A stretch of DNA of 64,000 nt, taken from positions 64,001 to 128,000 of IMG/VR virus record IMGVR_UViG_3300045988_142974; one strand, given 5' to 3'. Within the stretch, counting starts at the first letter, position 1, and the number at the start of each line of letters is the position of its first letter. Position numbers and translations under genes: made by a program. Below the pieces are notes generated by a model, which was not told the origin of the DNA, did no database searches, and saw only the letters and a program-made list of their open reading frames with translations. This document shows, in pieces, positions 1 to 64,000 of this stretch. Origin of the DNA: a virus.

Positions 1-384
1 TGTTGTATAGTATATATGCCGTATCCCTAAATCCTTAATTGCAGCCATACAACTTGGACAAGGACGAGCCATACCAAAAGTACAACATTTTCGATTTCTA
101 AAAATATACAATTTAACCTTGTGAAAATTAACATCTAAATGTCTTATGGAATTCAAACAATTAATTTCAGCATGTAGACTTGGATTAATTTCATTGTCAT
201 CCCAAGAATTACGAAAACGATTGTAGTATTTTTGAATCGGATGAGTCTTTTTGGTATTGCAACCAACTCCTATAATGCTATTTTGGTATACTGCAACACA
301 TCCTATATGAACTTTATAAAAATCTGAAACATGTGCTATTTTCTTTGCCTTCTCAAAATGTTTATAATCTGATTTACTCAACAT
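1..384 (-). CDS. Cytidine/deoxycytidylate deaminase family protein (partial; C-terminus lies beyond window start)
   Basis: Own translation of the minus strand from ATG at 384: MLSKSDYKHFEKAKKIAHVSDFYKVHIGCVAV...PSLHAEINCLNS...GMARPCPSCMAAIKDLG. It has the HAE and PCxxC zinc-ligand motifs of the CDA fold. It is absent from the ORF track because it runs off the edge. Its start overlaps the stop of 374..697. Confidence 0.75.
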   Translation of the reverse strand, partial: MLSKSDYKHFEKAKKIAHVSDFYKVHIGCVAVYQNSIIGVGCNTKKTHPIQKYYNRFRNSWDDNEINPSLHAEINCLNSIRHLDVNFHKVKLYIFRNRKCCTFGMARPCPSCMAAIKDLGIRHIYYTT

Positions 385-697
385 TTAATCTTTCTCTTTC
401 ATATAAGGCATTTCCTCGCTCAAAACATTCAAGCTCATATTTTGTGCGATTAATGTAATAAGTAAAATCAGTATTTTCAATATACTTAAGAATTTCCATA
501 CATAATTCTTTTTTGTTATCTGTTTCAACTCTAAGTGTTAAATCTATAAGATCGTATCTATCAATTTCATTCTTCTTAATAAATAGAGTGGTGTTATACA
601 ATCTTTTTTCTTTGTCCCATCTGCTCATAGCGAGAATAGAGTATCCATTATGTAAATCCACAACTATACTAGTATCTGCAATTATTTCATATCTCAT
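374..697 (-). CDS. hypothetical protein (107 aa)
   Basis: ORF track. GGAGGAAAG SD lies just upstream on the minus strand. Translationally coupled to the downstream deaminase gene. Confidence 0.6.
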   Translation of the reverse strand: MRYEIIADTSIVVDLHNGYSILAMSRWDKEKRLYNTTLFIKKNEIDRYDLIDLTLRVETDNKKELCMEILKYIENTDFTYYINRTKYELECFERGNALYERERLNVE

Positions 698-699
698 TA

Positions 700-909
700 T
701 TATCTTTCCTCCATTTTTCTAGCATCTCTAACATCACATTCTTTTTTTCTATCTTGGTCAAATTTCCAATCATGGATCAATCGGTCTGACAAACTTAAAT
801 TTGTTCCACCAAAATCAGCTTCACATAGTTTTGGATAACATACTAAATTAGCCTTTCTTTTAAGCTCTATTGTTCTTGTCAATACATGATTCTGTGTTTC
901 CTTTGTCAT
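700..909 (-). CDS. hypothetical protein (69 aa)
   Basis: ORF track. AAGGAG SD upstream on the minus strand. 2-nt gap to the next gene. Confidence 0.55.
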   Translation of the reverse strand: MTKETQNHVLTRTIELKRKANLVCYPKLCEADFGGTNLSLSDRLIHDWKFDQDRKKECDVRDARKMEER

Positions 910-1050
910 AAATTATTGTTCTCCTTGTTAAATAAAATTTTGTGTTCATATCATCGCTCCTTAGTGTGTGATACGTGTTTAATTGTTACATTTATATATT
1001 CCCTTATTATGAAAAGGTTTTATTAAAAAATTTAAATGTGAGGGTTTGTT

Positions 1051-1073
1051 CTAATTCACCGATATGGTATAAT
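1051..1073 (+). promoter_or_regulatory. Candidate extended -10 promoter (TGgTATAAT) preceded by a CTAATTCACC half-site
   Basis: TGGTATAAT at 1065-1073. CTAATTCACC at 1051-1060 repeats the arm of the palindrome at 1449-1468. Points toward small plus-strand ORFs. Confidence 0.35.
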
Positions 1074-1152
1074 CATTAAGATGTGTATATACACTTGTAA
1101 CTCATTAACTAAAGTCACGACTGATTCTTATATCAGGTACGGAGGTGTGATT

Positions 1153-1236
1153 ATGCACATTAAAAATAGTGAAATCTATAATCTTTCCTATTGTGATAGT
1201 GTTTTATTGCGAAAGGAGGATTGTAGATATTGCTAA
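1153..1236 (+). CDS. small ORF (27 aa), MHIKNSEIYNLSYCDSVLLRKEDCRYC
   Basis: Own translation. GGAGGTGTGATT SD directly upstream of the ATG. Below the ORF-track size cut-off. Confidence 0.25.
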   Translation: MHIKNSEIYNLSYCDSVLLRKEDCRYC

Positions 1237-1391
1237 CTATTATTCTTACACCAGCTGTTATAATCGCAGTTTTGAATCTTGTTAAATATTGTGTGAAGTG
1301 TTTTACACAATACAAAGAATTGAAGCTACTTGTAACTTCAGGAAAAGAACGTGTCGCCATCACGAAAAATGGCATATCATATAAGAAATAG
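1230..1391 (+). CDS. small membrane peptide (53 aa, TTG start), MLTIILTPAVIIAVLNLVKYCVKCF...
   Basis: Own translation. AAAGGAGG SD about 10 nt upstream of the TTG. Has a hydrophobic N-terminal helix then a basic tail. Preferred over the antisense track ORF 1160..1426. Confidence 0.35.
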   Translation: MLTIILTPAVIIAVLNLVKYCVKCFTQYKELKLLVTSGKERVAITKNGISYKK

Positions 1392-1448
1392 AATATAGTA
1401 GGTACGTGAATTACTATTGTATTCATTTCTTATAGCAACTTATTAATT

Positions 1449-1468
1449 CTAATTCACCAGTGAATTAG
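1449..1468. promoter_or_regulatory. 20-bp near-perfect palindrome CTAATTCAC-CA-GTGAATTAG (operator-like)
   Basis: Read directly. 9-bp arms. One arm recurs at 1051-1060. Confidence 0.4.
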
Positions 1469-1524
1469 AAGCCTCACTGCAAATTGGAGTGTTTAGCGTA
1501 ACACTCATTGCGCAAATTTATGGT

Positions 1525-1558
1525 AAAGAGATATTGTCGTAGGGGATAGTATCTCTTT
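1525..1558. terminator. Hairpin between convergent transcription units (AAAGAGATA ... TATCTCTTT)
   Basis: 9-bp perfect stem read directly. Located at the 3' end of minus gene 1557..2342 and downstream of the plus small ORFs. Confidence 0.5.
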
Positions 1559-2342
1559 ATGCTCTTAATTTATTATTCTCCAAAATTTCTATCTGTTTTT
1601 TGATTTCCTCACATGGATCATATTTATTATCAATCCTTTGTCCATGTTCATCATTAATAAAATGTCTGTAATCAGCAAATACCTTTGGAGTAGTGGCGTA
1701 TTTTTCTTTGCCATTCTTAATATATTTTTCTCTCTTCATGTGCTGGCATTTTACAATTTTAAGTTCTTCCAAAATATCAACTATGCGACTGACATATCTT
1801 TCAGAAAGTCCAATATCTTCTGAAATAGTCTTAAAATATCTATAACAACATAGTGGTTTGCCATCCATTCGATTCAAATTAACACGAATATAAGAGAGTA
1901 CAAGTAGAATATAAGCTGATGATATTCTTGCAGTATCAATCTCTTTATCCTTCAATTCTTCTTTGAAATTTAATATTGTATCCAACTCATCAAAATAAAT
2001 AATTCCAAACTTATCAGGCACATCGAATTTGTCTATGTTCAATTTTACTTGCTGATATTTAACCGAATTGGTCTTTTCTTTTAGACATTTCCCAAAATCT
2101 GGACATGATTCAAAGTATCCATAATGAGAGAGAAGTGATAAAACTTCATAATATTTCTGATTTATCTTTCCATCTCTGTAGTTAGGTTTCAATTTAGACC
2201 AGCGGCAAAGTTCTGTTGTAGAAAATGCCACTGTGTCATCAAGTGAACGCCTTGCACAAAGATATGAGAAGATTATTACACGTTTAGACGAGAGATCTTT
2301 ATCATAGATGATTTCTCGTGGGATTTTTACATAGTTTGGCAA
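1557..2342 (-). CDS. hypothetical protein with C-terminal wHTH-like segment; possible replication/DNA-binding protein (261 aa, TTG start)
   Basis: ORF track. GGTGAGGTGAT SD. The segment ISEDIGLSERYVSRIVDILEELKIVK looks like a winged-helix recognition region. Sits in an operon with the ParB-like gene. The functional call is weak. Confidence 0.6.
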   Translation of the reverse strand: MPNYVKIPREIIYDKDLSSKRVIIFSYLCARRSLDDTVAFSTTELCRWSKLKPNYRDGKINQKYYEVLSLLSHYGYFESCPDFGKCLKEKTNSVKYQQVKLNIDKFDVPDKFGIIYFDELDTILNFKEELKDKEIDTARISSAYILLVLSYIRVNLNRMDGKPLCCYRYFKTISEDIGLSERYVSRIVDILEELKIVKCQHMKREKYIKNGKEKYATTPKVFADYRHFINDEHGQRIDNKYDPCEEIKKQIEILENNKLRA

Positions 2343-2358
2343 GACGTATCACCTCACC

Positions 2359-3240
2359 TTAATCTACATAAAGCTGACAAGCAATCTTTAACAAAACATT
2401 TCCTTGTTGCATATCATTAACTATAAAGTCAACCTTTGGATAATTCCAATCAGGATGTTCAAGATTATTTTCTTTGAATTTTTTATCTGCCTTTTCCCAA
2501 TCTTTATAAAAATTAGGAAATGTCTTTGAAAATTCTTTATACATTGGAGTCCATTTAGCAGAACTATTCATACCACAAATTCGCTTTACCTCTTCTTTAT
2601 AATCTTCTACTCTTTTTACAGAAACATTTTTTCGAGCAATCTTATATTCTTTTTCTTTTTTTTCATATCTGATAATAGACTCCCTTATCTCATCTTGATT
2701 ACTCTCAAAATATGTAATAATATCTTTACTAAATGTGATTTTTTTCTTTTTTTTCTTTAGAATATGAATATAATTAAGCAATTCTTTATCTACAGATTCA
2801 TCAAAAATTGACTTAATAAAATACGAGTTTCTAAATTCGTTAATTTTCATATCGAAAATTCCATGCTCATATAAATAATATTTAAGATTAGTAGGAGCAA
2901 ACCCTGGAATATTTAACTCTCTACATAAAGTACGAATATCAAAAATATCATTGACTTCTGATGGTTTGAGTTCTGAATTATTTAAGTTATTGACAGTAAT
3001 TTCATCTTTTTTCTGTTCTTCTAAGATAGAAATTCTCTCAAGCAAATTCTTAATAGCTTTATTGATTTCGTTATTTTCTTCTTTATGTTTTAAATTGTAA
3101 TTATTAAGATCCAAATGAAGTTTGTTTACTTCTGCTTGAATTTCTTTATTTACAAATTGATTGATTATTCCTGTCTCATTGGTTGTAGACTCATCTACAA
3201 TTCTTTTGACATCCTGTTCATTTACAATAAGTTTACCCAT
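2359..3240 (-). CDS. hypothetical coiled-coil protein (293 aa)
   Basis: ORF track. GGAGGAA SD. Its ATG overlaps the stop of the upstream ParB-like gene (TAATG). Confidence 0.6.
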   Translation of the reverse strand: MGKLIVNEQDVKRIVDESTTNETGIINQFVNKEIQAEVNKLHLDLNNYNLKHKEENNEINKAIKNLLERISILEEQKKDEITVNNLNNSELKPSEVNDIFDIRTLCRELNIPGFAPTNLKYYLYEHGIFDMKINEFRNSYFIKSIFDESVDKELLNYIHILKKKKKKITFSKDIITYFESNQDEIRESIIRYEKKEKEYKIARKNVSVKRVEDYKEEVKRICGMNSSAKWTPMYKEFSKTFPNFYKDWEKADKKFKENNLEHPDWNYPKVDFIVNDMQQGNVLLKIACQLYVD

Positions 3241-4400
3241 TAGTTCAATTCCTCCATATCAATTATATTTTTATTTGTAGTAACACCGATTGTTTCAGCC
3301 ATTGTTTCGCACCAATCATTCACCATATATATAATATTCTCTAAATTTTTTCTTAAAGCTGTATTATCTTTTATAACAGGTAGAATTTTGGAATATCTTA
3401 ATGGCGATAGAGTAGTAGATAATAATTTTTCTATTTCATTTACAAGAGTTGTAATGTCTTTTGAAATCTCAATAACGTTATAATCTCCACTTGGATCTAA
3501 ATTCAAAGTTGCTATATCATTTTTCAATTTTATGTATTCTTCGGATTCTTTTTTATATGATTGCAAAAGACTTTCACTAGATTCATTAGAAGATTTTAAT
3601 GTACTATTCATAATTTCCAAGTTATTGATTTTCGTCTTTAAGTTAGAAATTTGGGACATAGCTTCTTTATATTTATTCTCTAAATCATAATCAGTTTTAT
3701 CAATTATTTTTTCTTTGGCAGATTGTGATTTTAGCTGATTTATCTCGTTGATATATTTTTGAACTTCATTTTTAGTGATTTTCTTAGTTGTGTCCATAGA
3801 AGATATAAGTTCAATTTGTTCATCTTCAGATAGAGAAGCAATTAAATCAGAAGCAACAGTTTTTGAAATTATTCCATCATCAAGAAGTTGTTTCATTGGT
3901 TCTGTAAGATTTCGTTCAATGGATAAAGCTCTTGTGAGATTTGTCTTTGAAGTTCCTAATTGTTTAGCAATTTCATCAAGAGATAATTTAGAATTCCCAA
4001 CTTGGGAATTCTTCTCACGACCATTTCCAATTTCACCATGTTTATATCCACACAGTTTTACATACTCAACTGCAACTTTTCTCTGCTTTTTATCATCATT
4101 TTTACTTCTTCCAAAATTAGCAGCAAGCAAAACCTTTAGTTTTTTATCTTCATCAATTAAATCTTCTCTGATTCTAATTGGTACTATTTTTATTCCAAGT
4201 TCTTTTGCAGCTTTATAACGCTGATGTCCTGAAATAATAGTCATATCAGGTGAAACAATAATTTCCGAAATAATACCTTCTTCTTTTATAGAATTTTTAA
4301 ATTCTTCATACTCAGAACCAGAAATATCATCAAAAAATTCGGTATTACGTGGATGCACCTTTAAAATATCAATAGACACATTCGTTATTTCTTTACCCAT
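3240..4400 (-). CDS. ParB/Srx N-terminal domain protein (ParB-like partition or nuclease protein, 386 aa)
   Basis: N-terminus IDILKVHPRNTEFFDDISGSEYEEFKNSIKEEGIISEIIVSPDMTIISGHQRYKAAKELG matches ParB box motifs (GHQR/GxxR). An HTH-like LDEIAKQLGTSKTNLTRAL follows, then a long coiled coil. Confidence 0.85.
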   Translation of the reverse strand: MGKEITNVSIDILKVHPRNTEFFDDISGSEYEEFKNSIKEEGIISEIIVSPDMTIISGHQRYKAAKELGIKIVPIRIREDLIDEDKKLKVLLAANFGRSKNDDKKQRKVAVEYVKLCGYKHGEIGNGREKNSQVGNSKLSLDEIAKQLGTSKTNLTRALSIERNLTEPMKQLLDDGIISKTVASDLIASLSEDEQIELISSMDTTKKITKNEVQKYINEINQLKSQSAKEKIIDKTDYDLENKYKEAMSQISNLKTKINNLEIMNSTLKSSNESSESLLQSYKKESEEYIKLKNDIATLNLDPSGDYNVIEISKDITTLVNEIEKLLSTTLSPLRYSKILPVIKDNTALRKNLENIIYMVNDWCETMAETIGVTTNKNIIDMEELN

Positions 4401-4541
4401 TTTCTTTCCTTTCTTCTAAAACATAATTTACAGTTACAATTTGTGAGATGAGATAATAAGTGATTCAATAATATATTCTCCATTTGAATTCACAAAAACA
4501 TTAAAAGTTGCACTTGCATGAAATTGTTATAAATTCATTTA

Positions 4542-4776
4542 GGTACATACAGCATGTACCCAAAAGTGAAAATTTACTTCATTTGGGTACATCCTAGCTA
4601 TCAATTTTGTGCAGTCTATATCTATATAGACTCATATTATCAAGAGAAGAATATTACGCTTGTATTTCGCTTACGCTTCATACAAGCTCTTTAATTTTTT
4701 GTTTGATTGTTATTGGTTGATTTAGATATATGGTGTTTTGGATTGATGGTTTCATTTGGGTACATATATGACGTAC
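4542..4776. repeat. Three copies of the 11-mer TTTGGGTACAT (one inverted) plus GGTAC-centred inverted repeats; candidate parS/operator cluster
   Basis: TTTGGGTACAT at 4582-4592 and 4755-4765. Reverse complement ATGTACCCAAA at 4554-4564. IR GGTACAT-ACAGC-ATGTACC at 4542-4560. IR AGTCTATA-TC-TATAGACT near 4613-4632. Immediately upstream of the ParB-like gene. Confidence 0.45.
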
Positions 4777-4996
4777 CTATAGTTTTATTCTCTGTTACAG
4801 ATATTTTTCTTGCCATTCATATCCACATGTATAACAGTGATATTCATAATAATAATGTAATGAGAAAAATGTTTCTTTTGATACAAAATTCAAATCTAAC
4901 CCTTTTGTTTTACCTTTTTGGTAACTCGTTTATAATATTTTTCTCCACATATAGGACAAGTTTTTTACGAATGGTATTTTTAATGATTCAAAATTT

Positions 4997-5395
4997 TTAC
5001 CTTTGCTCATTTATTTTATTCCTTTCTGTTTGCTCCAAATCAACATATCTCTCTTTAAAAATATCCTCTACAAAAAATACTGGCAATTTATCATGATATT
5101 TTTCATATAATTCCTCGTCAGGAATATGAGAGTAACATTTACCTATTGGTGAATTAACTTCTCTAACATAATCTTTTATAATAGATTTGTTTTTCTTGAA
5201 TCGCTCATTTATTTTTCCACAAATAGTACAGTAGGTATATAAACCTGTATTAAGATGAGTTTTTTCTATAAATGTGGATCTGTATTGAATCAAGCATTCT
5301 TCATATTGATGTTTGTGTTTGGATTTTCGGTTACTCTTTGAGATATTGCTTTCTTTTTGTTTAAGATATTTTTGGTATGTCTTGGTTTTTGACAT
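4997..5395 (-). CDS. hypothetical protein (132 aa, basic N-terminus, Cys pairs)
   Basis: ORF track. Follows 5399..5632 with a 3-nt gap. The antisense track ORF 4707..5096 was rejected. Confidence 0.55.
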   Translation of the reverse strand: MSKTKTYQKYLKQKESNISKSNRKSKHKHQYEECLIQYRSTFIEKTHLNTGLYTYCTICGKINERFKKNKSIIKDYVREVNSPIGKCYSHIPDEELYEKYHDKLPVFFVEDIFKERYVDLEQTERNKINEQR

Positions 5396-5398
5396 TTG

Positions 5399-5632
5399 TT
5401 AATTTCCACGTAGGAACTCCTTTCGTTTCTTAAATATTTCCTTATGTTCATTTCTCTTTTTGAATAGATCTTCGCATACGCATATAATTATGTAATCTAC
5501 ATCATTAATATTTCCGTATTCTTGACAATCATGTTGAGCTGGTATCCACCAATCGTTATATAACTCATCAGTAGAAGCACAAGATAAGTTATTGTAAAAT
5601 CTTTGATATAATTCTATTTCTTGTAGCTGCAT
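5399..5632 (-). CDS. hypothetical protein (77 aa)
   Basis: ORF track. Weak purine-rich SD. Confidence 0.45.
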   Translation of the reverse strand: MQLQEIELYQRFYNNLSCASTDELYNDWWIPAQHDCQEYGNINDVDYIIICVCEDLFKKRNEHKEIFKKRKEFLRGN

Positions 5633-6250
5633 AATAATTCTTTCTTATCTTATTTTGATATTTTCTATATAGTTATATTCTCTGATTTTTCAGATTAGAG
5701 CATGTATAGATGTGTATAGTTTTTTCATACCCCTGTTTGTGGACAAAAAATGAGTTTTTGAGGGTGAATTTCAATTTTTATGTCTTAGGTGATAACTTAT
5801 AAGGGTATGAGATGAAAGTGACTAATTTTTCTCTTCGCGTTGATTTACTTCCTAAATAGATTAATACAATTCTGTCAGCTAATTCATCAAATATATTTCT
5901 GAAGAGTTACATGATAAGTTATTAAATGTTTCTGTTGTAATTAATGTTAAGTTACTCATATAGAGTCCTCCTTTTAAATTTATTATTTTTTGTTTGGCGA
6001 GAGTAGTGTGACGATTATTTACAATAGATTATTCTCTTATATAAATTTGATTTATGAATTTTTGGCATTGTATGGATATGTTAATTAACAAAGAGAGTTA
6101 ATATAAAATTCTTTACATGGGATATAAGGGGTAAAATTAATGATTCGGAGTCTATTTTGGATTTTTATATATCAGGTGGCTAGTTGTTAGGGTAGAAGGG
6201 TAAAATTGAAATTTGAGCCGTGAAAGTGGATTTTAATATAAGGATAATAA

Positions 6251-6286
6251 GGATATAAAAATAACAGACATCACTGCCTGTTATTT
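6251..6286 (-). terminator. Rho-independent terminator of the RSH gene
   Basis: Stem AATAACAG (6260-6267) / CTGTTATT (6278-6285), followed on the minus strand by a T-run. About 20 nt after the stop at 6305. Confidence 0.65.
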
Positions 6287-6304
6287 AGAATAATTAATAT
6301 TAAC

Positions 6305-7423
6305 TTATATTATAGAAGCGTTGTATTTTTCTACAATCGTTCTAAGTTTTGTAACAAAATGAGAGATGTCAACAAAATAATTTGGATATGCTAATCTTAA
6401 TGTTTCAAATGATGAGGCAGATACAAGTACAACATTTTTGTCAGAATTTTGTTCAATCTGATCGTAAGCTTTTGTAGCATATTCAAGATTTTTAAATGGT
6501 CTAACTTGTACGGTCTTTTTGTTATAATCAAGCAACAATATATAATATAAATTCTTATTTTTCTGATTGAATTTTTTACTTGCATAATCAATAGATACAT
6601 TTAATCCGCTTAATGTAGATATTATGTTATTTTTATTATCAAGATAATTAATTTCTTTGATTAATTCATCCATCCAATCAGAAGTATTAGGGCATACTGG
6701 CATTTTTTCTTCAATAGCAAATATAGATGATACCAATTCAAAAAATCTAAGGATATCATAATCACCTTGACTAGATTTAAGATTACTGTTTGTATATATA
6801 CCCATCATTTCTACAGCAGTTGCCCACATATGTTGCAATTTTGTGCGGAATTGGACTTCTATAAACATATTTTTATTATAAGTATCTTTTTTGTCACTAT
6901 AGAATTGATATACCATATGATAAGATCTATATCCTGATTGTTTTGGGTTAGCAATATAATCATATTCACGTTTAAGTATATGCCTTATTCGAGAGTTTTT
7001 ATACTTGTCAACCGCTTCATATACTTGCTCTATAGTATCTACGATTACACGACAACCACCTAAATCTTGCATTTTATATAATTGCATTTCGGGAAATCTT
7101 TGAATCTTGCCGGTTATAGATTCTAAACGTTTTAATCTTTGAACAACTATAGCATTAGGATTCTTCTTTCTAAGGTTGCTACATATAATTTGTAAAGGAT
7201 ATGCGTGTGCAGCTCTCCAATTGTTTAATATGACTAGTGCTTTTTTACGTTCTTCAGACGTTGAAAATGGATCAGCTATTATTTTTCCTGCTTTATTAAT
7301 CTGATTGCCTGAATATTTAGGTACTTCCCATTTTTCTTTATTGTTACTTAACATAAATTCCTCCTCAATACTTTTGATAATGGTATCTAAGTCAAGTATA
7401 TCACTTTTTACAATAGTTTTCAT
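6305..7423 (-). CDS. RelA/SpoT-homologue (RSH) nucleotide pyrophosphokinase domain protein, single-domain synthetase with about 120-aa C-terminal extension (372 aa)
   Basis: Synthetase motifs read in the translation: WRAAHAYPL, RLKRLESITGKI, MQDLGGCRVIV, PKQSGYRSYHMV, IEVQFRTKLQHMWATAVE. AAAGGAA SD. Monocistronic, with its own terminator. Confidence 0.85.
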   Translation of the reverse strand: MKTIVKSDILDLDTIIKSIEEEFMLSNNKEKWEVPKYSGNQINKAGKIIADPFSTSEERKKALVILNNWRAAHAYPLQIICSNLRKKNPNAIVVQRLKRLESITGKIQRFPEMQLYKMQDLGGCRVIVDTIEQVYEAVDKYKNSRIRHILKREYDYIANPKQSGYRSYHMVYQFYSDKKDTYNKNMFIEVQFRTKLQHMWATAVEMMGIYTNSNLKSSQGDYDILRFFELVSSIFAIEEKMPVCPNTSDWMDELIKEINYLDNKNNIISTLSGLNVSIDYASKKFNQKNKNLYYILLLDYNKKTVQVRPFKNLEYATKAYDQIEQNSDKNVVLVSASSFETLRLAYPNYFVDISHFVTKLRTIVEKYNASII

Positions 7424-8025
7424 GATAAAATCATTCCTTTCTTTATTTTAATTATTATGACATTTATAATTATTTATTCTCGTTATTGTTTATGAGTTTT
7501 ATTTAATATTGTGCATTGCTGTCTTTTTGTATAAAGGTTAAGTAATTAATATTATTTTTCACCTGTTTTTATGGTAATTATGGGGAGTTTATTGAAATTT
7601 ATGTGTAGTTTTATCGTAGCCCTCTGTATTGTCTTAAATGTAAAATTTTTAATTGGAAAAGTGATATCGGTAAAATTACTTATTTATATAGAAGAAACGA
7701 GATTTTGGTATTGGATTTTGTGATGCAGGATTTTTAATTTTGGGGTTCAAAGATGGTTGAAAGTGGCTTGGTTAGTGGGTTTGAGCGATATGGGGTACGA
7801 TAAAGGGTTTGAGGGTAAAATTTGGGATTTTTGCTTGATTTTTAGTGGAAAATTAGAAATTATTTTGAAGTAAAATTTTGAAGTTGGTATGTAGATGAAT
7901 CAGCTATAGGCTCTGTTGCATTTCCAGTCCTATTAGTTAGTTTTTACTACCCCCAGTTAGCTATATTTCACGGTATTTGTACATTTTACCGTAGGATTTT
8001 AGAAGCTTCCTAGAGCGGTATTTAT

Positions 8026-8108
8026 ATAGTTTTGAAAACTATGTAATGTGGTTTTGATATTATTATTACATATAGTTTCAAGCTATGACATATCGTTTAT
8101 CATAGTTT
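8026..8108. repeat. ATAGTTT iteron-like repeats, including the 17-bp palindrome ATAGTTTTGAAAACTAT
   Basis: Palindrome at 8026-8042. ATAGTTT again at 8072-8078 and 8102-8108. AT-rich ORF-free DNA. Origin/operator candidate. Confidence 0.35.
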
Positions 8109-8247
8109 TATTCTATATACAATAATTCAAATAAAAACTTTGAAAAGTTATTGACAAATTCGATTTAATATAGTAAACTACAATTAATCAATAACAAGTT
8201 GATTTAATTGAATCAACAAAGAAGTTCTAAAAAACTTCAATAAGTTG

Positions 8248-8276
8248 TTGACAACTACACAAAAGTGTAGTACAAT
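8248..8276 (+). promoter_or_regulatory. Consensus sigma-70-type promoter TTGACA-17 nt-TACAAT
   Basis: TTGACA at 8248-8253, a 17-nt spacer containing IR CTACAC-AAAA-GTGTAG, then TACAAT at 8271-8276. Read directly. Confidence 0.6.
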
Positions 8277-8282
8277 ATAATT

Positions 8283-9090
8283 GTTCCAAAGGGGAACGAA
8301 AACACGGTACATAGTACCAACGATACTTTCCCTAAAGAGCAAAAAAGCGGTGAGGCGCTTCCAACACCAACACCGCAAAGGGGAATACTTAGATTCTCAA
8401 TCAGTCTAAGTATAACAAGCCAGTTCTGACTTGTCAATCCCCAACAAAATACCTTTTCCCATCCGTGGGAACTGGTACAACCGCAAAAGTCCATCCGTGG
8501 ACTTGAGCAAAAATTTGTACATTGACAAACAAATATTGAAAGCAAGTATCTGATAGATATTTGAAAGTTTACTCATACTGGTTTAAATCCGTATGTTACA
8601 AGTATGCTGATTTAAGAATGGGAAAAGTTCGGGCTTATAGCTTAGATTTTCGGGTTGAAAGTAGCTTAAATTTTAACTGGTGTGAGTGAATGAGTAGGAA
8701 AAGGGTAGGCGAAAACAAGTAAATATTTTATAAAATCCGTAAATCCGTTTCATTAGCGGATATTTCAGGCGGTAACAATTGAATTAGGCTAACTAATTAG
8801 CCTTAAAGCGGTTAGAGAGTACAGACAACGGGGACACTGTACAAATTATCATAGTCGGTGGGCTTGCATTCTGCGAGTCTGTTTAACAAATAAGTTTAGG
8901 CTATGAGTTTATCTCATTTGATAAACAACAAAACTATTGTAGTGGTTTTTGGTTTGAGAAAAACTTTTTACCACTTATCAACTAAAAAGGTGTAACACGG
9001 CTACAACTGGGCATTACATATAAATAAGTCCTAATGTTGTAAAGGTCTAAAGCCCTTGTAAACAGTGGATAGCACTATAACTATATTTGA
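8283..9090 (+). ncRNA. Candidate large structured noncoding RNA or long structured 5' leader (family not recognised)
   Basis: No credible ORF on either strand. Visibly higher G+C than the flanks. Dense hairpins: 8283-8297, 8306-8318, 8347-8376 nested in 8328-8385, 8388-8410, twin UCCG-loop hairpins 8457-8470 and 8489-8502, 8744-8761, 8786-8803, 8819-8842, 8941-8975. Starts just after the promoter at 8248-8276. Boundaries are approximate. Confidence 0.35.
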
Positions 9091-9109
9091 AATTTAAGGA
9101 GGTACTACT

Positions 9110-9733
9110 ATGAGTACAACAAAAAATAACAAAAAAGCAACTATTAATACGGCATCTGTAAAGGTGCAGTTTATGACTTCATCAAAGGACTTTACTGAAA
9201 CTATGGCTAAATTCTGGATTGCAATTAATCAGATGGCAGATAAAAAGCTTATTCTTCAAAACAACTTACGGATTAGCAAGGAATGGGCAGAACTCAAAAA
9301 GGATGATGCTGAGGCTCAGGCTATGTATTTAGCAGATGTTGAAAAGTATCAGGCAGAATTTGACGCATTTAAAGAAGAATACAATAAGCGTATTGACTCT
9401 TGCTATGAACTTTTAACAGATGAATTATACTCTGCTTACACTACATCAGAGGAAGAGTTTAAGAAGGCTATAAAAGAGTGGTTCTCTGCTCAGAAAATTG
9501 AAGCTACACCTACACTTATTAGCTTTATGACTGTAGCAGTAGGCTATAAAAACAGTAGCAATAAGCAGTTATTCAAGACTGGGAATGCTTTGTCTTATAA
9601 GGCTAAGACTACATTCAAAAATAGCTTTATGAGAGCACTTGCACAGCTTATGAAGGATAAGAATGCACTCAAAACAGATGCTTACAAATATACATACGTT
9701 GAACCAGAAAAGAAAAACAATAAGACAAACTAA
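9110..9733 (+). CDS. hypothetical protein (207 aa)
   Basis: ORF track. AAGGAGG SD. First gene of the long plus-strand array. Confidence 0.7.
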   Translation: MSTTKNNKKATINTASVKVQFMTSSKDFTETMAKFWIAINQMADKKLILQNNLRISKEWAELKKDDAEAQAMYLADVEKYQAEFDAFKEEYNKRIDSCYELLTDELYSAYTTSEEEFKKAIKEWFSAQKIEATPTLISFMTVAVGYKNSSNKQLFKTGNALSYKAKTTFKNSFMRALAQLMKDKNALKTDAYKYTYVEPEKKNNKTN

Positions 9734-9786
9734 CTTGTAAACACGCAACAAATCCGCTATACTATAAATAGGAAGGCGGTGAAAGG

Positions 9787-9978
9787 ATGGAAGAAATGAA
9801 TAACCAGGAAACAATTAAAATTTGTGTAGAAGAATTTTCACGCTTGCAGGAATGGATGGGAATGACAGAAAAGGAAACGCCTTTATATAAGTCAATGCAG
9901 GTGCGCTATAGAGATTTAAAAGTCATTCTATCTGCTTTAGGCGTGAATGTAACGGAACTTGATGTAATAAAAGAATAA
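9787..9978 (+). CDS. hypothetical protein (63 aa; start may be ATG 9796)
   Basis: ORF track. GAAAGGA SD is better spaced for 9796. Confidence 0.55.
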   Translation: MEEMNNQETIKICVEEFSRLQEWMGMTEKETPLYKSMQVRYRDLKVILSALGVNVTELDVIKE

Positions 9979-9987
9979 TTGCAGAGT

Positions 9988-10015
9988 GGAGGCAGGCTTT
10001 GAGCCTGCCTTTAAT
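9988..10015 (+). terminator. Hairpin GGCAGGC-TTTGA-GCCTGCC followed by T-rich tail
   Basis: Read directly after the stop at 9978. Confidence 0.55.
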
Positions 10016-10100
10016 GCACTATTTCAGTGTATGAAATAGCGGTCACAAGTCCGCAATTTAATTGTCGGTGGAGATAGTATCAAGAGCCGTGGAGGAAACT

Positions 10101-10520
10101 ATGACATCATTAATATTAAAGGGAATTGGAACAGCTATAAGATTTTCAAACGGAGTGTGCATATTAAACGCAACTCCACATCCACTCACGATGCAAGATA
10201 CAAACGGAGATCTTGTGACAGTTCCAACAAGTGTCCTCATTAATGCAAAGGCAGAAGAAAAAGCAGTAAATGACTTATTCGTAACAACTGTTTTTGTCGG
10301 TACGCCTGAGGGAAAAGAAATCATAAGGGACATAGAAGGAACCTATAGGGAAACCGGATGCGCTGATAGGCTTGTAATTGTCGGCAGTATTATTGCGTCT
10401 CAGGCATATCCAGGTAAAGTAGTTGGATTGTGTCCAGTTCCAGGGTTTGAACGTGTCACACCAAGCGAAAAGAGAATGCGCTGTGACAAGTTTACAGTAT
10501 TCACAGAAAATGAGGTATAA
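10101..10520 (+). CDS. hypothetical protein (139 aa from ATG 10101)
   Basis: Track ORF 10062..10520. The internal ATG 10101 has the GTGGAGGAAACT SD. The antisense track ORF 10058..10333 was rejected. Confidence 0.6.
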   Translation: MTSLILKGIGTAIRFSNGVCILNATPHPLTMQDTNGDLVTVPTSVLINAKAEEKAVNDLFVTTVFVGTPEGKEIIRDIEGTYRETGCADRLVIVGSIIASQAYPGKVVGLCPVPGFERVTPSEKRMRCDKFTVFTENEV

Positions 10521-10630
10521 AAATTATTATGATTATGGATATAAGGCAGACTAACAATCTGCCTTCCGTCTTACGGTGAAAGTCCGTAACCGATGAGCAG
10601 AAGCGAAACGGAAAATAATATATGATTAGA

Positions 10631-10664
10631 AGGGCAGACAACGCAAAGAGTCTGCTCTTTTATA
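10631..10664 (+). terminator. Rho-independent terminator (AGGGCAGAC ... GTCTGCTCT + TTTTAT)
   Basis: 9-bp stem with one G-U, then a T-run. Two further hairpins lie upstream (10543-10565, 10571-10589). Confidence 0.6.
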
Positions 10665-10687
10665 GTGTGCATTAACATAAAAATAGC

Positions 10688-10716
10688 TTGATAATTATAG
10701 TAAGCTATGATATATT
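10688..10716 (+). promoter_or_regulatory. Candidate promoter TTGATA-17 nt-TATATT overlapped by IR ATAGCTT...AAGCTAT
   Basis: Read directly. Lies upstream of the XRE-family gene, so a likely autoregulatory operator. Confidence 0.45.
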
Positions 10717-10739
10717 GGAGGTGATTGGAGGGAAACAAG

Positions 10740-11021
10740 ATGATAGTATATTATAAATTGGATTCGTTATTAGTTTCTAAGGGTATAAAAAAAATAGACT
10801 TGCAACGCAAATTAGGAATTAGTCCGTCAACAATGGCTAATTTTAGTAAGAATAAATATGTTGCTATGTCTATAATAGATAAGATATGTAAAGAGTTACA
10901 ATGTCAACCAGGAGATATTATGGCTTATGTTGACGAGAATGAAGCTGAAATTGCCTCAATCGAAGCTCAAATAGCAGAACTTGAAGCAAAGAAAAAACAG
11001 CTACAAGGCAAGGAGGAATAA
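10740..11021 (+). CDS. XRE/Cro-C1-type helix-turn-helix transcriptional regulator with C-terminal coiled coil
   Basis: MIVYYKLDSLLVSKGIKKIDLQRKLGISPSTMANFSKNKYVAMSIIDKICKELQCQPGDIMAYV is a typical HTH_26/YozG-like pattern. SD GGAGG. Track ORF begins at 10725. Confidence 0.8.
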   Translation: MIVYYKLDSLLVSKGIKKIDLQRKLGISPSTMANFSKNKYVAMSIIDKICKELQCQPGDIMAYVDENEAEIASIEAQIAELEAKKKQLQGKEE

Positions 11022-11023
11022 AC

Positions 11024-11260
11024 ATGAAAAATACAATAATAGGCTATTTAGTCGGCAAAGAAACTTTTTCTCCAGGAGAAGGCGACAATCCGAACTTCTT
11101 TAATTTTCCACGGAAATTTTTCCCCGATAGAAAAGAGGCGCTTGATGCCTTTAAAAAAGAAAAACAGAATAACTACCATTATGATTCCACAGGTAGTTAT
11201 GAAAGAGCCTATATTTGCTCGGTTATGAGTGATGGCTCAATCAGTGAATTTGAATATTAA
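11024..11260 (+). CDS. hypothetical protein (78 aa)
   Basis: ORF track. AAGGAGGA SD. Confidence 0.6.
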   Translation: MKNTIIGYLVGKETFSPGEGDNPNFFNFPRKFFPDRKEALDAFKKEKQNNYHYDSTGSYERAYICSVMSDGSISEFEY

Positions 11261-11277
11261 TATTAAGGAGGAAAGTC

Positions 11278-11598
11278 ATGAAAAAAGAAAACTTAGATAG
11301 AATTAAAAGAGTAAGATTCTGCAACTATTCAGAATACGACTCAGAAAGATGCAACGATGGCGGTTGCTACGGTTTTTGGACAGACTACGACCGCCTTGAA
11401 AACGGAAAGTGGGAAGTCAGTTACGGCACAACGGCTGGTTTTGATTACTGCCCGGTGTGTGGCTCGTTCAACGATCACTACGACTATGACGAGGAAGAGT
11501 ATAGTTGCGGAGATTTTGAAACCGTAACGGAAACAGAACTGTTGGAAATCATCAATAACTTCACGGAAAATGAGGATGAGTATATAGAATACAAATAA
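11278..11598 (+). CDS. hypothetical acidic Cys-rich protein (106 aa)
   Basis: ORF track. AAGGAGGAAAG SD. CPVCG motif. Confidence 0.6.
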   Translation: MKKENLDRIKRVRFCNYSEYDSERCNDGGCYGFWTDYDRLENGKWEVSYGTTAGFDYCPVCGSFNDHYDYDEEEYSCGDFETVTETELLEIINNFTENEDEYIEYK

Positions 11599-11686
11599 TA
11601 TATACTCGTTAAAACAAAAAATAAATTAAGTACTCTAAAAGGGTACTATTTTATATGCAAAAAAATAAAAAGGAGATTTAAAAACT

Positions 11687-12079
11687 ATGGGAAATTTAGA
11701 ATTAGAAAAAAAGAAAAATGAAATTATAAACGCAGCAATGGAATTGCTTTGTAACATTACTTATGAGTATGACGTAGCAATGGATTGTTACAACGAGTTC
11801 CCAATTGGAGTGGGATTTATTCCTAAAAATGTAGATGTGGATATTCCGTTGGATGTCTTTAAACGATATTCCACAGAAAAAGATATTGAAGGAATTCAAA
11901 TGGTGAAGCTTGAAAAAGACTTTGCTATTGATAAACGTGAAGAGTATTACGATATGCTTGGGGAGATTCAAGTCATTACATCGTGGGTACAAGAACTCAC
12001 GAAAATAGAGACGGAAAAAGAAATTGAAAACGTAGCAAAAGAATTATGTAAAATATGCTACGAAATCAAAAACGCGTAG
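11687..12079 (+). CDS. hypothetical protein (130 aa)
   Basis: ORF track. AAAGGAG SD. The antisense ORF 11702..11992 was rejected. Confidence 0.6.
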   Translation: MGNLELEKKKNEIINAAMELLCNITYEYDVAMDCYNEFPIGVGFIPKNVDVDIPLDVFKRYSTEKDIEGIQMVKLEKDFAIDKREEYYDMLGEIQVITSWVQELTKIETEKEIENVAKELCKICYEIKNA

Positions 12080-12095
12080 AAAGGAGGTATGAATA

Positions 12096-12914
12096 ATGAA
12101 ATTTAATTTTGATACAATTTTAGTCCACGGAGGGACGTTTCATGCAGACGATGTAATGAGCGTTGCCCTGTGTGAGATTCTTAACCCTTGTATTAAGGTA
12201 AAAAGGGAGTTCTGTGTATCAGATAAACTCCCGGAAACTACCTTAATTGCGGACATAGGAGGTGGAAAATACGATCATCACCAGGTAGACGCAAAAATAA
12301 GAGAAGACGGACTCAAAAGAGCTGCCTGTGGGTTGATATTTGAAGACTACGGACACCTTCTTTTTTCAAAGAACGGATATGAAATCTTTGAGAAGAATTA
12401 TATAATTCCAATCGAAGATATAGATAATGGAGTAGGTGAAGGAAATCCACTGTCTTCTTTTATATCAAGTTTAAATCCGTTCTGGGATTCTGCTGACCCA
12501 GAAACGGAAACAAAAGAAGGTTTTAGGAAAGCAGTAGATTTTTGTAAAGAAATTATTTCCCGAAATATAGCTAGAGACTTAGCTATGGGCAAGGCAAAAA
12601 CAGAAGTTGAAGAAGCCTTAAAAGGAGTGACCGATAATGGTCTTATAATCCTTAAAAAATACATTCCACCCATTATGTTTGTGGGCACAGAAGCAAAACT
12701 TTTGGTAATGCCATCAAACAGGGGCGGTTGGAATATCCTTACTATAAAAGTAGATAAGGATAGTTCCAAAGACATCATATGTTTGCCTGAAGAATGGTTA
12801 GAAAATAAACCAGAAGGTTGTACTTTTGTACATACTGCACGGTTTATTGCGGCTTTTAACACAAAAGGAGCTGCAATCACAGCAGCAAAAACTGTTTTAA
12901 ACCAAACACAGTAG
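12096..12914 (+). CDS. MYG1/UPF0160-family metal-dependent hydrolase (DHH-superfamily, exonuclease-like)
   Basis: N-terminus ILVHGGTFHADDVMSVAL ... LIADIGGGKYDHHQVD matches the MYG1 signature (GxFHxDE ... DVGGxYD...DHHQ). GAAAGGAGG SD. Confidence 0.75.
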   Translation: MKFNFDTILVHGGTFHADDVMSVALCEILNPCIKVKREFCVSDKLPETTLIADIGGGKYDHHQVDAKIREDGLKRAACGLIFEDYGHLLFSKNGYEIFEKNYIIPIEDIDNGVGEGNPLSSFISSLNPFWDSADPETETKEGFRKAVDFCKEIISRNIARDLAMGKAKTEVEEALKGVTDNGLIILKKYIPPIMFVGTEAKLLVMPSNRGGWNILTIKVDKDSSKDIICLPEEWLENKPEGCTFVHTARFIAAFNTKGAAITAAKTVLNQTQ

Positions 12915-12978
12915 CACCCAATGCAAAGGGTGCTATTTTTATACCCAAAAACAATATTAAAAGAAAGGAAATACAACT

Positions 12979-13170
12979 ATGAAAAAGAAAATGGCATATA
13001 CAGCCATCGCAGTCGTAGCAATCGCTACGGCTTTTTTAATAGGTAAAAATATACCTAATAAATACGATTATCTGAACTTGAATCAGGTAACAGAAACGGA
13101 AATCAACAGTGATACTGTAACAATCTACACGTCAACAGGTGATTGCTATGATTTCACAATAACAAAATAA
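12979..13170 (+). CDS. small membrane-anchored protein (63 aa)
   Basis: ORF track. N-terminal hydrophobic helix AYTAIAVVAIATAFLIG. SD AAGAAAGGAAA. Confidence 0.55.
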   Translation: MKKKMAYTAIAVVAIATAFLIGKNIPNKYDYLNLNQVTETEINSDTVTIYTSTGDCYDFTITK

Positions 13171-13189
13171 AGAAGGGAGAATAAAAATT

Positions 13190-13363
13190 ATGTCAGAGAA
13201 ACACAAACAAATTCATACTGCCTATTGTAATTATCAGATTGCAAAGGCAAGCAAACCTTCACGGATTTACTCTGTAAAAGCAGAAATAAAAAGTAACAAA
13301 GGAATTAAGACAACAGGATTGTCAAAGGCAAGGCTGGCAAAGCAGTTGTCAATGCTGATTTAG
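13190..13363 (+). CDS. small basic protein (57 aa)
   Basis: Own translation MSEKHKQIHTAYCNYQIAKASKPSRIYSVKAEIKSNKGIKTTGLSKARLAKQLSMLI. SD AGAAGGGAG. Its upstream 24 nt are duplicated before the next gene. Confidence 0.45.
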   Translation: MSEKHKQIHTAYCNYQIAKASKPSRIYSVKAEIKSNKGIKTTGLSKARLAKQLSMLI

Positions 13364-13380
13364 AAGGGAGAATAAAGATT

Positions 13381-13536
13381 ATGTCAAGAGAAATGTACAA
13401 CTATAAACGAAAAGCAATACGAATCGCAAAAGATTTTCGTTATACAATGGAAATTATAGAAGCAATAGCCAATGCAAAAACGGAAAGCGAAATTACACGG
13501 ATTTTAAAAACAGCAAGATTGACACAGGAGGTATAA
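13381..13536 (+). CDS. small protein (51 aa)
   Basis: Own translation MSREMYNYKRKAIRIAKDFRYTMEIIEAIANAKTESEITRILKTARLTQEV. Identical AGAAGGGAGAATAAAnATTATGTCA initiation region to 13190. Confidence 0.45.
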   Translation: MSREMYNYKRKAIRIAKDFRYTMEIIEAIANAKTESEITRILKTARLTQEV

Positions 13537-13542
13537 AGGGAA

Positions 13543-13764
13543 ATGGAGCAGTTTAATTTTAGAATTATAAAAGCAGGGAACGGAGCTGAAATAATAGATA
13601 ATACTCTATCAACTCCATACAACTCATTAACATCACTACAGATGATGGATTATATCAATGTAGAAAACAGCCTGTATTTTGCAGAAAGGCAAAAGAGATG
13701 GCAGAAGGCAACCGAGCCAACAATCGTTGATAGGGTAAAGAATTTTGTAAGGAGGATAATATAA
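13543..13764 (+). CDS. hypothetical protein (73 aa)
   Basis: ORF track. CAGGAGG SD. Confidence 0.55.
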   Translation: MEQFNFRIIKAGNGAEIIDNTLSTPYNSLTSLQMMDYINVENSLYFAERQKRWQKATEPTIVDRVKNFVRRII

Positions 13765-13767
13765 TAT

Positions 13768-13887
13768 ATGAGGGGATATTATAACGGATTTGCCTATATG
13801 GGTTTCGTGCCAAGTATAGGTAAATATCAGCAGTTTGAAAGCGAAACTGCTTATAAAAATTATCTGATAGAAAGAGGTGAGATATAA
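13768..13887 (+). CDS. small ORF (39 aa)
   Basis: Own translation MRGYYNGFAYMGFVPSIGKYQQFESETAYKNYLIERGEI. TAAGGAGG SD. Confidence 0.4.
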   Translation: MRGYYNGFAYMGFVPSIGKYQQFESETAYKNYLIERGEI

Positions 13888-14045
13888 TGAAGTATATAAC
13901 ATATGAAGAACCGCTAAAAGGTAAAACATTCACAGAAAAACAGATGCATGAAGTCTATAGAGATATGACAGACAAAAAAGAATATCCAAACTTTGACTGT
14001 TGGAAAACGGACATGCTTAAATCTGGTGTATTTGAAGAAGCTTAG
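13887..14045 (+). CDS. small ORF (52 aa)
   Basis: Own translation MKYITYEEPLKGKTFTEKQMHEVYRDMTDKKEYPNFDCWKTDMLKSGVFEEA. TAATG overlap with the previous ORF. Confidence 0.45.
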   Translation: MKYITYEEPLKGKTFTEKQMHEVYRDMTDKKEYPNFDCWKTDMLKSGVFEEA

Positions 14046-14051
14046 TAACGG

Positions 14052-14081
14052 AACGGCAAGCGAAAGCAAGCCGTTATTTTT
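14052..14081 (+). terminator. Rho-independent terminator (AACGGC ... GCCGTT + T-run)
   Basis: Read directly. Confidence 0.55.
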
Positions 14082-14111
14082 ATGCAAAAAATATTATAAG
14101 GAGGACACATT

Positions 14112-15038
14112 ATGTGTAAAAGAGTTTATTTAAAGGCAAAGGAAGCAGAAATGGAAATGCAGGAAGCACGGAATGCGGAAGGATTCACAGGAAAGAATGA
14201 GAAGCTTTTGATTGCAAATATGGTAAAGGCAGCTAAGAATAATTCACGGATTGGTGATAAGTTGCTTATGGTAGTTGATCCAAAACAGATTCATATACCG
14301 GAGTGGCAGAGAAGAATCAAGCTTGCAAGAGCTTATTCAATAGGTAATAACTATAACTCGTACAAGTGGGATGAACCGAAGGTATTACTTTGTAATGGAT
14401 TACTTCTTTGCATTGACGGACAGCATAGGATATATGGAGCATTTAAGGCAAAAAAGGAAGATGTAGTTGTCGAAGTAATGGAGTGTAGTTTGAAAGAAGC
14501 GATTGACTTATTCCTCAGTCAGTCAACAGATCGTGCGAAGATGCAGCCAATGGATATATACCATGCGGCACTTGCGGCAGGTAAGCCAGAATATACTGCT
14601 TTGCGTGATATTTGTCATAAGCATAATGTAGCAGTAAAAGGAGATGATGAGACAGAGAATACAGTTGGTATATTAACTTCAATTTCTGATGGAACTGGAT
14701 TTACAAAGACAAATCCTGAGCTTCTTGATGCAATGCTTACTTTGCTTGGTAAACTTGGTTGGAACGGATATGCAGATTCATATAACGGAAAAGCATATAC
14801 TGCAAAGATTATTCGTGCTTTAAAGGCATTATATGCTTACTGTGAAGGCAGAACAGATGAAATGGAGACGGCGCTGATTAAAAACTGCAAGGGAACTGAA
14901 TTCTTTGTAGAGAACATTATGGATAAGACACAGGCACAGATTTTTGATTATCTGTCTAAGATTGTCCGTTACGAAATGGAAAGTCCATTCAGAAATAACA
15001 AGACAACAAAGAAAACTGTGAAAGCGAAAGTGATGTAA
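14112..15038 (+). CDS. ParB/Srx-fold protein with DGQHR motif (DndB/ParB-like nuclease family, 308 aa)
   Basis: IHIPEWQRR ... LLLCIDGQHRIYGAFKA matches the ParB-like/DGQHR core. AAGGAGGA SD. Confidence 0.65.
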   Translation: MCKRVYLKAKEAEMEMQEARNAEGFTGKNEKLLIANMVKAAKNNSRIGDKLLMVVDPKQIHIPEWQRRIKLARAYSIGNNYNSYKWDEPKVLLCNGLLLCIDGQHRIYGAFKAKKEDVVVEVMECSLKEAIDLFLSQSTDRAKMQPMDIYHAALAAGKPEYTALRDICHKHNVAVKGDDETENTVGILTSISDGTGFTKTNPELLDAMLTLLGKLGWNGYADSYNGKAYTAKIIRALKALYAYCEGRTDEMETALIKNCKGTEFFVENIMDKTQAQIFDYLSKIVRYEMESPFRNNKTTKKTVKAKVM

Positions 15039-15128
15039 CAGAGAATAATATATTGCAATCTAATACATATGCAAAGCTGAGATAACGGCTATACGGTCAC
15101 ATTATAATAAGGAAAGGATGGATAAATT

Positions 15129-15326
15129 ATGGCATACAGAAAAACAAAACAATTAAGAGAATTTGAGCCGATTTTATTACGGAATGGATTCTATTTTGCA
15201 CGGTGCAAGGGAAGTCATTTTATTTATATGAATCGAACTTCCCATAAAATTATCACTGTAAATAAGGACTTAAATAAGATGGTTCGAGAACGATTAATAA
15301 AAGAGAATAATTTGACGGAGGTATAA
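15129..15326 (+). CDS. hicA: HicA-family mRNA interferase toxin
   Basis: KQLREFEPILLRNGFYFARCKGSHFIYMN...ITVNKDLNKMVRERLIKENNL shows the YcfA/HicA pattern (GF..R.KGSH ... L). 65 aa. Confidence 0.75.
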   Translation: MAYRKTKQLREFEPILLRNGFYFARCKGSHFIYMNRTSHKIITVNKDLNKMVRERLIKENNLTEV

Positions 15327-15330
15327 GGTT

Positions 15331-15783
15331 ATGAAATGGACAGAGTTATTACGGAGTGGAGACTATGCTTTACTACAAAGTGAAAGCGATACACAGTATG
15401 CGGTTGTTAGTGGTTATGATCCAACGCAGCTAGAAGGTCAGCGGTGGTCACATGGAACGTATTTTACTTATTTCCAGAATAATCTTAAGAAGATGCAATA
15501 TCTTCAGTCTGCTTATGATTGTTTCATGGGAAAGGTAAATGCAGATTATATTCCACGTTGCAGATTAGAAGAACTGGCAACACTTTTTAAAGATGGCTTA
15601 ATCTCTGATGATAGAGATCAAGCTCTTGAATACTTTGATGAGTGTTGTGAGATGTCAGAGGAAGAGAAATCTTTCTTTGGCATTGAAGAAGATAGTCCGA
15701 TAGCAAATACTAAATTTGAGAATCCAATGTATAACAAGGGCTATGACGATGGGTTTTCTGATGGTGCGAACAGCATTGAATAA
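15331..15783 (+). CDS. hypothetical acidic protein in the HicB position (150 aa); no HicB/RHH/HTH motifs recognised
   Basis: ORF track. 4-nt gap after hicA. ACGGAGG SD. Confidence 0.6.
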   Translation: MKWTELLRSGDYALLQSESDTQYAVVSGYDPTQLEGQRWSHGTYFTYFQNNLKKMQYLQSAYDCFMGKVNADYIPRCRLEELATLFKDGLISDDRDQALEYFDECCEMSEEEKSFFGIEEDSPIANTKFENPMYNKGYDDGFSDGANSIE

Positions 15784-15827
15784 GATTAATAAATGGATAT
15801 TTCTTTTGGAAAGGTAAGGTAGCGAAT

Positions 15828-16163
15828 ATGGAAATTAAAACATTAACAGCATTAGAAGAATTAGAAAGTTTAGGTTCAGCTCTTACAATGGAGGGACTTG
15901 CAGAAGATTCAATATCTGAATTTATTGATTGGGTAAAACAGTATACACCAATGAAAAGTGAAAAGGCATATATTATCAAAGGAAAAACAATGAATGATGT
16001 ATATATGTTGACTGGAAATAATAAATATCCAGATGATTGTACGATTGTTTCTATTAAGCTTGAAGATATGGAAAATAGTATGGCTGTAGTTATACCACGA
16101 TTCAATATTGGTGCAAGATGGTTTGATGACATTGTTATGAATAATGCAGCAAGAGAGAAGTAG
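15828..16163 (+). CDS. hypothetical protein (111 aa)
   Basis: ORF track. Antisense ORFs 15710..16132 and 15909..16196 were rejected. Confidence 0.55.
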   Translation: MEIKTLTALEELESLGSALTMEGLAEDSISEFIDWVKQYTPMKSEKAYIIKGKTMNDVYMLTGNNKYPDDCTIVSIKLEDMENSMAVVIPRFNIGARWFDDIVMNNAAREK

Positions 16164-16165
16164 AA

Positions 16166-16441
16166 ATGCGTGTTTCATTAGAAGAAAGGAAGACAAATAT
16201 GGAAAGATATGATATAGAAGAATTGGTGTTGGGACTTGCTGATATTGTGAGGGAAAATAGATATTTAAGGCAGGAGAATACCAGATTGAGGGAAGTTGAA
16301 AAAGAGTATCATCAATCTATTATAGACAGATGTAGAGAAAGTGAACAGGCAAGTTTAAATATGTTTAAAGCTGCATGTGTCGGAATCGCACAAGGTAAAA
16401 ATGATATGGAACTTGCAAGAGATTTGGTTAAACATTTATAG
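16166..16441 (+). CDS. hypothetical coiled-coil protein (91 aa; alternative start 16199)
   Basis: ORF track. 2-nt gap to the previous stop. Confidence 0.5.
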   Translation: MRVSLEERKTNMERYDIEELVLGLADIVRENRYLRQENTRLREVEKEYHQSIIDRCRESEQASLNMFKAACVGIAQGKNDMELARDLVKHL

Positions 16442-16484
16442 CAGACTAAATTCGCATTTCGTTAGAAAATCGGAGGTAAAAGAA

Positions 16485-16703
16485 ATGAAAAGCAATTATG
16501 AAAAATATGCTGAAGTAAAACAGCAGGAATTATTGCATAAAGAAAGAAATTTGCAACAGGCAATTAGTTGTCTAAGAGATAAACAGAAGTTCGCATCATT
16601 ACAATCTATTGATGATGCAATAGATTTTGTTGCCGACTTATATGATTTATCCATTGATGAAGTGAAACGAGCAATGGATGGAGAAGAATATTGGTGTGTA
16701 TGA
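16485..16703 (+). CDS. hypothetical protein (72 aa)
   Basis: Internal ATG of track ORF 16377..16703, with a CGGAGG SD. Avoids overlap with 16166..16441. Confidence 0.5.
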   Translation: MKSNYEKYAEVKQQELLHKERNLQQAISCLRDKQKFASLQSIDDAIDFVADLYDLSIDEVKRAMDGEEYWCV

Positions 16704-16733
16704 GATTCACATTTACTTGGGGAAGGAATAATT

Positions 16734-16913
16734 ATGAAACATAAAAAGAAAAATGAAATAAAGTTAGGCAAAAACGAGGAATTTACAGAAGATGTATATC
16801 CAAACAACGGAAAATGCCCTGAGTGTGGTGGTATTTTGGTTACAAATTTTGGAGCAGGCATCAGTTGTACATTTTGTGTAGATTGTGACTATAACGACTA
16901 TGATTATGACTGA
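16734..16913 (+). CDS. small zinc-ribbon protein (59 aa)
   Basis: Own translation MKHKKKNEIKLGKNEEFTEDVYPNNGKCPECGGILVTNFGAGISCTFCVDCDYNDYDYD. CxxC...CxxC. GGGGAAGGA SD. Confidence 0.5.
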   Translation: MKHKKKNEIKLGKNEEFTEDVYPNNGKCPECGGILVTNFGAGISCTFCVDCDYNDYDYD

Positions 16914-16948
16914 TGAAACTAAGATTTCTTAGGAAAGTAGTGAGGAAA

Positions 16949-17185
16949 ATGATAACGGAAAATACACGGAAACAGTTAGCAGATTACAGAAAGCATGGTA
17001 AGAAGCTCAAATATCTTATCAATTATCTCATGGGGTTAATTGAGGACGAAGATGATTTCGAGGAGATAATTATAAGAGAAATGAAAGCTCTTGCATTCAA
17101 CGAGGATGAAATTATTGAATGTCTGGAATATGATTTCGGATTGGATATGAGTTGGCATCCAATGAGTGTAAATTATGGAAAGTAA
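16949..17185 (+). CDS. hypothetical protein (78 aa)
   Basis: Internal ATG of track ORF 16913..17185, with a GTGAGGA SD. Confidence 0.5.
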   Translation: MITENTRKQLADYRKHGKKLKYLINYLMGLIEDEDDFEEIIIREMKALAFNEDEIIECLEYDFGLDMSWHPMSVNYGK

Positions 17186-17202
17186 ATAACAAGTAAACGC
17201 AA

Positions 17203-17240
17203 AGGCAGTTAGGAGAATAATCTACTAGCTGCCTATTTTA
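17203..17240 (+). terminator. Hairpin AGGCAG ... CTGCCT + T-rich tail; loop carries GGAGAATAA
   Basis: Read directly. Confidence 0.5.
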
Positions 17241-17265
17241 TTACAAGAAAGAGAGGAAATGAATT

Positions 17266-17952
17266 ATGGAATTACGGAATAATTGGTATAAAGCAGATAA
17301 GGGAAAACATTTTGTACTTACAGAAAAAGGCAAAGAAGAGTGTACAAGTTACAAGCATAAAACAGTTGGTAAACCTGTAGACGAATATGATTATGAAGCA
17401 GTTGAATGGTCAGTTGATAAAGGATATGTGATCGAAACTGATATTCCAGGATGGACAAAAGGACTTAAGGGATATGAAGTTGTGTATTACAACGGAGAAT
17501 ATAGATTATCAGCAGGTAATCCGCAAATCTTCCCAACACGCAAAGCAGCAGAAATTTATAAAAAGCATTATGAAGCATATGCATGGTTCAATAAAGATTT
17601 AGTGATTGAAGAAGTTGAATATGATGGTGTTCCATTAAACAAACCGAAAATGTACAAGGGAAAAGAAATTGTAGATAAAGAACATTACTTTGGACTTGAT
17701 GCACATGAAGTTGGTGAGTATTTCACAGAGGATATGATTGATTCCTTTATGGATTTATTACCACCAGCTTGTATGAGAAGTGATTGTTCACAGATTGGTG
17801 AACCATGTTCAAGTAGAATTGATGAAAATGGAAAGGGCAGAACAACATATTCTACATTCAAAAAGGTAGATGATGGAATTTGGGAATATTGTGGAGATTG
17901 TTTTAGAGGTGAAAATTATATGCATGGAAAAGATATTCCGTATGTGAGATAA
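17266..17952 (+). CDS. hypothetical protein (228 aa, C-terminal Cys cluster)
   Basis: ORF track. AGAGAGGAAA SD. Confidence 0.65.
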   Translation: MELRNNWYKADKGKHFVLTEKGKEECTSYKHKTVGKPVDEYDYEAVEWSVDKGYVIETDIPGWTKGLKGYEVVYYNGEYRLSAGNPQIFPTRKAAEIYKKHYEAYAWFNKDLVIEEVEYDGVPLNKPKMYKGKEIVDKEHYFGLDAHEVGEYFTEDMIDSFMDLLPPACMRSDCSQIGEPCSSRIDENGKGRTTYSTFKKVDDGIWEYCGDCFRGENYMHGKDIPYVR

Positions 17953-17965
17953 GGAGATGATACTA

Positions 17966-18235
17966 ATGTTAAATATCAAATGGGATAACGGAGTTACAGG
18001 ATATTTAAGCAAAAGCGAAAAAGAACTGTGTGAAAAGATTGATAGAGAAATCAGTGCTATCAATGCAGTAAGTAAAACGGAAATATCTGTAATAATCAGT
18101 ATTGAAGGTGGCAATCAATTCCACATAAAGAAAGATACTGGTTCACTGATTGGATATATGAACGCAGAACAGTGTTGGTATGCATTGAAGGGAATTATGA
18201 CAAGTTTGTTATACATGGAAAGGCAGGTTGATTAA
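17966..18235 (+). CDS. hypothetical protein (89 aa)
   Basis: Track ORF 17957..18235. ATG 17966 is better spaced from the AAGGAG SD. Confidence 0.55.
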   Translation: MLNIKWDNGVTGYLSKSEKELCEKIDREISAINAVSKTEISVIISIEGGNQFHIKKDTGSLIGYMNAEQCWYALKGIMTSLLYMERQVD

Positions 18236-18236
18236 T

Positions 18237-18821
18237 ATGATGCAGTACGAAATAAAAGAACCAAATGGGTTTGGAAGTACATGGATAAAAGTAATAGGTA
18301 AAAATGCAAAACAGGAAACAATGACAATAGAGATTGTACATTGTGAAAATCCAGGAGGTAAAAATTCATTACCTTATGCATGGTATAAAAATGGTTGGAC
18401 TGATAAAGTAATGGAAACCTATATTGGTTGCCATACTTATGTACATGATTCTGAAGGAGCTTGTTTTGGTATTTATAATCCAACAACAAAATTAAGTGAT
18501 GATGGAAAGCGAAGTGTAATCAACTTTGATTGGCTACTCGAAGATACAGAAGAAAATAGAACGAAAATCATTGAAGCTTGTATTGAATTGTTTGAAGCTG
18601 CTACAGGCAAGAGTGCAACTGAAAAGAAAATTGAACATGTAATGGAATTTGCAAAAGAAAAAGGCTTGGAAGTTGTATCTGAAATACCTAAAGGTTGGAG
18701 AAAAAATCCATTTATGACAGATCCTTGGGGAGCTGTAACCATTGATAATGAAAAACCATTTTTTGCTAATCATAAAAGAAATCCAGAATATAAAAGAATG
18801 TTATTGATGGAAGGAGTGTGA
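18237..18821 (+). CDS. hypothetical protein (194 aa)
   Basis: Track ORF 18228..18821. First ATG at 18237. Three antisense track ORFs were rejected. Confidence 0.65.
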   Translation: MMQYEIKEPNGFGSTWIKVIGKNAKQETMTIEIVHCENPGGKNSLPYAWYKNGWTDKVMETYIGCHTYVHDSEGACFGIYNPTTKLSDDGKRSVINFDWLLEDTEENRTKIIEACIELFEAATGKSATEKKIEHVMEFAKEKGLEVVSEIPKGWRKNPFMTDPWGAVTIDNEKPFFANHKRNPEYKRMLLMEGV

Positions 18822-18826
18822 TTGAT

Positions 18827-19234
18827 ATGAAATATGTTCCGAGAAATGAATATTTTGAATTGATTGGAAAACTTGGAGTAAAGAAAGTAGAGAGCGAATA
18901 TGAAATTGCAGATTTAGATTTATCTGCATATTCACTAAATGAAGATACAAAACGGATTGCAAATGTAAACTTCATGGAAGAGACAGAAGATAGAAATGGT
19001 AATTACATGTTAGGTGGACATTGGATGTCCGATTTAAGTTACCAGTTCGCAAAGAAATGCAAATTCGATTTAGTTCAGATAGACGGATATAGTTCTTATG
19101 CTTATTCAGATGAACAGATGGCAGTGTTTACATATACAGAGGGTGATATTTATCTTACATTGTTTACTGATAAAGTTAAATATGAAGCTGAAAAGGAAAG
19201 AACAATTAAATTTTATGATGAGGTAATGCTATGA
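18827..19234 (+). CDS. hypothetical protein (135 aa)
   Basis: GGAAGGAGTGTGATTGAT-ATG initiation region. Confidence 0.6.
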   Translation: MKYVPRNEYFELIGKLGVKKVESEYEIADLDLSAYSLNEDTKRIANVNFMEETEDRNGNYMLGGHWMSDLSYQFAKKCKFDLVQIDGYSSYAYSDEQMAVFTYTEGDIYLTLFTDKVKYEAEKERTIKFYDEVML

Positions 19235-19497
19235 GTCAACGCAAATTATACACAGCTCATTTAGCAGGTATTTCATATGACGGAAATAATAAATATGAGA
19301 TGGTGATTATCACAAAATGGAAAGATAAAACAGAGGATTCATCAGAAGAAGGACACAAGGCATATTATTTTACACCTGATAACAAGTATCTTGAATGTAT
19401 TAGGGATGAAAATTGGTGCAGACGGATTTATGAGGCATTTCCAGAAAATACGAAATTTAGGATTGAAAGGAAGGTTGAGTGCTATGTTGAAAATTGA
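19231..19497 (+). CDS. hypothetical protein (88 aa)
   Basis: ORF track. ATGA overlap with the upstream gene. Confidence 0.55.
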   Translation: MSQRKLYTAHLAGISYDGNNKYEMVIITKWKDKTEDSSEEGHKAYYFTPDNKYLECIRDENWCRRIYEAFPENTKFRIERKVECYVEN

Positions 19498-19675
19498 AAT
19501 TAAAACAGGTGGTGCAGCATTTTGCGATCCGTTTACAGGTAAGCCAAGCGAATTTGATGAGGCTATTGAATGCAAAAGACTTCTTGAAGATATTTGCAGA
19601 AAACTTGAAGATGGTGCAATAGGTGGAAACATTATTGACATAAACGGAAATAAAGTTGGACAATGGAGCAGATAG
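19484..19675 (+). CDS. hypothetical protein (63 aa)
   Basis: Internal ATG of track ORF 19391..19675, with an AAGGAAGG SD. Confidence 0.5.
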   Translation: MLKIEIKTGGAAFCDPFTGKPSEFDEAIECKRLLEDICRKLEDGAIGGNIIDINGNKVGQWSR

Positions 19676-19687
19676 GAGTGTGATTAT

Positions 19688-19963
19688 ATGGCAAAACAAA
19701 TATATTATTTACACAGTTGTGATGTATGGAAATCTTATTCAAGTATGCAACTTTTATTTATTGGAACTTCTCAACGGAAATTAAAAATGAAAATCTCAAA
19801 AGAGATTGAAGAAGGCAATATGGAATATTGTGATAGTGAATTACCACAAAAAGAGCAGGCAAAAAGATTTAGAAAAGATTGGGAAACTGAGACAAGAGAT
19901 GTGATTAATTCAAGATTGGCATATGGAATTTTTGATTATACATATGACAATGAAGAAATGTAA
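19688..19963 (+). CDS. hypothetical protein (91 aa)
   Basis: ORF track. TAGGAGTGTGATT SD. Confidence 0.55.
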   Translation: MAKQIYYLHSCDVWKSYSSMQLLFIGTSQRKLKMKISKEIEEGNMEYCDSELPQKEQAKRFRKDWETETRDVINSRLAYGIFDYTYDNEEM

Positions 19964-20001
19964 CCACAGGAAATTGTAATTTCCAAAGGAGTGTGATTGA
20001 T

Positions 20002-20295
20002 GTGAAAATAATAAAATGCTATGAAGATTATGCAAAGTTACGAAAAAAGTTAAAGTCAAAACAATATGATTTAATGAATGATAGTATCGGTCAATACAAT
20101 ACAGATGGATACAGCGTAGATGTTACATTAAGAGATTATGATGGAAACTGGTGTATTGATTATGATGTGTACAAGCCAAATGGAAATCCAAACTATCTTG
20201 ACGGTGGCAAGGTATGTAATGTATCTAAAATGCCATTGACCGACAAAGGATTTTGGAAACTGATAAAAAAGAAATTTGAAAAGCATATAAAATAA
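20002..20295 (+). CDS. hypothetical protein (97 aa, GTG start)
   Basis: Track ORF 19993..20295. GTG 20002 occupies the same position as the ATG in the conserved GGAGTGTGATTGAT-NTG context. Confidence 0.55.
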   Translation: MKIIKCYEDYAKLRKKLKSKQYDLMNDSIGQYNTDGYSVDVTLRDYDGNWCIDYDVYKPNGNPNYLDGGKVCNVSKMPLTDKGFWKLIKKKFEKHIK

Positions 20296-20314
20296 GAAAG
20301 GTTAGGTAAATATT

Positions 20315-20803
20315 ATGAAAGTAAACGAAATTAGAAAAACAGAAACAATCGAGAAACTTGTAAGAACAGAGTACATTGCAGAGGATGGAACTATATTTAG
20401 AAGCGAAGAAGAGTGTAAGAAATATGAGGAATCAGCACTATTTGTAATTAGTAAAGAGTTGAAGAAGCTTAATAATGAGAAAAATGGAGCTTCTGAATAT
20501 GATATTTATAATGAATGTTCTGATGAATGTCTGGTAGAGATTTTCAATGCAGAAACAGAAAGAGATATTGAGAATATCAGAAGATATGTATATCTCAAAG
20601 CACTTTCAAATAGTTCATATGCAAATAAAGCAGACGTTGACTTACCTAATATCACACCAGGGCATGAAGTAATTATTCATTGGAACTATGACGAGGATAG
20701 TTGTTGGACTATTGGAAATGGAAGTATTGATGCTTTCTGTGACTATATTAGAGATAATCTAAGGAGTTTAATTACCCCAAAGGAGGAAAATGCAGATGCT
20801 TAA
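20315..20803 (+). CDS. hypothetical acidic protein (162 aa)
   Basis: ORF track. Confidence 0.6.
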   Translation: MKVNEIRKTETIEKLVRTEYIAEDGTIFRSEEECKKYEESALFVISKELKKLNNEKNGASEYDIYNECSDECLVEIFNAETERDIENIRRYVYLKALSNSSYANKADVDLPNITPGHEVIIHWNYDEDSCWTIGNGSIDAFCDYIRDNLRSLITPKEENADA

Positions 20804-20951
20804 TATAACATTTAAGTACAGAGATGCAATGAGTAATTGGGAATGGAGAACACAAAGCTGTACAGTATCATCTATTGAAGAATGTAAGCGAATTTACGGA
20901 CTTGACAATGGCGATGTTGAATACGAGATTTTAGAAGTCAAAGAGGCATAA
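20796..20951 (+). CDS. small ORF (51 aa)
   Basis: Own translation MLNITFKYRDAMSNWEWRTQSCTVSSIEECKRIYGLDNGDVEYEILEVKEA. AAAGGAGGAAAA SD. Confidence 0.45.
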   Translation: MLNITFKYRDAMSNWEWRTQSCTVSSIEECKRIYGLDNGDVEYEILEVKEA

Positions 20952-20964
20952 TACAGAGAATAAT

Positions 20965-21000
20965 AAGGCAGACGCAAACATATGTGTCTGTCTTATTTTA
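20965..21000 (+). terminator. Rho-independent terminator (AAGGCAGAC ... GTCTGTCTT + ATTTTA)
   Basis: Read directly. Preceded by the AGAGAATA box at 20955-20962. Confidence 0.6.
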
Positions 21001-21018
21001 TTGGAAGGAGAATGTAAA

Positions 21019-21354
21019 ATGATTATATTGCAAAGAGATTCACGGTATGAGATGGGTGATCCTGATTGTGTGTTTAAAGTAAAATCAGGTGACTTAATTA
21101 CACCAATAAAGCGAATTGGATATAAAACTACATTTGATGATTGGGAAGATTACGGAGAAATCACGGATGAAGATATAAAAGATTTATATATTTTTTGTTG
21201 TCCTAACGATGAAATTCAAACAGAAGTTTATATTTCAATTTGTTCAAATTGGGATTTAATTTTTGTTGGCAGATATAAAGGTATTTTCTTTGATAATACA
21301 GAGGCTATTACAGCAAAAATTAATGCATGGATTAACAACAATATGGAGGTGTGA
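21019..21354 (+). CDS. hypothetical protein (111 aa)
   Basis: Track ORF 21001..21354. ATG 21019 follows the GGAAGGAG SD. Confidence 0.55.
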   Translation: MIILQRDSRYEMGDPDCVFKVKSGDLITPIKRIGYKTTFDDWEDYGEITDEDIKDLYIFCCPNDEIQTEVYISICSNWDLIFVGRYKGIFFDNTEAITAKINAWINNNMEV

Positions 21355-21356
21355 CT

Positions 21357-21578
21357 ATGAATACATTAGAAGATATTTTAGTAGCATTAGGAAGTAAAAA
21401 ACCATTCTTAGACAAGATAATAATTGATGAAGATGGTGGAAGGCAGCCGTTCACCAAAGGCGGTGCTAAAGCATATGAAAAATTGACAGAAATCTTATAT
21501 GCGGTTGGAGAACTTACTAATACAGATATGAATAGTATTGTTGAAGAATTAGATAGTATAGCGAATCAGGATATGTAG
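21357..21578 (+). CDS. hypothetical protein (73 aa)
   Basis: Track ORF 21351..21578. ATG 21357 follows the GGAGGTG SD. Confidence 0.55.
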   Translation: MNTLEDILVALGSKKPFLDKIIIDEDGGRQPFTKGGAKAYEKLTEILYAVGELTNTDMNSIVEELDSIANQDM

Positions 21579-21590
21579 GAGGTAAGCGAA

Positions 21591-21794
21591 ATGGTACAAT
21601 TACGGCAATACAAAATGGTTGAAGGAATTGGAAGTCATTGGAATAAACGATGGGAAATCCAAGAGAAATATAAATATTTTGAAAATGGAGAATGGGTTTA
21701 TTCCTGGCATTTAGTATTTTGGAGCAGTGATAAAGCGAGATGCGAAGAAGTGTTTGAGAAATATAAAAAATTAGGAGGTAAGCGAAATGATTGA
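21591..21794 (+). CDS. hypothetical protein (67 aa)
   Basis: ORF track. TAGGAGGTAAGCGAA-ATG, identical to the next gene's initiation region. Confidence 0.55.
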   Translation: MVQLRQYKMVEGIGSHWNKRWEIQEKYKYFENGEWVYSWHLVFWSSDKARCEEVFEKYKKLGGKRND

Positions 21795-22098
21795 GTTAAA
21801 AGATTTATTGGAAGAAAATGAAACACTTGTAACATTTCATCTTTGCAATGAATATTGGTCACGGAATGCAATCACAGTAAAAGGAAATGATGATATTTCT
21901 GGTGCATTAGAAATGACATTACATAGAATACTTGAAGCTGGTGGAACAGAAGATGATGTAAAGCGAATTATGGGTGCTGAAATTCCAACAGAAGATGAAC
22001 TAAAAGAACTTGAAGAGTTTGATGAATTTAGTTGGATAGATTTAGGTTATGTATTACCTGGTTTAATTGATTTATGGGAAGAAAGCGAGGTTGATTGA
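21787..22098 (+). CDS. hypothetical acidic protein (103 aa)
   Basis: ORF track. Confidence 0.55.
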   Translation: MIELKDLLEENETLVTFHLCNEYWSRNAITVKGNDDISGALEMTLHRILEAGGTEDDVKRIMGAEIPTEDELKELEEFDEFSWIDLGYVLPGLIDLWEESEVD

Positions 22099-22099
22099 T

Positions 22100-23074
22100 A
22101 TGACAATAGAAATATTAAAAACCAGAATAGATGAAATATTAAAGAAAATGTGGGGTGTAAATGAAGATGGTGGCATCGAAATTTATACTGACTACAGAGA
22201 AAGAGAACTTTCTGATAGTTTCTTAAAAGAGATATTTGAGCATGATAATCCAAGAGAGGCATTTAATGATGAATTAGCTGATTGGGCTATGGATTATGCA
22301 ATGGAGTATGGAGAAGATGAGTTTGAAAAGGATATTCGTGAAGAAATGACGGATGAAGAGGAAGAGTATTTTACAGATAATTTTAATGAGATATGGGAGT
22401 ATGTAAGAGAAAATACATATTTTTATTACAACGCCGAGGATTTTAATAATGAAGTCAAAGTAAATATTATGGTGGATTGTGGTAATTGGAATTACGATTG
22501 CGTTTGCGATAATGTTCTGAATTGGTATGGAAATTCAGGAGATGGAAGTATTGACAAAGAATCATCTATGCTATGGTTAGCAAAAACACAAGGTAAAGCA
22601 ACTGCATTAAGAAAGGCATGTAAACAAGTACATAGGGATGATGGATATTATGTAGATAGAGATAAAAACAAAGACAAATTTATAGAAAGCTGCATACAGG
22701 AATTTGAAAATCTTCCATCACATATGGCAACTGTAACATTTCTTGTAAAAATGCCGTTATTTGATTTGTTTGATTTAATCGAATTACAGAATAAAGAATA
22801 TGACGAAAAAGGAAAATATGATCCACGAAAGAATGAAAAATCAAAATCTTATATAGTTCTTGGAAAAGAAACAATGTGTGGGTTGTATGATTCTTGGTCT
22901 GGTGGTGGTTCTGTATTAGAAGTAGAACTGGATAAGGATGTTAAACTTCCTATTAAATATGCAATCTTTTGTGTAGAGGGATGTAAGATGCATGGATATG
23001 ATATTGATGAAGTTTATGGACTGATTGATAGTTGTTGGAAAGAAACAGTAAAGGAAATAAAAGAGGTTGCATAA
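22100..23074 (+). CDS. hypothetical acidic protein (324 aa)
   Basis: Track ORF 22067..23074. ATG 22100 lies in the GGTTGATTGAT-ATG context. Confidence 0.65.
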   Translation: MTIEILKTRIDEILKKMWGVNEDGGIEIYTDYRERELSDSFLKEIFEHDNPREAFNDELADWAMDYAMEYGEDEFEKDIREEMTDEEEEYFTDNFNEIWEYVRENTYFYYNAEDFNNEVKVNIMVDCGNWNYDCVCDNVLNWYGNSGDGSIDKESSMLWLAKTQGKATALRKACKQVHRDDGYYVDRDKNKDKFIESCIQEFENLPSHMATVTFLVKMPLFDLFDLIELQNKEYDEKGKYDPRKNEKSKSYIVLGKETMCGLYDSWSGGGSVLEVELDKDVKLPIKYAIFCVEGCKMHGYDIDEVYGLIDSCWKETVKEIKEVA

Positions 23075-23120
23075 AACCAAAGGAAAGAACTGTTTCTTGA
23101 AAAGAAAGTGAGGAAAAATT

Positions 23121-23516
23121 ATGAGTATTTTAGCTGATGGTATTTTTATGAATCCAAGATATGATCAATATGAAGATTATGGTGAAACACAAAGCTATTA
23201 TGATTTAAGAACGGGTATTATCTATGTGGTAATGGAAGAATATGGAATGAGTGGTAACAATATTATTCAGGAAATCACACCAGATTCCGCTGAATATAAG
23301 GCAAATTATGCAAGATACAAGAAAGCGAAAGGCATTAAGGAAAAATATAGAGTAACTTATACTGCGCAAGTCGATCAAACGATTGAAGCAACTTCTTTAG
23401 AAGAGGCAAAGAAAATGGCGAAGAATGGAACTGGTGAATATGAAAATCAAGCTTTTGAAAGTATTTATTTATCAGAAGTCGCTTTTATAACAGATAAAGA
23501 CGGAAACGAAGTATAA
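23121..23516 (+). CDS. hypothetical protein (131 aa)
   Basis: ORF track. GTGAGGAAAA SD. Confidence 0.6.
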   Translation: MSILADGIFMNPRYDQYEDYGETQSYYDLRTGIIYVVMEEYGMSGNNIIQEITPDSAEYKANYARYKKAKGIKEKYRVTYTAQVDQTIEATSLEEAKKMAKNGTGEYENQAFESIYLSEVAFITDKDGNEV

Positions 23517-23531
23517 AGGAGAGTGATTGAT

Positions 23532-23705
23532 GTGATAACAAGAGAAAGATTTGCAGAGACAGGTTGGAAAATGACATGTGAACAGTATCAGAAATGTGAT
23601 TGTACAGAATGTGATAAGGAAGATTGTATTCACAGAAACGCTTATAGAAGAGTACCTGAAATTGATGGTGGTCTTGGTTTGTGTCCTAATCTGAAGGGAG
23701 AGTGA
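23532..23705 (+). CDS. small Cys-rich protein (57 aa, GTG start)
   Basis: Track ORF 23523..23705. Conserved GGAGAGTGATTGAT-GTG context. Confidence 0.5.
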   Translation: MITRERFAETGWKMTCEQYQKCDCTECDKEDCIHRNAYRRVPEIDGGLGLCPNLKGE

Positions 23706-23710
23706 TTAAA

Positions 23711-23899
23711 ATGTATAAGCTGCGAATATATAAGTTGTCTGGTGTAGATAAAGGAAACTTAGATCATGAGGAATTGTTCGATACTAAAAATCAGATGGAC
23801 AAAAGATATGATGAATTGTTTCAAAGAGATTTGTATGGCTTAAATCCGACTGCATGGGAACAGATTGACAATGAATGGAAACGATTGGAGGGATATTAA
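23711..23899 (+). CDS. hypothetical protein (62 aa)
   Basis: Track ORF 23702..23899. First ATG after the upstream stop. Confidence 0.5.
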   Translation: MYKLRIYKLSGVDKGNLDHEELFDTKNQMDKRYDELFQRDLYGLNPTAWEQIDNEWKRLEGY

Positions 23900-23900
23900 A

Positions 23901-24122
23901 ATGAGAGTAAAAACATATCAAAATAAACGAAACAAGCGGAAATATATCGAAGTTCATAATGACGGACATTATCATAATTCTGTTCGTCAGTATATAGAAC
24001 ATGACCAGAAAGTTGCTGGTCGTAAGGTTGGAGTTGTTAGAAATTACACTGGCGATGGAAAACTTCATCGGTGGAGAAAAGGCAACTTGAATGAGTTATT
24101 GGAAGATTACAAAGAGGTATAG
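23901..24122 (+). CDS. small basic protein (73 aa)
   Basis: Internal ATG of track ORF 23865..24122, with a TTGGAGGGA SD. Confidence 0.5.
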   Translation: MRVKTYQNKRNKRKYIEVHNDGHYHNSVRQYIEHDQKVAGRKVGVVRNYTGDGKLHRWRKGNLNELLEDYKEV

Positions 24123-24153
24123 AATTTTAGGAATTGCAGAAGAGATTGGAGTG

Positions 24154-24447
24154 ATGGAAATGAAAATAAAGTGTCCTAATTGCGGAAAAGAATTTGATTT
24201 GTATAGATTAAAACATGATGAAAATAACCTCGAAGGATTTTATACATATCATTCTAAATGTCGAGCTAGTTTTGACATTGATTTTGATATGAACAAGACA
24301 TTTATAACAGATATTCCTAAAATGGCAGATTTTAAAATCCTTACAAAAGAAGCATTTTTGGAAAGTTACAGTTATTTAACAGAGGACGAATATAATGCAA
24401 CCGCATTATATATGAACTGGTTAAACGCAGATGACGAAGAACCTTAG
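24154..24447 (+). CDS. hypothetical protein with N-terminal CPNCG zinc knuckle (97 aa)
   Basis: Internal ATG of track ORF 24091..24447, with a TTGGAGTGATGG context. Confidence 0.5.
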   Translation: MEMKIKCPNCGKEFDLYRLKHDENNLEGFYTYHSKCRASFDIDFDMNKTFITDIPKMADFKILTKEAFLESYSYLTEDEYNATALYMNWLNADDEEP

Positions 24448-24491
24448 AACATAAGAAATAGCAATTTCATTTTAAGATTGGAGTGATTTAT

Positions 24492-24839
24492 ATGGTATTA
24501 GATAAAAAAATACAGGATATTTTAGAGAAGAATGAATTCAATTTTGATGAAGAAATTAGTGAGCAAGATAATGGAAAATACATAGAAATCAATCAGAGTA
24601 CACCAGAAGGTGAAGATTGGTGGGAGACAATCTGGTTTGATGGTACATATGAAGGGTTTGTAAATGCAGTTGAAAAAAGAGTGTTGAATTTTGATGTCGA
24701 TGAAGAAGTCGAGATATGGATTCCTAACAGAGGTAAAGGTGGTTGCCCTGATAGTATTATGGATTTAGTTCATGATGCCGAATGGAAACAGAAAACATTA
24801 GAAAACTTATTGGATGATTTACAGGAAAACAAAAAATAA
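24492..24839 (+). CDS. hypothetical acidic protein (115 aa); in-frame continuation after its TAA stop (see findings)
   Basis: Track ORF 24483..24839. ATG 24492 follows the TTGGAGTGATT SD. Confidence 0.55.
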   Translation: MVLDKKIQDILEKNEFNFDEEISEQDNGKYIEINQSTPEGEDWWETIWFDGTYEGFVNAVEKRVLNFDVDEEVEIWIPNRGKGGCPDSIMDLVHDAEWKQKTLENLLDDLQENKK

Positions 24840-25030
24840 GAAAAGGAAATCACAAAAGAATCTGTTGAGAATGAATTATATGATTTTTTTAATGACAAAA
24901 TGGAAACTGGTGATGCACCTGAAATTGAAAGAGTTGGTCGTTATCCTGATATGTATGTCACAGGAGACAACGGAATTGTTATTGATTGTATAGGTGGTAG
25001 GCAGATCAGATTGATTATCCAGGTAGACTA
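24840..25030 (+). pseudogene. 63 sense codons in the same frame directly after the TAA at 24837-24839; only internal ATG (24900) lacks an SD. Possible nonsense-split or readthrough C-terminal part of 24492..24839
   Basis: Own translation EKEITKESVENELYDFFNDKMETGDAPEIERVGRYPDMYVTGDNGIVIDCIGGRQIRLIIQVD. The frame was checked codon by codon. Confidence 0.35.
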
Positions 25031-25044
25031 AGGAGTGGTGATTT

Positions 25045-25380
25045 ATGAATTATACTTATTTTGGAAACAGAATCGAAAGAAGTTCATTGGGGAATCTGGG
25101 ATTACAGTTATTAAAATCTCAAGAGAAATTAGTTTCTCAGGAATATGAAATTGAGAATCTTAGAATTAAAGCAGCCATGTATAAAGCATATTTCTTTCGT
25201 AATTCTTCATTAGCAGAAAAATTACAAAAACAAAGTGAAGAAAACAGAGATGCACTTATTGGAGAGTTTGATGGTTCTTCATATGCAAGTTGGAGAGCAA
25301 ACGCTGTATATAGAACGCTTGAAAATATGTGCGATGAAGGACTATTAACTGAAAGAGAATACAAAGAATGCAAAGTATGA
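25045..25380 (+). CDS. hypothetical protein (111 aa)
   Basis: ORF track. TAAGGAGTGGTGATT SD. Confidence 0.55.
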   Translation: MNYTYFGNRIERSSLGNLGLQLLKSQEKLVSQEYEIENLRIKAAMYKAYFFRNSSLAEKLQKQSEENRDALIGEFDGSSYASWRANAVYRTLENMCDEGLLTEREYKECKV

Positions 25381-25417
25381 AACAAGAGTTTCTTTAGAAG
25401 AATAGAGGTAGATTTAT

Positions 25418-25693
25418 ATGAAGATAACAAGAGAAATGGTAATAGAGTTAAATAACGAATTAGCCGTAAAAGGTTGCCCATTCAGATATGAATATGAAGG
25501 AGCAACAGAATATTCACACATTCCACAAATGCAAGTTGCATTGCCAAATATGAATTGCGTTGATAGCTGCATTATTAATGTAACAAGGGATTTTCTCGAA
25601 TGGCTAGAATTGTGGTTCAAAACAAAATATGGAATTGAATTAACCTGTAACAATGATGGGAGTGTTTTGCGGGCTAAAAACTATAAGGAATAA
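25418..25693 (+). CDS. hypothetical protein (91 aa)
   Basis: ORF track. Confidence 0.55.
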   Translation: MKITREMVIELNNELAVKGCPFRYEYEGATEYSHIPQMQVALPNMNCVDSCIINVTRDFLEWLELWFKTKYGIELTCNNDGSVLRAKNYKE

Positions 25694-25742
25694 AAAACCA
25701 AAGAAACGACGATTTACTGGGATTATGAAAGGAGGAACAGCT

Positions 25743-26024
25743 ATGGATTCAAAGTTCTTTGAGAGAAAATGCTTTACAACAACATCTGATTGTTTATTGG
25801 AATTTATGAAGGAACAAAAAGATGATTCAAGCCTTATATTTAATATGGAAGAAGATACAAAAGAAGTATTCTTATATAGTCCAGCGTTTGATGTTGAATA
25901 TAATGAGGATGATATTATGGATTGTGTTGGCAGAGAATTGGGTGTTGAAATAAATAATCTGTTCGTAGATGGCGACAAATATTGTGCAGCAATTTATTTT
26001 ACTGTAAGAAAATTAGAACAATGA
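25743..26024 (+). CDS. hypothetical protein (93 aa)
   Basis: Internal ATG of track ORF 25653..26024, with a GAAAGGAGGAACAGCT SD. Confidence 0.55.
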   Translation: MDSKFFERKCFTTTSDCLLEFMKEQKDDSSLIFNMEEDTKEVFLYSPAFDVEYNEDDIMDCVGRELGVEINNLFVDGDKYCAAIYFTVRKLEQ

Positions 26025-26048
26025 ATCGGAAGATTGGAGGTTGATTAC

Positions 26049-26231
26049 ATGAACGAAACACAAGAAAAGATATATGGCTTATTGGAAAGTTATTTAGAAT
26101 ACTGTAAGACAAACGGATATACAGAGTTTGAGGTATGGTGTGAAGATAATATTGATACCGTTGATGAAGATTCATTGGTACAAGATATTTATCAGGAAGT
26201 GAATCATATAGCTGACAAATTGTTTGAATAG
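26049..26231 (+). CDS. hypothetical acidic protein (60 aa)
   Basis: Track ORF 26034..26231. ATG follows the TTGGAGGTTGATTAC SD. Confidence 0.5.
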   Translation: MNETQEKIYGLLESYLEYCKTNGYTEFEVWCEDNIDTVDEDSLVQDIYQEVNHIADKLFE

Positions 26232-26247
26232 GAAGTGAGGGAATAAT

Positions 26248-26616
26248 ATGGTAAGAAAAATTAACAATAGATTGTATAAAGTTAATACATATGCTTCTGC
26301 ACACATTATTGAAGTAGATGATAATTATGATGAAGAAGTGCAGAAACTAAGAAAAGAAATCCAACTTGACAGTATTGGATACAAATTGAACTTACTTGTA
26401 TATCTCGCCACATTAACGGTACAAGGATATGCAATTTTAAGCGTAACAGAATTTAATATTGATGGAAGAAAGCCTAGAGTTGCTTATGCAAGTAATAAAG
26501 ATTTAAGAAAATTGTTAAGTATTATTTTGGAAAGAAAGCATAGGAAACGGAAATTTACTTGGAGAATATGTAAGAGGTTGGAATATTCAATTTCTTATTT
26601 TTATGGAAAGGAATGA
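26248..26616 (+). CDS. hypothetical protein (122 aa)
   Basis: ORF track. GTGAGGGAATA SD. Confidence 0.55.
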   Translation: MVRKINNRLYKVNTYASAHIIEVDDNYDEEVQKLRKEIQLDSIGYKLNLLVYLATLTVQGYAILSVTEFNIDGRKPRVAYASNKDLRKLLSIILERKHRKRKFTWRICKRLEYSISYFYGKE

Positions 26617-26849
26617 TAATTACTATGTTTGATTACAAAGAATTTAAAAAGGAAATGTCTAAGAGAGGACATGAAGTACATAAGAATGGAAAGTATCTTA
26701 CAATTATCCCTAATAATAATTACGAGGGATACGGTAAAGGATTTTTGTTTGCAACGGATATCGTTGAAGGTTTTGAGGATGCATTAAAGTTGCTAAATAT
26801 GAATCATTTTAATACTTGGATATATAGTGCAAAATTTAAGATTGTATGA
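26613..26849 (+). CDS. hypothetical protein (78 aa; alternative start 26625)
   Basis: ORF track. ATGA overlap with the upstream stop. Confidence 0.5.
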   Translation: MIITMFDYKEFKKEMSKRGHEVHKNGKYLTIIPNNNYEGYGKGFLFATDIVEGFEDALKLLNMNHFNTWIYSAKFKIV

Positions 26850-26904
26850 TAGAATTAGAATAGTAACAATGAGACGTGAATAGTTAAATAGGAGGATTTA
26901 ATTT

Positions 26905-27051
26905 ATGGGTACAGTTATAAGTATAATATTTTTAGTATTAATGTTTGCATTTTGGAGAAGTGGTAAGGAAGAAGAGGCAAGAAAAAGAAGAGATATGTAT
27001 AACAATCTCAATAAAAAGTCTGTAGATGAAATGGAAAAATGGAGAAGATAG
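26905..27051 (+). CDS. small membrane peptide (48 aa)
   Basis: Own translation MGTVISIIFLVLMFAFWRSGKEEEARKRRDMYNNLNKKSVDEMEKWRR. TAGGAGGATTT SD. Confidence 0.45.
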   Translation: MGTVISIIFLVLMFAFWRSGKEEEARKRRDMYNNLNKKSVDEMEKWRR

Positions 27052-27068
27052 AAAGGCGGTCGATTAAT

Positions 27069-27689
27069 ATGTTTGGAGGATTGTTAGCATTCTTAGGAAT
27101 TTATGCAGGAAGTGCTGCAAAGGCAGCTAAAGATAACTATGATATGAAGAAAATTACTCGTACAGTTGATGAAAAAGGAAATGTTCATTATGCAGATAGA
27201 TTGTGTAACGAATATATCAATGGTGAGCGAGTAAAGAGAGTTGAAACTACTGACAGAAACGGAGTTAAGTTATATTCAACTGTTGGTATGAATAGCAGTA
27301 AAGTGTATGACACTTCTTATGGAAGGGGTACACAACAGTTATTAGAGTATAGTGAACGTGACAAACAAGATAACATTAAGCGTGGATATAATGTATACGA
27401 ACAATACAATCCTTATTTCGGAACATTTGTTACAACTGAGATTAGTTCAGGAAGAACAATTACTTGTCTGTTTAGTGGGAAAAATAGTAAGACTGGTAAA
27501 GAGTTCTATAGAGTGTGGTATTTCCGTCCAGAATGTCAAGGAAAACTTGATTACAATACGACTGTTGAGGGTGATATGGGAATTGAAATTACAAAGGAAG
27601 AATTTAATAAATTAAAATTCGGATGTCTAAAATGTAGTTCAATGCCAAGCGATAATAATGTAACTAAAAAGTTGTGGGGCGATGACTAA
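27069..27689 (+). CDS. membrane-anchored hypothetical protein (206 aa)
   Basis: Track ORF 27039..27689. ATG 27069 gives the N-terminal helix MFGGLLAFLGIYAGSAA. Confidence 0.6.
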   Translation: MFGGLLAFLGIYAGSAAKAAKDNYDMKKITRTVDEKGNVHYADRLCNEYINGERVKRVETTDRNGVKLYSTVGMNSSKVYDTSYGRGTQQLLEYSERDKQDNIKRGYNVYEQYNPYFGTFVTTEISSGRTITCLFSGKNSKTGKEFYRVWYFRPECQGKLDYNTTVEGDMGIEITKEEFNKLKFGCLKCSSMPSDNNVTKKLWGDD

Positions 27690-27716
27690 TGAACGATGTA
27701 AAAGGAGTGATTAAGA

Positions 27717-28007
27717 ATGAAGGCAAAAATAATTACGGACACAATATATATTTATACTTATTTGAGAGATGGGTATAACTTAAAAGATAAATTAAAAGAG
27801 TTCAATCAAAAACATGATGAAAATATGATAGGGAAAATTTGTGTAGGCGGAAATGGTTTCGCGCGTTTTTCATTAGAACTTAATGGTATAGAATTGTTAA
27901 AACAATTTTGTACCGACAACAATGTAGAACTTATTGAAGCGCCGATATTGAGCGTTGACATTATTAGACCAGCGCAATATCGTAATCTTTTATCTTATTA
28001 TAAATAA
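27717..28007 (+). CDS. hypothetical protein (96 aa)
   Basis: ORF track. AAAGGAGTGATTAAGA SD. Confidence 0.55.
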   Translation: MKAKIITDTIYIYTYLRDGYNLKDKLKEFNQKHDENMIGKICVGGNGFARFSLELNGIELLKQFCTDNNVELIEAPILSVDIIRPAQYRNLLSYYK

Positions 28008-28046
28008 ATGGATGAGTTGTGTATAATAACTATTATGTCAAATAAA

Positions 28047-28078
28047 AATAAGCTGTCTGTAACAACAGACAGCTTATT
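28047..28078. terminator. 14-bp perfect hairpin AATAAGCTGTCTGT-AACA-ACAGACAGCTTATT
   Basis: Read directly. The A-run on the plus side and T-run on the minus side suggest a bidirectional terminator or module boundary. Confidence 0.6.
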
Positions 28079-28267
28079 GGGACTTACCCACTAAGTCCGC
28101 AGACATAACGCTTCAACTTGAAACTATATAGTTTCCCTGAAACTCAAATAAATAATAATAAATTATTAGGCAAAAGTCAAGAAAAAATTAAAATGATTGT
28201 AGAATTCAAAAAAATACTAGAGGGATTTGGTAGTTTAATATAATCGAAAGAAAGTGAAGTGAGTATA

Positions 28268-28867
28268 ATGATAAAAGAAAAAATTGTAGTGGAATACTAC
28301 AAAAATAAGAAAACTAAGGAAATCACCTTGGATTACGATGATTATACTGAGGAATATTATATTTTTAAACAAGAATATAATGTATTTAAAAATAATGGAA
28401 AAGTATCAAAGACAGATATGAGCGAATACGATTGTGTCAATAAAGAAGCTGAGAAGCTTTTAGCTGAACGTCTTCGTCTAAAGTCTGAAACAAAAGAAGA
28501 TGAAAAAAGAGCAATTGAACTAGCAAAGATAGTTAGAAGGGCTTATGAAGATATGAAAAATAAAGACCCTGAATCAGTCTGCTCAATTGATTGGAACTAT
28601 ATTCAAAAAGAGCAAGAATTTGATGATTCATTAACACCCGGATGGGTAACAGTAAAAATAAAAAGTTCATGCTCAAAATGGTATCAGAGTTATGCGGGTT
28701 TTGGTCACTCTCCATCATTTTATCATTATCAAGTTCCAATTTGCGTTGAAAAGGAGGCAAAGGAATTACAAAAAATAAGGGAAAAACACCAAGATGATGA
28801 TACATTTAATTTTGAAATATGTGACTATCCTAAAAGAGTTATCAGAGAAGCCGACCATGATTGTTAA
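28268..28867 (+). CDS. hypothetical protein (199 aa)
   Basis: Track ORF 28259..28867. First ATG at 28268. Lies in an AT-rich island lacking the GGAGTGATT-type SD of its neighbours. Confidence 0.6.
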   Translation: MIKEKIVVEYYKNKKTKEITLDYDDYTEEYYIFKQEYNVFKNNGKVSKTDMSEYDCVNKEAEKLLAERLRLKSETKEDEKRAIELAKIVRRAYEDMKNKDPESVCSIDWNYIQKEQEFDDSLTPGWVTVKIKSSCSKWYQSYAGFGHSPSFYHYQVPICVEKEAKELQKIREKHQDDDTFNFEICDYPKRVIREADHDC

Positions 28868-28882
28868 GGGGAATATATATTT

Positions 28883-29668
28883 ATGAAGACAAAATTTGCA
28901 ATAAAAATATTAAATATAAAGGATGATTATAGAAATAGAAAGGATGATGAAAAATATTATTACGAAATCTACCAAGAAAATAAACAAAAATATGTTTCGT
29001 TATTTAATATTAAAAAAGCAAAAAAGTTTCAAAATGCAAAAAATGCAAAAATACACTTAAAAAAACTTGTAGATGAATGCGCAAACATCAACAAGGCTTC
29101 TGGATTTAAAATAGTAGAAGTTGATGAACAATACAATATTATTTCAGAAGAGAACATTAGTGTACAGAAATTATCCGAGGAACTTGTTGCAAAAAATCCA
29201 CAATATAAGGGAATTGAATATTACATCAACAAGCTATCAAAAGTAATGACTAGACTCAAAGTGGATAATTATGAGTATAATTGGGATAAAGATTCCGCTT
29301 ATATAAAATTTACTTATAAAGGAGAGTTTTACAAATTTGACCACAAAGCAACGGAAGAAAATAAATTAACATATGGTACAGATTGTTTAGCTCAACTTGT
29401 ATTAACCTTAGAAGATTTGGCACGAATGTCAGAACGAAATATATATGATTTTTCAGTATGGATATCAGGGATGAAATATTTACCTGAGAAAAAATTGCTG
29501 CCACAATGTTTTCAAAATCTTGGTTTTAAATATGATTATCCATCAAAAGAAGAATTAGATAGGGCATATAAAGAGTTATTAAAAATAGTTCATCCTGACA
29601 ATGGTGGAAGTAGTGAAAGCTTCATTAGTTTGAAAAAATCATATGAAGAATGCTTGAAACAGATATAG
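28883..29668 (+). CDS. protein with C-terminal DnaJ-type J domain (HPD motif), 261 aa
   Basis: C-terminus PSKEELDRAYKELLKIVHPDNGGSSESFISLKKSYEECLKQI shows J-domain helix II, the HPD loop and helix III. The N-terminal 200 aa are unrecognised. Confidence 0.7.
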   Translation: MKTKFAIKILNIKDDYRNRKDDEKYYYEIYQENKQKYVSLFNIKKAKKFQNAKNAKIHLKKLVDECANINKASGFKIVEVDEQYNIISEENISVQKLSEELVAKNPQYKGIEYYINKLSKVMTRLKVDNYEYNWDKDSAYIKFTYKGEFYKFDHKATEENKLTYGTDCLAQLVLTLEDLARMSERNIYDFSVWISGMKYLPEKKLLPQCFQNLGFKYDYPSKEELDRAYKELLKIVHPDNGGSSESFISLKKSYEECLKQI

Positions 29669-29762
29669 TGATAAGTAAATAATAGTTTCATTGGAAAATT
29701 CAATCAATATATTGTGATTGGATAATGTATAAAACGCAATATATAGTATGCAGACAAACGCA

Positions 29763-29798
29763 AACCGCTAGTAGTAAAATACTGGCGGTTGTTTTTTG
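29763..29798 (+). terminator. Rho-independent terminator (AACCGC ... GCGGTT + GTTTTTT)
   Basis: Read directly. Confidence 0.55.
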
Positions 29799-29818
29799 TT
29801 GAAAAACACAATTCATAT

Positions 29819-29850
29819 ATTGACTTTAACAACATTATATGTTAAGATAA
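29819..29850 (+). promoter_or_regulatory. Candidate promoter TTGACT-17 nt-TAAGAT
   Basis: Read directly upstream of the small RHH-like gene. Confidence 0.35.
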
Positions 29851-29873
29851 CAATATCAAAGGAGGTATCAAAT

Positions 29874-30041
29874 ATGAAGAAGGCATTTAATACTTCCATT
29901 GATGAAGAAATACTTGAACAGTTTAGAGAAAAATGTAAAGAGCAAAAAATCCCAATCAATGTTGTATTGGAAAGATTTATGCAAGGCTATATTGACGAAG
30001 ACTTTAAACTGGAGATGAAGTATTTTCATAATGGAAAATAA
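29874..30041 (+). CDS. small ribbon-helix-helix-like protein (55 aa)
   Basis: Internal ATG of track ORF 29796..30041, with an AAGGAGG SD. MKKAFNTSIDEEILEQFREKCKEQKIPINVVLERFMQGYI fits the beta-strand/helix/helix CopG-Arc pattern. Confidence 0.55.
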   Translation: MKKAFNTSIDEEILEQFREKCKEQKIPINVVLERFMQGYIDEDFKLEMKYFHNGK

Positions 30042-30314
30042 AAAGAGCAGGTTCTCCACCGTCCAAAGCGAAAACCTACTCTTAACACAACTTGAACCTA
30101 AGTCCTAGTCATTACATATTATATCGTATTTTCTGGACTTATTCAAGTCACATTTTCCAAACAAGAATTGCGTACATTGAAAATTAAATAGCAGATTGGC
30201 TATCTGTAAAAGCTGTCGTGATGGAGTTGGAATACTCTCGATAGTCTGCGGGCAAATAGAGAATAAAACTATAGAAGACTATCAACAAATTTATATAAGA
30301 AAGGAAGATACGAC

Positions 30315-31070
30315 ATGAATAAGATTCAGGAATTTTTTAGTGAGCAGTTTGGAACTGTTCGTACAGTAAATGTAAATGGACAGGTTTATTTTGTCGGAAT
30401 TGATATTGCAAAAGCATTGGGATATTCGAATGCAGCTAAAGCGGTATCAACACATTGTAAGAGGGCTTTTAAAACAGAAATTGATGTGAGTTCCCAAAAT
30501 GGGAAGGCACATAAAGCGAGAAATTCACAGGAGATGTTGGTGATTTCAAAGTCAGATATTTACAGATTGATTGTAAAGTCAAAACTTGAATCAGCAGATC
30601 AGTTTGAATCGTGGATATTTGATGAAATCTTACCGAGAATCGAATCAACTGGTGCTTACATTGAAGAAGGTAGAGAAGAGGAAATGGTTCAGAAATATTT
30701 TCCATCATTCTCAAAAGAAGCTCAGACAATAATGGTCAATGATTTGATTAAGCAGAATAGAGAACTTAAAGCGTTCTATGATGACCTGATGAACACCGAA
30801 GGACTTATGAGTATTAATACAATGGCAAAGGAGCTTGGTATTGGAGAATACAAGCTGTTTGCTTTTCTTAGAAATAAGAAAGTATTCTTCTATGACAAAG
30901 ATATGGTGAATGTACCTTATGAGAGATTCAGAAAAGAAGGCAAATTTGCTGTAAAAGAAACACCTTGTCATGATGGAAATATCAGATCTGTTACATATGC
31001 AACTAAGAAGGGATTGGATTATGTAAGAAAACTTCTTAGGAAGAACGGTTATTATTCTGTGACTGAATAA
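30315..31070 (+). CDS. Phage antirepressor (Bro-N domain + KilAC/ANT C-terminal domain)
   Basis: N-terminus FGTVRTVNVNGQVYFVGIDIAKALGYSNAAKAVSTHCK is a Bro-N signature. The C-terminus INTMAKELGIGEYKLFAFLRNKKVFFYD...VPYERFRKEGKFAVKE is ANT/KilAC-like. Confidence 0.85.
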   Translation: MNKIQEFFSEQFGTVRTVNVNGQVYFVGIDIAKALGYSNAAKAVSTHCKRAFKTEIDVSSQNGKAHKARNSQEMLVISKSDIYRLIVKSKLESADQFESWIFDEILPRIESTGAYIEEGREEEMVQKYFPSFSKEAQTIMVNDLIKQNRELKAFYDDLMNTEGLMSINTMAKELGIGEYKLFAFLRNKKVFFYDKDMVNVPYERFRKEGKFAVKETPCHDGNIRSVTYATKKGLDYVRKLLRKNGYYSVTE

Positions 31071-31167
31071 ATAATAATCTGAGTGCTGATATGAAGCATT
31101 CGACTTGTTCTATACTTCTCAAGTCAAAAGAAGTAGTGTATAATAATAAAGAAAGCGAGTGATGAAT

Positions 31168-31581
31168 ATGAAATATGGAGACATTGTTGTATATAAAAAT
31201 CAGATTGGAACAGTAGTAAAAAGCGAAAATGATTTTAAGTTCCATCCGTGTAATTATGGAAGGTGTTATTTTAGCGAGTTAAATACAATTACTGACAGTG
31301 ATGTAAGAGAAGCAACACACGATGAAAAATTGGAACTGATAGAAAAAGAATTTACATGGGGTAATGTGATTAAGATTCATTGCATTGGAGAATATCAGAT
31401 TGTAGAGTATATTGATAAAAGAGATAAGAAAACATTTTATCACGGATACATTAACTACAACGACATAAATCGTTCATATTTTTCTCTTGATTCTGCATTA
31501 ATTGGATGTATTGGATACAAACATGAGGGTGGAAATGGTAGAGCAGCAATGTATTTTGAGAAAATGATTGGTTTGGAATAG
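31168..31581 (+). CDS. hypothetical protein (137 aa)
   Basis: Track ORF 31159..31581. ATG in the GAGTGATGAAT-ATG context. Confidence 0.55.
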   Translation: MKYGDIVVYKNQIGTVVKSENDFKFHPCNYGRCYFSELNTITDSDVREATHDEKLELIEKEFTWGNVIKIHCIGEYQIVEYIDKRDKKTFYHGYINYNDINRSYFSLDSALIGCIGYKHEGGNGRAAMYFEKMIGLE

Positions 31582-31623
31582 GCACAGGAAACCAAGTTTT
31601 CTTGTGGAGTGGAGAATACATCT

Positions 31624-31845
31624 ATGAAAAATGAAATATATTCGGTTGCTTATAACGATAAAAATGACAATGGATTTTCTAAGATAGAACCGTGGATTAT
31701 AAGTGACTTCGGAAATGATTTAAAGAAATGTAAAATCAAGGCAAATGAATTGATTAAACAATGGTGCAAAAATGTTACAATTTTTAAATGTAATGAACTT
31801 CCAGAAATTGTGACTTGGGATTATGTAAAAGCCCATAAAATCTAA
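31624..31845 (+). CDS. hypothetical protein (73 aa)
   Basis: Track ORF 31609..31845. First ATG after the GTGGAGAATA SD. Confidence 0.5.
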   Translation: MKNEIYSVAYNDKNDNGFSKIEPWIISDFGNDLKKCKIKANELIKQWCKNVTIFKCNELPEIVTWDYVKAHKI

Positions 31846-31879
31846 GTTTACCTATGTGCAGAAAGGAGAATAAATTTGT

Positions 31880-32098
31880 ATGGAGATACCTAAATATATA
31901 CAGAATAAAATTAAGCAACAAAATGAAGCTTGTAAAAAAGCAAGTAAACTAGAAGCAGAAATTGAAAATTGGTGTCAATTATCTGGATTTGATCCATATT
32001 CGAAAGAATATAAAGAAATTAAAGGTAGATTAGTAGATGCAGTTGCACCATTAAATGCAGATAAAATAAAAGAGATTGCCAATAGAATTGAGTATTAA
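31880..32098 (+). CDS. hypothetical protein (72 aa)
   Basis: ORF track. Its 3' end and downstream spacer are duplicated after the next gene. Confidence 0.55.
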   Translation: MEIPKYIQNKIKQQNEACKKASKLEAEIENWCQLSGFDPYSKEYKEIKGRLVDAVAPLNADKIKEIANRIEY

Positions 32099-32132
32099 AT
32101 GTTACTAAGAATTTTAAGTTTACTATGGAAGA

Positions 32133-32384
32133 TTGGAGGTGATTATTATTTTTGAAAGTGAATTACAAGAAAATATAAATGATACAATATTGAAAAAATA
32201 TAAGAATTTAATAAAAAAGTTATCAATTGATAATAGAGTTTTATGTATCTGTAAAGATAATGAGAATGGAGAATATTATCTTGAAGAATGTTGCGATAAC
32301 TATTTTAAATACACATTGACAAAAGAAGATTGTTTGCAATTAGCAAAATTATTCAATGAGATTGCAAATACAATTGAATATTGA
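32133..32384 (+). CDS. hypothetical protein (about 80 aa; start codon uncertain, no in-frame ATG near the 5' end)
   Basis: ORF track (TTG 32133, GTG 32139). The GGAGGTGATT SD overlaps these codons, so an ATT start a few codons in is possible. Confidence 0.45.
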   Translation: MEVIIIFESELQENINDTILKKYKNLIKKLSIDNRVLCICKDNENGEYYLEECCDNYFKYTLTKEDCLQLAKLFNEIANTIEY

Positions 32385-32420
32385 ATGTTACTAAGAAGTT
32401 TAAGTTCCGAGAGGTGATAT

Positions 32421-32735
32421 ATGACGTTAGAAGAGTGTAACGGAAATTGGAATTTTATGTATGAATTTAGAATTGGAGAAAATTGGTATCCATGTAATGT
32501 AATCAAAGTAGATAATGATCAGGTGTGTATCTTTACAAGAAATGGATCTGTAACGTCAGAACAACGTAAAGACGTAAGAAAAATGGACATAGATTTATAC
32601 TTACAAACAAGATTAAGAATAATTAGAGATATTGGAAAATATGCTTATAATCATGGATACCATAATGATATAGAAGATGACTTGATGTTATTTCGTAATT
32701 CAAAAGAATTAAACGTTTTAGAGAAGGGAGAATGA
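32421..32735 (+). CDS. hypothetical protein (104 aa)
   Basis: ORF track. GAGAGGTGATAT SD. Confidence 0.55.
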   Translation: MTLEECNGNWNFMYEFRIGENWYPCNVIKVDNDQVCIFTRNGSVTSEQRKDVRKMDIDLYLQTRLRIIRDIGKYAYNHGYHNDIEDDLMLFRNSKELNVLEKGE

Positions 32736-32740
32736 TCATT

Positions 32741-32971
32741 ATGCATGTGAATAAATTTGAAACAAAATCGGATGAAGAATTATCTGTATTATACGGACAA
32801 TTTCTTGAAGCAGAAAAAATATCTGGTTTTTCAGATGATAACGAATTGGGGAAAATTAAAAAAGAATATGAAAAAGATTTCGGAGCAAATACTGTATTAA
32901 TGCTTCAAATTGAATTGACTCATACAATAGCAAACAGATGGTTTATAGAACATAGAGGCAAAGAAATTTAA
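32741..32971 (+). CDS. hypothetical protein (76 aa)
   Basis: Track ORF 32732..32971. Confidence 0.5.
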   Translation: MHVNKFETKSDEELSVLYGQFLEAEKISGFSDDNELGKIKKEYEKDFGANTVLMLQIELTHTIANRWFIEHRGKEI

Positions 32972-32987
32972 CTTTCCTTGTCATTAT

Positions 32988-33097
32988 GTGGGTAGCTAAT
33001 ATAGGGGCTGCTTTGACGAAAGCAAACGAGTTCAAGTCTCATAAATCAGTAATCAGGCTGACAGAAGTAAGAATAGGTTCAAGTCCTATCGCCCACA
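32988..33097 (+). ncRNA. Atypical tRNA-like element (about 110 nt) with an acceptor-like stem and two canonical T-arm-like hairpins
   Basis: 5' GTGGGTA pairs with 3' CGCCCAC (6 bp plus an A-C mismatch). T-arm ATAGG-TTCAAGT-CCTAT lies at 33073-33089, directly abutting the 3' strand. A second T-arm-like GAG-TTCAAGT-CTC lies at 33028-33040. Further hairpins are TGCTTT-GACG-AAAGCA (33009-33024) and TCAG...CTGA (33046-33061). I could not fold a standard cloverleaf or assign an anticodon. Confidence 0.4.
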
Positions 33098-33137
33098 ATA
33101 TGATGAATGATGATTTCTTTAATTTGGAGGTAATGAT

Positions 33138-33428
33138 ATGACAAAAAGTCAAATAGAAAAATTTGCAGTAGGTTATTCTTCTTATCCTACAGACTGTGTG
33201 GAAGAAGTATTAAAAGTTACTAATTTCGATGAAGATTTAGCGAGGAAAATTTTAGATGACAAAGAGAAAACATTAGCAATTTGGCAGAATGGAACAATAA
33301 TGATTGATGGAGTAACACTTTGTTGTGGATATGATTTCGCAGAAGATGCTTTTAGCAAAAAGATAAATATTGGTTATTGTCCGATTTGTGGAAGAAAAAT
33401 TGTAATTAAGAAGCCAATGAATGAATGA
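33138..33428 (+). CDS. hypothetical protein with C-terminal CPICG zinc knuckle (96 aa)
   Basis: ORF track. TTGGAGGTAATGAT SD. Confidence 0.55.
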   Translation: MTKSQIEKFAVGYSSYPTDCVEEVLKVTNFDEDLARKILDDKEKTLAIWQNGTIMIDGVTLCCGYDFAEDAFSKKINIGYCPICGRKIVIKKPMNE

Positions 33429-33459
33429 TTTATTGGGAAGATTGGAAGAGGTGATATGA

Positions 33460-33636
33460 ATGGAGCAATGGGATATTATGTGCTGTAAATGTGGGAAATT
33501 CATTCTAACAGAACAAAAAGAGAAAATGACGGGAAATATAAAATGTATTAAAGGCAACTATAAAGATGGTTTTTACAATGGAGCTGAAGATAAGTTTTAT
33601 TGTAAAAAATGCGCTAATAAATTAGGATTTAGGTGA
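33460..33636 (+). CDS. small zinc-ribbon protein (58 aa)
   Basis: Own translation MEQWDIMCCKCGKFILTEQKEKMTGNIKCIKGNYKDGFYNGAEDKFYCKKCANKLGFR. GGAAGAGGTGATATGA SD. Confidence 0.45.
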   Translation: MEQWDIMCCKCGKFILTEQKEKMTGNIKCIKGNYKDGFYNGAEDKFYCKKCANKLGFR

Positions 33637-33641
33637 TACAA

Positions 33642-33809
33642 ATGACAAGAATAATGGATAAGCCAAACAAAATAAAGGCAAAACTTATTGTTGAAGTTGA
33701 AGCTGAATTTTATGACAATGAATCATCAGAAGAAACATTAAGATATTGTGTTGAACAGGACTTAGAAGATACAGGATTAAATGTTATTGATGTTTCAGTA
33801 ATTGAATGA
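33642..33809 (+). CDS. small acidic protein (55 aa)
   Basis: Own translation MTRIMDKPNKIKAKLIVEVEAEFYDNESSEETLRYCVEQDLEDTGLNVIDVSVIE. Confidence 0.45.
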   Translation: MTRIMDKPNKIKAKLIVEVEAEFYDNESSEETLRYCVEQDLEDTGLNVIDVSVIE

Positions 33810-33819
33810 GGTGGTATAG

Positions 33820-34050
33820 ATGGAATTTAAGAAAGGCGATAGAGTATTTCATAAGGGCTTAGAGCTTATAGGAACTTTTATGGAATATGCATGGAATAGT
33901 GATGAAGAAGCTATTGTGAAATTTGATAATGCTGACAATCCTGATGACTGTAGACATATATCTGTAAATCAATTACAGAATTGTCCAAGTAACGAAGAGA
34001 TTGGAAAGAGAATTGCGAGGTATAACAGGGGAATTAAAGAGGTGATATAA
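33820..34050 (+). CDS. hypothetical protein (76 aa)
   Basis: ORF track. Confidence 0.55.
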   Translation: MEFKKGDRVFHKGLELIGTFMEYAWNSDEEAIVKFDNADNPDDCRHISVNQLQNCPSNEEIGKRIARYNRGIKEVI

Positions 34051-34314
34051 ATGAGTCGAATTAATAAAACGCAAAATAACTTAGATACTGTGTGGAATAA
34101 TTTAGATTTAGCTTATGAATATATGGAAAGAGCTATTGAAGATTTATCACAAATGACTGGATTATCTGATGAATTAAAGAGAATGGTTGAGCAGTACGAT
34201 TTGTCGGAAATCAGTATAATGAAGCAGGAAATTGAAGAATTGATGTTTAATGCTGATGGCACACAAAGAACCGCTAAAATAGATGACTATAGAAGTGGTA
34301 AAATTTCACTGTAA
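34051..34314 (+). CDS. hypothetical protein (87 aa)
   Basis: ORF track. Abuts the previous stop. Confidence 0.55.
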   Translation: MSRINKTQNNLDTVWNNLDLAYEYMERAIEDLSQMTGLSDELKRMVEQYDLSEISIMKQEIEELMFNADGTQRTAKIDDYRSGKISL

Positions 34315-34329
34315 ATGATGGGGATGCAA

Positions 34330-34482
34330 ATGGAATCAATTATAAATGAATTGGCAAAAAAAGATAACTTTACAAATGACAAGCAGTATAATTCAGGTTT
34401 AAGGCTAATAAGAGAAATGGGTTATCGCTATGTCAGTGGAGAACCTGAAGTTAAGTATTATTGTATATGTAATGGGTACTAA
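34330..34482 (+). CDS. small ORF (50 aa)
   Basis: Own translation MESIINELAKKDNFTNDKQYNSGLRLIREMGYRYVSGEPEVKYYCICNGY. Confidence 0.4.
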   Translation: MESIINELAKKDNFTNDKQYNSGLRLIREMGYRYVSGEPEVKYYCICNGY

Positions 34483-34515
34483 GAATTTGTTGGAAAGTTG
34501 GAAGAGGTGATATAG

Positions 34516-34797
34516 ATGGAAGAAATAAATGCGGCATTGATCTCCATACAACAATTTAAAATCGCATATAGTAATGAAAATGGAGTTATAACTGTTGGTG
34601 ATATTAAAGATTTAATGGCTAATATAGATACTATAGAAGAATGTGTAAGAAAGCAAAAGAGAATCCCAACAACTAACGAAAGAGAATTTGGTTTATTTGG
34701 AAAATCAAAAATTGTACATCGGTGTAGTATTTGTGGTAGTAATGTATATTCTACAAATGTATATTGTCCTCAATGTGGGCAGAAATTTTGTATGTGA
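34516..34797 (+). CDS. hypothetical protein with C-terminal zinc ribbon (93 aa)
   Basis: ORF track. CSICGS...CPQCG. Confidence 0.55.
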   Translation: MEEINAALISIQQFKIAYSNENGVITVGDIKDLMANIDTIEECVRKQKRIPTTNEREFGLFGKSKIVHRCSICGSNVYSTNVYCPQCGQKFCM

Positions 34798-34841
34798 AGT
34801 ATTAGATTTAATTGAAGAATTGATGAAATGAGGTAATGTAG

Positions 34842-35105
34842 ATGGAAAATAAAAAAACATTAAAATATTTAAATGATATGAAGAATAGTAAAATGCCACC
34901 ATTTGATAGTCAATATGAATTTTTCTTTGCTACACTGGAAGATTATTATATTGCAAAATCAAATGGTGCAAAGATAATAAAAGAGGAGCTTATGGAATGG
35001 GATTCTGAAGCACAAAAAGAAATTGTTAATATATTGGCTGATATTATAGAATCTGATGAATTGATTGGTTTTGATAGAAATGATATTTTATCGTTAGCTG
35101 ATTAA
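34842..35105 (+). CDS. hypothetical protein (87 aa)
   Basis: ORF track. Confidence 0.55.
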   Translation: MENKKTLKYLNDMKNSKMPPFDSQYEFFFATLEDYYIAKSNGAKIIKEELMEWDSEAQKEIVNILADIIESDELIGFDRNDILSLAD

Positions 35106-35144
35106 ATGACGATTTCATTCACTTAGTATGGAGAAATTATAAGT

Positions 35145-35444
35145 ATGAAAAAAGAAGAGAAAATAAGAGTTATAAAATGGTACATTAGCCACCACATGAA
35201 TACAAAAGCCGATTATAGTGAAGTTGACGATTTGAAAGAGCTTGAAGAAATAGTAAGAACAGCAACAAATTGTTTTGGCGAAAGCGATAGATGCAATCAA
35301 TGCACTTCAGACGGAAAATCTTATTGTAAAAGATGTGCTAATTGTATTGAATGGCATTGGGATAAAGATATTATAGAAACAGCAGATAATTATCGTTTTC
35401 GATATACATATTGGAAAACATTTTTTGATATGGAAACCAAATGA
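35145..35444 (+). CDS. hypothetical Cys-rich protein (99 aa)
   Basis: ORF track. Confidence 0.55.
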   Translation: MKKEEKIRVIKWYISHHMNTKADYSEVDDLKELEEIVRTATNCFGESDRCNQCTSDGKSYCKRCANCIEWHWDKDIIETADNYRFRYTYWKTFFDMETK

Positions 35445-35477
35445 AAAATTGCTTTCAAGTAGAATGGAGGATGTAAT

Positions 35478-35687
35478 ATGAAATATAATGTACAAATGTT
35501 AGTAACAGGTACGGTAACGAAAACCGTAGAGGCTGATTCTCCTTATAAGGCAAAGGAAATTGCAAGTGAAAAGTATGGAGATCAAAGTATTACATTATGT
35601 TCAAGATGTGCCCATATTGTTGAAGGATTGTCAATATCCGAAGATCCAGATTCTTATGAAGCTGAATTGATAGAAGAAATAGATTAA
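35478..35687 (+). CDS. hypothetical protein (69 aa)
   Basis: ORF track. ATGGAGGATG SD. Confidence 0.55.
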   Translation: MKYNVQMLVTGTVTKTVEADSPYKAKEIASEKYGDQSITLCSRCAHIVEGLSISEDPDSYEAELIEEID

Positions 35688-35718
35688 ATAATTGTTTTCA
35701 AATGGAAGAGGAGGAAAA

Positions 35719-36012
35719 ATGAAAGTAGTAGATTTGATTAATAAATTAAATGAAATTGGATATGACGAAAACACAGAGCTGACTTTTAGCTGCGTAGATG
35801 GAAATTCAGGCGAATGTTATGAAGTTCCATTTGATGAAATTAGTTTTGGAGAAAATTTAACTGGTGAACCTTATCGTAATGATGTAATTGATATAGGTTT
35901 AGATGTTGATTCGGTAAAAGATTATATACAGGCTAAGTCTGACGGATATGTGAACGATATGATCGACGAAATAAGAGAAGTTTTGAGTAAACATGATCCT
36001 TGGAAAAATTAA
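35719..36012 (+). CDS. hypothetical acidic protein (97 aa)
   Basis: Track ORF 35692..36012. The ATG follows the GGAAGAGGAGGAAAA SD. Confidence 0.55.
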   Translation: MKVVDLINKLNEIGYDENTELTFSCVDGNSGECYEVPFDEISFGENLTGEPYRNDVIDIGLDVDSVKDYIQAKSDGYVNDMIDEIREVLSKHDPWKN

Positions 36013-36029
36013 AAATAAATTTAATTGTT

Positions 36030-36059
36030 GAAGAAGTGGAAATAAACCACTTCTTTTTT
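36030..36059 (+). terminator. Rho-independent terminator GAAGAAGTGG-AAATAAA-CCACTTCTTT + T-run
   Basis: Read directly. Confidence 0.7.
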
Positions 36060-36073
36060 GTTGCGGAAATGAG

Positions 36074-36352
36074 GTGAATTATGAATTGAGCAGATATAAA
36101 AATGGAAATCCCAAATATGCAAGTAGATTTATATGTATGAGGTGTATGAGTGAAAATATGTTAGCTAGAGGCATTCAAAGGCAGCGACAAAGAGAACGAA
36201 AACACGTTAAAGACCTATATTGTTTGAGATGTGGTGAAATCACAAAATGCATTGAGGTTAGATTTTGTGACTCTTATGACGAGATTTTTGAAGTCGCAAA
36301 GATTAAAAGAGAGAATTATTACATAGATGATTATGAAAGAGAGGTTGATTAA
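36074..36352 (+). CDS. small basic Cys4 zinc-binding protein upstream of integrase (about 88-92 aa; start GTG 36074 or TTG 36086)
   Basis: ORF track. CMRC...CLRCG. The GAGGTGA SD is best spaced for TTG 36086. Its position suggests a possible recombination-directionality or regulatory role (inference only). Confidence 0.5.
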   Translation: MNYELSRYKNGNPKYASRFICMRCMSENMLARGIQRQRQRERKHVKDLYCLRCGEITKCIEVRFCDSYDEIFEVAKIKRENYYIDDYEREVD

Positions 36353-36353
36353 T

Positions 36354-37334
36354 ATGGCACAGACAAAAGATTATGCGACTAAGAAAAAGGGCAAAACAGA
36401 GGTGCAGCCATTTTGGAACATGTCAGACATTAAGAATGTTATTGAGTGGTTTGAGAAGAACGAGGAATGGGATGGATATTTGATTACACTACTTGAATTA
36501 TTACTTGGTAGACGAATCGGTGATACAGTGATGACGAAGTGGTCAGATCTGTATTACGAAAACGGAAATCGTAAAAATGAAATTGATACTATTGAAGAAC
36601 AGAAAACAGGTAAGATTACTAATCTTCCTATAAGTAATATGGTGTGGGAGGCTGTTGATAATTATTTGTCACACGTCAAAATCAATCCAATGGAGCATTA
36701 TGATGAATATATCTTTCAGTATCAGCCTAAGACAGATTGGATTAATAGATGTACGTTAGATATATATTCTGAAAATAGTATAAATACTTGGTGCAAGGCG
36801 TTAAATAAAGACTTTTCTGATAAGCGAAAGGAAAAGATATTTAATGATTTTCATAAGCAGAAAAAATATTCATCATTGGGAGATTACCTTTATTATGAAG
36901 TTGAATATAATGATGTGGTTAAATGGCAGACAGATGATTATAGAAAGAAATTAAAGAAAGCAGTTAAAGATGTTGGAATAACTTCACCTGTGTCGAGTCA
37001 CAGCCTCCGTAAGTCTTTCGGCTATTGGATACATAAGACACATCCATTTGATCCTGACTGTCTACTATCATTGCAGAAATTGTTCAATCATACTGATCTT
37101 CAGACAACAATGAATTATATTGGCTTAACAGAAGAGAAAAATCGACAGTTAATCAACGATCATGGAGAGTTTATCCATAACGTACTTGCAGGTAAAGGAG
37201 ATGAGATAGTTAAGAATATGCCAGTTATTTCTCTGAAATCTGATGATTTTGGAAAGATAATAAGAATGCTTACGGATGATGTAGATAAGTATCAAGCTGC
37301 AATTGATATGGCAAATGAATTAAGAGTAATGTAG
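36354..37334 (+). CDS. int: Tyrosine recombinase / phage integrase family protein (326 aa)
   Basis: Track ORF 36327..37334. ATG 36354 follows GGTTGATTAAT. Catalytic-domain motifs LLGRRIGD (Arg I), SHSLRKSFGYWI (His-x-x-Arg) and LFNHTDLQTTMNYIG (His ... Tyr). Confidence 0.85.
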   Translation: MAQTKDYATKKKGKTEVQPFWNMSDIKNVIEWFEKNEEWDGYLITLLELLLGRRIGDTVMTKWSDLYYENGNRKNEIDTIEEQKTGKITNLPISNMVWEAVDNYLSHVKINPMEHYDEYIFQYQPKTDWINRCTLDIYSENSINTWCKALNKDFSDKRKEKIFNDFHKQKKYSSLGDYLYYEVEYNDVVKWQTDDYRKKLKKAVKDVGITSPVSSHSLRKSFGYWIHKTHPFDPDCLLSLQKLFNHTDLQTTMNYIGLTEEKNRQLINDHGEFIHNVLAGKGDEIVKNMPVISLKSDDFGKIIRMLTDDVDKYQAAIDMANELRVM

Positions 37335-37340
37335 GTATGT

Positions 37341-37374
37341 AAAGGGATAATACGTTATTTTGTATTATCCTTTT
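37341..37374. terminator. 13-bp hairpin AAAGGGATAATAC ... GTATTATCCTTTT between convergent int and XRE genes
   Basis: Read directly. One G-U pair. Overlaps the 3' end of the minus-strand gene. Confidence 0.55.
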
Positions 37375-37579
37375 TAATAAATTCAACATCCATATCTAAA
37401 TCAAGAGCGTCACATATCTCTATTAATGAATCAATAGTTATGTTTTTATGATTTAATCTGGAATATAATGCAGATGATGAAATATTTAATTTATCTGCGA
37501 CCTCTTGTTTTTGAAGTTCTTTTTCAGTTATGATTGTTTTAATTTTTAACAGAAGTTGTTTGCTATTTCTTACTATCAT
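37355..37579 (-). CDS. XRE-family HTH transcriptional regulator (74 aa)
   Basis: EKELQKQEVADKLNISSSALYSRLNHKNITIDSLIEICDALDL is a typical HTH_3 pattern. It is the only minus-strand gene within the plus array. Confidence 0.75.
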   Translation of the reverse strand: MIVRNSKQLLLKIKTIITEKELQKQEVADKLNISSSALYSRLNHKNITIDSLIEICDALDLDMDVEFIKKDNTK

Positions 37580-37589
37580 ATTTCACTCC

Positions 37590-37735
37590 TTTTCAAGATA
37601 TATCTGTATTATATAAGATATGTACAAAATTAACAAGACATAATTTAAATTTTTGTTTATTATTTTATCTTAAAAATACAAGATATATCTTGAATTATAT
37701 TGAAATATGTTGTATTATATGAAATATCAAAGGTA
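37590..37735. promoter_or_regulatory. Divergent control region with repeated operator-like CAAGATATATCT(T)G palindromes and GTATTATAT repeats
   Basis: Perfect 14-bp palindrome CAAGATATATCTTG at about 37679-37692. Near copy CAAGATATATCTG at about 37594-37606. GTATTATATAAGATATG and GTATTATATGAAATATC repeats. Lies between the XRE gene and mazF. Confidence 0.5.
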
Positions 37736-37771
37736 ATCCATACATAAAATAATCAGAGAGGAGGCTTACAT

Positions 37772-38155
37772 ATGGATTTACAGAGATATGATATTGTTAG
37801 AGCAAAAATAAAATATGAAGGCATGGGATCTGTTCAAACAAAGGAGCGTCCATATGTAGTTGTTAGTAATCCGATAGGAACTAAAAATGCAACGATAATT
37901 ACGGTGATGCCTTTGACTTCAAAAATAAAAAAGATAAATATGCCAGTTCATGAGTGTATTTGTGCTGATAATAAAAATGGACTCACTGAATACTCAATGG
38001 TCTTAGGTGAGCAGCCTATAACTATTTCTAAGAATGAAATAAAAGCAAAGATAGGAACAGTAACCAATCAGAATGATAAGAACCTTATTAATAAGGTGTG
38101 TTTTAACACATTCTTCTTTGGCGAAGATATTAATTGGGAGGAGGTACTTGCATAA
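37772..38155 (+). CDS. mazF: MazF/PemK-family endoribonuclease toxin
   Basis: RYDIVRAKIKYEGMGSVQTKERPYVVVSNPIGTKNATIITVMPLTSKIKKINMPVHECI ... SMVLGEQPITISKNEIKAKIGTV matches the PemK fold signature. AGAGAGGAGG SD. Confidence 0.8.
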   Translation: MDLQRYDIVRAKIKYEGMGSVQTKERPYVVVSNPIGTKNATIITVMPLTSKIKKINMPVHECICADNKNGLTEYSMVLGEQPITISKNEIKAKIGTVTNQNDKNLINKVCFNTFFFGEDINWEEVLA

Positions 38156-38406
38156 TGTATGTAAGCAAAGAAGAAGCTAAGAGAATGATAGATGAAGCCC
38201 CTGGTAAAATATGGATTGATTCATTTAACAGAATTGCATTTATTCATACAAAACCAAAGCAGATTTCTATTGACGAAGGAAAAAGAATAATAAATAAGGC
38301 AAGAACAATTGATTATCTGGATAATGATTTTTTTGGTCATTTATGTTTGGATATGCAGACGGAGTTTGTTCATAACATAAATTTTCTTCAAAGGGAAAGG
38401 GAATAA
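38155..38406 (+). CDS. hypothetical protein translationally coupled to mazF (83 aa)
   Basis: Track ORF 38134..38406. The ATG overlaps the mazF stop (TAATG). GGGAGGAGG SD inside the mazF 3' end. Confidence 0.55.
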   Translation: MYVSKEEAKRMIDEAPGKIWIDSFNRIAFIHTKPKQISIDEGKRIINKARTIDYLDNDFFGHLCLDMQTEFVHNINFLQRERE

Positions 38407-38417
38407 CAGAAATTGCT

Positions 38418-38470
38418 CCGAACATTTATTCGATTTTGTATTGACAAGAATATATGTTCGGGTTTATAGT
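38418..38470 (+). promoter_or_regulatory. Candidate promoter TTGACA-18 nt-TATAGT bracketed by IR CCGAACAT ... ATGTTCGG
   Basis: TTGACA at 38441-38446, TATAGT at 38465-38470. IR arms at 38418-38425 and 38454-38461. Read directly. Confidence 0.5.
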
Positions 38471-38478
38471 ATAAAAAA

Positions 38479-38533
38479 GAACAGAGCAAGCGATTCAAAC
38501 GGTGCTACCAACACCTTTCTACTTACTCTGTTC
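38479..38533 (+). ncRNA. G+C-richer stem-loop (GAACAGAG ... CTCTGTTC, 39-nt interior) at the start of a 250-nt leader; possible small RNA or regulatory leader
   Basis: Read directly. Begins about 9 nt after the -10 element. Followed by long IR ATATGAATCGCAATT / AATTGCGTTTCATAT (about 38563-38627) and direct repeats CCCTCAAA(A)TTA. Confidence 0.3.
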
Positions 38534-38723
38534 AAAGAACACAATTACATATTAACTGAATAATATGAATCGCAATTAAATTATATTACTAATTTATAAT
38601 TAAGTCAATTGCGTTTCATATTATTTCCCTCAAAATTAACAATTAAATATGCATTTCATATGCTTTAGTCAATATTCTAAGGCTTATTAAAGTGCACCCT
38701 CAAATTAGAAAGGAGTGGTCATT

Positions 38724-39317
38724 TTGGACTATGTTATTAAAAATAATAACAAAGTTTACATTCGTGTAAGAAATGGAAGGACAGAAACTTGTTCGGAGAA
38801 TTTAAAAGGAGTTTTTAGTGAACACAAAGCAAAGAATATATTAAATTCGTTACCCAAAACATTAAGAAGATATCATTTTTATGTAGAGGCTATACCTGAT
38901 ATTGCGCCAAAAGTAAAAGAAAATAAAGTTTATGAAATTCCAGAAGAGGTGAGTCGATGGATTAATAAATTTGGTACATGTGGTGAAATTTTAGCAGAAG
39001 CAAAGGCAAGAAGTGATATTTTAGTAGCGCAAATAAATAGCTCAGACGAAGAATTGATAGACATTGTACATGAGGCAGAATTAGAACCGGATTTAAATAT
39101 GTATAAAGGTTATTTAATATACGCAAAAATTCGGAACAATCGCAGGGAGAGACGTAAATTAAAAGACGAATTGTTAATTATATCAGATATTTTGGATGAC
39201 ATTAGTCCTTCGAAGTTACATAAAAGTAGAATTCAAAAAGCTGTTGATGGTTTGTTACATAGAAAATATACGTACAGGATTACAGAGACGGAGGCGGATG
39301 AAGATAATGGTATGTAA
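38724..39317 (+). CDS. hypothetical protein (about 197 aa; TTG 38724 or GTG 38715 start)
   Basis: ORF track. AAAGGAG SD 9 nt before the TTG. Confidence 0.6.
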   Translation: MDYVIKNNNKVYIRVRNGRTETCSENLKGVFSEHKAKNILNSLPKTLRRYHFYVEAIPDIAPKVKENKVYEIPEEVSRWINKFGTCGEILAEAKARSDILVAQINSSDEELIDIVHEAELEPDLNMYKGYLIYAKIRNNRRERRKLKDELLIISDILDDISPSKLHKSRIQKAVDGLLHRKYTYRITETEADEDNGM

Positions 39318-39495
39318 AAAATGCTTGATTCCTATGGTAGAGACTATGAGTTTTCAACCAGGAGAAAGAAATCGACATGATAGATATTGTAAGTGTCCAA
39401 AATGTAAAAGAGAAACTAAACATATTAAAATTATGAATTCTGAACTGACTTTTGGAGAATACATAAATAAGGAGTTGCGAAAGGTAAGTAGATGA
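39298..39495 (+). CDS. small Cys4 zinc-ribbon protein (about 62-65 aa)
   Basis: Internal ATG of track ORF 39196..39495, after a GGAGG SD. MVCKKCLIPM...RYCKCPKCKRETKH. Confidence 0.55.
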   Translation: MKIMVCKKCLIPMVETMSFQPGERNRHDRYCKCPKCKRETKHIKIMNSELTFGEYINKELRKVSR

Positions 39496-39496
39496 A

Positions 39497-40138
39497 ATGA
39501 TTAATAAAGAGATGATGAGGATTATTAATAGTAATCCTGAGATGATGGCTGTTGTTAATTCGTATATGGAAAATGATATGAGAAAACTCAAAAAAATATG
39601 TCATAAAGTTTGGTACGGGAAGTTTGATAGAAGTGATTATGATGAACTATATGATGTGGCGGTTGATTGTCTTATAGAAACATTAATTACATACAATAAT
39701 GAAAAAGCTCGTTTAGAAACATTTCTTGTAGGAAATATCATGAGGAAGACAAGCACATGGATGCGAGATAATAAATATAGATTAAAACGCCAGAATCTTT
39801 TAAAAGACGAAAATGGGAAATTAATTCTTGATGAAAAGGGTAATCCTCAAATTGTTATGAATGTCTCATTAGATATGAATACAGACGAGGTAAAAAATAT
39901 TAAAGATAATTTACCTTCAAGAGAGAATGTAGAGAAAGAGATATTTACAGAAGAATATACTGACAAAGTTGAATTATATTTGCAACAATTGCCACGAAAA
40001 CAGGAAAAGGTAGCGAGATTGTTATCTCAGCAGTATACGAAAGATGAGATATTAGAAATATTACATATAACTGCAAGCGAATACAATGATTGTTTAGCAG
40101 GATTAAGAAAGTATGAATACATATCAATTTTATTTTAA
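39497..40138 (+). CDS. Sigma-70 family (ECF-like, regions 2 and 4) RNA polymerase sigma factor
   Basis: The C-terminus LPRKQEKVARLLSQQYTKDEILEILHITASEYNDCLAGLRK is a region-4 HTH. The N-terminal DYDELYDVAVDCLIETLITY...FLVGNIMRKTSTWMRDN resembles region 2. 213 aa. Confidence 0.7.
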   Translation: MINKEMMRIINSNPEMMAVVNSYMENDMRKLKKICHKVWYGKFDRSDYDELYDVAVDCLIETLITYNNEKARLETFLVGNIMRKTSTWMRDNKYRLKRQNLLKDENGKLILDEKGNPQIVMNVSLDMNTDEVKNIKDNLPSRENVEKEIFTEEYTDKVELYLQQLPRKQEKVARLLSQQYTKDEILEILHITASEYNDCLAGLRKYEYISILF

Positions 40139-40155
40139 TTAGGAGGAAGCAAGTT

Positions 40156-41712
40156 ATGACAATGGTAGGAAGAGACAAAGTAAAAAAAGATCAGATGATG
40201 TTAGGAACATTACTTAACCAGTTTAAAAGAGGTCAGATTAATAAGAATCATCCTTTGCAGAGAAAGCCTGATCAATGGACAGATGAGGCAAAGTCAGGGC
40301 TTGCTGCCACTATAATTAAAGGTGAAGATATTGATTCTATTAAGATATGCGAACAGATTGTAAGCTCAACAGAGTTTATTCTTTGGCTTATTGATGGATT
40401 GCAGAGATTAACTGTTCTTGAATCATTTAAGAATAATGCTTTTGAAATTAAGAAGAGTCTTGAAATGCCAATTATGTACTATCAGGGAGTTGATGAGAAT
40501 GGAAAAGTTGGAGTTATCAAATATGATCTTAGAGGTAAAAAGTACAAAGATTTACCAGATGAATTAAAGGAAAAATTCGATAGTTATGCTGTTGATATAG
40601 TTAAACATCTTGATTGTACGGATGAGGAGATTGCTTACCATATTGCAAGATATAACAGACAGACAAGCATGAATGTAAATCAGAAAAATATTTTAGCTGC
40701 TTGGAAGATAGCACCTGAAATTAAGAATCTTACAAATAATCGTTTTTTTAAAGATTGCGGAAATTACAATCCGAAAGAAGACACAAAGGAAGTTTTCAAT
40801 AGAGTTGTATGTGAGTCTATTATGACAATGTTTCATCTTGATAATTGGAAAAAAGCAAAACAGATGAGTATATATCTTAATGACAATGCTACTAAAGAAG
40901 AATTTGATACATTTGAGAGCGAACTTAATAGGTTATATAAAATAATTGACCAGGATACAGTAGGGCAGTTATTTAATGCGAAAAATTCATTCATATGGTT
41001 TGCAGCTTTTCACAAATTCACTGAGTTTGGAATTGAAGACATAAGATTTACTGATTTTCTTGAAGAATTTCAGAGAACATTACATAGTAAGACTTTTGCA
41101 GAATATGAAAACGAAAGTTTTGATACTTATGATGGTAATAAGGGAACTAAGGATAAGAAGGTTGTTAATGCTAAGTTAGATATGATTGAACAGCTTATGA
41201 AGGAATATTTACATATAACAGATGCAACAGAAGATAAGAACGAAACTATATGCAATAAGGAAGAATCTCATTCTGAAACGGACGAAGAATCTTCTGAGGT
41301 AGAAAATAAAAATGAAAATGTTTTAATTAAAACAGAGAATAATAAAGTGGCAAATGAAGATATGTTGGAACAGAATACAGGTAGTCCTGATGTATTAGAT
41401 TTTGTTAAAACAACTGTCGGTGATGATATAGAGATAGAAGATATCGAAGAGTATCAAGAGTTTGTTGATGCTTATGTTCGAATTGATTCTACTTTATATC
41501 AGAATTGTACAGCAGCACTTATTGCATTAACCGCATACGCTTATCGCTTAGACAAAGATGAAGAATTTGCGGAATGGTTGGAGAGATATCAAAGAAACAA
41601 AAGGGAATTTGCCCCTTCGCAAATTGTTAATTACAAATATATGAAGAGAGATTTGGATAATTTCTTAAAATTTACAGAAAACAAGAAGAATGAGAACGTA
41701 AATAATGCTTGA
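40156..41712 (+). CDS. DUF262 (ParB/Srx-fold, GmrSD N-terminal-like) domain protein with acidic C-terminal region; no DUF1524/HNH nuclease motif seen
   Basis: NHPLQRKPDQWTDEAKSGLAATIIKGEDI ... ILWLIDGLQRLTVL is the DUF262 (Q/H)R ... DGxQR signature. TTAGGAGGAAG SD. Confidence 0.75.
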   Translation: MTMVGRDKVKKDQMMLGTLLNQFKRGQINKNHPLQRKPDQWTDEAKSGLAATIIKGEDIDSIKICEQIVSSTEFILWLIDGLQRLTVLESFKNNAFEIKKSLEMPIMYYQGVDENGKVGVIKYDLRGKKYKDLPDELKEKFDSYAVDIVKHLDCTDEEIAYHIARYNRQTSMNVNQKNILAAWKIAPEIKNLTNNRFFKDCGNYNPKEDTKEVFNRVVCESIMTMFHLDNWKKAKQMSIYLNDNATKEEFDTFESELNRLYKIIDQDTVGQLFNAKNSFIWFAAFHKFTEFGIEDIRFTDFLEEFQRTLHSKTFAEYENESFDTYDGNKGTKDKKVVNAKLDMIEQLMKEYLHITDATEDKNETICNKEESHSETDEESSEVENKNENVLIKTENNKVANEDMLEQNTGSPDVLDFVKTTVGDDIEIEDIEEYQEFVDAYVRIDSTLYQNCTAALIALTAYAYRLDKDEEFAEWLERYQRNKREFAPSQIVNYKYMKRDLDNFLKFTENKKNENVNNA

Positions 41713-42081
41713 TATTACAATGTGCACAAGTAAAAGTTGTAATAAGAGAGAATGTTGTTACAGGGCTATGAAAAAAACAATAAAGCACAAATATTAGTGA
41801 AATTGAGAAAGGAGATTGAGAAAAATAAAAATGTGTAATGGAGATACAGAATTTTAAAGGAGAATAAATAAAATGAATGAAAATTTACAAATTCAGGAAT
41901 TAAGAGAACAACTACATGAATATTCAAAAGAACATTGGTTGAGCTTTGTATTAAATTAATGAGAGAACAAGAAAAATATAATACGAAAATATAGATAACT
42001 TGAAAGTTAGTAAGAAAAGAAGATTATGGATTTTAGTAGGAGAGTAAATTCTCTTTCTTTGGAAAATTAGGAGTTTTACAG

Positions 42082-42417
42082 ATGGAAATGTTAAAAAAAT
42101 ATTCAGAAAAATATGGATTAAAAGAAGTAGTAAATGATTATGGAGAGCATCGTCAGACACGAGAAAGAAGCATTGTATTTCCGAATGGATGGGTTGCTTC
42201 TATTGTAGAAAATAATGGTGTTGATACATATAAGCCAAACGGAGAACACATAAAAGAATTTAAGTCGAATAAGAACTATTCTGTTGCAATGTGTGATTAT
42301 CATGGATACTTCGATTGGGATATTCTTAATCAATTTGGAGCAATTGATGGATGTATTTATTGTGATGATGAACTTGAAATATTGGTCGCTTGTGAAACGA
42401 TTAGGAGATTACAGTAA
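42082..42417 (+). CDS. hypothetical protein (111 aa)
   Basis: ORF track. TTAGGAG SD. Confidence 0.55.
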   Translation: MEMLKKYSEKYGLKEVVNDYGEHRQTRERSIVFPNGWVASIVENNGVDTYKPNGEHIKEFKSNKNYSVAMCDYHGYFDWDILNQFGAIDGCIYCDDELEILVACETIRRLQ

Positions 42418-42456
42418 CAAGAAAGTTCGATTTCTTTGGAAGAGAGGTGAAAATAA

Positions 42457-42615
42457 ATGGCATGTGATTATTGTGCGTACCGTTATTCTTATGATTGTGA
42501 TGATGGTTGGAATCGCCATAAAAATTGTAAAAGTTTTAAGTTAGATTGGGATAGTTTATCTGAGAAAGATAAGAAAACCATTCAGAAGATTTTGGATAGA
42601 AGAGAGGTAAAGTAA
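42457..42615 (+). CDS. small Cys-rich protein (52 aa)
   Basis: Own translation MACDYCAYRYSYDCDDGWNRHKNCKSFKLDWDSLSEKDKKTIQKILDRREVK. AGAGAGGTGAAAA SD. Confidence 0.45.
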   Translation: MACDYCAYRYSYDCDDGWNRHKNCKSFKLDWDSLSEKDKKTIQKILDRREVK

Positions 42616-42944
42616 TGGAAAATATAAGAAGATGGTTTGAGAATGACAAAATAAACAATGGTCAGGATTACGAGATTTATGAATACGAAGGTCACTTAGA
42701 AGCAAGAACAGATACAGTTATTTTTATGATAGTAGAGCCTCATAGCGGAACAAAAAATAGATGGATGCTTAGAGTTTCAACGGAAAGTGCTTTTGATAGA
42801 TGGGCTAATTCCACAGCCATTGAAGAGTTTTTCGATAGTGACATTGAATTATGTAATTATTTATACGAACATCAATTAGATATTTATAAGGATTTAGTTG
42901 AATATTTATCAAGAGAATATGATGATGTAGCAGAAGTTTACTAA
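42615..42944 (+). CDS. hypothetical protein (109 aa)
   Basis: ORF track. TAATG overlap with the previous ORF. Confidence 0.55.
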   Translation: MENIRRWFENDKINNGQDYEIYEYEGHLEARTDTVIFMIVEPHSGTKNRWMLRVSTESAFDRWANSTAIEEFFDSDIELCNYLYEHQLDIYKDLVEYLSREYDDVAEVY

Positions 42945-42961
42945 GAAAACTTCGTTTCATT

Positions 42962-43020
42962 GTAAAAAATTTCTGAGCGATTCAGCTCAATAAAATTCCC
43001 AAATTAAAAAGAGAATATAG
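42962..43020 (+). repeat. About 60-nt intergenic element (copy A) ending in the AGAGAATA box; related copies at 56108-56170 and, more weakly, at 60466-60521 and 55757-55790
   Basis: Shared blocks AAAAATTTCT, GCGATTCAGC(C/T), CCAAAT(T)AAAAG, aligned by eye. Confidence 0.5.
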
Positions 43021-43076
43021 ATATGTAACCAATTAACATTCACATATAAAAATTATAGAAAAGGAGAGTAAAACAG

Positions 43077-45677
43077 ATGAATGGATTGAGTAGTAAAGAA
43101 GTTCTCAAAAGTAGAGAGCTTCATGGAAGTAATAAGCTTCCTGAACCAAAGTTGGACAAGTGGTATGACTTCGCAAAGGAGGCATTAAGTGAGAAAATCA
43201 CAATGATTCTTATTGCAATTGCAGTATTGCAGTTATTCCTTGGAATCATGGGAGTAATGGATTTATCAGATCCAATTATGATTCTTGTTGTATTAGCAAT
43301 TGTAACATGTATTGCTGTTAAGACTGGACTTGGTGTTCAAAAATCAGCAGCAGAGTTGAGAGCCAAAACATCAGTCAGGTATTGTGACGTAATTCGTGAT
43401 GGCAAAGTTCAAACAATTAATAAGGATGAATTGGTAGTTGGTGATATTGTTTGTGTAGGAATGGGACAAGAGATTTTTGCAGATGGATATCTCATTGAAG
43501 GTAAGATTTCTGTAAACAATGCAGCCATTAATGGAGAAACAAAAGAGTGCAAGAAAACACCAATTGAAGGATATGTTCATAAGAAAACTACTTCAACAGC
43601 TGCTTATACGAATCAGAATTGCTTATTTGCTGGCACAACAGTAATGTCAGGCGAAGGAAAAATGATTGTTACTGATGTAGGTGTGAATACAGTAAATGGT
43701 GATACACTTGTTAAAATGCAAACACTTGAAGCACCAAAGACAGCACTTGATATTGCACTTGATAATCTGAGCGACTTCATTTCTAAGTGGGGAACAATCG
43801 CAGCCGTTATTACATTTGCGGTGCTTACAATTTCAGGAGTTGTACAGGTTGGATTTGGAGAATATTTTAGCGGTGGCGTTCTGAATATTATTCAGAAAAT
43901 CGCACAGAACTTCTCAGTAGCATTAACAATTATTGTAGCTGCTGTTCCCGAAGGATTGCCTCTTATTGTAAAACTTGTAACAAAACAGAATGTAAAGACA
44001 ATGGAGAAATTCAATATTCTTGCTAAGAATCCTGGTAAAATTCCAGAGTTAGCATATGTTGATATTATCTGTACTGATAAGACAGGTACTCTTACGACAG
44101 GTATTATGACTCCAAAGAAGATTATTGATGGCTTTGGTAATGATGTAAATAAGGATTCAGTTCTTTGGAATAATATCAAGGCAAACATTTCTTTAAATAA
44201 TAGTGCAACATTTGATTCAGAAAACAATATTACAGGTGGTAATTCAATTGATAGAGCAGTTCTTAGCCTTGTAAATCCTGAAACATATGCTGACATTCAG
44301 AAAAAATATCCAGTTAAGTTAAAGCAGGTATTTAATAGTAGCAATAAGTATTCAGCTTTTACGACAAAGGATGGAGTTACATACTATAAGGGCGCACCTG
44401 AGAAACTGATTGAGCATTGTACAAAAGTAATGGACTCAAGTGGTGAAATTGTAGAGAATAACGACAATGACACATTAAGTAATGCAATTACAGCAATGAC
44501 AAGCAATGCGATGAGATGCATTGCAGTTACAATGGCAGATGGTGATTTAGTAGAGAATGAAATACCAAATGACATGACATTCCTTGGAATTATTGGTGTT
44601 GTAGATCCTGTAAGAGATGAAGTACCGAGTGCAGTAAAAACAGCACATAAGGCTGGTATTCAAGTTATTGAAATTACAGGCGATTGTATTGAGACAGCAG
44701 TTGCAGTTGCTACAGAGTGTGGAATTTACAAAGATGGAGATTTAGCACTTACAAATGATGAATTTGAAGCGATGTCAGCTGATGAAGTAAAGAGTATAAT
44801 TCCTCGATTGAGAGTTATTTCAAGATGCTCACCAAACACAAAACTCAGACTTGTCACATTAGCACAAGAAATTGGAAAGTCAGTTGCAATGACAGGTGAT
44901 GGTGTAAATGATAGTCCTGCTTTAAAGAGAGCTGATGTTGGTTTTGGTATGCAAGGTGGATCAGATGTTGCAAAAGAAGCTTCAGACATTGTATTGACAG
45001 ATGATAATTTTGCAAGCGTAGTAAAGGCAGTAGAACTTGGAAGAACATTTATGCACAATATTATGATGTTCCTTGAATTCCAGTTACCTATCAATATTTC
45101 ACTTCTAATTCTCAGCGTTATCTATCCAATGATTGCAACGGGCGCATTACTCGCATCGGTTCAGATTCTGATTGTAAATATCATTATGGATTCCCTTAAT
45201 TCACTATCATTCGGTGGCGAACCTCCAAAGGATGAATACATGACAGAGAAACCTATTAAAAAGGGTTCTGGTTTATTCATCAGAGGAGCAAAGAAACGTA
45301 TTGCAATAAGTACAGTAGCTTTTATTGCACTTTATGGAATTATTACATTCAGTCCTATTGCAAATATGTTTGCATCTGAAACAGAAGCTATGACAGCGAG
45401 ATTCGCATTGTTATGCTTTATGGCAGTATTTAATGGATTTAATATTCGTACAGAACACATTAATTTATTCAATGGTATTGGGAAGAACAAACTGTTCTCA
45501 GCCATTGCAATCGGAATTTTTGTAATGACTTTTGCTCTTTGCAACTTTGCAGAAAATCTTATTAAGGTTACAGCTTTAGATTTCAAACATTGGGTAGTAG
45601 TTGTAATTCTAGCGTTTATGGTTATTCCAATTGATCTTATTAGAAAGATTATTGAGAAGAAAAGAGAGAATAAGTAA
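43077..45677 (+). CDS. P-type (P2-like) cation-transporting ATPase, probable Ca2+ pump (866 aa)
   Basis: ICTDKTGTLT (phosphorylation motif DKTGT), AAVPEGLPLIV (the PEGLP TM4 motif typical of Ca2+/P2 pumps), TGD, MTGDGVNDSPALKRADVG (GDGxND hinge), and multiple TM segments. Confidence 0.9.
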   Translation: MNGLSSKEVLKSRELHGSNKLPEPKLDKWYDFAKEALSEKITMILIAIAVLQLFLGIMGVMDLSDPIMILVVLAIVTCIAVKTGLGVQKSAAELRAKTSVRYCDVIRDGKVQTINKDELVVGDIVCVGMGQEIFADGYLIEGKISVNNAAINGETKECKKTPIEGYVHKKTTSTAAYTNQNCLFAGTTVMSGEGKMIVTDVGVNTVNGDTLVKMQTLEAPKTALDIALDNLSDFISKWGTIAAVITFAVLTISGVVQVGFGEYFSGGVLNIIQKIAQNFSVALTIIVAAVPEGLPLIVKLVTKQNVKTMEKFNILAKNPGKIPELAYVDIICTDKTGTLTTGIMTPKKIIDGFGNDVNKDSVLWNNIKANISLNNSATFDSENNITGGNSIDRAVLSLVNPETYADIQKKYPVKLKQVFNSSNKYSAFTTKDGVTYYKGAPEKLIEHCTKVMDSSGEIVENNDNDTLSNAITAMTSNAMRCIAVTMADGDLVENEIPNDMTFLGIIGVVDPVRDEVPSAVKTAHKAGIQVIEITGDCIETAVAVATECGIYKDGDLALTNDEFEAMSADEVKSIIPRLRVISRCSPNTKLRLVTLAQEIGKSVAMTGDGVNDSPALKRADVGFGMQGGSDVAKEASDIVLTDDNFASVVKAVELGRTFMHNIMMFLEFQLPINISLLILSVIYPMIATGALLASVQILIVNIIMDSLNSLSFGGEPPKDEYMTEKPIKKGSGLFIRGAKKRIAISTVAFIALYGIITFSPIANMFASETEAMTARFALLCFMAVFNGFNIRTEHINLFNGIGKNKLFSAIAIGIFVMTFALCNFAENLIKVTALDFKHWVVVVILAFMVIPIDLIRKIIEKKRENK

Positions 45678-45693
45678 TTGAGGAGATGAGAAC

Positions 45694-45903
45694 ATGGTAA
45701 TGAGAGATAAAAGTTATAAAACAGTAGAGATTATTACTCTTATATGTTTTTCAATTAGTGTTATTACAGTATGTATTACACGCTTTATTCCATTTATTTT
45801 TCTGACATTACTCACATTCCCAATTTCTTTTAAATTATTAAAAGGGAAGGTTGACAGCCTTCCCAAGAATAAGGAGGACAAAAAAATATGTCAATTAGTT
45901 TAG
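45694..45903 (+). CDS. small two-TM membrane protein (69 aa)
   Basis: ORF track. GAGGAG SD. Overlaps the first terD start by 16 nt. Confidence 0.55.
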   Translation: MVMRDKSYKTVEIITLICFSISVITVCITRFIPFIFLTLLTFPISFKLLKGKVDSLPKNKEDKKICQLV

Positions 45904-46466
45904 TTAAAGGTCAGAAGATTGACCTTACAAAATGCAATGCAGGTTTAAACAAAGTCGTATTTGGTCTTGGATGGGACACAAATAGATACGATGGTAATGC
46001 AGATTTCGATTTGGATGTATCAGCATTTTTTACTGATGATTCAGGAAAGGTAACAGGCGAACAGGATTTTGTATTTTATGGTCAGCCACAGCATCCAAGC
46101 GGAGCATTGATTTATTCTGGCGATAATAGAACAGGTGTAGGTGATGGCGATGACGAGACAATGATTGTTGAGTTAAATAAGATTCCATCTAATATTACAA
46201 AGATTAGCTTCTCAGCGACAATTTATGATGCAGAAAATCGTTTACAGAATTTTGGAATGGTTGATAATTCGTACATTAGAGCATACAACGCTGATACAAA
46301 TGAGGAACTTTTCAAATATGAACTTAATGAGGATTTCTCATTAGAGACAGGTGTTATTGCAGGTGAGTTGTATCGTAAGAACGGTGAATGGAAGTTTAAT
46401 GCAGTTGGTTCAGGTTACAATGGTGGTTTAGCTGCTATTGGTAGAAATTTTGGTCTTGATTTATAA
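45888..46466 (+). CDS. terD: TerD-family stress protein (paralogue 1)
   Basis: SLVKGQKIDLTK ... GLGWD ... DFDLDVSAF ... GDNRTGVGDGDDETMIVELNKIP ... ATIYDA ... NGEWKFNAVGSGY are canonical TerD motifs, including the acidic Ca2+-site loop. Confidence 0.9.
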   Translation: MSISLVKGQKIDLTKCNAGLNKVVFGLGWDTNRYDGNADFDLDVSAFFTDDSGKVTGEQDFVFYGQPQHPSGALIYSGDNRTGVGDGDDETMIVELNKIPSNITKISFSATIYDAENRLQNFGMVDNSYIRAYNADTNEELFKYELNEDFSLETGVIAGELYRKNGEWKFNAVGSGYNGGLAAIGRNFGLDL

Positions 46467-46484
46467 AATGGAAGGAGAATATAT

Positions 46485-47060
46485 ATGTCAGTAAATTTAG
46501 TAAAAGGACAGAAAATTAATTTATCTAAGGAAGTAGCAGGTGGTCTTACAAAGATTATGGTAGGACTTGGATGGGATGCTGTTAAGAAAGGATTCTTTGG
46601 TTCTAAGCCAAACATTGATTGCGATGCTTCGGCAATTATTTTAGGAAAAGATGATAAGTATCGTACATGTGTTTATTATGGTGACAGATCAGCAGAAGAC
46701 AGATGTGTGTATCATCATGGCGACAACCTCACAGGAGATGGAGACGGTGATGATGAGCAGATTACAGTTGACCTTGCGAATATTACAAATAAGGTTGAGA
46801 AGATTGTATTTGTAGTAAATATCTATGATTGTATTTCAAGAAAGCAGGATTTTGGACTTATCAAGAATGCGTACATTAGACTTGTTGATGAGTCAACTGG
46901 TAAGGAAATTTGTAAATATAATCTTTCAGATGATTATGCTGGCAAGACAGCAATGGTATTTGCAGAGGTTTATAAGAAAGACGGAGAGTGGAAATTTAAC
47001 GCCATCGGTCAGGGAACAAATGATTCAAGTGTTAGCGAATTAACAAGAAGATACAAGTAG
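46485..47060 (+). CDS. terD: TerD-family stress protein (paralogue 2)
   Basis: NLVKGQKINLSK ... GLGWDA ... IDCDASAI ... GDNLTGDGDGDDEQITVDL ... DGEWKFNAIGQG. Confidence 0.9.
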   Translation: MSVNLVKGQKINLSKEVAGGLTKIMVGLGWDAVKKGFFGSKPNIDCDASAIILGKDDKYRTCVYYGDRSAEDRCVYHHGDNLTGDGDGDDEQITVDLANITNKVEKIVFVVNIYDCISRKQDFGLIKNAYIRLVDESTGKEICKYNLSDDYAGKTAMVFAEVYKKDGEWKFNAIGQGTNDSSVSELTRRYK

Positions 47061-47072
47061 GAGGATTTAATT

Positions 47073-47654
47073 ATGTCAGTTTCGTTAAGTAAAGGACAGA
47101 GAGTAGATTTAACAAAGGGTAGACCGTCATTAAAAAACATTCTTGTTGGACTTGGATGGGATATTAATCATTATGACGGAGAAGCAGATTTTGATCTCGA
47201 TGCCTCTGTGTTTATGACAAAAGAGAATGGTAAGGTTGGCAATGACGAGGATTTCATTTTCTATGGTAATCTTGAACATAGTTCAAAGAGTGTAAAGCAT
47301 ATGGGAGATAACCGTACAGGTGAGGGAGATGGAGATGATGAGGTTATTAAGATTAAACTTGATAAAATCCCATCAGACTATGAGACTCTTGCTGTGACGG
47401 TCACAATTTATGATGCTGAGAGTAGACTTCAGAACTTCGGTATGGTTGGAAATGCATATGTGCGTGTAGTAGACGAAGAGACAGGCGAGGAACTTATTCG
47501 TTTTGATTTAAGTGAAGACTTCTCTACCGAGACTGCGTTAGTCGTAGCTGAAATATATAAACATAATGGCGAATGGAAGTTTAAGGCTGTAGGAAGTGGC
47601 TATAACGGTGGATTAAAGGCATTATGTAATCAGTATGGAATTGATGCAGAGTAG
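47073..47654 (+). CDS. terD: TerD-family stress protein (paralogue 3)
   Basis: SLSKGQRVDLTK ... GLGWD ... DFDLDASVF ... GDNRTGEGDGDDEVIKIKLDKIP ... NGEWKFKAVGSGY. Confidence 0.9.
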   Translation: MSVSLSKGQRVDLTKGRPSLKNILVGLGWDINHYDGEADFDLDASVFMTKENGKVGNDEDFIFYGNLEHSSKSVKHMGDNRTGEGDGDDEVIKIKLDKIPSDYETLAVTVTIYDAESRLQNFGMVGNAYVRVVDEETGEELIRFDLSEDFSTETALVVAEIYKHNGEWKFKAVGSGYNGGLKALCNQYGIDAE

Positions 47655-47663
47655 GAGGATTGT

Positions 47664-48413
47664 ATGACAAATTTTATGTTTATTATAATTGTGGTAATTG
47701 TATTAATTGCACTGATTCTTTTCTTTACTCCTTTTGGTAAACAGCTTAGAGTAAAGTTTAAAGGAAGAACAGATGAAGTAATGCGCCAGGATGCACAAAC
47801 ACCAGAAGGTGCTAGAGATTATTACAATGTAGCCATTAGAGAAAAGGAAGAATTTTATAACAAGGCTTCTGCTACATATGCAGAGATTTCAGGAAAGCGT
47901 GACACAGCAGAGAAAGATTTATACCAGGCGAACAAAGATATTATGCGTGTTACACAGCAGATTAACGCTTGTCTTGATGAGAACAAAGAAGATGAAGCAA
48001 TGCAGTATGCAATGAAGAAGTCTACTTTGGAGAATAAGATTAATGTGCTAAAAGATACAATCGAAGAGATGAAAGAAGCACAGGCTCATCAGAAAGACAT
48101 TCGTGATCAGGCAGCCGAAGAATTGCAGAAACTTAAAGAGGAAAAGGAACAGGTTCTTTTTCAGATGGAAGCTGATAGTCAGATTATCGAACTTCATCAG
48201 AGTATGGACAGTCTCAATACCAACAATGAGAGTGATAGAATGCTTGAAAGAGTTCGTGAAGGAGCAAGAAAGACAAGAGAACGTGCAGAAGGAAGTAGAA
48301 TTGCATATGATTCTAGCGCACAGGCTAATGAGAGAAGACTTGCTAATTCTGAAAGAGAGCGCAATGCTCGTCAGATTCTTGATGATATGAAGAGACAGAG
48401 AGGTAATAAGTAA
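47664..48413 (+). CDS. membrane-anchored coiled-coil protein, tentatively PspA/IM30-like (249 aa)
   Basis: N-terminal TM helix FMFIIIVVIVLIALILFF, then long heptad-like helices with a PspA-like pattern (NKEDEAMQYAMKKSTLENKINVLKDTIEEMK ...). The family call is tentative. Confidence 0.6.
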   Translation: MTNFMFIIIVVIVLIALILFFTPFGKQLRVKFKGRTDEVMRQDAQTPEGARDYYNVAIREKEEFYNKASATYAEISGKRDTAEKDLYQANKDIMRVTQQINACLDENKEDEAMQYAMKKSTLENKINVLKDTIEEMKEAQAHQKDIRDQAAEELQKLKEEKEQVLFQMEADSQIIELHQSMDSLNTNNESDRMLERVREGARKTRERAEGSRIAYDSSAQANERRLANSERERNARQILDDMKRQRGNK

Positions 48414-48505
48414 TGATTGTATTAAACATTGGAGTTTTCTTAATCTGTCTTGGTGTATGCTTTGGAGCAGGTTTTATCGTGGGAAAACGTAAGAAGAATA
48501 AATAA
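48413..48505 (+). CDS. small hydrophobic peptide (30 aa)
   Basis: Own translation MIVLNIGVFLICLGVCFGAGFIVGKRKKNK. TAATG overlap with the upstream gene. Confidence 0.4.
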   Translation: MIVLNIGVFLICLGVCFGAGFIVGKRKKNK

Positions 48506-48641
48506 TTTAAGGGTTGGTAGGTGTTACAGCCTACTAGCTCTATCAAAGGGTAATAAAATAGACCTTTTAATTTATAAAACGGAGAATATAACATTAGAAA
48601 CAATTAACAAAAATCAATATAAGAAAGAAGAGGTACAAAAT

Positions 48642-50705
48642 ATGGACGGATTTATGATGTTTAAAAAGGCTTTGCAGAAGCACTTCGATGAAATGCAGAA
48701 AGAGGCTACACATTTATTTGAGGTAAATGTAGATAAGGATGAATTATGGAATACATATCTTGATAGCTTTCCTGCCGGTACAAATGAGATTTTCAGAGAG
48801 CGTAGAGAACATGATTGCAGTTGTTGTAGACAGTTTATCAAGAATATTGGTTCTGCTGTCACCATTAAGGATAATCAGATTCACACAATCTGGGAACTGA
48901 ATCTTGGTGATACAACATATCAGCCAGTATGCGATGCACTTGACGCTTTTGTAAAGGCTCATATAGTTACAGATATTTATACAACTAAGTTCCCTAAGAT
49001 TGGTACAGATTTTAATTTTGAGGAAATCAATGGAAAGTCTCATAAGTGGGATCATTTCTTCTTAGAGCTTCCAAGTAAGTTTGTAAATAGAAGTAGCCGT
49101 TCCAACGAGGAAGTTAAAGGACAGTTCAGAGATACAAGAAATGTATTTAAGCGTTCTCTTGATGAGATTACTATGGATGCACTCGATACAATTCTTGAAC
49201 TTATCAACTCAAATACACTTTACAAGGGTGAAGAATGGAAGGGAGTACTCACAGAATTTAAGAAGTATAAGAAGGAATACGATAAGCTGGCTTCTGATAC
49301 TGAAAAGGATTTATATGCTTGGGAGAAGTCGGTAACGGCAGGTATGGCTATCGGTAGAATTAGAAATCATTCTATTGGAACACTTCTTATCAATGTAAGT
49401 GAGGATATGGATCTTGACACAGCAGTTAAGAAGTATGAGCAGATTGTCGCTCCAAGTAATTATAAAAGACCAAAGGCTATTTTTACAAAGAAAATGCTTG
49501 AGGATGCAAAGAAGACCATTACAGAACTCGGTTATATGGATTCATTACAGAGAAGATTTGCTAATCTGAATGATATTACTGTAAATAATGTACTGTTCTC
49601 AAATAAGAGTGCTGCAAGAAGAATGGTAGGTGCAGATGATATTTTTGGTCAGATGGAAAAGGATGTTGCTGTAAGTCCTAAGAAGTTTTCTAAGGTTGAA
49701 GAGATTTCAGCACAGGATTTCATTGATAAGGTACTTCCAACTGCAAAGGAGATTGAAGCTTTTGTAGAGAATAAACATGAGAAGAACTTTGTTTCTATGA
49801 TTGCACCTGTAAATCCAGATGCTAAGACAATGTTTAAATGGAACAATGGATTATCTTGGGCTTATTCAGGAAACATCACCGACTCTGATATGAAGCAGAA
49901 TGTAAAAGCTGCTGGCGGTAATGTTGACGGTGTTCTTAGATTTTCAATCATGTGGAATGAAGGACAGAATGATAACAGCGATCTTGATGCGCATTGTAAA
50001 GAACCTGATGGTAACGAGATTTATTTCAGTAATTGTAGAAAACCAGAAACTTCAAGATGTGGAGGTCAGTTAGATATTGATATTACACGCCCTATGACGC
50101 AGATGGCAGGAAAACCTTCTGTGGAAAATATTACATGGGCAGATATGTCACGTATGAAGCCAGGTGTTTATAAGTTTTTTGTTAATCAGTTTGCAGCGAG
50201 AGGAAGTAAAGGATTTAAGGCAGAAATTGAATTCAATGGTGAGATTTTTGCGTTTGAATACAATAGTCCTGTTTCTGGTAATGTTCAGGTGGCAGAAGTT
50301 ACACTTGACGAGAATGGCAACTTCTCAATTAAGGAAAAGCTGTCTGGAAGTTCATCTATTTCAAGTCGTGAAATTTGGGGTGTAAATACAAATCAGTTTG
50401 TTCCTGTATCAGTAATTAGTTACAGTCCAAACTATTTTGACGAGCAGGATGGAATTGGTCATAGACATTTATTTTTCTTCCTGAAGGATTGTGTAAATAG
50501 CGAAGAGCCTAATGGATTCTATCTTGAGTTCCTTGATAATGATTTAATGAAGCATAAGAGAGTGTTCGAGGCTTTAGGTGCTAAGTGTCATGTAGAAGAT
50601 ACTGATGATCAGCTTTCAGGAATTGGTTTTTCGATGACAAAGAGAGCAGATTTAGTTGTTAAGGTTAAGGGCGCAATAGAGCGTGTAATGAAGATTAAGT
50701 TTTAA
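48642..50705 (+). CDS. large conserved-looking hypothetical protein (687 aa) in the Ter operon
   Basis: Internal ATG of track ORF 48450..50705, after an AGAAGAGG SD. The C-terminal beta-rich region LRFSIMWNEGQNDNSDLDAHCKEPDGNEIYF...GGQLDIDITRP...ENITW...GVYKFFVNQF is reminiscent (from unverified recollection) of DUF2135/YfaP-type domains. Confidence 0.7.
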   Translation: MDGFMMFKKALQKHFDEMQKEATHLFEVNVDKDELWNTYLDSFPAGTNEIFRERREHDCSCCRQFIKNIGSAVTIKDNQIHTIWELNLGDTTYQPVCDALDAFVKAHIVTDIYTTKFPKIGTDFNFEEINGKSHKWDHFFLELPSKFVNRSSRSNEEVKGQFRDTRNVFKRSLDEITMDALDTILELINSNTLYKGEEWKGVLTEFKKYKKEYDKLASDTEKDLYAWEKSVTAGMAIGRIRNHSIGTLLINVSEDMDLDTAVKKYEQIVAPSNYKRPKAIFTKKMLEDAKKTITELGYMDSLQRRFANLNDITVNNVLFSNKSAARRMVGADDIFGQMEKDVAVSPKKFSKVEEISAQDFIDKVLPTAKEIEAFVENKHEKNFVSMIAPVNPDAKTMFKWNNGLSWAYSGNITDSDMKQNVKAAGGNVDGVLRFSIMWNEGQNDNSDLDAHCKEPDGNEIYFSNCRKPETSRCGGQLDIDITRPMTQMAGKPSVENITWADMSRMKPGVYKFFVNQFAARGSKGFKAEIEFNGEIFAFEYNSPVSGNVQVAEVTLDENGNFSIKEKLSGSSSISSREIWGVNTNQFVPVSVISYSPNYFDEQDGIGHRHLFFFLKDCVNSEEPNGFYLEFLDNDLMKHKRVFEALGAKCHVEDTDDQLSGIGFSMTKRADLVVKVKGAIERVMKIKF

Positions 50706-50726
50706 TTAGAAAAGGAGATTATTATT

Positions 50727-51116
50727 ATGACAAACAACGAATTATTTATCAATGCAACAAGAGCAAACTATCAGTTCCCATTCAGAGGAATGATTAACGT
50801 AATTGATTTGTGGGATTTATCTCTCACAAATCTGGACTCAGTGTTTAAGACACTCAATGCAGAAGTAAAGAAGTCTGAGGAAGAAAGTCTTCTAAATACC
50901 AAGTCAAAGGAAGATGAGGAGATTTCTAACAAGATTGAAATTGTTAAGTATATTGTTGACGTGAAGCTGGATGAGAAGAAGAAGAGAGAAGACGCTAAGA
51001 AAAATGCTGAGATGAGACAGAGATTGCTTGAAATCAAAGCTAAGAGACAGGATGCAGCACTTGAGAATATGTCTGATGAGGATCTGGATAAGGCACTTGC
51101 AGAATTAAGTGAGTAA
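50727..51116 (+). CDS. hypothetical charged coiled-coil protein (129 aa)
   Basis: ORF track. GAAAAGGAG SD. Confidence 0.6.
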   Translation: MTNNELFINATRANYQFPFRGMINVIDLWDLSLTNLDSVFKTLNAEVKKSEEESLLNTKSKEDEEISNKIEIVKYIVDVKLDEKKKREDAKKNAEMRQRLLEIKAKRQDAALENMSDEDLDKALAELSE

Positions 51117-51125
51117 TTGTTATAA

Positions 51126-51177
51126 ATATACCATATATAGTATTAAAAATAAACGATATATACTATATATGGTATAT
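51126..51177 (+). terminator. 18-bp perfect AT-rich inverted repeat (ATATACCATATATAGTAT ... ATACTATATATGGTATAT), terminator/operator after the Ter operon
   Basis: Read and paired base by base. 16-nt loop. T-rich tail. Confidence 0.6.
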
Positions 51178-51290
51178 ATTTTACATTAGAATGAATCGCA
51201 CATTTCTTTATGAAATAGATAATTTAATACATATATTAGAAAAATTCAAAAAAGAATGTCCTGAGCATATTGGAGAATGGAGATAACATT

Positions 51291-51839
51291 ATGACGAATA
51301 AAGAGCAAAATAATTTAAGCAAATACATAGCATTAATTCTTAGACACAGACCTGATGTTATTGGTATCGCATTAGATGAACATGGTTGGGCTAACGTGTC
51401 AGATCTATTAAAAGGAATCAATAAAACTCAGACGATTACAATGAAAATGCTTGAAAAAATTGTAGAAGAAGATTCTAAACAGAGATATTCATTTAATCGA
51501 GAGAAGACGCTTATAAGAGCAAATCAAGGTCATTCTATAAAAGTTGATGTAGAATTGAAAGAGTGTATGCCACCAGATATTTTATATCATGGAACGGGTG
51601 TCAAATATTGCTCTTCAATCAATAAACAAGGGTTAATATCCAAGAGTCGTTTATATGTCCATCTATCAAAAGATATTGAAACAGCAACAAATGTTGGCAG
51701 TAGACATGGAGAACCGTTTATTTATAAGGTTCGAGCAAAAGATATGTATAATGATGGATATAAATTCTTTTTATCTCAAAATGGGGTATGGCTTACAAAA
51801 GAAGTACCAATCTGTTATTTAGATGCGTTCTCGAAATAA
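51291..51839 (+). CDS. kptA: RNA 2'-phosphotransferase Tpt1/KptA family (NAD+-dependent)
   Basis: Track ORF 51270..51839. ATG 51291. [48 protein letters not shown] and RLYVHLS match the Tpt1 R-H-R-R catalytic-tetrad context. Confidence 0.85.
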
Positions 51840-51910
51840 GGACAACAAGGACATTCCAAACTTCAAGGAACGAGTTGAAACAGATATATAAAATTTTGGA
51901 GGTTAAGACA

Positions 51911-52939
51911 ATGACAATTGAACAGATTAAGGACAAATTAAAATCAAAAGAGTATGACTTCCTGAGAACAGATAAGAATTTGGGTAACAATATCATTATC
52001 TTAACTCTTGGTGGAAGTTATGCATATGGAACAAATAATGAGGGTAGCGATTTAGATATTCGTGGTTGTGCTTTGAATAGCAAGATGCAGATTCTTACAA
52101 ATGAGAATTTTGAGCAGTTTGTAAACAATGAGACAGACACAACCATTTATGCCTTTAATAAGTTAGTAGCTTTGTTAAGTAATACAAACCCTAACACAAT
52201 AGAAATGCTTGGAAATAAGCCAGAACACTATTTCTATGTATCTCCTATTGGTCAGGAACTTATTGACAATGCGCATTTATTTTTATCAAAGAGAGCTTGT
52301 CATTCGTTTGGCGGTTATGCTAATCAGCAATTATACAGATTAAATCAGAAAGCTGCACATCAGATGTCGCAGTCTGAATTAGAGAAACATATTCTAAAGA
52401 CTCTTGAATTTATGCAGACTGACTTCACAAAGAAATATACACCATATGAAGATGATTCTATGAAATTATATATTGATAAAGCTGTGCAGGAAGGCTACGA
52501 TACAGAAATCTTTATGGATATAAATCTTCATCATTACCCATTAAGAGATTATTGTTCTATGTGGAATGAGCTTCAGAATACAGTTCGTCAATATGGAAAA
52601 ATTGGTAAGAGAAATGAAAAAGCAATTGAACATGGTAAAATTGCTAAACATTCAATGCATCTTATTCGACTGTATATGATGTGCTTAGATATTCTTGAAA
52701 AAGAAAGAATAATTACATACAGAGAAGATGAGCATAATTTACTAATGGATATTCGCAATGGCAAGTATTTGGATAGCAACGATCAGCCAATCCCAGAATT
52801 CTTTGAAATGGTAAATGATTATGAAAAGAGATTAGATTATGCGAAGAAAAACACAAGTCTTCCTGATAATCCTAATTATAAGGCTATCAATGAATTTGTT
52901 GCTAGTGTAAATGAAAGGGTGGTAAAAGGTGAAATCTAA
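51911..52939 (+). CDS. Pol-beta-superfamily nucleotidyltransferase, RlaP/pfam10127-like (RNA-repair-associated) (342 aa)
   Basis: Internal ATG of track ORF 51788..52939, after a TTGGAGG SD. ILTLGGSYAYGTNNEGSDLDIRG is the GS...D.D NTase motif. The family assignment is from recollection of the RlaP signature. Confidence 0.6.
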   Translation: MTIEQIKDKLKSKEYDFLRTDKNLGNNIIILTLGGSYAYGTNNEGSDLDIRGCALNSKMQILTNENFEQFVNNETDTTIYAFNKLVALLSNTNPNTIEMLGNKPEHYFYVSPIGQELIDNAHLFLSKRACHSFGGYANQQLYRLNQKAAHQMSQSELEKHILKTLEFMQTDFTKKYTPYEDDSMKLYIDKAVQEGYDTEIFMDINLHHYPLRDYCSMWNELQNTVRQYGKIGKRNEKAIEHGKIAKHSMHLIRLYMMCLDILEKERIITYREDEHNLLMDIRNGKYLDSNDQPIPEFFEMVNDYEKRLDYAKKNTSLPDNPNYKAINEFVASVNERVVKGEI

Positions 52940-54296
52940 TTTGAAGATTGAAATTCCATCTGGTGCAAATGAAATTATCCATAGTCTACAAAATAATGGA
53001 TATGAAGCTTTCTTAGTCGGAGGATGTGTAAGAGATAGTATTCTTGGCAGACCAATTCACGATTATGACATTACAACTTCTGCCACGCCAGATGAGATGA
53101 TGGAAGTATTCAAGGACAAGAGAATTATTGAAACTGGATTACAGCATGGAACTATCACAATTTTAATTGACGGTGAAGGATATGAATGTACCACTTACAG
53201 AATTGACGGTAATTACTCAGATAGTCGTAGACCTGATAGCGTAACATTTACACGAAATCTTAAAGAAGATTTAAAGCGTAGAGATTTTACAATTAATGCA
53301 ATGGCTTACAATGATGAAGTTGGTCTTATAGATCCGTTTAATGGTATGGAAGATATTAAATACCACAAGATTAGATGTGTTGGCAGAGCAGAAGACAGAT
53401 TTTCAGAAGATGCATTAAGAATTTTACGTGCCATTCGGTTTGCCTCACAGTTGGGATTTGTCCTTGAACCTGATACAGATTGGCATATTTCTAAAATGTA
53501 TAAGAATTTGGAGAATATATCTATTGAAAGGATCAATAGTGAATTTTGTAAAATTGCTGCATCGAGTGATTTCTGTGTACAAATGGTCTTATATCACGAA
53601 GTATTCTCGTTGTTCATTCCTGAAATTAAAGATATGTTTGGTTTTCAACAGAATAATCCATATCACATGTATGATGTATGGAATCATACCGTACATGCAA
53701 TAGAATATTGTGAATCCGATGATTTAGTAACAAGATTGGCAGTATTCTTTCACGATTTTGGTAAGCCACACTGTTATCAAGATGGAGAAGATGGTATCAG
53801 ACACTTTAAAGGTCATGGAAGAGTAAGTGCTGATATGACCAATGAGATTATGAAACGTCTTAGATTTGACAATGATACAAGAGAAAAGGTCATTGAATTA
53901 GTCTATTATCATGATGCTACTTTTGAGGTGGGAAAGAAATATGTCAAGAGATGGCTTAATAAAATTGGAGAAGAACAGTTCAGAAGGTTATTAAATGTTC
54001 GTAGAGCTGATATTAAAGCACAAGCAGACATGGCTCAGGAAACAAGATTACAGAAAATTGATAACATCGAATATATTTTAGAAGAAGTCTTACAGGATGA
54101 TGAATGTTTTTCTCTAAAGGATTTAGCAGTTAATGGAAAAGATGTAATGGATACAATGCTCATTAAAAGTGGAAAAGAAGTTGGCTACTGGCTCAATGAA
54201 ATCTTAACTCGTGTAATAGATGGGAGATTAAAAAATGATAAAGAGGATCTTATTTATTGGATGACTGGTATTACAGATGGTTGGATAGAATATTAA
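52929..54296 (+). CDS. cca: CCA-adding enzyme / tRNA nucleotidyltransferase (class II) with HD domain
   Basis: FLVGGCVRDSILGRPIHDYDITT, RRDFTINAMAY, LRAIRFASQLGF, FFHDFGKPHC (HD). GTG start overlapping the upstream gene's end. Confidence 0.85.
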   Translation: MKSNLKIEIPSGANEIIHSLQNNGYEAFLVGGCVRDSILGRPIHDYDITTSATPDEMMEVFKDKRIIETGLQHGTITILIDGEGYECTTYRIDGNYSDSRRPDSVTFTRNLKEDLKRRDFTINAMAYNDEVGLIDPFNGMEDIKYHKIRCVGRAEDRFSEDALRILRAIRFASQLGFVLEPDTDWHISKMYKNLENISIERINSEFCKIAASSDFCVQMVLYHEVFSLFIPEIKDMFGFQQNNPYHMYDVWNHTVHAIEYCESDDLVTRLAVFFHDFGKPHCYQDGEDGIRHFKGHGRVSADMTNEIMKRLRFDNDTREKVIELVYYHDATFEVGKKYVKRWLNKIGEEQFRRLLNVRRADIKAQADMAQETRLQKIDNIEYILEEVLQDDECFSLKDLAVNGKDVMDTMLIKSGKEVGYWLNEILTRVIDGRLKNDKEDLIYWMTGITDGWIEY

Positions 54297-54306
54297 CGGA
54301 GGTAAT

Positions 54307-55047
54307 ATGTACGAAAAATTAAAAGAATATATAAAAGAATCAAATAATATTGTATTCTTTGGTGGAGCAGGTGTATCAACTGAAAGTGGTATTCCTGATT
54401 TTCGTTCCAAGGATGGATTATATAATCAGCATGACGTTCAGTTTGATAAATACGAACCAGAATATCTTTTGAGTAGAGAATGTTTATATAATAATCCAAA
54501 GATATTTTATGAGTTCTATCGTCAGAAGATGGATACAAGAAATGTTGAACCAAACGTTACTCATAAGGTGCTTGCTAAGATGGAAGAAATAGGTAAGTTG
54601 AAAGCTATTGTAACACAGAATATTGATGGACTTCATCAGAAAGCTGGAAGTAAGAATGTCTTTGAGATTCATGGAACTACTCAGAAGAATTATTGTAGTA
54701 AGTGTAAGATGAAATATCATTCTGATTTCTTGTTTAACACTAAAGATGCTATTCCAAAGTGTGAATGTGGTGGGCTGATTAGACCTGATGTGACTTTATA
54801 CGGAGAGAATCTTCCTAACGAAGCTGTAAATGGAGCAATCAGAGCTATTCGAGATGCTGAAATGTTGATTATTGGTGGCACTTCATTAAAAGTTTATCCA
54901 GCAGCTCATTATATTTCATATTTTAGTGGTAGACATTTGGTTGTTATCAATATGGAGAAAATTCAAGTGTTGTTGAATGAGGATACAGATCTGATGATTG
55001 TTGATTCGTTAGGTAATGTGTTCAGTGAAATTGATAAATGGATGTGA
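54307..55047 (+). CDS. Sir2-family NAD+-dependent protein deacylase/ADP-ribosyltransferase
   Basis: FFGGAGVSTESGIPDFRS, TQNIDGLH, EIHG, Zn module CSKC...CECGG, IGGTSLKVYPAA. Confidence 0.9.
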   Translation: MYEKLKEYIKESNNIVFFGGAGVSTESGIPDFRSKDGLYNQHDVQFDKYEPEYLLSRECLYNNPKIFYEFYRQKMDTRNVEPNVTHKVLAKMEEIGKLKAIVTQNIDGLHQKAGSKNVFEIHGTTQKNYCSKCKMKYHSDFLFNTKDAIPKCECGGLIRPDVTLYGENLPNEAVNGAIRAIRDAEMLIIGGTSLKVYPAAHYISYFSGRHLVVINMEKIQVLLNEDTDLMIVDSLGNVFSEIDKWM

Positions 55048-55060
55048 GGTGAGAGAATAA

Positions 55061-55267
55061 TTGGAATGGATTAAATGTGTCGAAGGACAAATGCCAGAAG
55101 ACGACAAAAGATATGACGGTAAGAAAGTAATTAATGTACTTGTTACTACAAATCGAGGTATGGTAACAAAAGTACAAAGGCAATACTATGATGGGACATG
55201 GTTTTGGGGAAGAATTACTGGCGGTATGAGAGCTTGGATGCCGTTGCCTGAACCATACAAAGAATAA
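55061..55267 (+). CDS. DUF551-like phage protein (68 aa, TTG start)
   Basis: MEWIKCVEGQMPEDD ... VLVTT ... WMPLPEPYKE is the typical DUF551 pattern. GAGGTGAG SD. Confidence 0.6.
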   Translation: MEWIKCVEGQMPEDDKRYDGKKVINVLVTTNRGMVTKVQRQYYDGTWFWGRITGGMRAWMPLPEPYKE

Positions 55268-55281
55268 GTGGGGGTTGAAGA

Positions 55282-55737
55282 GTGAAATTAAAGGATAAAA
55301 TACGAGATAAATTACGTCTTTGGCTGTTAGAAGACGATTTGTTTCAAGTGGAAACAGCTAAAAAATCATATAAGGATGCAATAGAAAAATGCAAAGATGC
55401 AGAGGATAAATATAGATACACCAATATTCAATTATCTGATGCAGCTATTACATATAAAAATTCTCATAAATTAGTTGATGATTGTCATAAAATGATGAAT
55501 TCTATGGTAGACGTTGGAACTGATGTTGGGTTTTATTCTGATGATCATTCTTGGGCAGTTGTGTGTATCAAGGGGCATCCTGAATATGTGAAGCTTATCC
55601 CATTATCACATAGAGATGCACATGAGGTACTTGAGTTTCTAAAACATTTCAAATATTCAGATAGAGTAATTGATTCCCCTTTTGCATTTAGAGATATGGT
55701 TAATAATTGTATCATGGATAAGCCATTTGAAAAGTAG
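55282..55737 (+). CDS. hypothetical protein (151 aa, GTG start)
   Basis: ORF track. Confidence 0.55.
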   Translation: MKLKDKIRDKLRLWLLEDDLFQVETAKKSYKDAIEKCKDAEDKYRYTNIQLSDAAITYKNSHKLVDDCHKMMNSMVDVGTDVGFYSDDHSWAVVCIKGHPEYVKLIPLSHRDAHEVLEFLKHFKYSDRVIDSPFAFRDMVNNCIMDKPFEK

Positions 55738-55802
55738 AGAATAATCTAATATAGAAGCAATTCTATTCACGGCTGATCAGCCAAATTAAGTGAGGTGATA
55801 AA

Positions 55803-56102
55803 GTGAAAAAATATTGGGAAACAGGTGAAAAGAATGATTTTGGTAAGGAATGTTATAAATTACATTTTAGTCAATTTTATGAAGAAGATGATGAAAATGT
55901 AGTAGCTGGTTTTGTACAAGATGAGATAGACGAAAACATATTTATATATGTATCAAAAGAACTAAATGTTGAATATGATACATTGTTTGCAGACAATATA
56001 GAAGATGCAAAGCATCAAATTGAAGACATGTTAATAGACCATTGGAATGATGAGATTGATTATTTAGAAAATCGAATTAAATCATTTCAAAACGAAGAAT
56101 AA
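55803..56102 (+). CDS. hypothetical acidic protein (99 aa, GTG start)
   Basis: ORF track. GTGAGGTGATAAA SD. Confidence 0.55.
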   Translation: MKKYWETGEKNDFGKECYKLHFSQFYEEDDENVVAGFVQDEIDENIFIYVSKELNVEYDTLFADNIEDAKHQIEDMLIDHWNDEIDYLENRIKSFQNEE

Positions 56103-56175
56103 TCATGTATAAAAATTTCTATCTTGGCGATTCAGCCAAATTTTCCAAATAAAAGTAACAAGAAATATTTTTTCC

Positions 56176-56215
56176 TATGGTTTTAGCAGACGTGCAAATT
56201 CCATAGGATTTTACA
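56176..56215 (+). terminator. Hairpin TCCTATGG ... CCATAGGA + TTTTA
   Basis: Read directly. Lies within the Dcm leader region. The antisense track ORF 56119..56328 was rejected. Confidence 0.45.
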
Positions 56216-56295
56216 ACAAAATAATTAAGAAGAAAGGAATTAAGCAGTAACTCCTGGGTAATTATGGTTACGTAACCTCTGTAAAATAGTGTATT

Positions 56296-57219
56296 TTGAC
56301 AGAGAATAATGAAAAAAATAATTCTCAAGGGCTACGAGTATTAAGTTTATGTGGTGGCGTTGAAACAGGATTGTATGCGTTACAGAAGCTCGGAATACCT
56401 ATAAGAGAATATCATACATATGAAATTTTGCCAGAAGCCATAGCAGTTTCTCAGTACCATTTTCCGTTTGTGGTACATCATGGCGATTTATATGAAGCGG
56501 ATTTTGAAGAGTTTAAAGGATTTGATTTACTGTTGGCAGGAACTTGTTGCCAGTCACTTTCAAGAGTGCGAATTGAAAGTAAAGAGGTCAATAATGGTCT
56601 TGATGGTAAGTCAGGAATTTTCTTTAAAGCAATTGAGTGTCTTAGGGCAATTCAGCCCAAATATTTCATGTTTGAAAATGTAATACCAAGTAGTGACGAA
56701 GATCTGAAGACAATGACAGAATGCATTGGTGTAGAACCTATTTTGATTAATTCAGGAAAATTTTCTGCGCAGAGTCGTGAAAGATATTATTGGACAAACA
56801 TACCATTAGGTAAATTACCTGATAAATCTCCATTAGTTTTAAAAGATATTATGGAGAATAGTGTAGATGAGAAATATTTCTATAAGAAAGATTTTGAAAT
56901 CTTGGATATGAGTAAACGTGTATGTGCAGAGTTAAAAGTTAATTCTATGGAAATGAATAGAAGAATTTATAATCCAGATTTTAAGTGCTGCACATTAACT
57001 TGTATAAATGGTGGATATCATGAAAAGAAAGTATTAGATAGTAGCAGACCACGAAAACTTACAGAAGTTGAATATGAAAGATTACAGGGATTACCTGATA
57101 ATTTTACAAAAGTTCAGCTTAATGGTCGTTGGTTATCATACTCAAAAAGATGTAGTTTGATGGGCAATGGATGGAATGAATCTACTGTTGAATGGATCTT
57201 GAGTGGGTTAAGAGAATAA
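56296..57219 (+). CDS. DNA (cytosine-5)-methyltransferase (orphan; TTG start, no SD)
   Basis: Motif I LSLCGGVETG, IV LLAGTCCQSLS, VI FMFENV, VIII QSRERYYW, X MGNGWNE. TTG 56296 is the only canonical start upstream of motif I. Confidence 0.85.
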   Translation: MTENNEKNNSQGLRVLSLCGGVETGLYALQKLGIPIREYHTYEILPEAIAVSQYHFPFVVHHGDLYEADFEEFKGFDLLLAGTCCQSLSRVRIESKEVNNGLDGKSGIFFKAIECLRAIQPKYFMFENVIPSSDEDLKTMTECIGVEPILINSGKFSAQSRERYYWTNIPLGKLPDKSPLVLKDIMENSVDEKYFYKKDFEILDMSKRVCAELKVNSMEMNRRIYNPDFKCCTLTCINGGYHEKKVLDSSRPRKLTEVEYERLQGLPDNFTKVQLNGRWLSYSKRCSLMGNGWNESTVEWILSGLRE

Positions 57220-57272
57220 CATAATATGAAGTTCGCAGGAAAGCGGAATTTCTTGTGATGAAAGGAGAAAAT

Positions 57273-57995
57273 ATGTATCCAGAATACGATGATTTTTATG
57301 AGCCAAGTGAGGGCGAAATGTTTTTTGATGAAATGAAAGAAAAGTTCAGAGAGATTTTACGTGAAGATGTAAATTCTGAAATCAGTAGATTAACAAAAGA
57401 AAATGCAGAATTAGGACAAAAGGTTAAAGAGTATAATGATAAAAATTTAAATCTTTCTTGTAGAGAAAGAGATTTGCAGTACAAGATTGACAATTACAAG
57501 CGAGAGGTAGAGAAAGACTTTTACAATAAAACAATGGAAGAAGTTTTTGAGAAACTTTTAGAAGACTCAGAAGTGTGGTATGCAGAACGTGTTCCTCATG
57601 AGAAACCAAAATGTAATTTATGTAATGAGGAAAGAAAACTTATTGCAGTATATCCAAATGGTGAAACTGTAACCAAGGAGTGTGAATGTTCTCGACCAGC
57701 ATATATTTATGAGCCAGTAATTTCATTGAATAAAGAGATTAAATTTCATAAGGCGTATAAGCCAAGATATAGTGATAAAAAGAAAGTCTATTTTACTAAA
57801 AATTACAAACCAAACAAGGATTATGCAGATGCATACGATTATTACAGTGAATTCAGAATAGAAAATATTTTTGATGATTTTAATGATGATGTAATTCTAT
57901 ATCACAATGGAAAAAGCTATGGAGAAAAAATTGCATTCAGAAGTAAAGATGCTTGTCAGAAATATTGTGATTGGCTTAATAAGGAGAATAAGTAA
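57273..57995 (+). CDS. hypothetical protein with coiled coil and Cys cluster (240 aa)
   Basis: Track ORF 57255..57995. ATG 57273 follows the AAAGGAGAAAAT SD. Confidence 0.6.
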   Translation: MYPEYDDFYEPSEGEMFFDEMKEKFREILREDVNSEISRLTKENAELGQKVKEYNDKNLNLSCRERDLQYKIDNYKREVEKDFYNKTMEEVFEKLLEDSEVWYAERVPHEKPKCNLCNEERKLIAVYPNGETVTKECECSRPAYIYEPVISLNKEIKFHKAYKPRYSDKKKVYFTKNYKPNKDYADAYDYYSEFRIENIFDDFNDDVILYHNGKSYGEKIAFRSKDACQKYCDWLNKENK

Positions 57996-58487
57996 ATGAT
58001 AGTTGGTGTAAAAATATGTGAAGCGAAAGATACAATTAAGAAATATGAAGACCTTGGGTATAAGTTTGTTAGTGAAGAAAATGTAGGTGAAGGATATTTA
58101 AAACTTATATTCAGAGGTTCAATTGTTCCAGAAGAGAATAATATAACAGATATTCAATTCCATGAGGGCGATTTTATAGAAAATAAGGATGGGAAAATTG
58201 GATATATTTCATCCATTTGTCATTGTGATGAGTGTAAAAAACGTGGATTTTTTGAACCAACTATTACATATCTTGATGGAACACCAGATTACATTAGCAA
58301 TTATTCTGTTAAAACTATTTCGTCTGATTATAAACAGATTGGGATTCAGAAGTTTTCAACAGAAGATATATTGAGAAATAAAATAGCTGCACTTGAGAAA
58401 GAGAATAAAGAATTAAAGGAAAAAGTAAATTATTTTATTAATAGAAACGAACTATTAAGGTTGTATATAGGAAGGAATGATAAGTAA
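57996..58487 (+). CDS. hypothetical protein (163 aa)
   Basis: ORF track. Abuts the neighbours without gaps. Confidence 0.6.
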   Translation: MIVGVKICEAKDTIKKYEDLGYKFVSEENVGEGYLKLIFRGSIVPEENNITDIQFHEGDFIENKDGKIGYISSICHCDECKKRGFFEPTITYLDGTPDYISNYSVKTISSDYKQIGIQKFSTEDILRNKIAALEKENKELKEKVNYFINRNELLRLYIGRNDK

Positions 58488-59270
58488 ATGGCATATATAA
58501 AACAATATTGGCAGAATAAAGAACAAAGAGCGACAATTGCTCGTGAACACACAAAAGAGATGCGGAATAAATATGGTCGTTGTATTCAAACTTCAATTTT
58601 GGGTACAAAAATTTATGATACAAATTCATTTAATAGGGATTTTGAAGAGAATATCGAAGATAAAGATACCAAGATTATTGTAGAGGATATTGATAGTGTA
58701 GGTGCTGTAATGAAATACGGCAATCCAAGTACAGCAGTTCTTAATTTTTCTTCATATAAAAATCCAGGTGGAATGTTTTTAAATGGTAGTAAGGCACAGG
58801 AAGAGTGCTTATGTCACGAATCATTCTTATACAATGTGTTGAGTCAGTTTGTATTAAAGTTTTATGATTGGAATAATCGACATAAGAATAAGGCTTTATA
58901 TTTGAATAGAGGATTATTTTCTCCCGGTGTTTGGTTCTTTAGAGAGAATAGCCATGTAGAGTGTAGTGTTATTACTTGTGCTGCTCCAAATAAGTCGGCT
59001 GCTCAGAAATATCAGAACGTGTCAGACGAAGAGAATACTAAAGCATTAAGAAGTCGAATTAAATTTGTTCTTAATATGGCGAAAGACAACAATGTGAGCA
59101 CTCTTATTTTAGGAGCTTATGGATGTGGAGTATTTGGGCAAGACGCAACAGAAGTAGCGAATATATTTAAAGAATATTTAACTACTACTCATAAATGCTT
59201 CGATACTGTTGTATTTGCTGTTCCAAATGGCAGAGATGGTAACTATGAGAAGTTTGTAAAAGTATTTTAA
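58488..59270 (+). CDS. Macro-domain protein of the TIGR02452/DUF2263 (microbial PARG-like) type
   Basis: AVLNFSSYKNPGGMFLNGSKAQEECLCHESFLY and LILGAYGCGVFGQDATEVA match the family signature (LNFAS..PGGG...AQEE ... GAxGCGxF). Confidence 0.8.
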   Translation: MAYIKQYWQNKEQRATIAREHTKEMRNKYGRCIQTSILGTKIYDTNSFNRDFEENIEDKDTKIIVEDIDSVGAVMKYGNPSTAVLNFSSYKNPGGMFLNGSKAQEECLCHESFLYNVLSQFVLKFYDWNNRHKNKALYLNRGLFSPGVWFFRENSHVECSVITCAAPNKSAAQKYQNVSDEENTKALRSRIKFVLNMAKDNNVSTLILGAYGCGVFGQDATEVANIFKEYLTTTHKCFDTVVFAVPNGRDGNYEKFVKVF

Positions 59271-59287
59271 TAAAGGAGGACGAATAA

Positions 59288-59533
59288 ATGAGTATATGGA
59301 TAAGTACAAAGGATCAAATGCCACCAATAAACGAGGAAGTTTTAATTTTATACAAAGATAAAAAAGATGAACTAAAAGAAGAAAATTTATTTTACAGTGT
59401 TGCAAGTTGGATTAAAGATTCCAATTTTGGGTTTGAGAGATGGTCATATTTTATTGAGTATTCGGGGTATTACGAGGTAGTATATTGGACACCACTTGTA
59501 GATATGCCAAGAATAAAGACACAGGAAACATAG
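59288..59533 (+). CDS. DUF551-like phage protein (81 aa)
   Basis: MSIWISTKDQMPPINEEVLILY ... VVYWTPLVDMP. Confidence 0.55.
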   Translation: MSIWISTKDQMPPINEEVLILYKDKKDELKEENLFYSVASWIKDSNFGFERWSYFIEYSGYYEVVYWTPLVDMPRIKTQET

Positions 59534-59560
59534 ATTTCTTGAGGAGTTTAGGAGGGTTTT

Positions 59561-59710
59561 ATGAGAATATATACTGAAATGGAATGCGATATTGGTTGTG
59601 AAGATGGATATTTTTGCGAATATTACAATGAAGAAACCAAAAGTTGTAATTATCCAAATGTTTGTAATGTTTATAAAGAAAATAAAAAGAAACATTGGTG
59701 GCAGAAATAA
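59561..59710 (+). CDS. small Cys-rich protein (49 aa)
   Basis: Own translation MRIYTEMECDIGCEDGYFCEYYNEETKSCNYPNVCNVYKENKKKHWWQK. TAGGAGGG SD. The antisense track ORF 59444..59842 was rejected. Confidence 0.45.
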   Translation: MRIYTEMECDIGCEDGYFCEYYNEETKSCNYPNVCNVYKENKKKHWWQK

Positions 59711-59741
59711 TAGAGAATAATATAACAAGAGGTGTAAATAA

Positions 59742-60155
59742 ATGCAGAATATTAGTATTAAAGGAGTTTGCGATTGTGTAGACTTAGACAGAAATATCAA
59801 ATTGACAAATGGTGCAGTCGTAGTGCAGAAAGAAAATAACAATGTAATAGGTGTTTATTTAGTGATTTCGTTCAGAGATAATAAAAACAAATATGGTAGT
59901 GATAGTACATCAACATATTGTAGTTTGGTAAATCTCGACAATGGGCAATTAGCTTTTGAAGAAAGATGTAGTCGTGCTACAACAGAGAGACGTGTTCTTA
60001 GACATCTAACAAGAGCAGGTTTTAGTTATCCTTATGATCCAAATTCTCATGAGCAGGATAGTAGGTTTTATAATATGAGAATTCAGGTTTATAACAATGG
60101 AAATTACAAAATAAATCTTGAACTTGGTGATGAATATATTATGTATGGTAGATAG
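59742..60155 (+). CDS. hypothetical protein (137 aa)
   Basis: ORF track. AGAGGTG SD. Confidence 0.6.
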   Translation: MQNISIKGVCDCVDLDRNIKLTNGAVVVQKENNNVIGVYLVISFRDNKNKYGSDSTSTYCSLVNLDNGQLAFEERCSRATTERRVLRHLTRAGFSYPYDPNSHEQDSRFYNMRIQVYNNGNYKINLELGDEYIMYGR

Positions 60156-60169
60156 GAGGAATAAACCAT

Positions 60170-60460
60170 ATGAAGAAGAAAATTTTAGCAGTTGCATTAG
60201 GATTAACATTGTGTTTTGGAATGACTGGATGCACTGCAAGCGATGATTTGGCAGCCTCTAATATTCCAAATGAACAACAGTCTAAATGTGAACATGAATA
60301 CAAAGAAATTGATTGGCATGTTCAGTCATATTCGGACGGTAGTAATGTTGGTTATGATATTTATTGCCCTAAATGTGAATATGAAATAAATGTTAGTTAT
60401 AAAGAGTGGAATAAAATTCAAGCAGATATGGAATATAAGAAGGAAAATAAAGCACAGTAA
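60170..60460 (+). CDS. putative lipoprotein (96 aa)
   Basis: Signal peptide MKKKILAVALGLTLCFGMTGC with a lipobox-like MTGC. TAGGAGGAATAA SD. Confidence 0.65.
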   Translation: MKKKILAVALGLTLCFGMTGCTASDDLAASNIPNEQQSKCEHEYKEIDWHVQSYSDGSNVGYDIYCPKCEYEINVSYKEWNKIQADMEYKKENKAQ

Positions 60461-60582
60461 ACCGAAGTTTCTTTTGAATTTTCAAGGGCAAGTCGCTCAA
60501 AAATCCAAGTAAAAGAGAATATTACAAAGAAAGGATAATTAGTAGCTGGCTTTAAAGGTTGCAACCGCTTTGGTACTAATTA

Positions 60583-61389
60583 TTGAAACTACAAAATGAT
60601 AAGTATTACACACCAATAGAATTGGCGAATTACTGTTGGGATAAGGTTTTTGAAGTTGTTGGCGAAGAAAATATATCAGAGATTATTGAGCCTAGTGTTG
60701 GGAATGGCAGTTTTCTTCATCATGCAGAGCAACTACCACATTTTGCGTATGATATTGAACCTGAGTGCGAATCTAATTTTACTCATATCTTTAAGCAGGA
60801 TTATTTAAGTGCTGATATAAAGTATCTTTGGGGAAGGCTGATAATAGGAAATCCACCATACGGAAGATGTTTAAATATGGCACAGAAATTTTTTAAGAAG
60901 TCAGTTGAAATTGCAGATACAATTGCATTTATTCTTCCTATAAGTCAATTGAATAACACAAGGTCAATGTATGAGTTTGATTTGGTATATAGTGAAGATT
61001 TAGGTATCCAGCATTATACAGATAGAGATTTACATTGTTGCTTTAATATTTATCGCAGACCTGATAGTGGAGAATTAAATAGTAAACCAGTCGCAAAATT
61101 AAAGGATGTCACTATATATCGGCAGGATAGCAAGGGATATAACGAGAAAGATTTTGATGTTCGTATGTGCTATTGGGGTGATGGATCTGCTGGAAAGATA
61201 TTAAAGGATGATGAACATTATTCGGCAGAATATAAAATCAAGATAAATAATGAAGAATTAAAAGAAGATATTATTGAAGTGCTTACTACATTTGATTGGA
61301 AGGAATATCTAAATTGTATTGCAATGAGAAAAATACAACAATTTCACATTGTCGATGTCTTAAAGAAGAATATCAAAGGAATTAAATAA
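60583..61389 (+). CDS. N6-adenine DNA methyltransferase (NPPY motif; orphan; TTG start, no SD)
   Basis: DKYYTPIELA (motif X-like), IEPSVGNGSF (motif I), IIGNPPYGR (motif IV). Confidence 0.8.
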   Translation: MKLQNDKYYTPIELANYCWDKVFEVVGEENISEIIEPSVGNGSFLHHAEQLPHFAYDIEPECESNFTHIFKQDYLSADIKYLWGRLIIGNPPYGRCLNMAQKFFKKSVEIADTIAFILPISQLNNTRSMYEFDLVYSEDLGIQHYTDRDLHCCFNIYRRPDSGELNSKPVAKLKDVTIYRQDSKGYNEKDFDVRMCYWGDGSAGKILKDDEHYSAEYKIKINNEELKEDIIEVLTTFDWKEYLNCIAMRKIQQFHIVDVLKKNIKGIK

Positions 61390-61458
61390 GAGAATAATAC
61401 ATTGAAAGGAGCAAGAGATTTGCTGCAGCGTTAAATCTGGATTTGCTCTGAGTAAGAA

Positions 61459-62334
61459 ATGTTAGAGATTAACAAAATATACAACGAAGATTGCTTTGAA
61501 GGTATGAAAAAGATTGATGATAAGTCAATAGATTTTATTTTTACGGATCTTCCTTATAATACGACTAATAATTCTTGGGAATGTGAAATGCCGTTAAATG
61601 ATTATGTCGAGTTATCAGGTCAATATTTTTATGAAACAGATTTATTCAAGTTAGCTCAAGTAACAAATAGCAGTCTCGAATATACAAGAGATTGGTTCTA
61701 CGAGAATAAGAAAGATGGCTTATGGAATCATTACAATCGAATCATCAAAGATAACGGTTGTATTGCACTATGGGCGCAGTCACCTTTTGATAAGAAACTC
61801 GCTTGTAGTAATGAAAAGCTATATCGCTATGAATGGATTATCGAAAAAACCAAAGCAACTGGTCATCTAAATGCAAAGAAAATGCCTATGAAGGCACACG
61901 AAAATGTCTTAATTTTCTATAAGAAACTCCCTACTTACAATCCACAAATGACAGAAGGACATACACCTGTTCATTCTTATACAAAACATACAACAGATGG
62001 TAGCTGTTATGGTGCTACAAAGACTGGTATTTCAGGTGGTGGTAGTACACAAAGATACCCAAGAGATGTTCAGCAGTTCAAGTGGGACACTCAGAAAAGT
62101 AGCTTACATCAATGTCAAAAGCCTGTTGAAGCGTGTGAGTATTTTATTAAAACCTATACTAATCCAGGAGATTTAGTTCTTGATTCGTGTGCAGGAAGTT
62201 GTACCACTGCAGTTGCAGCTTTGAATACAGGTAGAAATTACATATGTTTTGAGAAGGACAAGGATATTTTTGAGGTTGGAAGTAAGAGAGTAGCTGAATA
62301 TGCTAATCAGGATTTATTGATAAGTGCAACTTAA
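61459..62334 (+). CDS. N4/N6 DNA methyltransferase (pfam01555-like, beta class; orphan)
   Basis: IDFIFTDLPYNT (the D(P/L)PY motif IV first), then C-terminal GDLVLDSCAGSCTTAVAALNTGRNYICFEKD (motif I). Confidence 0.8.
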   Translation: MLEINKIYNEDCFEGMKKIDDKSIDFIFTDLPYNTTNNSWECEMPLNDYVELSGQYFYETDLFKLAQVTNSSLEYTRDWFYENKKDGLWNHYNRIIKDNGCIALWAQSPFDKKLACSNEKLYRYEWIIEKTKATGHLNAKKMPMKAHENVLIFYKKLPTYNPQMTEGHTPVHSYTKHTTDGSCYGATKTGISGGGSTQRYPRDVQQFKWDTQKSSLHQCQKPVEACEYFIKTYTNPGDLVLDSCAGSCTTAVAALNTGRNYICFEKDKDIFEVGSKRVAEYANQDLLISAT

Positions 62335-62407
62335 TTAAGAGAATAAGAACAATGAAAGGAGACGAGGTTCGTGTACACAAGAAGGAATTCCTTACTCCAA
62401 GTAATTT

Positions 62408-63142
62408 ATGAAATATATGGGTTCAAAATCTCGTATAGTTGATAATATTTTACCGATTATTCAAGAAAGATTGCGAGATTATAATATCAAAACATACATA
62501 GAGCCATTTTGCGGCGGCTGTAATGTAATCGACAAAGTTCAATGTGATATAAAAATCGCTTCTGACAATCATAAATATCTTATTGAAATGTTCAAGAATC
62601 TAAATCAGATTCAAAATCTCCCAGAATTTATTACAAAAGAACATTACTCAGATGTAAGAAAGTGTTTTAATAAAGGATTATCCCAATATCCAGATTGGTA
62701 TATTGGTGCAGTTGGCTTTCTTTCAAGCTATAACGGAAGATTCTTTGATGGAGGTTACTCAGGTATCGTATATACAAAAGCTGGAACTGAAAGAAATTAT
62801 TACGATGAAGCTAAGAGAAATTTGTTAGAGCAGATTCCAAGGTTAGAAGATATTCAATTCCAATGTGGAGATTATAAAGAGTTATATTCTGATAAAGTTG
62901 ACTGCTTATTTTATTGCGATATTCCATATAAGGGTACGAAACAGTATGGATCAAGTAAGAATTTTGATTATGACAGATTCTGGAATTGGGCTGAGAAGAT
63001 GAGCGAGAAAAATATTGTCTTAGTCAGTGAGCATGAAGCTCCTTCTGGATGGGAATGTATTTGGCAACAGGAAGTCAAGAGAACGATTGACAATACGAAG
63101 CAAGTTAAAGCAGTAGAAAAGTTATTTGAAATTAGAGAATAA
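62408..63142 (+). CDS. Dam-type (D12 class) N6-adenine DNA methyltransferase (orphan)
   Basis: MKYMGSKSRIVDNILPII, IEPFCGGCNV, FYCDIPY. Confidence 0.8.
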   Translation: MKYMGSKSRIVDNILPIIQERLRDYNIKTYIEPFCGGCNVIDKVQCDIKIASDNHKYLIEMFKNLNQIQNLPEFITKEHYSDVRKCFNKGLSQYPDWYIGAVGFLSSYNGRFFDGGYSGIVYTKAGTERNYYDEAKRNLLEQIPRLEDIQFQCGDYKELYSDKVDCLFYCDIPYKGTKQYGSSKNFDYDRFWNWAEKMSEKNIVLVSEHEAPSGWECIWQQEVKRTIDNTKQVKAVEKLFEIRE

Positions 63143-63161
63143 ATATCTGGGAGGTGACAAT

Positions 63162-63548
63162 TTGAATGAACCAAAGTTTTATGTACAGGAATTAATATCT
63201 ACGGAATATATGGACAAAAGAGTTTTAATCCTATATCCATATGAACTTAGCAATGAGCCGATATTAAAAGACAATATTCCCAAAATGACAAAAGTGATAA
63301 GAGAATATATAAAAGAGTCTGAAATGTATAGAAAGTGTGTAGATACAATTCCAAATCTTATATGGGATTCTCAAAAATTATCTATGCAGAATGAAGCTGA
63401 TGAACATCAAAGAAAAGCTGATGAACTTGCAGAAATAATGAATGAAGGTATCAGTCCTTATGCGTGGTATGTTAAAGGTAGGTTTGATGGAGAGATAGGT
63501 GGATTTCATTACAATGTAGATAATATAGTTTATTTGGATAGAAACTAG
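63162..63548 (+). CDS. hypothetical protein (128 aa, TTG start)
   Basis: Track ORF 63126..63548. The TTG follows GGGAGGTGACAA. Confidence 0.5.
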   Translation: MNEPKFYVQELISTEYMDKRVLILYPYELSNEPILKDNIPKMTKVIREYIKESEMYRKCVDTIPNLIWDSQKLSMQNEADEHQRKADELAEIMNEGISPYAWYVKGRFDGEIGGFHYNVDNIVYLDRN

Positions 63549-63691
63549 CAAGAAATTTTGGTTTCAAGGTTTGTCACGAAAACTATATAATATTCGGGAT
63601 AAAAAAGAGAATATATCAATGTAATTACAATTAAGGAAAGGAAAGACGTTCACATGTGAGTAAAGCTGCGCAGCTACTATGGTGAACAAAT

Positions 63692-64000
63692 TTGAAAAAT
63701 ACATATATTAAATCGCCTCTAAATTATGTCGGAGGCAAGTATAAGTTACTACCAATTATTGTACCAATGTTTCCAGATAAGATAAATACTTTTGTAGATT
63801 TATTTGGTGGAGGTTTTAATGTCGGTATTAATGTAAAAGCTGATCATATTATCTACAATGATATATGTGAGCAGGTAGTTGGTTTTCTAAGATATTTACA
63901 AGGTTCAAATATTGAAGAAGTATTATATAAGATTGATTCATATATTAGTAAGTATGGATTAACGAAAGAAAACAAAGAAGGATATTTACTGTTTAGAAAA
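63692..64000 (+). CDS. Dam-type (D12 class) N6-adenine DNA methyltransferase, partial (3' end beyond window; TTG start, no SD)
   Basis: Own translation MKNTYIKSPLNYVGGKYKLLPIIVPMFPDKINTFVDLFGGGFNVGINVKADHIIYNDI... shows Y.GGK..L and FxGGG motifs. In-frame TGA three codons upstream of the TTG. Confidence 0.7.
   Translation, partial: MKNTYIKSPLNYVGGKYKLLPIIVPMFPDKINTFVDLFGGGFNVGINVKADHIIYNDICEQVVGFLRYLQGSNIEEVLYKIDSYISKYGLTKENKEGYLLFRK

Follow-up and report, generated by a model that had tools for sequence, protein, structure and literature searches.

The interval from position 7424 to 9109 of the 64,000-nucleotide stretch of viral DNA that we analyzed (IMG/VR record IMGVR_UViG_3300045988_142974, positions 64,001 to 128,000; here called the window) is best read as a control region between a leftward block of accessory and maintenance genes and a rightward early operon. 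Its right part appears to encode a cis-regulatory early leader that would be placed under antisense control and cut away from its own mRNA. On balance, we lean toward this reading as a whole. The leader carries a new conserved, strongly covarying, family-specific motif of twin hairpins that is in no RNA database. The carrier is a phage or phage-plasmid of human-gut Clostridiales, roughly 150 kb in size. All of the relatives used for comparison (designated by L numbers) come from IMG/VR contigs and human-gut metagenomes.

A preliminary description of the window had noted that the interval contains no credible open reading frame (ORF), and this is true whichever stop-codon reading is used. Recoding of TGA, TAG, or TAA reveals no convincing hidden gene in 7424–9109, and the only ORFs there of at least 70 amino acids are the two on the minus strand (8184..8378 and 8255..8545) that had already been dismissed. 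An ORF-free gap of 1.4–3.2 kb is found at the equivalent place in all relatives. Neighbors in the leftward block include ParB, a Rep-like protein, and a RelA_SpoT-type defense candidate matching PADLOC PDC-S33, and in L155 the left neighbor of the gap is a 296-amino-acid HTH_3/HTH_19 (CI-like) protein. Comparison of the 1.7-kb interval with annotated phage and plasmid records by BLASTN gives no match, and homologs are found only in IMG/VR and gut metagenomes.

Two points require qualification. In the preliminary description, the sequence entered by the rightward promoter had been called more G+C-rich than anything around it. Its G+C content is indeed 0.45 at 8300–8499 versus 0.21–0.33 in the preceding 900 nt, but this is a local maximum only, with coding DNA at 10300–10499 and 11300–11499 reaching 0.46–0.47. 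The interval is not one single RNA. It is heterogeneous, and the 820 nt to the left of the promoter lie outside the RNA candidate (Table 1).

Table 1. Coordinates of features in and next to the gene-free interval (positions in the window).
Feature	Positions	Strand	Description
Left part of interval	7424–8247		Promoter/operator DNA and a conserved unstructured block (7657–7954)
Block (a)	7657..7954	not assigned	Conserved, G/T-skewed, unstructured
Upstream promoter-like site	8151..8179	+	TTGACA-17-TAAACT; 10 of 12 matches
P(+), predicted promoter	8248..8276	+	TTGACA-17-TACAAT; palindrome ACTACAC-AAAA-GTGTAGT (8254–8271) within spacer
Right part of interval	8277–9109	+	Untranslated structured leader, ∼830 nt, plus-strand-specific
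Variable 5′ segment of leader	8277..8449	+	Hairpins 8283–8297, 8306–8318, 8328–8385 (enclosing 8347–8376), 8388–8410, 8414–8436
Predicted cis-antisense RNA, ∼60 nt	8340..8402	−	26-nt unstructured 5′ tail, then intrinsic terminator
P(−), predicted promoter	8409..8437	−	TTGACA-17-TG-TATACT; −35 at 8437..8432, −10 at 8414..8409; leftward, convergent
Twin-hairpin motif	8450..8508	+	Hairpin 1, 8450–8477; hairpin 2, 8483–8508
Conserved box	8522..8535	+	TTGACAAACAAATA (family consensus TTGAYAAAYAAATA); follows twin hairpins
Further AUCCGU copies (three)	8587–8592, 8735–8740, 8743–8748	+	Single-stranded; same hexamer as in twin-hairpin loops
Multi-hairpin domain	8637..8904	+	Closed by long-range helix 8637–8649/8892–8904
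Hairpin with covarying stem	8939..8975	+	GUAGUGG, GUAGCUG, or GUAGUAG with matching partners; RNAalifold columns 581–617
Type-P1 twister, candidate self-cleaving	8989..9076	+	Enlarged P3; 3′ end of leader
RBS and 207-amino-acid gene	9096..9733	+	RBS AAGGAGG 9096–9102; gene 9110–9733
Type-P5 twister	9980..10054	+	Downstream from gene, 8 nt ahead of next ORF

No part of the gap is conserved as widely as block (a), which is present in 39 related loci and occurs as a divergent copy in L154–L156. Its GC skew reaches +0.82, and it includes five invariant islands: AAAAGTGATATCGGTAAAA (7657–7675), GCGATATGGGGTACGATAA (7785–7803), GATTTTTGCTTGATTTT (7826–7842), GTTGGTATGTAGATGAATCAGCTAT (7880–7907), and TTAGTTTTTACTACCCCC (7937–7954). 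The second of these contains two CGATA repeats that are 12 nt apart. Block (a) was rejected both as a structured RNA (RNAalifold predicts 0 pairs and the fold z score is −0.15) and as a terminated small RNA (its 3′ end lacks a consistent hairpin). It probably acts as DNA.

The rightward promoter proposed earlier, P(+), holds up well, with 11 of 12 matches and positional equivalents in the relatives. An equally strong plus-strand promoter occupies this position in nearly all relatives examined, the exceptions being L138 and L154. The overall number of promoter-like matches in the region (17) is not above that in shuffled sequences (14.2 ± 4.4). The palindrome in the P(+) spacer is likely an operator. 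Spacer palindromes that differ in sequence are seen in several relatives (L002, L006, L018), and the window has an additional palindrome at 8222–8237. Relatives also have two or three tandem plus-strand promoter-like sites near the equivalent of the upstream site.

Every stem listed in the preliminary description is recovered in minimum-free-energy folds, and the fold z scores are −6.1 for 8278–8520 and −3.7 for 8278–9109. Compensatory changes back the majority of the hairpins. The sequence of the variable 5′ segment is replaced among relatives, which carry at least five unrelated types, yet its architecture is kept in all of them. Homologs of the window type that can be recognized by sequence occur only in L001, L044, and L128–130.

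This segment is predicted to be overlapped by a cis-antisense RNA of ∼60 nt. The putative promoter P(−) agrees with the consensus at 11 of 12 positions and also has an extended −10 element (TG), and every relative has a minus-strand promoter with a 17-nt spacer located 19–48 nt to the left of the twin hairpins. In the fold of the predicted RNA, a 5′ tail precedes a terminator hairpin (stem 8376..8347, U-run 8346..8341), whose stem is lengthened by G·U pairs that exist on the minus strand only. Scanning detects minus-strand terminators in roughly half of the sequence types (the L006/L014/L017, L138, L154, and L155/156 groups), and the geometry of P(+), P(−), and terminator is kept in these. It is also kept in the L004 type as judged by eye; this hairpin was missed by the script and flagged by the consensus scan in L011 only. 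In L015, no minus-strand terminator is found by any scan. On the plus strand, no intrinsic terminator is predicted between promoter and gene, nor anywhere in 7000–10200.

The two UCCG hairpins reported earlier at 8457–8470 and 8489–8502 are present, and each proves to be the inner part of a longer two-tier hairpin. In both, an internal loop separates the outer from the inner stem, and the inner stem is capped by UCCG with the invariant closing step C-A/U-G (core CAUCCGUG). In an alignment of 24 distinct twin-hairpin sequences (alignment A2), 91% of the cells are paired, compared to 26%–50% in slid controls, and 12 of the 20 pairs show a compensatory change. RNAalifold independently yields the same fold. 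The covariance model R1 finds one match in the window (93.6 bits) and scores 56.7–85.8 bits at the independent loci L154–156. Wobble pairs account for ∼18 G·U cells versus four A·C cells, the latter corresponding to G·U on the minus strand, which favors the plus strand as the selected one. In L125, both loops are altered together, to UCUG. Because the two hairpins are near-copies with identical loops, a dimeric or repeated binder is suggested.

The motif occurs once per genome and is found only with the 207-amino-acid gene. Every locus with this gene and enough upstream sequence carries the motif, including L154 (45% protein identity), and the 28 related loci without the gene are also without the motif. 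Two pattern scans of IMG/VR and a covariance-model search reveal no twin hairpins outside the phage family; hairpins with a matching loop in L105 score only 16.8 bits. A role as terminators was rejected, since the plus strand has no U-run and the minus-strand U-runs are weak and nonconserved.

The conserved box that follows the motif is kept in most lineages, including L154, and deviates from the consensus in L006, L019, and L155/156. A pattern scan for the box gives matches in the present phage family only. Its TTGACA at 8522 resembles a −35 element, but the relatives lack a consistent −10 element, and the box was therefore rejected as a promoter. Family-wide conservation in the leader is confined to the twin hairpins and the box, ∼90 nt in total, and the flanking segments are exchangeable modules. 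The loop hexamer recurs further downstream (Table 1) in copies that are only partially conserved among relatives. On the plus strand, ATCCGT occurs nine times in 64 kb, with five of the nine located within 8461–8748, and no other hexamer is as enriched in the region (41-fold).

Together with the variable 5′ segment and the twin-hairpin motif, a multi-hairpin domain and a type-P1 twister complete the four parts of the leader. The domain includes the hairpins 8744–8761, 8786–8803, and 8819–8842, which were noted earlier, and another at 8863–8885. With six leader sequences, RNAalifold predicts 114 pairs, 14 of which show a compensatory change; the covariation counts for leader and twister come from only six sequences that are fairly close to each other. 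Segment 8630–8910 folds with −70.6 kcal/mol on the plus strand (z = −2.5) and −35.1 kcal/mol on the minus strand (z = +0.8). Both the covariation and this strand asymmetry back the earlier proposal of a long hairpin-dense plus-strand RNA downstream from the promoter. The hairpin beyond the domain has a conserved loop, UUUUUGGUUUGAG..ACUUUUUA. A middle module of ∼450 nt is swapped among at least four unrelated versions in close relatives.

The 3′ end of the leader is a divergent type-P1 twister, a candidate self-cleaving ribozyme, that was missed in the preliminary description. Its stems are P1 (8989–8992/9073–9076; four pairs), P2 (8996–8999/9063–9067; four pairs and one bulged base), P3 (9002–9041), and P4 (9042–9057; three pairs), and its pseudoknots are T1 (9000–9001/9052–9053) and T2 (9047–9049/9070–9072), which connect loop L4 with the P2–P3 junction and with the 3′ strand of the P1–P2 internal loop, respectively. 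The putative cleavage dinucleotide is U8993-A8994. Six distinct sequences keep pairing (100%) at every one of the 21 pairs, those of both pseudoknots included. T1 is invariantly GC/GC. For T2, the window and L014 have CUA/UAG, and L017, L125, L147, and L151 have UCA/UGA, with a compensatory change at two of the three pairs; slid controls give 21%–48% paired. About 10 strongly conserved L1 and L4 nucleotides, among them the A on the 3′ side of the scissile bond, are present (UAA, the GC junction, G-U-C..A-A-G-C-C, UAAA, and G-A..G), and the four normally conserved positions at which the window deviates from the consensus are the covarying T2 partners. The Rfam score is 17.4 bits, below the gathering threshold of RF03160 (67.2 bits), because the long P3 insertion causes the model to misalign. 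The homolog in L125 scores 45.8 bits (E = 1e-7), and L018 has a second twister that scores 49.3 bits.

A second twister of the window, of type P5, follows the gene and scores 49.3 bits against a gathering score of 37.6. It is kept in L001, L017, L128–130, L149, L151, L153, and L155. The 64 kb contain no twister, hammerhead, or T-loop cores beyond these two. At the position of the upstream twister, 10 relatives instead have a covarying tRNA-like structure that lacks a D arm. ARAGORN calls no tRNA or tmRNA in the window, and the tRNA-like structures of the relatives are uncalled except in L015. The replacement of a twister by a tRNA-like element argues that selection maintains cutting at this point.

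Sequence searches with the 207-amino-acid protein give no match in Pfam, PHROGs, NCBIfam, PADLOC, or the PDB sequences, and tblastn against phages is also negative. The AlphaFold model (pLDDT 77) is mostly helical with one short β-hairpin. Foldseek comparison of this model with PDB and BFVD finds nothing better than E = 0.2 and no recognizable RNA-binding fold. The phage also carries genes of RNA-repair type, namely RlaP and a CCA-adding-like enzyme.

The alternative mentioned in the preliminary description, a leader for the gene at 9110, fits this anatomy best. In the mechanism that we propose, the strong σA-type promoter P(+), with its palindromic operator, would transcribe the ∼830-nt leader. 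From the convergent promoter, transcription would run to a dedicated terminator (8376..8341) and yield a ∼60-nt antisense RNA with complementarity to the leader from about +65 to +125. This RNA may throttle rightward expression by RNA pairing, by promoter interference, or by both. Direct translational control is unlikely because the RBS is 700 nt from the antisense target, and the sense-leader terminator required by the classic attenuation scheme is not predicted. The sense/antisense segment is probably a specificity or immunity determinant, since it is completely different between related phages.

With AUCCGU in both loops and three more copies downstream, the twin hairpins may serve as a docking platform for a trans-acting factor. 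This factor is probably a protein, possibly the product of the co-inherited gene, and the lack of a recognizable RNA-binding fold argues against this last step. The type-P1 twister would then cut between U8993 and A8994. One product would be a ∼720-nt leader with a 2′,3′-cyclic phosphate end, and the other an mRNA beginning with a 5′-OH group 116 nt ahead of the start codon. The second twister would trim the 3′ side. The far subthreshold Rfam score of the window twister counts against the reading as a whole.

A distinctly less probable explanation, which we nevertheless take seriously, is that the leader itself is the product: a ∼720-nt structured noncoding RNA (about 8283–8993) whose role in trans would be that of a scaffold, a sponge, or the core of a ribonucleoprotein. 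Its release would depend on the twister, or in relatives on RNase P/Z acting at the tRNA-like element, and the gene would only share the promoter of this RNA or encode its protein partner. This explanation gains from the ∼450 nt of conserved structure between hairpins and ribozyme, which are unexplained if the leader is simply cut off. Also in accord with it are the two unrelated processing devices at one site just upstream of the RBS, the extensive conserved structure far from any coding sequence, and five AUCCGU copies in 290 nt, as in a multi-site binding RNA. The tRNA-like element at the 3′ end in relatives is comparable to the tRNAs that often adjoin GOLLD and ROOL, which are known large phage RNAs. 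However, at least four unrelated middle modules in close relatives are unusual for a conserved trans function, and the family-wide part is only ∼90 nt. Moreover, no large RNA is matched in Rfam. The preliminary suggestion of membership in the GOLLD, ROOL, HEARO, or raiA classes finds no support in a search of 7300–10200, which gives no match to these or any other large Rfam family even at E ≤ 10; the GOLLD, ROOL, HEARO, raiA, and OLE models are absent from the whole window at gathering score and from eight relatives at E ≤ 1. Twisters aside, Rfam gives chance-level matches only (RT-6, E = 0.28; CRISPR-DR65 and SNORA12, E > 4). There is a similarly limited chance that the RNA from promoter to twister is a new class of modular large phage noncoding RNA, built on the twin hairpins as an AUCCGU platform for recruiting a factor. 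A bolder corollary is that the segment between the two twister cuts (8994 to about 10016), whose 5′-OH and 2′,3′-cyclic-phosphate ends would be substrates of RtcB-type ligases, could be circularized into a natural circular mRNA for the 207-amino-acid protein.

The remaining explanations are much less probable than either a cut-off leader or a stand-alone RNA. A ColE1-like or Inc18-like replication-control unit of a plasmid prophage, which we consider improbable, would have the plus-strand RNA as primer precursor or rep-mRNA leader, the antisense RNA as copy-number controller, and block (a) as part of the origin. The geometry, in which a short, tailed antisense RNA ending in a terminator hairpin faces the 5′ portion of a long structured RNA, resembles countertranscript copy control, the antisense segment is hypervariable like incompatibility determinants, ParB and a Rep-like protein are encoded, and block (a) is strongly G-skewed with short direct repeats. 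But the downstream gene does not resemble replication initiators, the Rep-like gene is 6 kb distant and on the opposite strand, the sense RNA has no predicted attenuator terminator, and block (a) is upstream of the promoter rather than downstream. In addition, the 2′,3′-cyclic phosphate of a twister end would make priming of DNA synthesis impossible. Even less probable is the use of the twin inverted repeats as double-stranded DNA operator or activator sites, centered ∼61 and 93 bp upstream of the P(−) start. Such sites would be consistent with their location relative to P(−) and with the invariant 8-bp core, in which the two copies change together. That core, however, is nonpalindromic and has the same orientation in both copies, and the outer stems, separated from it by noncomplementary internal loops, are swapped for unrelated complementary sequences (UAYC/GRUA, UUUGUAAA/UUUACAAA, AUAC/GUAU). 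Because the outer stems covary and G·U intermediates are common, we interpret them as RNA pairing and not as a protein-bound duplex, and the operator reading was rejected on this covariation. Least credible of all is a functional minus strand, as a CsrA-titrating RNA or CsrA-regulated transcript. Both minus-strand loops read CACGGAUG, which matches the CsrA/RsmE consensus CANGGANG in a hairpin loop, and with three ACGGAU copies there are five minus-strand ANGGA sites in 290 nt. A conserved AATATTTTATA motif accompanies a weak minus-strand promoter-like site (8753..8725), but the spacer of this sole candidate promoter contains two of the five copies. A minus-strand sponge was rejected on the strand evidence, given the predominance of plus-strand wobble pairs (∼18 versus four) and a surrounding domain that is stable on the plus strand only, and it is also at odds with L125, where AGA replaces GGA in both loops.

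The leader and its ribozymes bear on several broader questions. Twister and hammerhead ribozymes of bacteria cluster near phage genes, where their biological purpose is not yet known, and a role in processing polycistronic transcripts has been suggested for the twisters (PMC6765202). The present locus is a concrete and testable case, with one small early gene bracketed by two twisters, and the interchange of twister and tRNA-like element in sister phages argues that cutting exactly at this place is a selected function. The hypervariable sense/antisense pair could be an immunity or incompatibility determinant of abundant ∼150-kb gut Clostridiales phages or phage-plasmids. If the released leader is stable, it would be one more entry in the short list of large structured phage RNAs. 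Rfam thresholds, moreover, miss twisters that carry long P3 insertions.

The architecture that defines twisters has been reviewed (PMC5408937). The element at 8989–9076 shares with RF03160 (clan CL00120) P1, P2, P4, the optional P3, both pseudoknots, the U-A dinucleotide followed by A, the GC junction, UAAA, and the L4 loop G-U-C-N-N-A-A-G-C-C. It differs in the ∼40-nt insertion in P3 and in T2, which is CUA/UAG or UCA/UGA in the window and relatives rather than CCC/GGG, and even the best homolog remains under the gathering score (45.8 versus 67.2 bits). Like other bacterial twisters, it lies among phage genes (PMC6765202); unlike them, it is paired with a type-P5 twister across one small gene.

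The twin hairpins can be compared to lambdoid antitermination hairpins such as HK022 put, which has two stem–loops, and λ nut boxB. They are similarly adjacent, lie within ∼200 nt of an early promoter (174–232 nt past the −10 element, with a comparable distance in relatives), and are conserved amid variable flanks, with loops that are sequence-invariant as expected for a recognition element. However, there is no sequence resemblance, the hosts are Gram-positive, and no intrinsic terminator to override is predicted downstream up to 10200.

Countertranscript control is exemplified by pIP501 RNAIII, pT181 RNAI, ColE1 RNA I/RNA II, and enterococcal prgQ/Anti-Q, and face-to-face promoter switches by coliphages 186 and P2. 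Here too, a strong promoter and a convergent one are predicted, ∼125 nt apart. The predicted antisense RNA is likewise short, begins with a single-stranded 5′ tail, and has a terminator hairpin of its own. It is directed at the 5′ portion of a long structured leader, where the overlap is hypervariable. In contrast to those systems, the sense leader has no predicted attenuator terminator downstream from the antisense target, and the regulated gene is not recognizable as a replication or repressor gene. Finally, the leader resembles GOLLD, ROOL, and HEARO in being a conserved multi-hairpin structure of several hundred nucleotides in a Firmicutes phage, with tRNA-like neighbors in some of its relatives. 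It departs from these RNAs in that its bulk is modular and nonhomologous between close relatives, and in its location as a leader immediately ahead of a gene, with a predicted ribozyme as its boundary.

The interval at 7424-9109 is flanked on the left by a minus-strand gene and on the right by the gene for a 207-amino-acid protein, with which a long array on the plus strand begins. The preliminary description had called the interval free of open reading frames (ORFs), and no ORF of at least 70 amino acids was found beyond two minus-strand ORFs that it had dismissed. Recoding of TGA, TAG, or TAA stop codons revealed nothing convincing in the interval. A promoter with the proposed TTGACA-17-TACAAT sequence is present (11 of 12 matches), the two UCCG hairpins lie where they had been placed, and every stem listed recurs in predicted folds. 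The RNA folds better than its shuffled counterparts, with z values of -6.1 for 8278-8520 and -3.7 for 8278-9109. The sequence behind the promoter had also been described as richer in G+C than its surroundings; it does reach 0.45 at 8300-8499, versus 0.21-0.33 upstream, but this is a local peak only. The observation on the interval as a whole is confirmed, whereas the large-RNA families that had been suggested (GOLLD, ROOL, and HEARO) were ruled out by direct search.

Positions of features in the window, or in related loci (L numbers) where indicated
Feature	Position	Strand	Remark
ParB-like protein	left of 7424-9109
Rep-like protein	left of 7424-9109
RelA_SpoT-domain protein, 372 aa	6305-7423	-	adjoins control region
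Block (a)	about 7657-7954
Early promoter	8248-8276	+
Leader, untranslated	8277-9109	+
Convergent promoter	8437..8409	-	TTGACA-17-TG-TATACT
Twin hairpins	8450-8477 and 8483-8508	+
Box behind twin hairpins	8522-8535
Long-range helix, 13 bp, closing multi-hairpin domain	8637-8649 with 8892-8904	+	RNAalifold
Hairpins of the preliminary description	8744-8761, 8786-8803, 8819-8842	+	in RNAalifold consensus
Hairpin with conserved AUUCU loop	8863-8885	+	RNAalifold
Hairpin	8939-8975	+	RNAalifold
207-aa gene	9110-9733	+	first gene of array
Canonical type-P5 twister	9980-10054	+	49.3 bits; gathering score 37.6
Second ParB-like gene	14112-15038
Integrase-like gene	36327-37334
P-type cation ATPase	43077-45677
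RlaP nucleotidyltransferase, PolyA_pol/CCA-adding-like enzyme with HD domain, Sir2, microbial PARG	51788-55047 and 58488-59270	+
Small early-type genes, including Cro/C1-type HTH protein	right of 7424-9109
tRNA-like structure	L004 1060-1150; L006 3840-3935
Alternative leader module with direct repeats	L015 3590-3670; L019 3140-3230; L125 290-400; L154 1825-1910

An ORF-free gap of 1.4-3.2 kb upstream of the 207-aa gene is kept in all relatives. To establish which parts of the interval are common, blastn and nhmmer were run against 77 related loci, and the interval proved to be a mosaic. Block (a) is the most widely conserved intergenic piece (39 loci), and the twin hairpins with their short box (about 8436-8541) occur in every locus that has the 207-aa gene. 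Sequence homologues of 8278-8436 are found in the closest relatives only. The remainder, 8560-9109, is common to one sub-group (L001, L014/16, L017, L151, and partly L019 and L125) and is replaced by at least three unrelated modules in other relatives. Roughly 30 distinct sequences were at hand for comparing the leader modules and the tRNA-like element. In one alternative module, GAGGGCTACCAG and GGTAATAAGTG each occur as two direct repeats immediately behind the twin-hairpin box, and these may be another set of binding sites. The sequence AATATTTTATA (8723-8733) is kept in every type of leader module (those of the window, L004, L006, and L009); its minus-strand reading, TAAAAT, resembles a -10 element and has weak -35 partners.

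In each of the twin hairpins, a UCCG loop with an invariant C-A/U-G closing step caps an inner stem of 5-7 bp, which an internal loop separates from an outer stem of 4 bp. The alignment of 24 distinct sequences has 91% of its cells paired and compensatory change at 12 of the 20 pairs, whereas pairing falls to 26-50% when the partners are slid. The same fold is obtained independently with RNAalifold. There are about 18 G.U cells versus 4 A.C cells, which indicates that the plus strand is the selected strand. When the alignment was turned into a covariance model, the window gave a single match (93.6 bits), and three loci outside the training set, L154-L156, matched as well (56.7-85.8 bits); none of 28 related loci with block (a) but without the 207-aa gene showed the motif. 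Pattern scans of IMG/VR confine the motif to this phage family, and no Rfam family matches it. By these comparisons, the twin hairpins constitute a genuine and novel RNA motif.

In L125, the most divergent member that still matches the protein (69% identity), both loops read UCUG, a concerted change that would be expected if one partner reads both loops. Downstream of the hairpins, the hexamer AUCCGU recurs in three further copies, all predicted to be single-stranded. Of the nine copies in the 64 kb, five are crowded into 290 nt; this is a 41-fold enrichment, the strongest of any hexamer. An unrelated viral contig (L105, IMGVR_UViG_3300033233_000160, about 3860-3950) contains repeated long hairpins, GTTTGTCTCA-TCCG-TGAGACAAAC, whose loop and closing pairs are identical to those of the twin hairpins; the covariance model gives them only 16.8 bits.

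The region upstream of the twin hairpins appears to be organized for both sense and antisense transcription. The early promoter has a perfect palindrome, ACTACAC-AAAA-GTGTAGT (8254-8271), in its spacer, and another is found just upstream (8222-8237). Different palindromes occupy the same place in L002, L006, and L018, and the palindromes are therefore probably repressor operators. A repressor gene facing an early operon is the usual arrangement, and the neighborhood of the gap in L155, where a 296-aa HTH_3/HTH_19 protein is encoded to its left, fits this pattern. On the opposite strand, a convergent promoter faces the early promoter, and all four terminator-like sites of the region are on the minus strand. 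The hairpin at 8376..8347 with its UUUUUU (8346..8341) would terminate an RNA of ~60 nt starting near 8402, which is predicted to fold as a 26-nt free 5' tail followed by the terminator hairpin.

This order holds across at least five unrelated sequence types. The relatives begin with between one and three strong promoters on the plus strand, several of which enclose a palindrome in the spacer, followed by a leader stretch of about 60-130 nt; L138 and L154 reach no more than 8 of 12 in their best plus-strand match. Next come an A-run and a hairpin on the plus strand, which constitute a terminator on the minus strand, and then, 19-48 nt to the left of the twin hairpins, a promoter on the minus strand whose spacer is 17 nt long. 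A scripted scan recovered the terminator in about half of the sequence types but not in L015, and it overlooked the hairpin of the L004 type, which was picked up in L011 by a consensus scan. Several G.U pairs that would be A.C mismatches on the plus strand extend the terminator stem of L006 and L014, and the terminator therefore belongs to the minus strand. An architecture that is conserved while its sequence is hypervariable is what countertranscript specificity determinants typically show.

At the 3' end of the leader, Rfam gives a weak twister-P1 match (9028-9073, 17.4 bits, E 0.24-3.9), which is mis-aligned because of a 40-nt P3. The homologous sequence of L125, with a short P3, scores 45.8 bits (E 1e-7), and through its alignment the window reads, at 8989-9076, GGUG-UAA-CACG-GC-[P3 9002-9041]-AAG-GUCUAAAGCC-CUU-GUAAA-C(A)GUG-GAUAG-CACU. 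Each of the 21 pairs, those of both pseudoknots included, is 100% paired in six distinct sequences, versus 21-48% when slid. The T2 pseudoknot, 9047-9049 with 9070-9072, is CUA/UAG or UCA/UGA versus the consensus CCC/GGG, with two of its three pairs compensatory. Paired stems with two pseudoknots are the defining features of twister ribozymes (PMC5408937). The leader end, which does not reach the Rfam gathering score, is a predicted twister and a new divergent member of this known class. The cut would fall between U8993 and A8994, with the start codon 116 nt further on.

The only other twister-like core in the window is the canonical one behind the 207-aa gene and a 63-aa ORF. It is conserved in several sub-groups, and the next ORF begins 8 nt on. 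The two twisters bracket the 207-aa gene and the 63-aa ORF, and an excised segment of ~1 kb, from 8994 to near 10016, would have 5'-OH and 2',3'-cyclic-phosphate ends. Such ends are substrates for RtcB-type ligation, so that a circular mRNA is conceivable.

The upstream processing site is kept in place, with different predicted devices at it. L018 has an unrelated twister-P1 at the same position (49.3 bits). In L002, L004, L005, L006, L011-13, L134, L135, and L150 a tRNA-like structure stands where the window has the upstream twister. It comprises an 8-10-bp acceptor-like stem, a covarying hairpin whose loop is of the AAGAAUUAAGG type (AAGAAYUAWGG when relatives are compared), and the T arm GGGUUCGAUUCCC; a D arm is lacking. 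ARAGORN calls a tRNA in L015 only, tRNA-Lys(ttt) at 3835-3921. The presence of two unrelated RNA-cutting devices at the same spot argues that separation of leader and mRNA is what selection maintains. Just behind the upstream gene of L154 (about 1410-1470), CUGAUGAG..CGAAAC resembles a hammerhead core; this sequence has no Rfam match at E ≤ 1, and a stem III pairing tried by hand did not fit.

The middle of the leader was folded with RNAalifold from six sequences of the sub-group that has the window's module, a small and fairly close sample in which 14 of 114 predicted pairs show compensatory change. The multi-hairpin domain folds at -70.6 kcal/mol on the plus strand (z = -2.5) versus -35.1 on the minus strand (z = +0.8). 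These values are supportive of, rather than conclusive for, plus-strand structure in the rest of the leader.

In block (a), five islands that hardly vary alternate with variable spacers rich in G and T, and GC skew is as high as +0.82. Two CGATA repeats spaced 12 nt from each other (7785-7803) belong to the islands, as does an inverted TATCG at 7665. A structured RNA is ruled out here, since RNAalifold yields zero pairs from 34 sequences, folding is no better than that of shuffles (z = -0.15), and the 3' end has no consistent hairpin. The block lies about 500 nt left of the promoters regardless of the gene further left, and it is also retained in the distant L154-L156. It is taken to act as DNA and could be an origin, a site for partition, or an array to which regulators bind.

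The 372-aa protein to the left matches the PADLOC defence candidate PDC-S33 (3.7e-120) and PHROG 4773, and its identity to the RelA/SpoT protein of Salmonella phage SJ46 is 33%. It resembles an alarmone-synthetase homologue of the defence or toxin type carried by a phage. Further right in the window are a DNA-methylase gene and a cluster of genes that hints at RNA repair and at NAD/ADP-ribose metabolism. The relatives comprise viral contigs from IMG/VR (80-196 kb), contigs from human-gut metagenomes, and a single MAG of an uncultured member of the Clostridiales; the annotated phage and plasmid collections contain nothing similar. Clostridium sp. AM45-5 has an annotated homologue of the 207-aa protein, to which sequence and structure searches assign no family or fold.

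The best-supported reading, which we hold with modest confidence, is that an early promoter under operator control drives a long cis-regulatory leader, whose start would lie near 8283. This leader would be tuned by a short antisense RNA, by convergent transcription, or by both; the twin hairpins and AUCCGU copies would recruit a trans-acting factor; and the twister would then cut the leader off the mRNA. As elsewhere in this analysis, statements on expression, cleavage, binding, and function are inferred from sequence. The main rival holds that the released RNA of ~720 nt is itself functional and stands alone. Conserved structure far from the gene and dedicated processing speak for such a role, but the middle module is freely swapped between close relatives, and we consider it rather unlikely.

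ColE1-like replication control is a less likely explanation, as is a CsrA-binding RNA on the minus strand; the G.U bias of the twin hairpins points to the other strand. It is also less likely that these hairpins serve as a double-stranded DNA operator. The outer stem of hairpin 1 occurs as UAYC/GRUA, UUUGUAAA/UUUACAAA, and AUAC/GUAU, and such swapped but complementary stems exclude a simple DNA palindrome.

Taken together, twin hairpins, a modular leader, and a gene bracketed by ribozymes form a new combination of known regulatory themes; there is a real chance, though less than even, that a new class of phage RNA is involved. The twin hairpins are like put and nut elements in position only. 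Although no attenuator is predicted here, the sense/antisense layout is similar to that of countertranscript systems.

Follow-up and report, generated by a model that had tools for sequence, protein, structure and literature searches.

The DNA at positions 43003 to 51177 of the window (the whole 64,000-nucleotide stretch of virus record IMGVR_UViG_3300045988_142974 that was analyzed) holds two units and not one operon. Unit 1 (43003-48541, plus strand) comprises a promoter-like motif, a PMCA-type P-type ATPase, three TerD paralogues, a PspA/Vipp1-like protein, a 30-aa peptide and a hairpin, and we read it, with a probability of about one-half, as an abbreviated, phage-borne Ter-type membrane-guard module of pump, TerD sensors or buffers, and PspA-like scaffold. 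Unit 2 (48582-51177) consists of a second copy of that motif, a 687-aa DUF8224 gene, a 129-aa partner and an AT-rich palindrome. The features are as follows.

43003..43037, plus strand: promoter-like motif 1 (A-run, GAGAATATA, N11, CAATTAA), 66 nt 5' of the ATPase ATG
43077..45677, plus strand: P2-type (PMCA/LMCA1-like) Ca2+-ATPase, 866 aa, with Pfam and NCBIfam matches
45694..45903, plus strand: 69-aa hydrophobic ORF, a doubtful gene, in the closest clade only
45888..46466, plus strand: TerD paralogue 1, 192 aa (PF02342, 251 bits; GDNRTGVGDGDDE loop)
46485..47060, plus strand: TerD paralogue 2, 191 aa (PF02342, 228 bits; GDNLTGDGDGDDE loop)
47073..47654, plus strand: TerD paralogue 3, 193 aa (PF02342, 280 bits)
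47664..48413, plus strand: TM-anchored PspA/Vipp1 (ESCRT-III superfamily)-like protein, 249 aa, from profile, AF2 and Foldseek
48413..48505, plus strand: 30-aa single-TM micropeptide, pep30 (MIVLNIGVF...KRKKNK), whose start overlaps the PspA-like stop
48510..48541, plus strand: stem-loop ending Unit 1, 13-bp stem, terminator-like, without U-tract
48582..48605, plus strand: promoter-like motif 2, 60 nt 5' of the 687-aa gene
48642..50705, plus strand: 687-aa DUF8224 protein (PF26675, phrog_1735), in a separate cassette
50727..51116, plus strand: 129-aa charged DUF8224 partner (phrog_2018), following the 687-aa gene
51126..51177, no strand: 18-bp perfect AT-rich palindrome (arms 51126-51143 and 51160-51177)

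Two units with separate histories

The preliminary description had taken 42960-51180 as a single co-directional unit running from a shared promoter-like element to the perfect hairpin at 51126-51177. That hairpin is real (dG -21.5, z -4.4), but the single unit is contradicted by the stem-loop at 48510-48541 and the second motif at 48582, which split pep30 from the 687-aa gene, and by relatives in which the 687/129 pair is missing or relocated. Within Unit 1 the genes overlap or lie 9 to 18 nt apart; the stem-loop at its end is conserved in relatives, with three pairs altered on both sides, and the only terminator-like call on the plus strand is a weak one within the TerD2 coding sequence. The shared element survives as GAGAATATA-N10-12-CAATT, found at 43011, 48582 and 63607 of the window (three occurrences against 0.03 expected for the pattern searched, GAGAATATA-N6-14-CAATT), whereas a sigma-70 consensus search of 42945-43076 called no site. 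The motif probably acts as a promoter. Motif 1 is retained in three related loci (L030, L048 and L057), and other clades have different promoter-like sequences 5' of the ATPase, that of L065 being a perfect TTGACA-17-TATAAT.

The 687-aa and 129-aa genes are genuine, as first described, but they form an independently mobile indel cassette outside the Ca2+/TerD/PspA module. DUF8224 homologues occur in 558 records of unrelated large phages that lack the module, and the 129-aa partner always lies 3' of the 687-aa homologue (Emiliahah gp214, FEC14 gp125, Eubacterium ramulus prophage). Among 75 related loci the pair is absent from 59 and present at 16, lying 3' of the ATPase in 12 cases and 5' of it in 5; its indel boundaries are clean, and cassette-free relatives carry a homologous palindrome directly 3' of the pep30 hairpin. 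The reading of all nine genes as one operon, with the 687-aa, 129-aa and 69-aa ORFs as functional Ca2+ or membrane parts, draws on the common direction of the genes, on the adjacency of the pair to the module, on either side, at 17 loci, and on the top Foldseek matches of the 687-aa beta-sandwich, which are TerD-family structures (2qng, E = 1.5e-4; 2qz7, 1e-3). It is very improbable given the frequent absence of the pair, its solitary occurrence in unrelated phages and the E. ramulus prophage, its own promoter motif and its position after a conserved hairpin. The structural likeness is also countered, as hhalign of the 687-aa protein against TerD gives a nonsignificant E of 0.09, a repeat-bearing relative suggests a PPC/P-domain/DUF2135-type sandwich instead, and the AF2 model is poor overall (pLDDT 51). 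Residues 441-560 of this protein are hypervariable.

The weakness of the 69-aa ORF tells further against nine functional genes. Proposed earlier as a two-TM gene, it is poorly supported: it is limited to the closest clade, carries a frameshift in 2 of 24 distinct relatives (L027 and L063), varies at its C terminus, shows substitutions by codon position of 67/107/36, which is not coding-like, and is missing where TerD1 starts about 20 nt or less after the ATPase.

Components of Unit 1

The PEGLP, DKTGT and GDGVND motifs first noticed in the 866-aa ATPase were located at P291-E292, D334 and 607, respectively, and the protein matches Pfam E1-E2_ATPase and Cation_ATPase_C/N and scores 512.3 against TIGR01517, only 5 bits above the cutoff of 507.05. 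Its best PDB relatives are ACA8 (8qmp), SPCA1, LMCA1 (6zhf) and PMCA1. In alignment with these, M4 PEGLP, M5 FLEFQLPIN and M6 VNIIMD fall on Ca2+ site II, with E292, N701 and D705 at the PMCA/ACA8 site II positions; the residues are thus of Ca2+ type and not of a non-Ca2+ subclass, and they do not refute the core of the earlier reading. NGET replaces the A-domain motif TGES throughout the family. The nearest cellular relatives are chromosomal Ruminococcus/Oscillospiraceae pumps in housekeeping context (70 to 71% identity). The pump is probably specific for Ca2+ and probably moves it outward. Mn2+ may be a substrate: SPCA-type (Ca2+/Mn2+) pumps score similarly to the PMCA type in the PDB comparison, and TerC proteins paired with TerD triplets are Mn exporters (PMC10550928).

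The three TerD paralogues match PF02342 at 228 to 280 bits with intact acidic loops, as the preliminary description had it, and their profile matches Klebsiella TerD (2KXT) at 1e-79. The Ca2+ ligand positions of KP-TerD, as quoted in PMC8779313 from Pan et al. 2011, are invariant in the window TerDs. TerD1 is 98 to 99% conserved in the close clade, and the public collection has the exact TerD3 protein in 560 blocks. In a sister clade two TerDs give way to a vWA-TerF-like protein whose MIDAS site is intact, and the sole remaining TerD has a broken acidic loop, GDNKTGDDSQGMIFNGKHYDE, so that not all forms of the module have a Ca2+-binding TerD. TerC and TelA, already reported as absent, and TerB were not found among the 39 window proteins scanned.

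The likeness of the next protein to PspA/IM30 holds at the superfamily level. The window protein itself scores 25.4 bits against PF04012, under the gathering score of 33.9; a profile from 18 relatives matches Vipp1/PspA in register (E = 4e-4), and the AF2 model has a helical hairpin (47-105/109-170) with pLDDT above 90. The top Foldseek matches are Vipp1 (6zvr, 8qbs) and E. coli PspA (4whe), with weak E-values of 0.02 to 0.04; such values are usual for coiled coils. Residues 1-30 form an N-terminal TM segment, and the amphipathic helix alpha0 of PspA/Vipp1 is lacking. The 30-aa hydrophobic peptide is conserved across clades, even where identity of the PspA-like protein drops to 32%; in 15 of the 20 loci taken as representative it sits within -3 to +2 nt of the stop codon of the PspA-like gene. 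Against the PADLOC defence models, neither the pump nor any TerD gave a match, and the PspA-like protein gave just a marginal coiled-coil one, to PbeC (19 bits, E 1e-4).

Conservation of the core

Of 76 untruncated IMG/VR phage loci, 75 preserve the order ATPase-TerD(s)-PspA-like(-pep30), 49 of them with three TerDs and 26 with the vWA-TerF-like protein and one TerD, and the core is also present in 6 GTDB contigs and 8 metagenome contigs. Across loci, ATPase identity is 71 to 99%, that of the PspA-like protein falls to 32%, and the flanks are unrelated; the neighborhood comparison therefore finds the combination strongly conserved and leaves the core claim standing. The surrounding region is mosaic, a 518-aa upstream gene being 25 to 49% identical among phages with a 99%-identical module, which might suggest chance juxtaposition of unrelated accessory genes at a recombination hot spot. 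This is correct for the DUF8224 cassette but contradicted for the core, for which it is extremely unlikely: the order persists across deep divergence, the genes are tightly spaced or overlapping, and TerDx3/P-type ATPase adjacency recurs with a different pump. In L005 a second Ca-type ATPase, just 34% identical, adjoins three TerDs, and the fecal contig L006 carries PRTase_2/TRSP, StiP, C-C lyase, YceG, TelA and TerDx3 with a Ca-type ATPase, which occupies the place of the TerC gene in Bacillus subtilis yceCDE-meeF. The link between TerD triplet and P-type ATPase thus recurs and sits inside a full Ter system.

The same comparisons bear on a plain ion-homeostasis set, in which the pump would be the sole effector, lowering cytosolic Ca2+ or exporting Mn2+ like TerC/MeeF, with the TerDs as metal buffers or chaperones and the PspA-like protein and pep30 relieving membrane stress from pump overproduction, and with neither lesion sensing nor exclusion. 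The near-equal SPCA-type scores, Mn export by the TerC partners of TerD triplets (PMC10550928) and the proposal that the pump of Jug phages manipulates host Ca2+ (PMC12880540) would agree with it. So would Bacillus phage G and MT835556, whose PspA-like relatives adjoin an ABC transporter where TerD is absent; the PspA-like protein may thus simply be a companion of phage membrane transporters. We nevertheless consider it unlikely: that every clade retains the PspA-like protein and pep30 despite large sequence change speaks for a specific role, Ter-system logic is seen in the gene order and in the exchange of TerDs for a vWA-TerF-like protein, and in L006 the ATPase lies within a full Ter cluster.

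Relation to known systems and proposed function

The preliminary description had regarded the combination as uncharacterized. For the tight ATPase-TerDx3-PspA-like unit we found no description in the accessible literature, but its components have been published. [quoted passage not shown] Jug phages and the module phages alike are gut phages with a host-related Ca2+-type pump, TerD triplets and a PspA-like gene next to a terD, yet the Jug pump is in a separate operon with an upstream 77- to 91-aa protein and the terD regions are other operons, and Jug hosts are Bacteroides/Phocaeicola, whereas those of the module phages are Clostridia. Abbreviated Ter operons in (jumbo) phages have been described with a superinfection-exclusion hypothesis, and the published Ter model combines TM transport components with TelA/TerF sub-membrane structures (PMC7824862). 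Like enterobacterial terZABCDEF and B. subtilis yceCDE-meeF(yceF), which with yceG and yceH(TelA) joins three TerDs to a TerC metal exporter (PMC10550928), Unit 1 places tandem TerDs next to a membrane exporter of metal and a helical protein beneath the membrane; the vWA-TerF-like variant, phage carriage and L006 add to the likeness. It differs in lacking TerC, TerB, TelA, YceG, StiP, PRTase and C-C lyase, and in that the exporter is a P-type ATPase and the helical protein TM-anchored and PspA/Vipp1-like.

The analysis establishes what domains the proteins have, which residues occupy the ion site and the loops, how the genes are ordered and how well that order is kept, where the units end, and that the pump is related to host pumps; we infer the Ca2+ specificity and direction of the pump, an interaction of TerD with the PspA-like protein, a trigger and a beneficiary. 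The host-related P2-type ATPase would export cytoplasmic Ca2+; the three cytosolic TerDs, binding Ca2+ through their acidic loops, would be sensors or buffers, a role that one TerD and the vWA-TerF-like protein may fill in the sister clade; and the PspA-like protein, held by its own TM helix, would form a sub-membrane scaffold with translationally coupled pep30. Ca2+ would enter through a membrane lesion, for which a superinfecting phage, a bacteriocin, an abortive-infection pore of the host or membrane proteins of the phage itself are possible causes; TerD, once loaded with Ca2+, would engage there with the PspA-like polymer, after which the pump would restore cytosolic Ca2+. Compared with yceCDE-meeF, the pump would take the TerC-type exporter role and the PspA-like protein that of TelA.

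PspA/Vipp1 family members help to stabilize damaged membranes, and eukaryotic plasma-membrane repair employs Ca2+-triggered ESCRT-III. With Psp/Lia (PspA-PspBC, LiaH-LiaI) and Vipp1/ESCRT-III, Unit 1 has in common a PspA fold built as a helical hairpin and a small partner in the membrane encoded beside it; it differs in that a TM helix stands in for alpha0, the partner is a 30-aa peptide related to none of PspB, PspC and LiaI, a PspF-type regulator is absent, and TerD and a Ca2+ pump are linked to the PspA-like protein. The eukaryotic parallel of Ca2+-binding sensor, ESCRT-III-superfamily polymer and Ca2+ extrusion pump may be drawn for bacteria as an analogy only, the sensors being nonhomologous (TerD versus ALG-2) and a Vps4-like ATPase absent.

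Carrier and surrounding island

The proposed phage-like carrier is confirmed by relatives on IMG/VR phage contigs of 90 to 250 kb and by others residing as prophages in genomes of Lachnospiraceae and Ruminococcus; the carriers are a very common human-gut phage family. Around the module in the window lie genes for RNA repair (Tpt1, RlaP, CCA enzyme), Sir2, methylases and PARG, to which relatives add NAD salvage (NAMPT/NAPRTase/NAD synthase) and Thg1. The module might then be a counter-defence device of lytic growth only, sealing the membrane and keeping Ca2+ low against perforating abortive-infection effectors, in parallel with neighboring RNA-repair, NAD-salvage, methylase and PARG genes that counter other defences; a conserved core between variable flanks would suit this. 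It is nonetheless unlikely in our view, being guilt by association only, and the published phage Ter hypothesis is one of excluding rival phages (PMC7824862). The element also has temperate hallmarks, namely an integrase and ParB in the window, a prophage situated on an E. ramulus contig of 1.5 Mb, and relatives of the window's element on contigs of up to 622 kb, which make expression in the lysogen equally possible. Under the membrane-guard reading, the module would be transcribed from its own promoter-like element within the accessory/counter-defence island of a temperate gut-Clostridia phage.

Conservation of the core

With the ATPase as query, a scan of IMG/VR gave 162 relatives, and we examined 80 loci, on contigs mostly of 90-250 kb. 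The ATPase, three TerD paralogues and the PspA-like protein occur together in 49 of these; 26 others form a sister clade in which a vWA-TerF-like protein (PF10138, 202 bits) and a single TerD stand in place of the triplet, four loci are truncated at contig ends, and a single one is rearranged. The core order persists with the ATPase down to 71% and the PspA-like protein down to 32% identity and with wholly different flanks. A whole-region megablast found nothing similar in phage or plasmid collections. The core observation of the preliminary description, that ATPase, TerD and PspA-like genes belong together, is real and nonrandom, their order being kept across loci despite changing surroundings. 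Identities, residues, gene order, boundaries and conservation are all directly observed.

A related module is found in a cultured isolate, Ruminococcus sp. AM36-2AA (QTYB01000001.1, 328220-350868, on a 499-kb scaffold), with genes for a DUF8224 protein and its partner, the ATPase (67% identical), one TerD (39% identical to TerD1) and the PspA-like protein. Its gap of ~890 nt between ATPase and TerD agrees with the vWA-TerF slot of the sister clade, where a vWA-TerF-like gene is putative. As a culturable carrier, this isolate is a possible experimental system. In some relatives (L114, 1945-2814; L119, 3262-4131), another membrane-scaffold gene, of the Band_7 (SPFH/flotillin-like) family, lies 2-3 kb upstream of the ATPase.

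Unit boundaries and promoter-like elements

The preliminary description joined these genes, with those for 69-, 30-, 687- and 129-aa proteins, into one nine-gene operon at 42960-51180. All nine open reading frames were recovered on the plus strand where it had placed them, but the limits of the operon had been drawn wrongly and two of its nine members misassigned, as seen from a hairpin, a separate motif, and the insertion and deletion behavior of the 687- and 129-aa genes. The region divides as follows.

43003-48541, plus strand: first unit, from a promoter-like motif through the ATPase, three TerD, PspA-like and 30-aa peptide genes to a stem-loop
66 nt 5' of the ATPase gene: promoter-like motif GAGAATATA-N11-CAATTAA
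48510-48541: 13-bp stem-loop, directly 3' of the 30-aa peptide gene, kept in relatives with compensatory changes
48582-51177, plus strand: second unit, from a promoter-like motif through the 687-aa and 129-aa genes to an AT-rich palindrome
60 nt 5' of the 687-aa gene: second copy of GAGAATATA-N11-CAATTAA
51126-51177: AT-rich palindrome
63607-63632: third motif copy, GAGAATATA-N12-CAATT, intergenic, near the window end

Genes within 43077-48505 overlap or are separated by 9-18 nt, and the only plus-strand terminator-like call there, a weak one, lies inside the TerD2 coding sequence. The 18-bp palindrome at 51126-51177, described before as a perfect hairpin, was confirmed. In relatives without the 687- and 129-aa genes, the stem-loop directly abuts the counterpart of this palindrome, which makes the pair and its promoter-like motif a clean insertion/deletion cassette.

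The proposal of a shared promoter-like element fared well in one respect, with a motif copy ahead of the ATPase and three copies of the GAGAATATA type in the window against 0.03 expected, and less well in another, as prediction yielded no sigma-70 consensus promoter 5' of the ATPase gene. The motif may represent a phage-specific promoter class. A 31-nt element at 42970-43000 occurs once in the window, and a looser AAAGAGAATATAG motif was rejected as a promoter, being only mildly enriched and mostly within genes.

The 69-aa reading frame, earlier listed as a gene, is present in the closest clade only, frameshifted in two relatives, and shows substitutions of 67/107/36 by codon position; we do not regard this frame as an established gene. 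The 30-aa peptide (MIVLNIGVF..., with a basic tail) starts -3 to +2 nt from the stop of the PspA-like gene in 15 of 20 representative loci.

A predicted Ca2+ pump

The 866-aa protein is a P2-type ATPase, matching the Pfam E1-E2_ATPase, Cation_ATPase_N/C and Hydrolase domains and carrying the P-type core motifs (D334-KTGT, GDGVND at 607, KGAPE at 438). Among solved structures it is closest to Arabidopsis ACA8, SPCA1, Listeria LMCA1 and PMCA1, with whose site-II residues its M4 (AAVPEGLPL), M5 (FLEFQLPIN) and M6 (VNIIMDSL) segments align. The ligand positions of Ca2+ site II, judged by alignment to PMCA/ACA8-type pumps, are kept at E292 in the M4 PEGLP and at N701 and D705 in M6, with VN701IIMD705 against VNLIMD in ACA8 and FLEFQL in M5 against FIQFQL. 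The prediction of a P-type Ca2+ pump is supported by these motifs and residues and by a pass of the NCBIfam equivalog for PMCA-type Ca2+ pumps, TIGR01517, which is only borderline (512.3 bits, cutoff 507.05). Assignment to a non-Ca2+ subclass finds no backing, as the site-II E/N/D residues are of the Ca2+ type and the NCBIfam PMR1, SERCA, H+, Mg2+ and K+ models score far under their cutoffs. Given the borderline score and the SPCA-like similarity, Mn2+ may be an alternative substrate, a weak point of the predicted Ca2+ specificity.

The canonical TGES dephosphorylation motif was not found in the A domain, which has NGET at residues 152-155 (window 43530-43541). Since all 30 of 30 relatives, phage and chromosomal, down to 34% identity, share NGE[TS], this marks the subfamily and does not reflect decay in phages. 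The nearest cellular ATPases (70-71% identity) are on Ruminococcus/Oscillospiraceae MAG contigs without TerD, and one cellular homologue sits in a housekeeping context of DnaB_2/DnaI, IlvA, LeuA and phosphoglycerate mutase. Cellular homologues nest among phage copies in a neighbor-joining tree, which accordingly gives no direction of transfer.

TerD and PspA-like proteins

TerD 1, 2 and 3 match PF02342 over their full length (251, 228 and 280 bits; gathering score, 25.3), and their profile matches Klebsiella TerD 2KXT at an E value of 1e-79. The Ca2+ ligands of KP-TerD are at positions 40-42, 78, 79 and 89 for Ca1 and 29, 82, 84 and 88 for Ca2 (PMC8779313). In our alignment, the equivalents of these sites, to within one residue, are invariant or nearly so (W29, D30, D41, D43, G78, D79, T82, G83, G85, D88, D89 and E90). 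Both Ca2+ sites of KP-TerD are therefore conserved in the window paralogues, for which binding is predicted. The acidic loop noted before in all three window TerDs was borne out; in the single TerD of the vWA sister clade it is degenerate.

The 249-aa PspA-like protein begins with a hydrophobic transmembrane segment (residues 1-30) followed by a basic linker. The earlier likening to PspA/IM30 is backed by profile, model and structure comparisons and falls short on two counts: the protein is under the PF04012 (PspA_IM30) gathering score (25.4 against 33.9 bits), and the N-terminal amphipathic helix alpha0 of PspA/IM30/Vipp1 was not found at the end now occupied by the transmembrane segment. Its relative in MT835556.1 scores 42.4 for PF04012, and most close relatives have a precomputed match. 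A profile of 18 relatives aligned in register with Vipp1 (8qbv and 6zvr; E, 4e-4 to 7e-4), query 56-196 against chain 30-175. The AF2 model has a helical hairpin of the alpha1-alpha2/3 type with pLDDT above 90, and in Foldseek its three best matches are two Vipp1 structures and E. coli PspA (TM on target, 0.57-0.73).

The DUF8224 cassette

The 687-aa protein matches phrog_1735 over its full length (883 bits), and its homologues all carry precomputed PF26675 (DUF8224) matches, a model that our local Pfam copy lacked; the 129-aa protein is phrog_2018. Only 16 of 75 loci have the 687-aa gene within 10 kb; counted over all loci, it is downstream of the ATPase in 12 and upstream in five. The pair occurs without TerD or pump in 558 records in all, among them Bacillus Tsarbombavirus phages (gp213/gp214), Ackermannviridae (FEC14 gp126/gp125), Ralstonia RSL1, Caulobacter phages and others, and in a prophage within a 1.5-Mb Eubacterium ramulus contig. 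Splitting this cassette from the module prevents the spread of a wrong functional annotation.

Sequence and profile searches of the 687-aa protein against the PDB and local Pfam gave no match, and the 129-aa protein had no informative match in the PDB or NCBIfam. The AF2 model of the former is poor (pLDDT 51) outside a helical segment (165-285) and a beta-sandwich (about 430-570). The best Foldseek matches of this model are TerD-family structures, 2qng and 2qz7; hhalign against TerD was not significant, and a repeat-bearing relative has weak P-domain, PPC and DUF2135 matches. A TerD-like beta-sandwich is a candidate reading, drawn from Foldseek, that competes with these weak signals. Residues 441-560 (window 49962-50321), exactly over the predicted beta-sandwich, are 32-72% identical in six relatives (L013, L016, L019, L023, L028 and L032), against 95-100% for the rest of the protein, and form a hypervariable cassette, perhaps a domain for recognition or specificity that is shaped by diversifying selection or recombination. 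Of two representative relatives, P0395 and P0359, one has 1280 aa with the beta-sandwich five times in tandem and zinc-ribbon, C-type lectin and P-domain signals, and the other is a fusion to a CHAP peptidoglycan hydrolase. The tandem and CHAP-fused forms hint at a carbohydrate- or cell-wall-binding role.

Relation to known Ter systems

Ter systems occur widely among pathogens, plasmids and phages. Iyer et al. describe them as combining signal biosynthesis, the ligand binders TerB and TerD, transmembrane transport (TerC) and sub-membrane structures (TelA, TerF vWA), and report abbreviated Ter operons in jumbo phages, with a proposed role in the exclusion of superinfecting phages (PMC7824862). 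Set against this scheme, the pump would take the role of TerC and the membrane-anchored PspA-like protein that of TelA, with a vWA-TerF-like protein in the sister clade. Among the 39 window proteins scanned there is no TerC, nor is there one in related loci, and TelA, TerB and the biosynthetic module (PRTase, StiP, C-C lyase, YceG) are absent from the window, in keeping with the absences noted before for TerC, TelA and the biosynthetic genes.

Two fecal contigs link three TerDs to a P-type ATPase independently, with a pump 29-34% identical to that of the window and the same E/N/D site residues. One of the two, MT836648.1 (1-9300), an unverified virome scaffold that may be bacterial, carries a full cluster in the order PRTase_2/TRSP, StiP/PELOTA, C-C lyase, YceG, TelA, three TerDs and a Ca-type P-type ATPase. 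This pump, 3' of the TerD triplet, occupies the position of TerC (MeeF) in B. subtilis yceCDE-meeF (PMC10550928). The Jug-phage paper describes Ca2+ P-type ATPases in gut huge phages, four phages of 159-197 kb with Bacillota-like pumps, and three terD genes, one adjoining a pspA-like gene, as separately transcribed regions (PMC12880540). Our literature search found no published description of the fused ATPase-TerD-PspA-like arrangement, and PADLOC had no match for the pump, TerDs or DUF8224. The module, reasonably read before as a self-contained Ca2+ and membrane-stress unit, is most aptly described as a compact version of the Ter systems already known from phages.

We favor a Ca2+-linked membrane-guard cycle as the explanation, with each functional step inferred. 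A membrane lesion would let Ca2+ enter and load TerD; Ca2+-loaded TerD would engage the membrane-anchored PspA-like scaffold; and the pump would then reset Ca2+ and close the cycle. Weak points are the degenerate TerD loop of the vWA clade, the borderline Ca2+ score and the PspA-like relatives that occur without TerD. In Bacillus phage G (gp243-gp250) and MT835556.1, a conserved cluster contains a membrane-anchored PspA-like protein (gp247 in phage G), an ABC permease, an ABC ATPase, a helical partner of 191-204 aa and OmpA/NMT1 fusion proteins. That PspA-like proteins here accompany an ABC transporter, not TerD, keeps alive the simpler idea that they merely buffer membrane stress from phage-encoded transporters. 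The 191-aa gp246, upstream of gp247, was rejected as TerD-like. Of the Bacillus and Lysinibacillus phage candidates, the 245-aa TerD-adjacent membrane proteins of YungSlug and LysYB1 are not PspA-like homologues, and their 856-aa "ATPase domain protein" was ruled out as P-type, tblastn having returned no Bacillus phage.

Carried further, the membrane-guard cycle could make the module a bacterial and phage counterpart of Ca2+-triggered ESCRT-III membrane repair, in which TerD sensors would recruit or activate an anchored PspA/ESCRT-III-like polymer at lesions and the pump would end the signal; we consider this unlikely, at roughly one chance in seven. If it were true, TerD, for decades a protein of unclear function, would gain a concrete biochemical role, and membrane sealing would explain why Ter systems confer resistance to phages, colicins and tellurite. 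The five-to-six-gene module offers a minimal Ter system in which to test directly how Ca2+, TerD and the membrane are connected.

The carrier phage

This very common element is a temperate phage of gut Clostridia. An identical TerD3 protein turns up in 560 blocks of a public collection, on contigs of up to 622 kb, and one 90%-identity cluster of the PspA-like protein has 800 member sequences. The window also encodes ParB, RelA/SpoT, integrase and Bro/ANT proteins and, downstream of the module, a counter-defense-like island.

1-8000, minus strand: gene block of lower G+C content (28%)
3240-4400, minus strand: ParB
6305-7423, minus strand: RelA/SpoT-domain protein
51270-59270 and 61459-63142: counter-defense-like island with Tpt1, RlaP, CCA-adding enzyme/HD, Sir2, C5 methylase, microbial PARG and macro, N6/N4 methylase and Dam-like methylase

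Three methylases are thus present in the window, and relatives add PemK, GmrSD, Band_7, Thg1 and NAD-salvage genes (isochorismatase, NAMPT/NAPRTase, NMNAT-like, NAD synthase). Around 6-8 kb into the window, both strand and GC skew switch. A 518-aa protein (40156-41712) matches the PADLOC candidate-defense model NsnA (E, 1.4e-16) and is 25-49% identical among phages in which the adjacent module is 99% identical.
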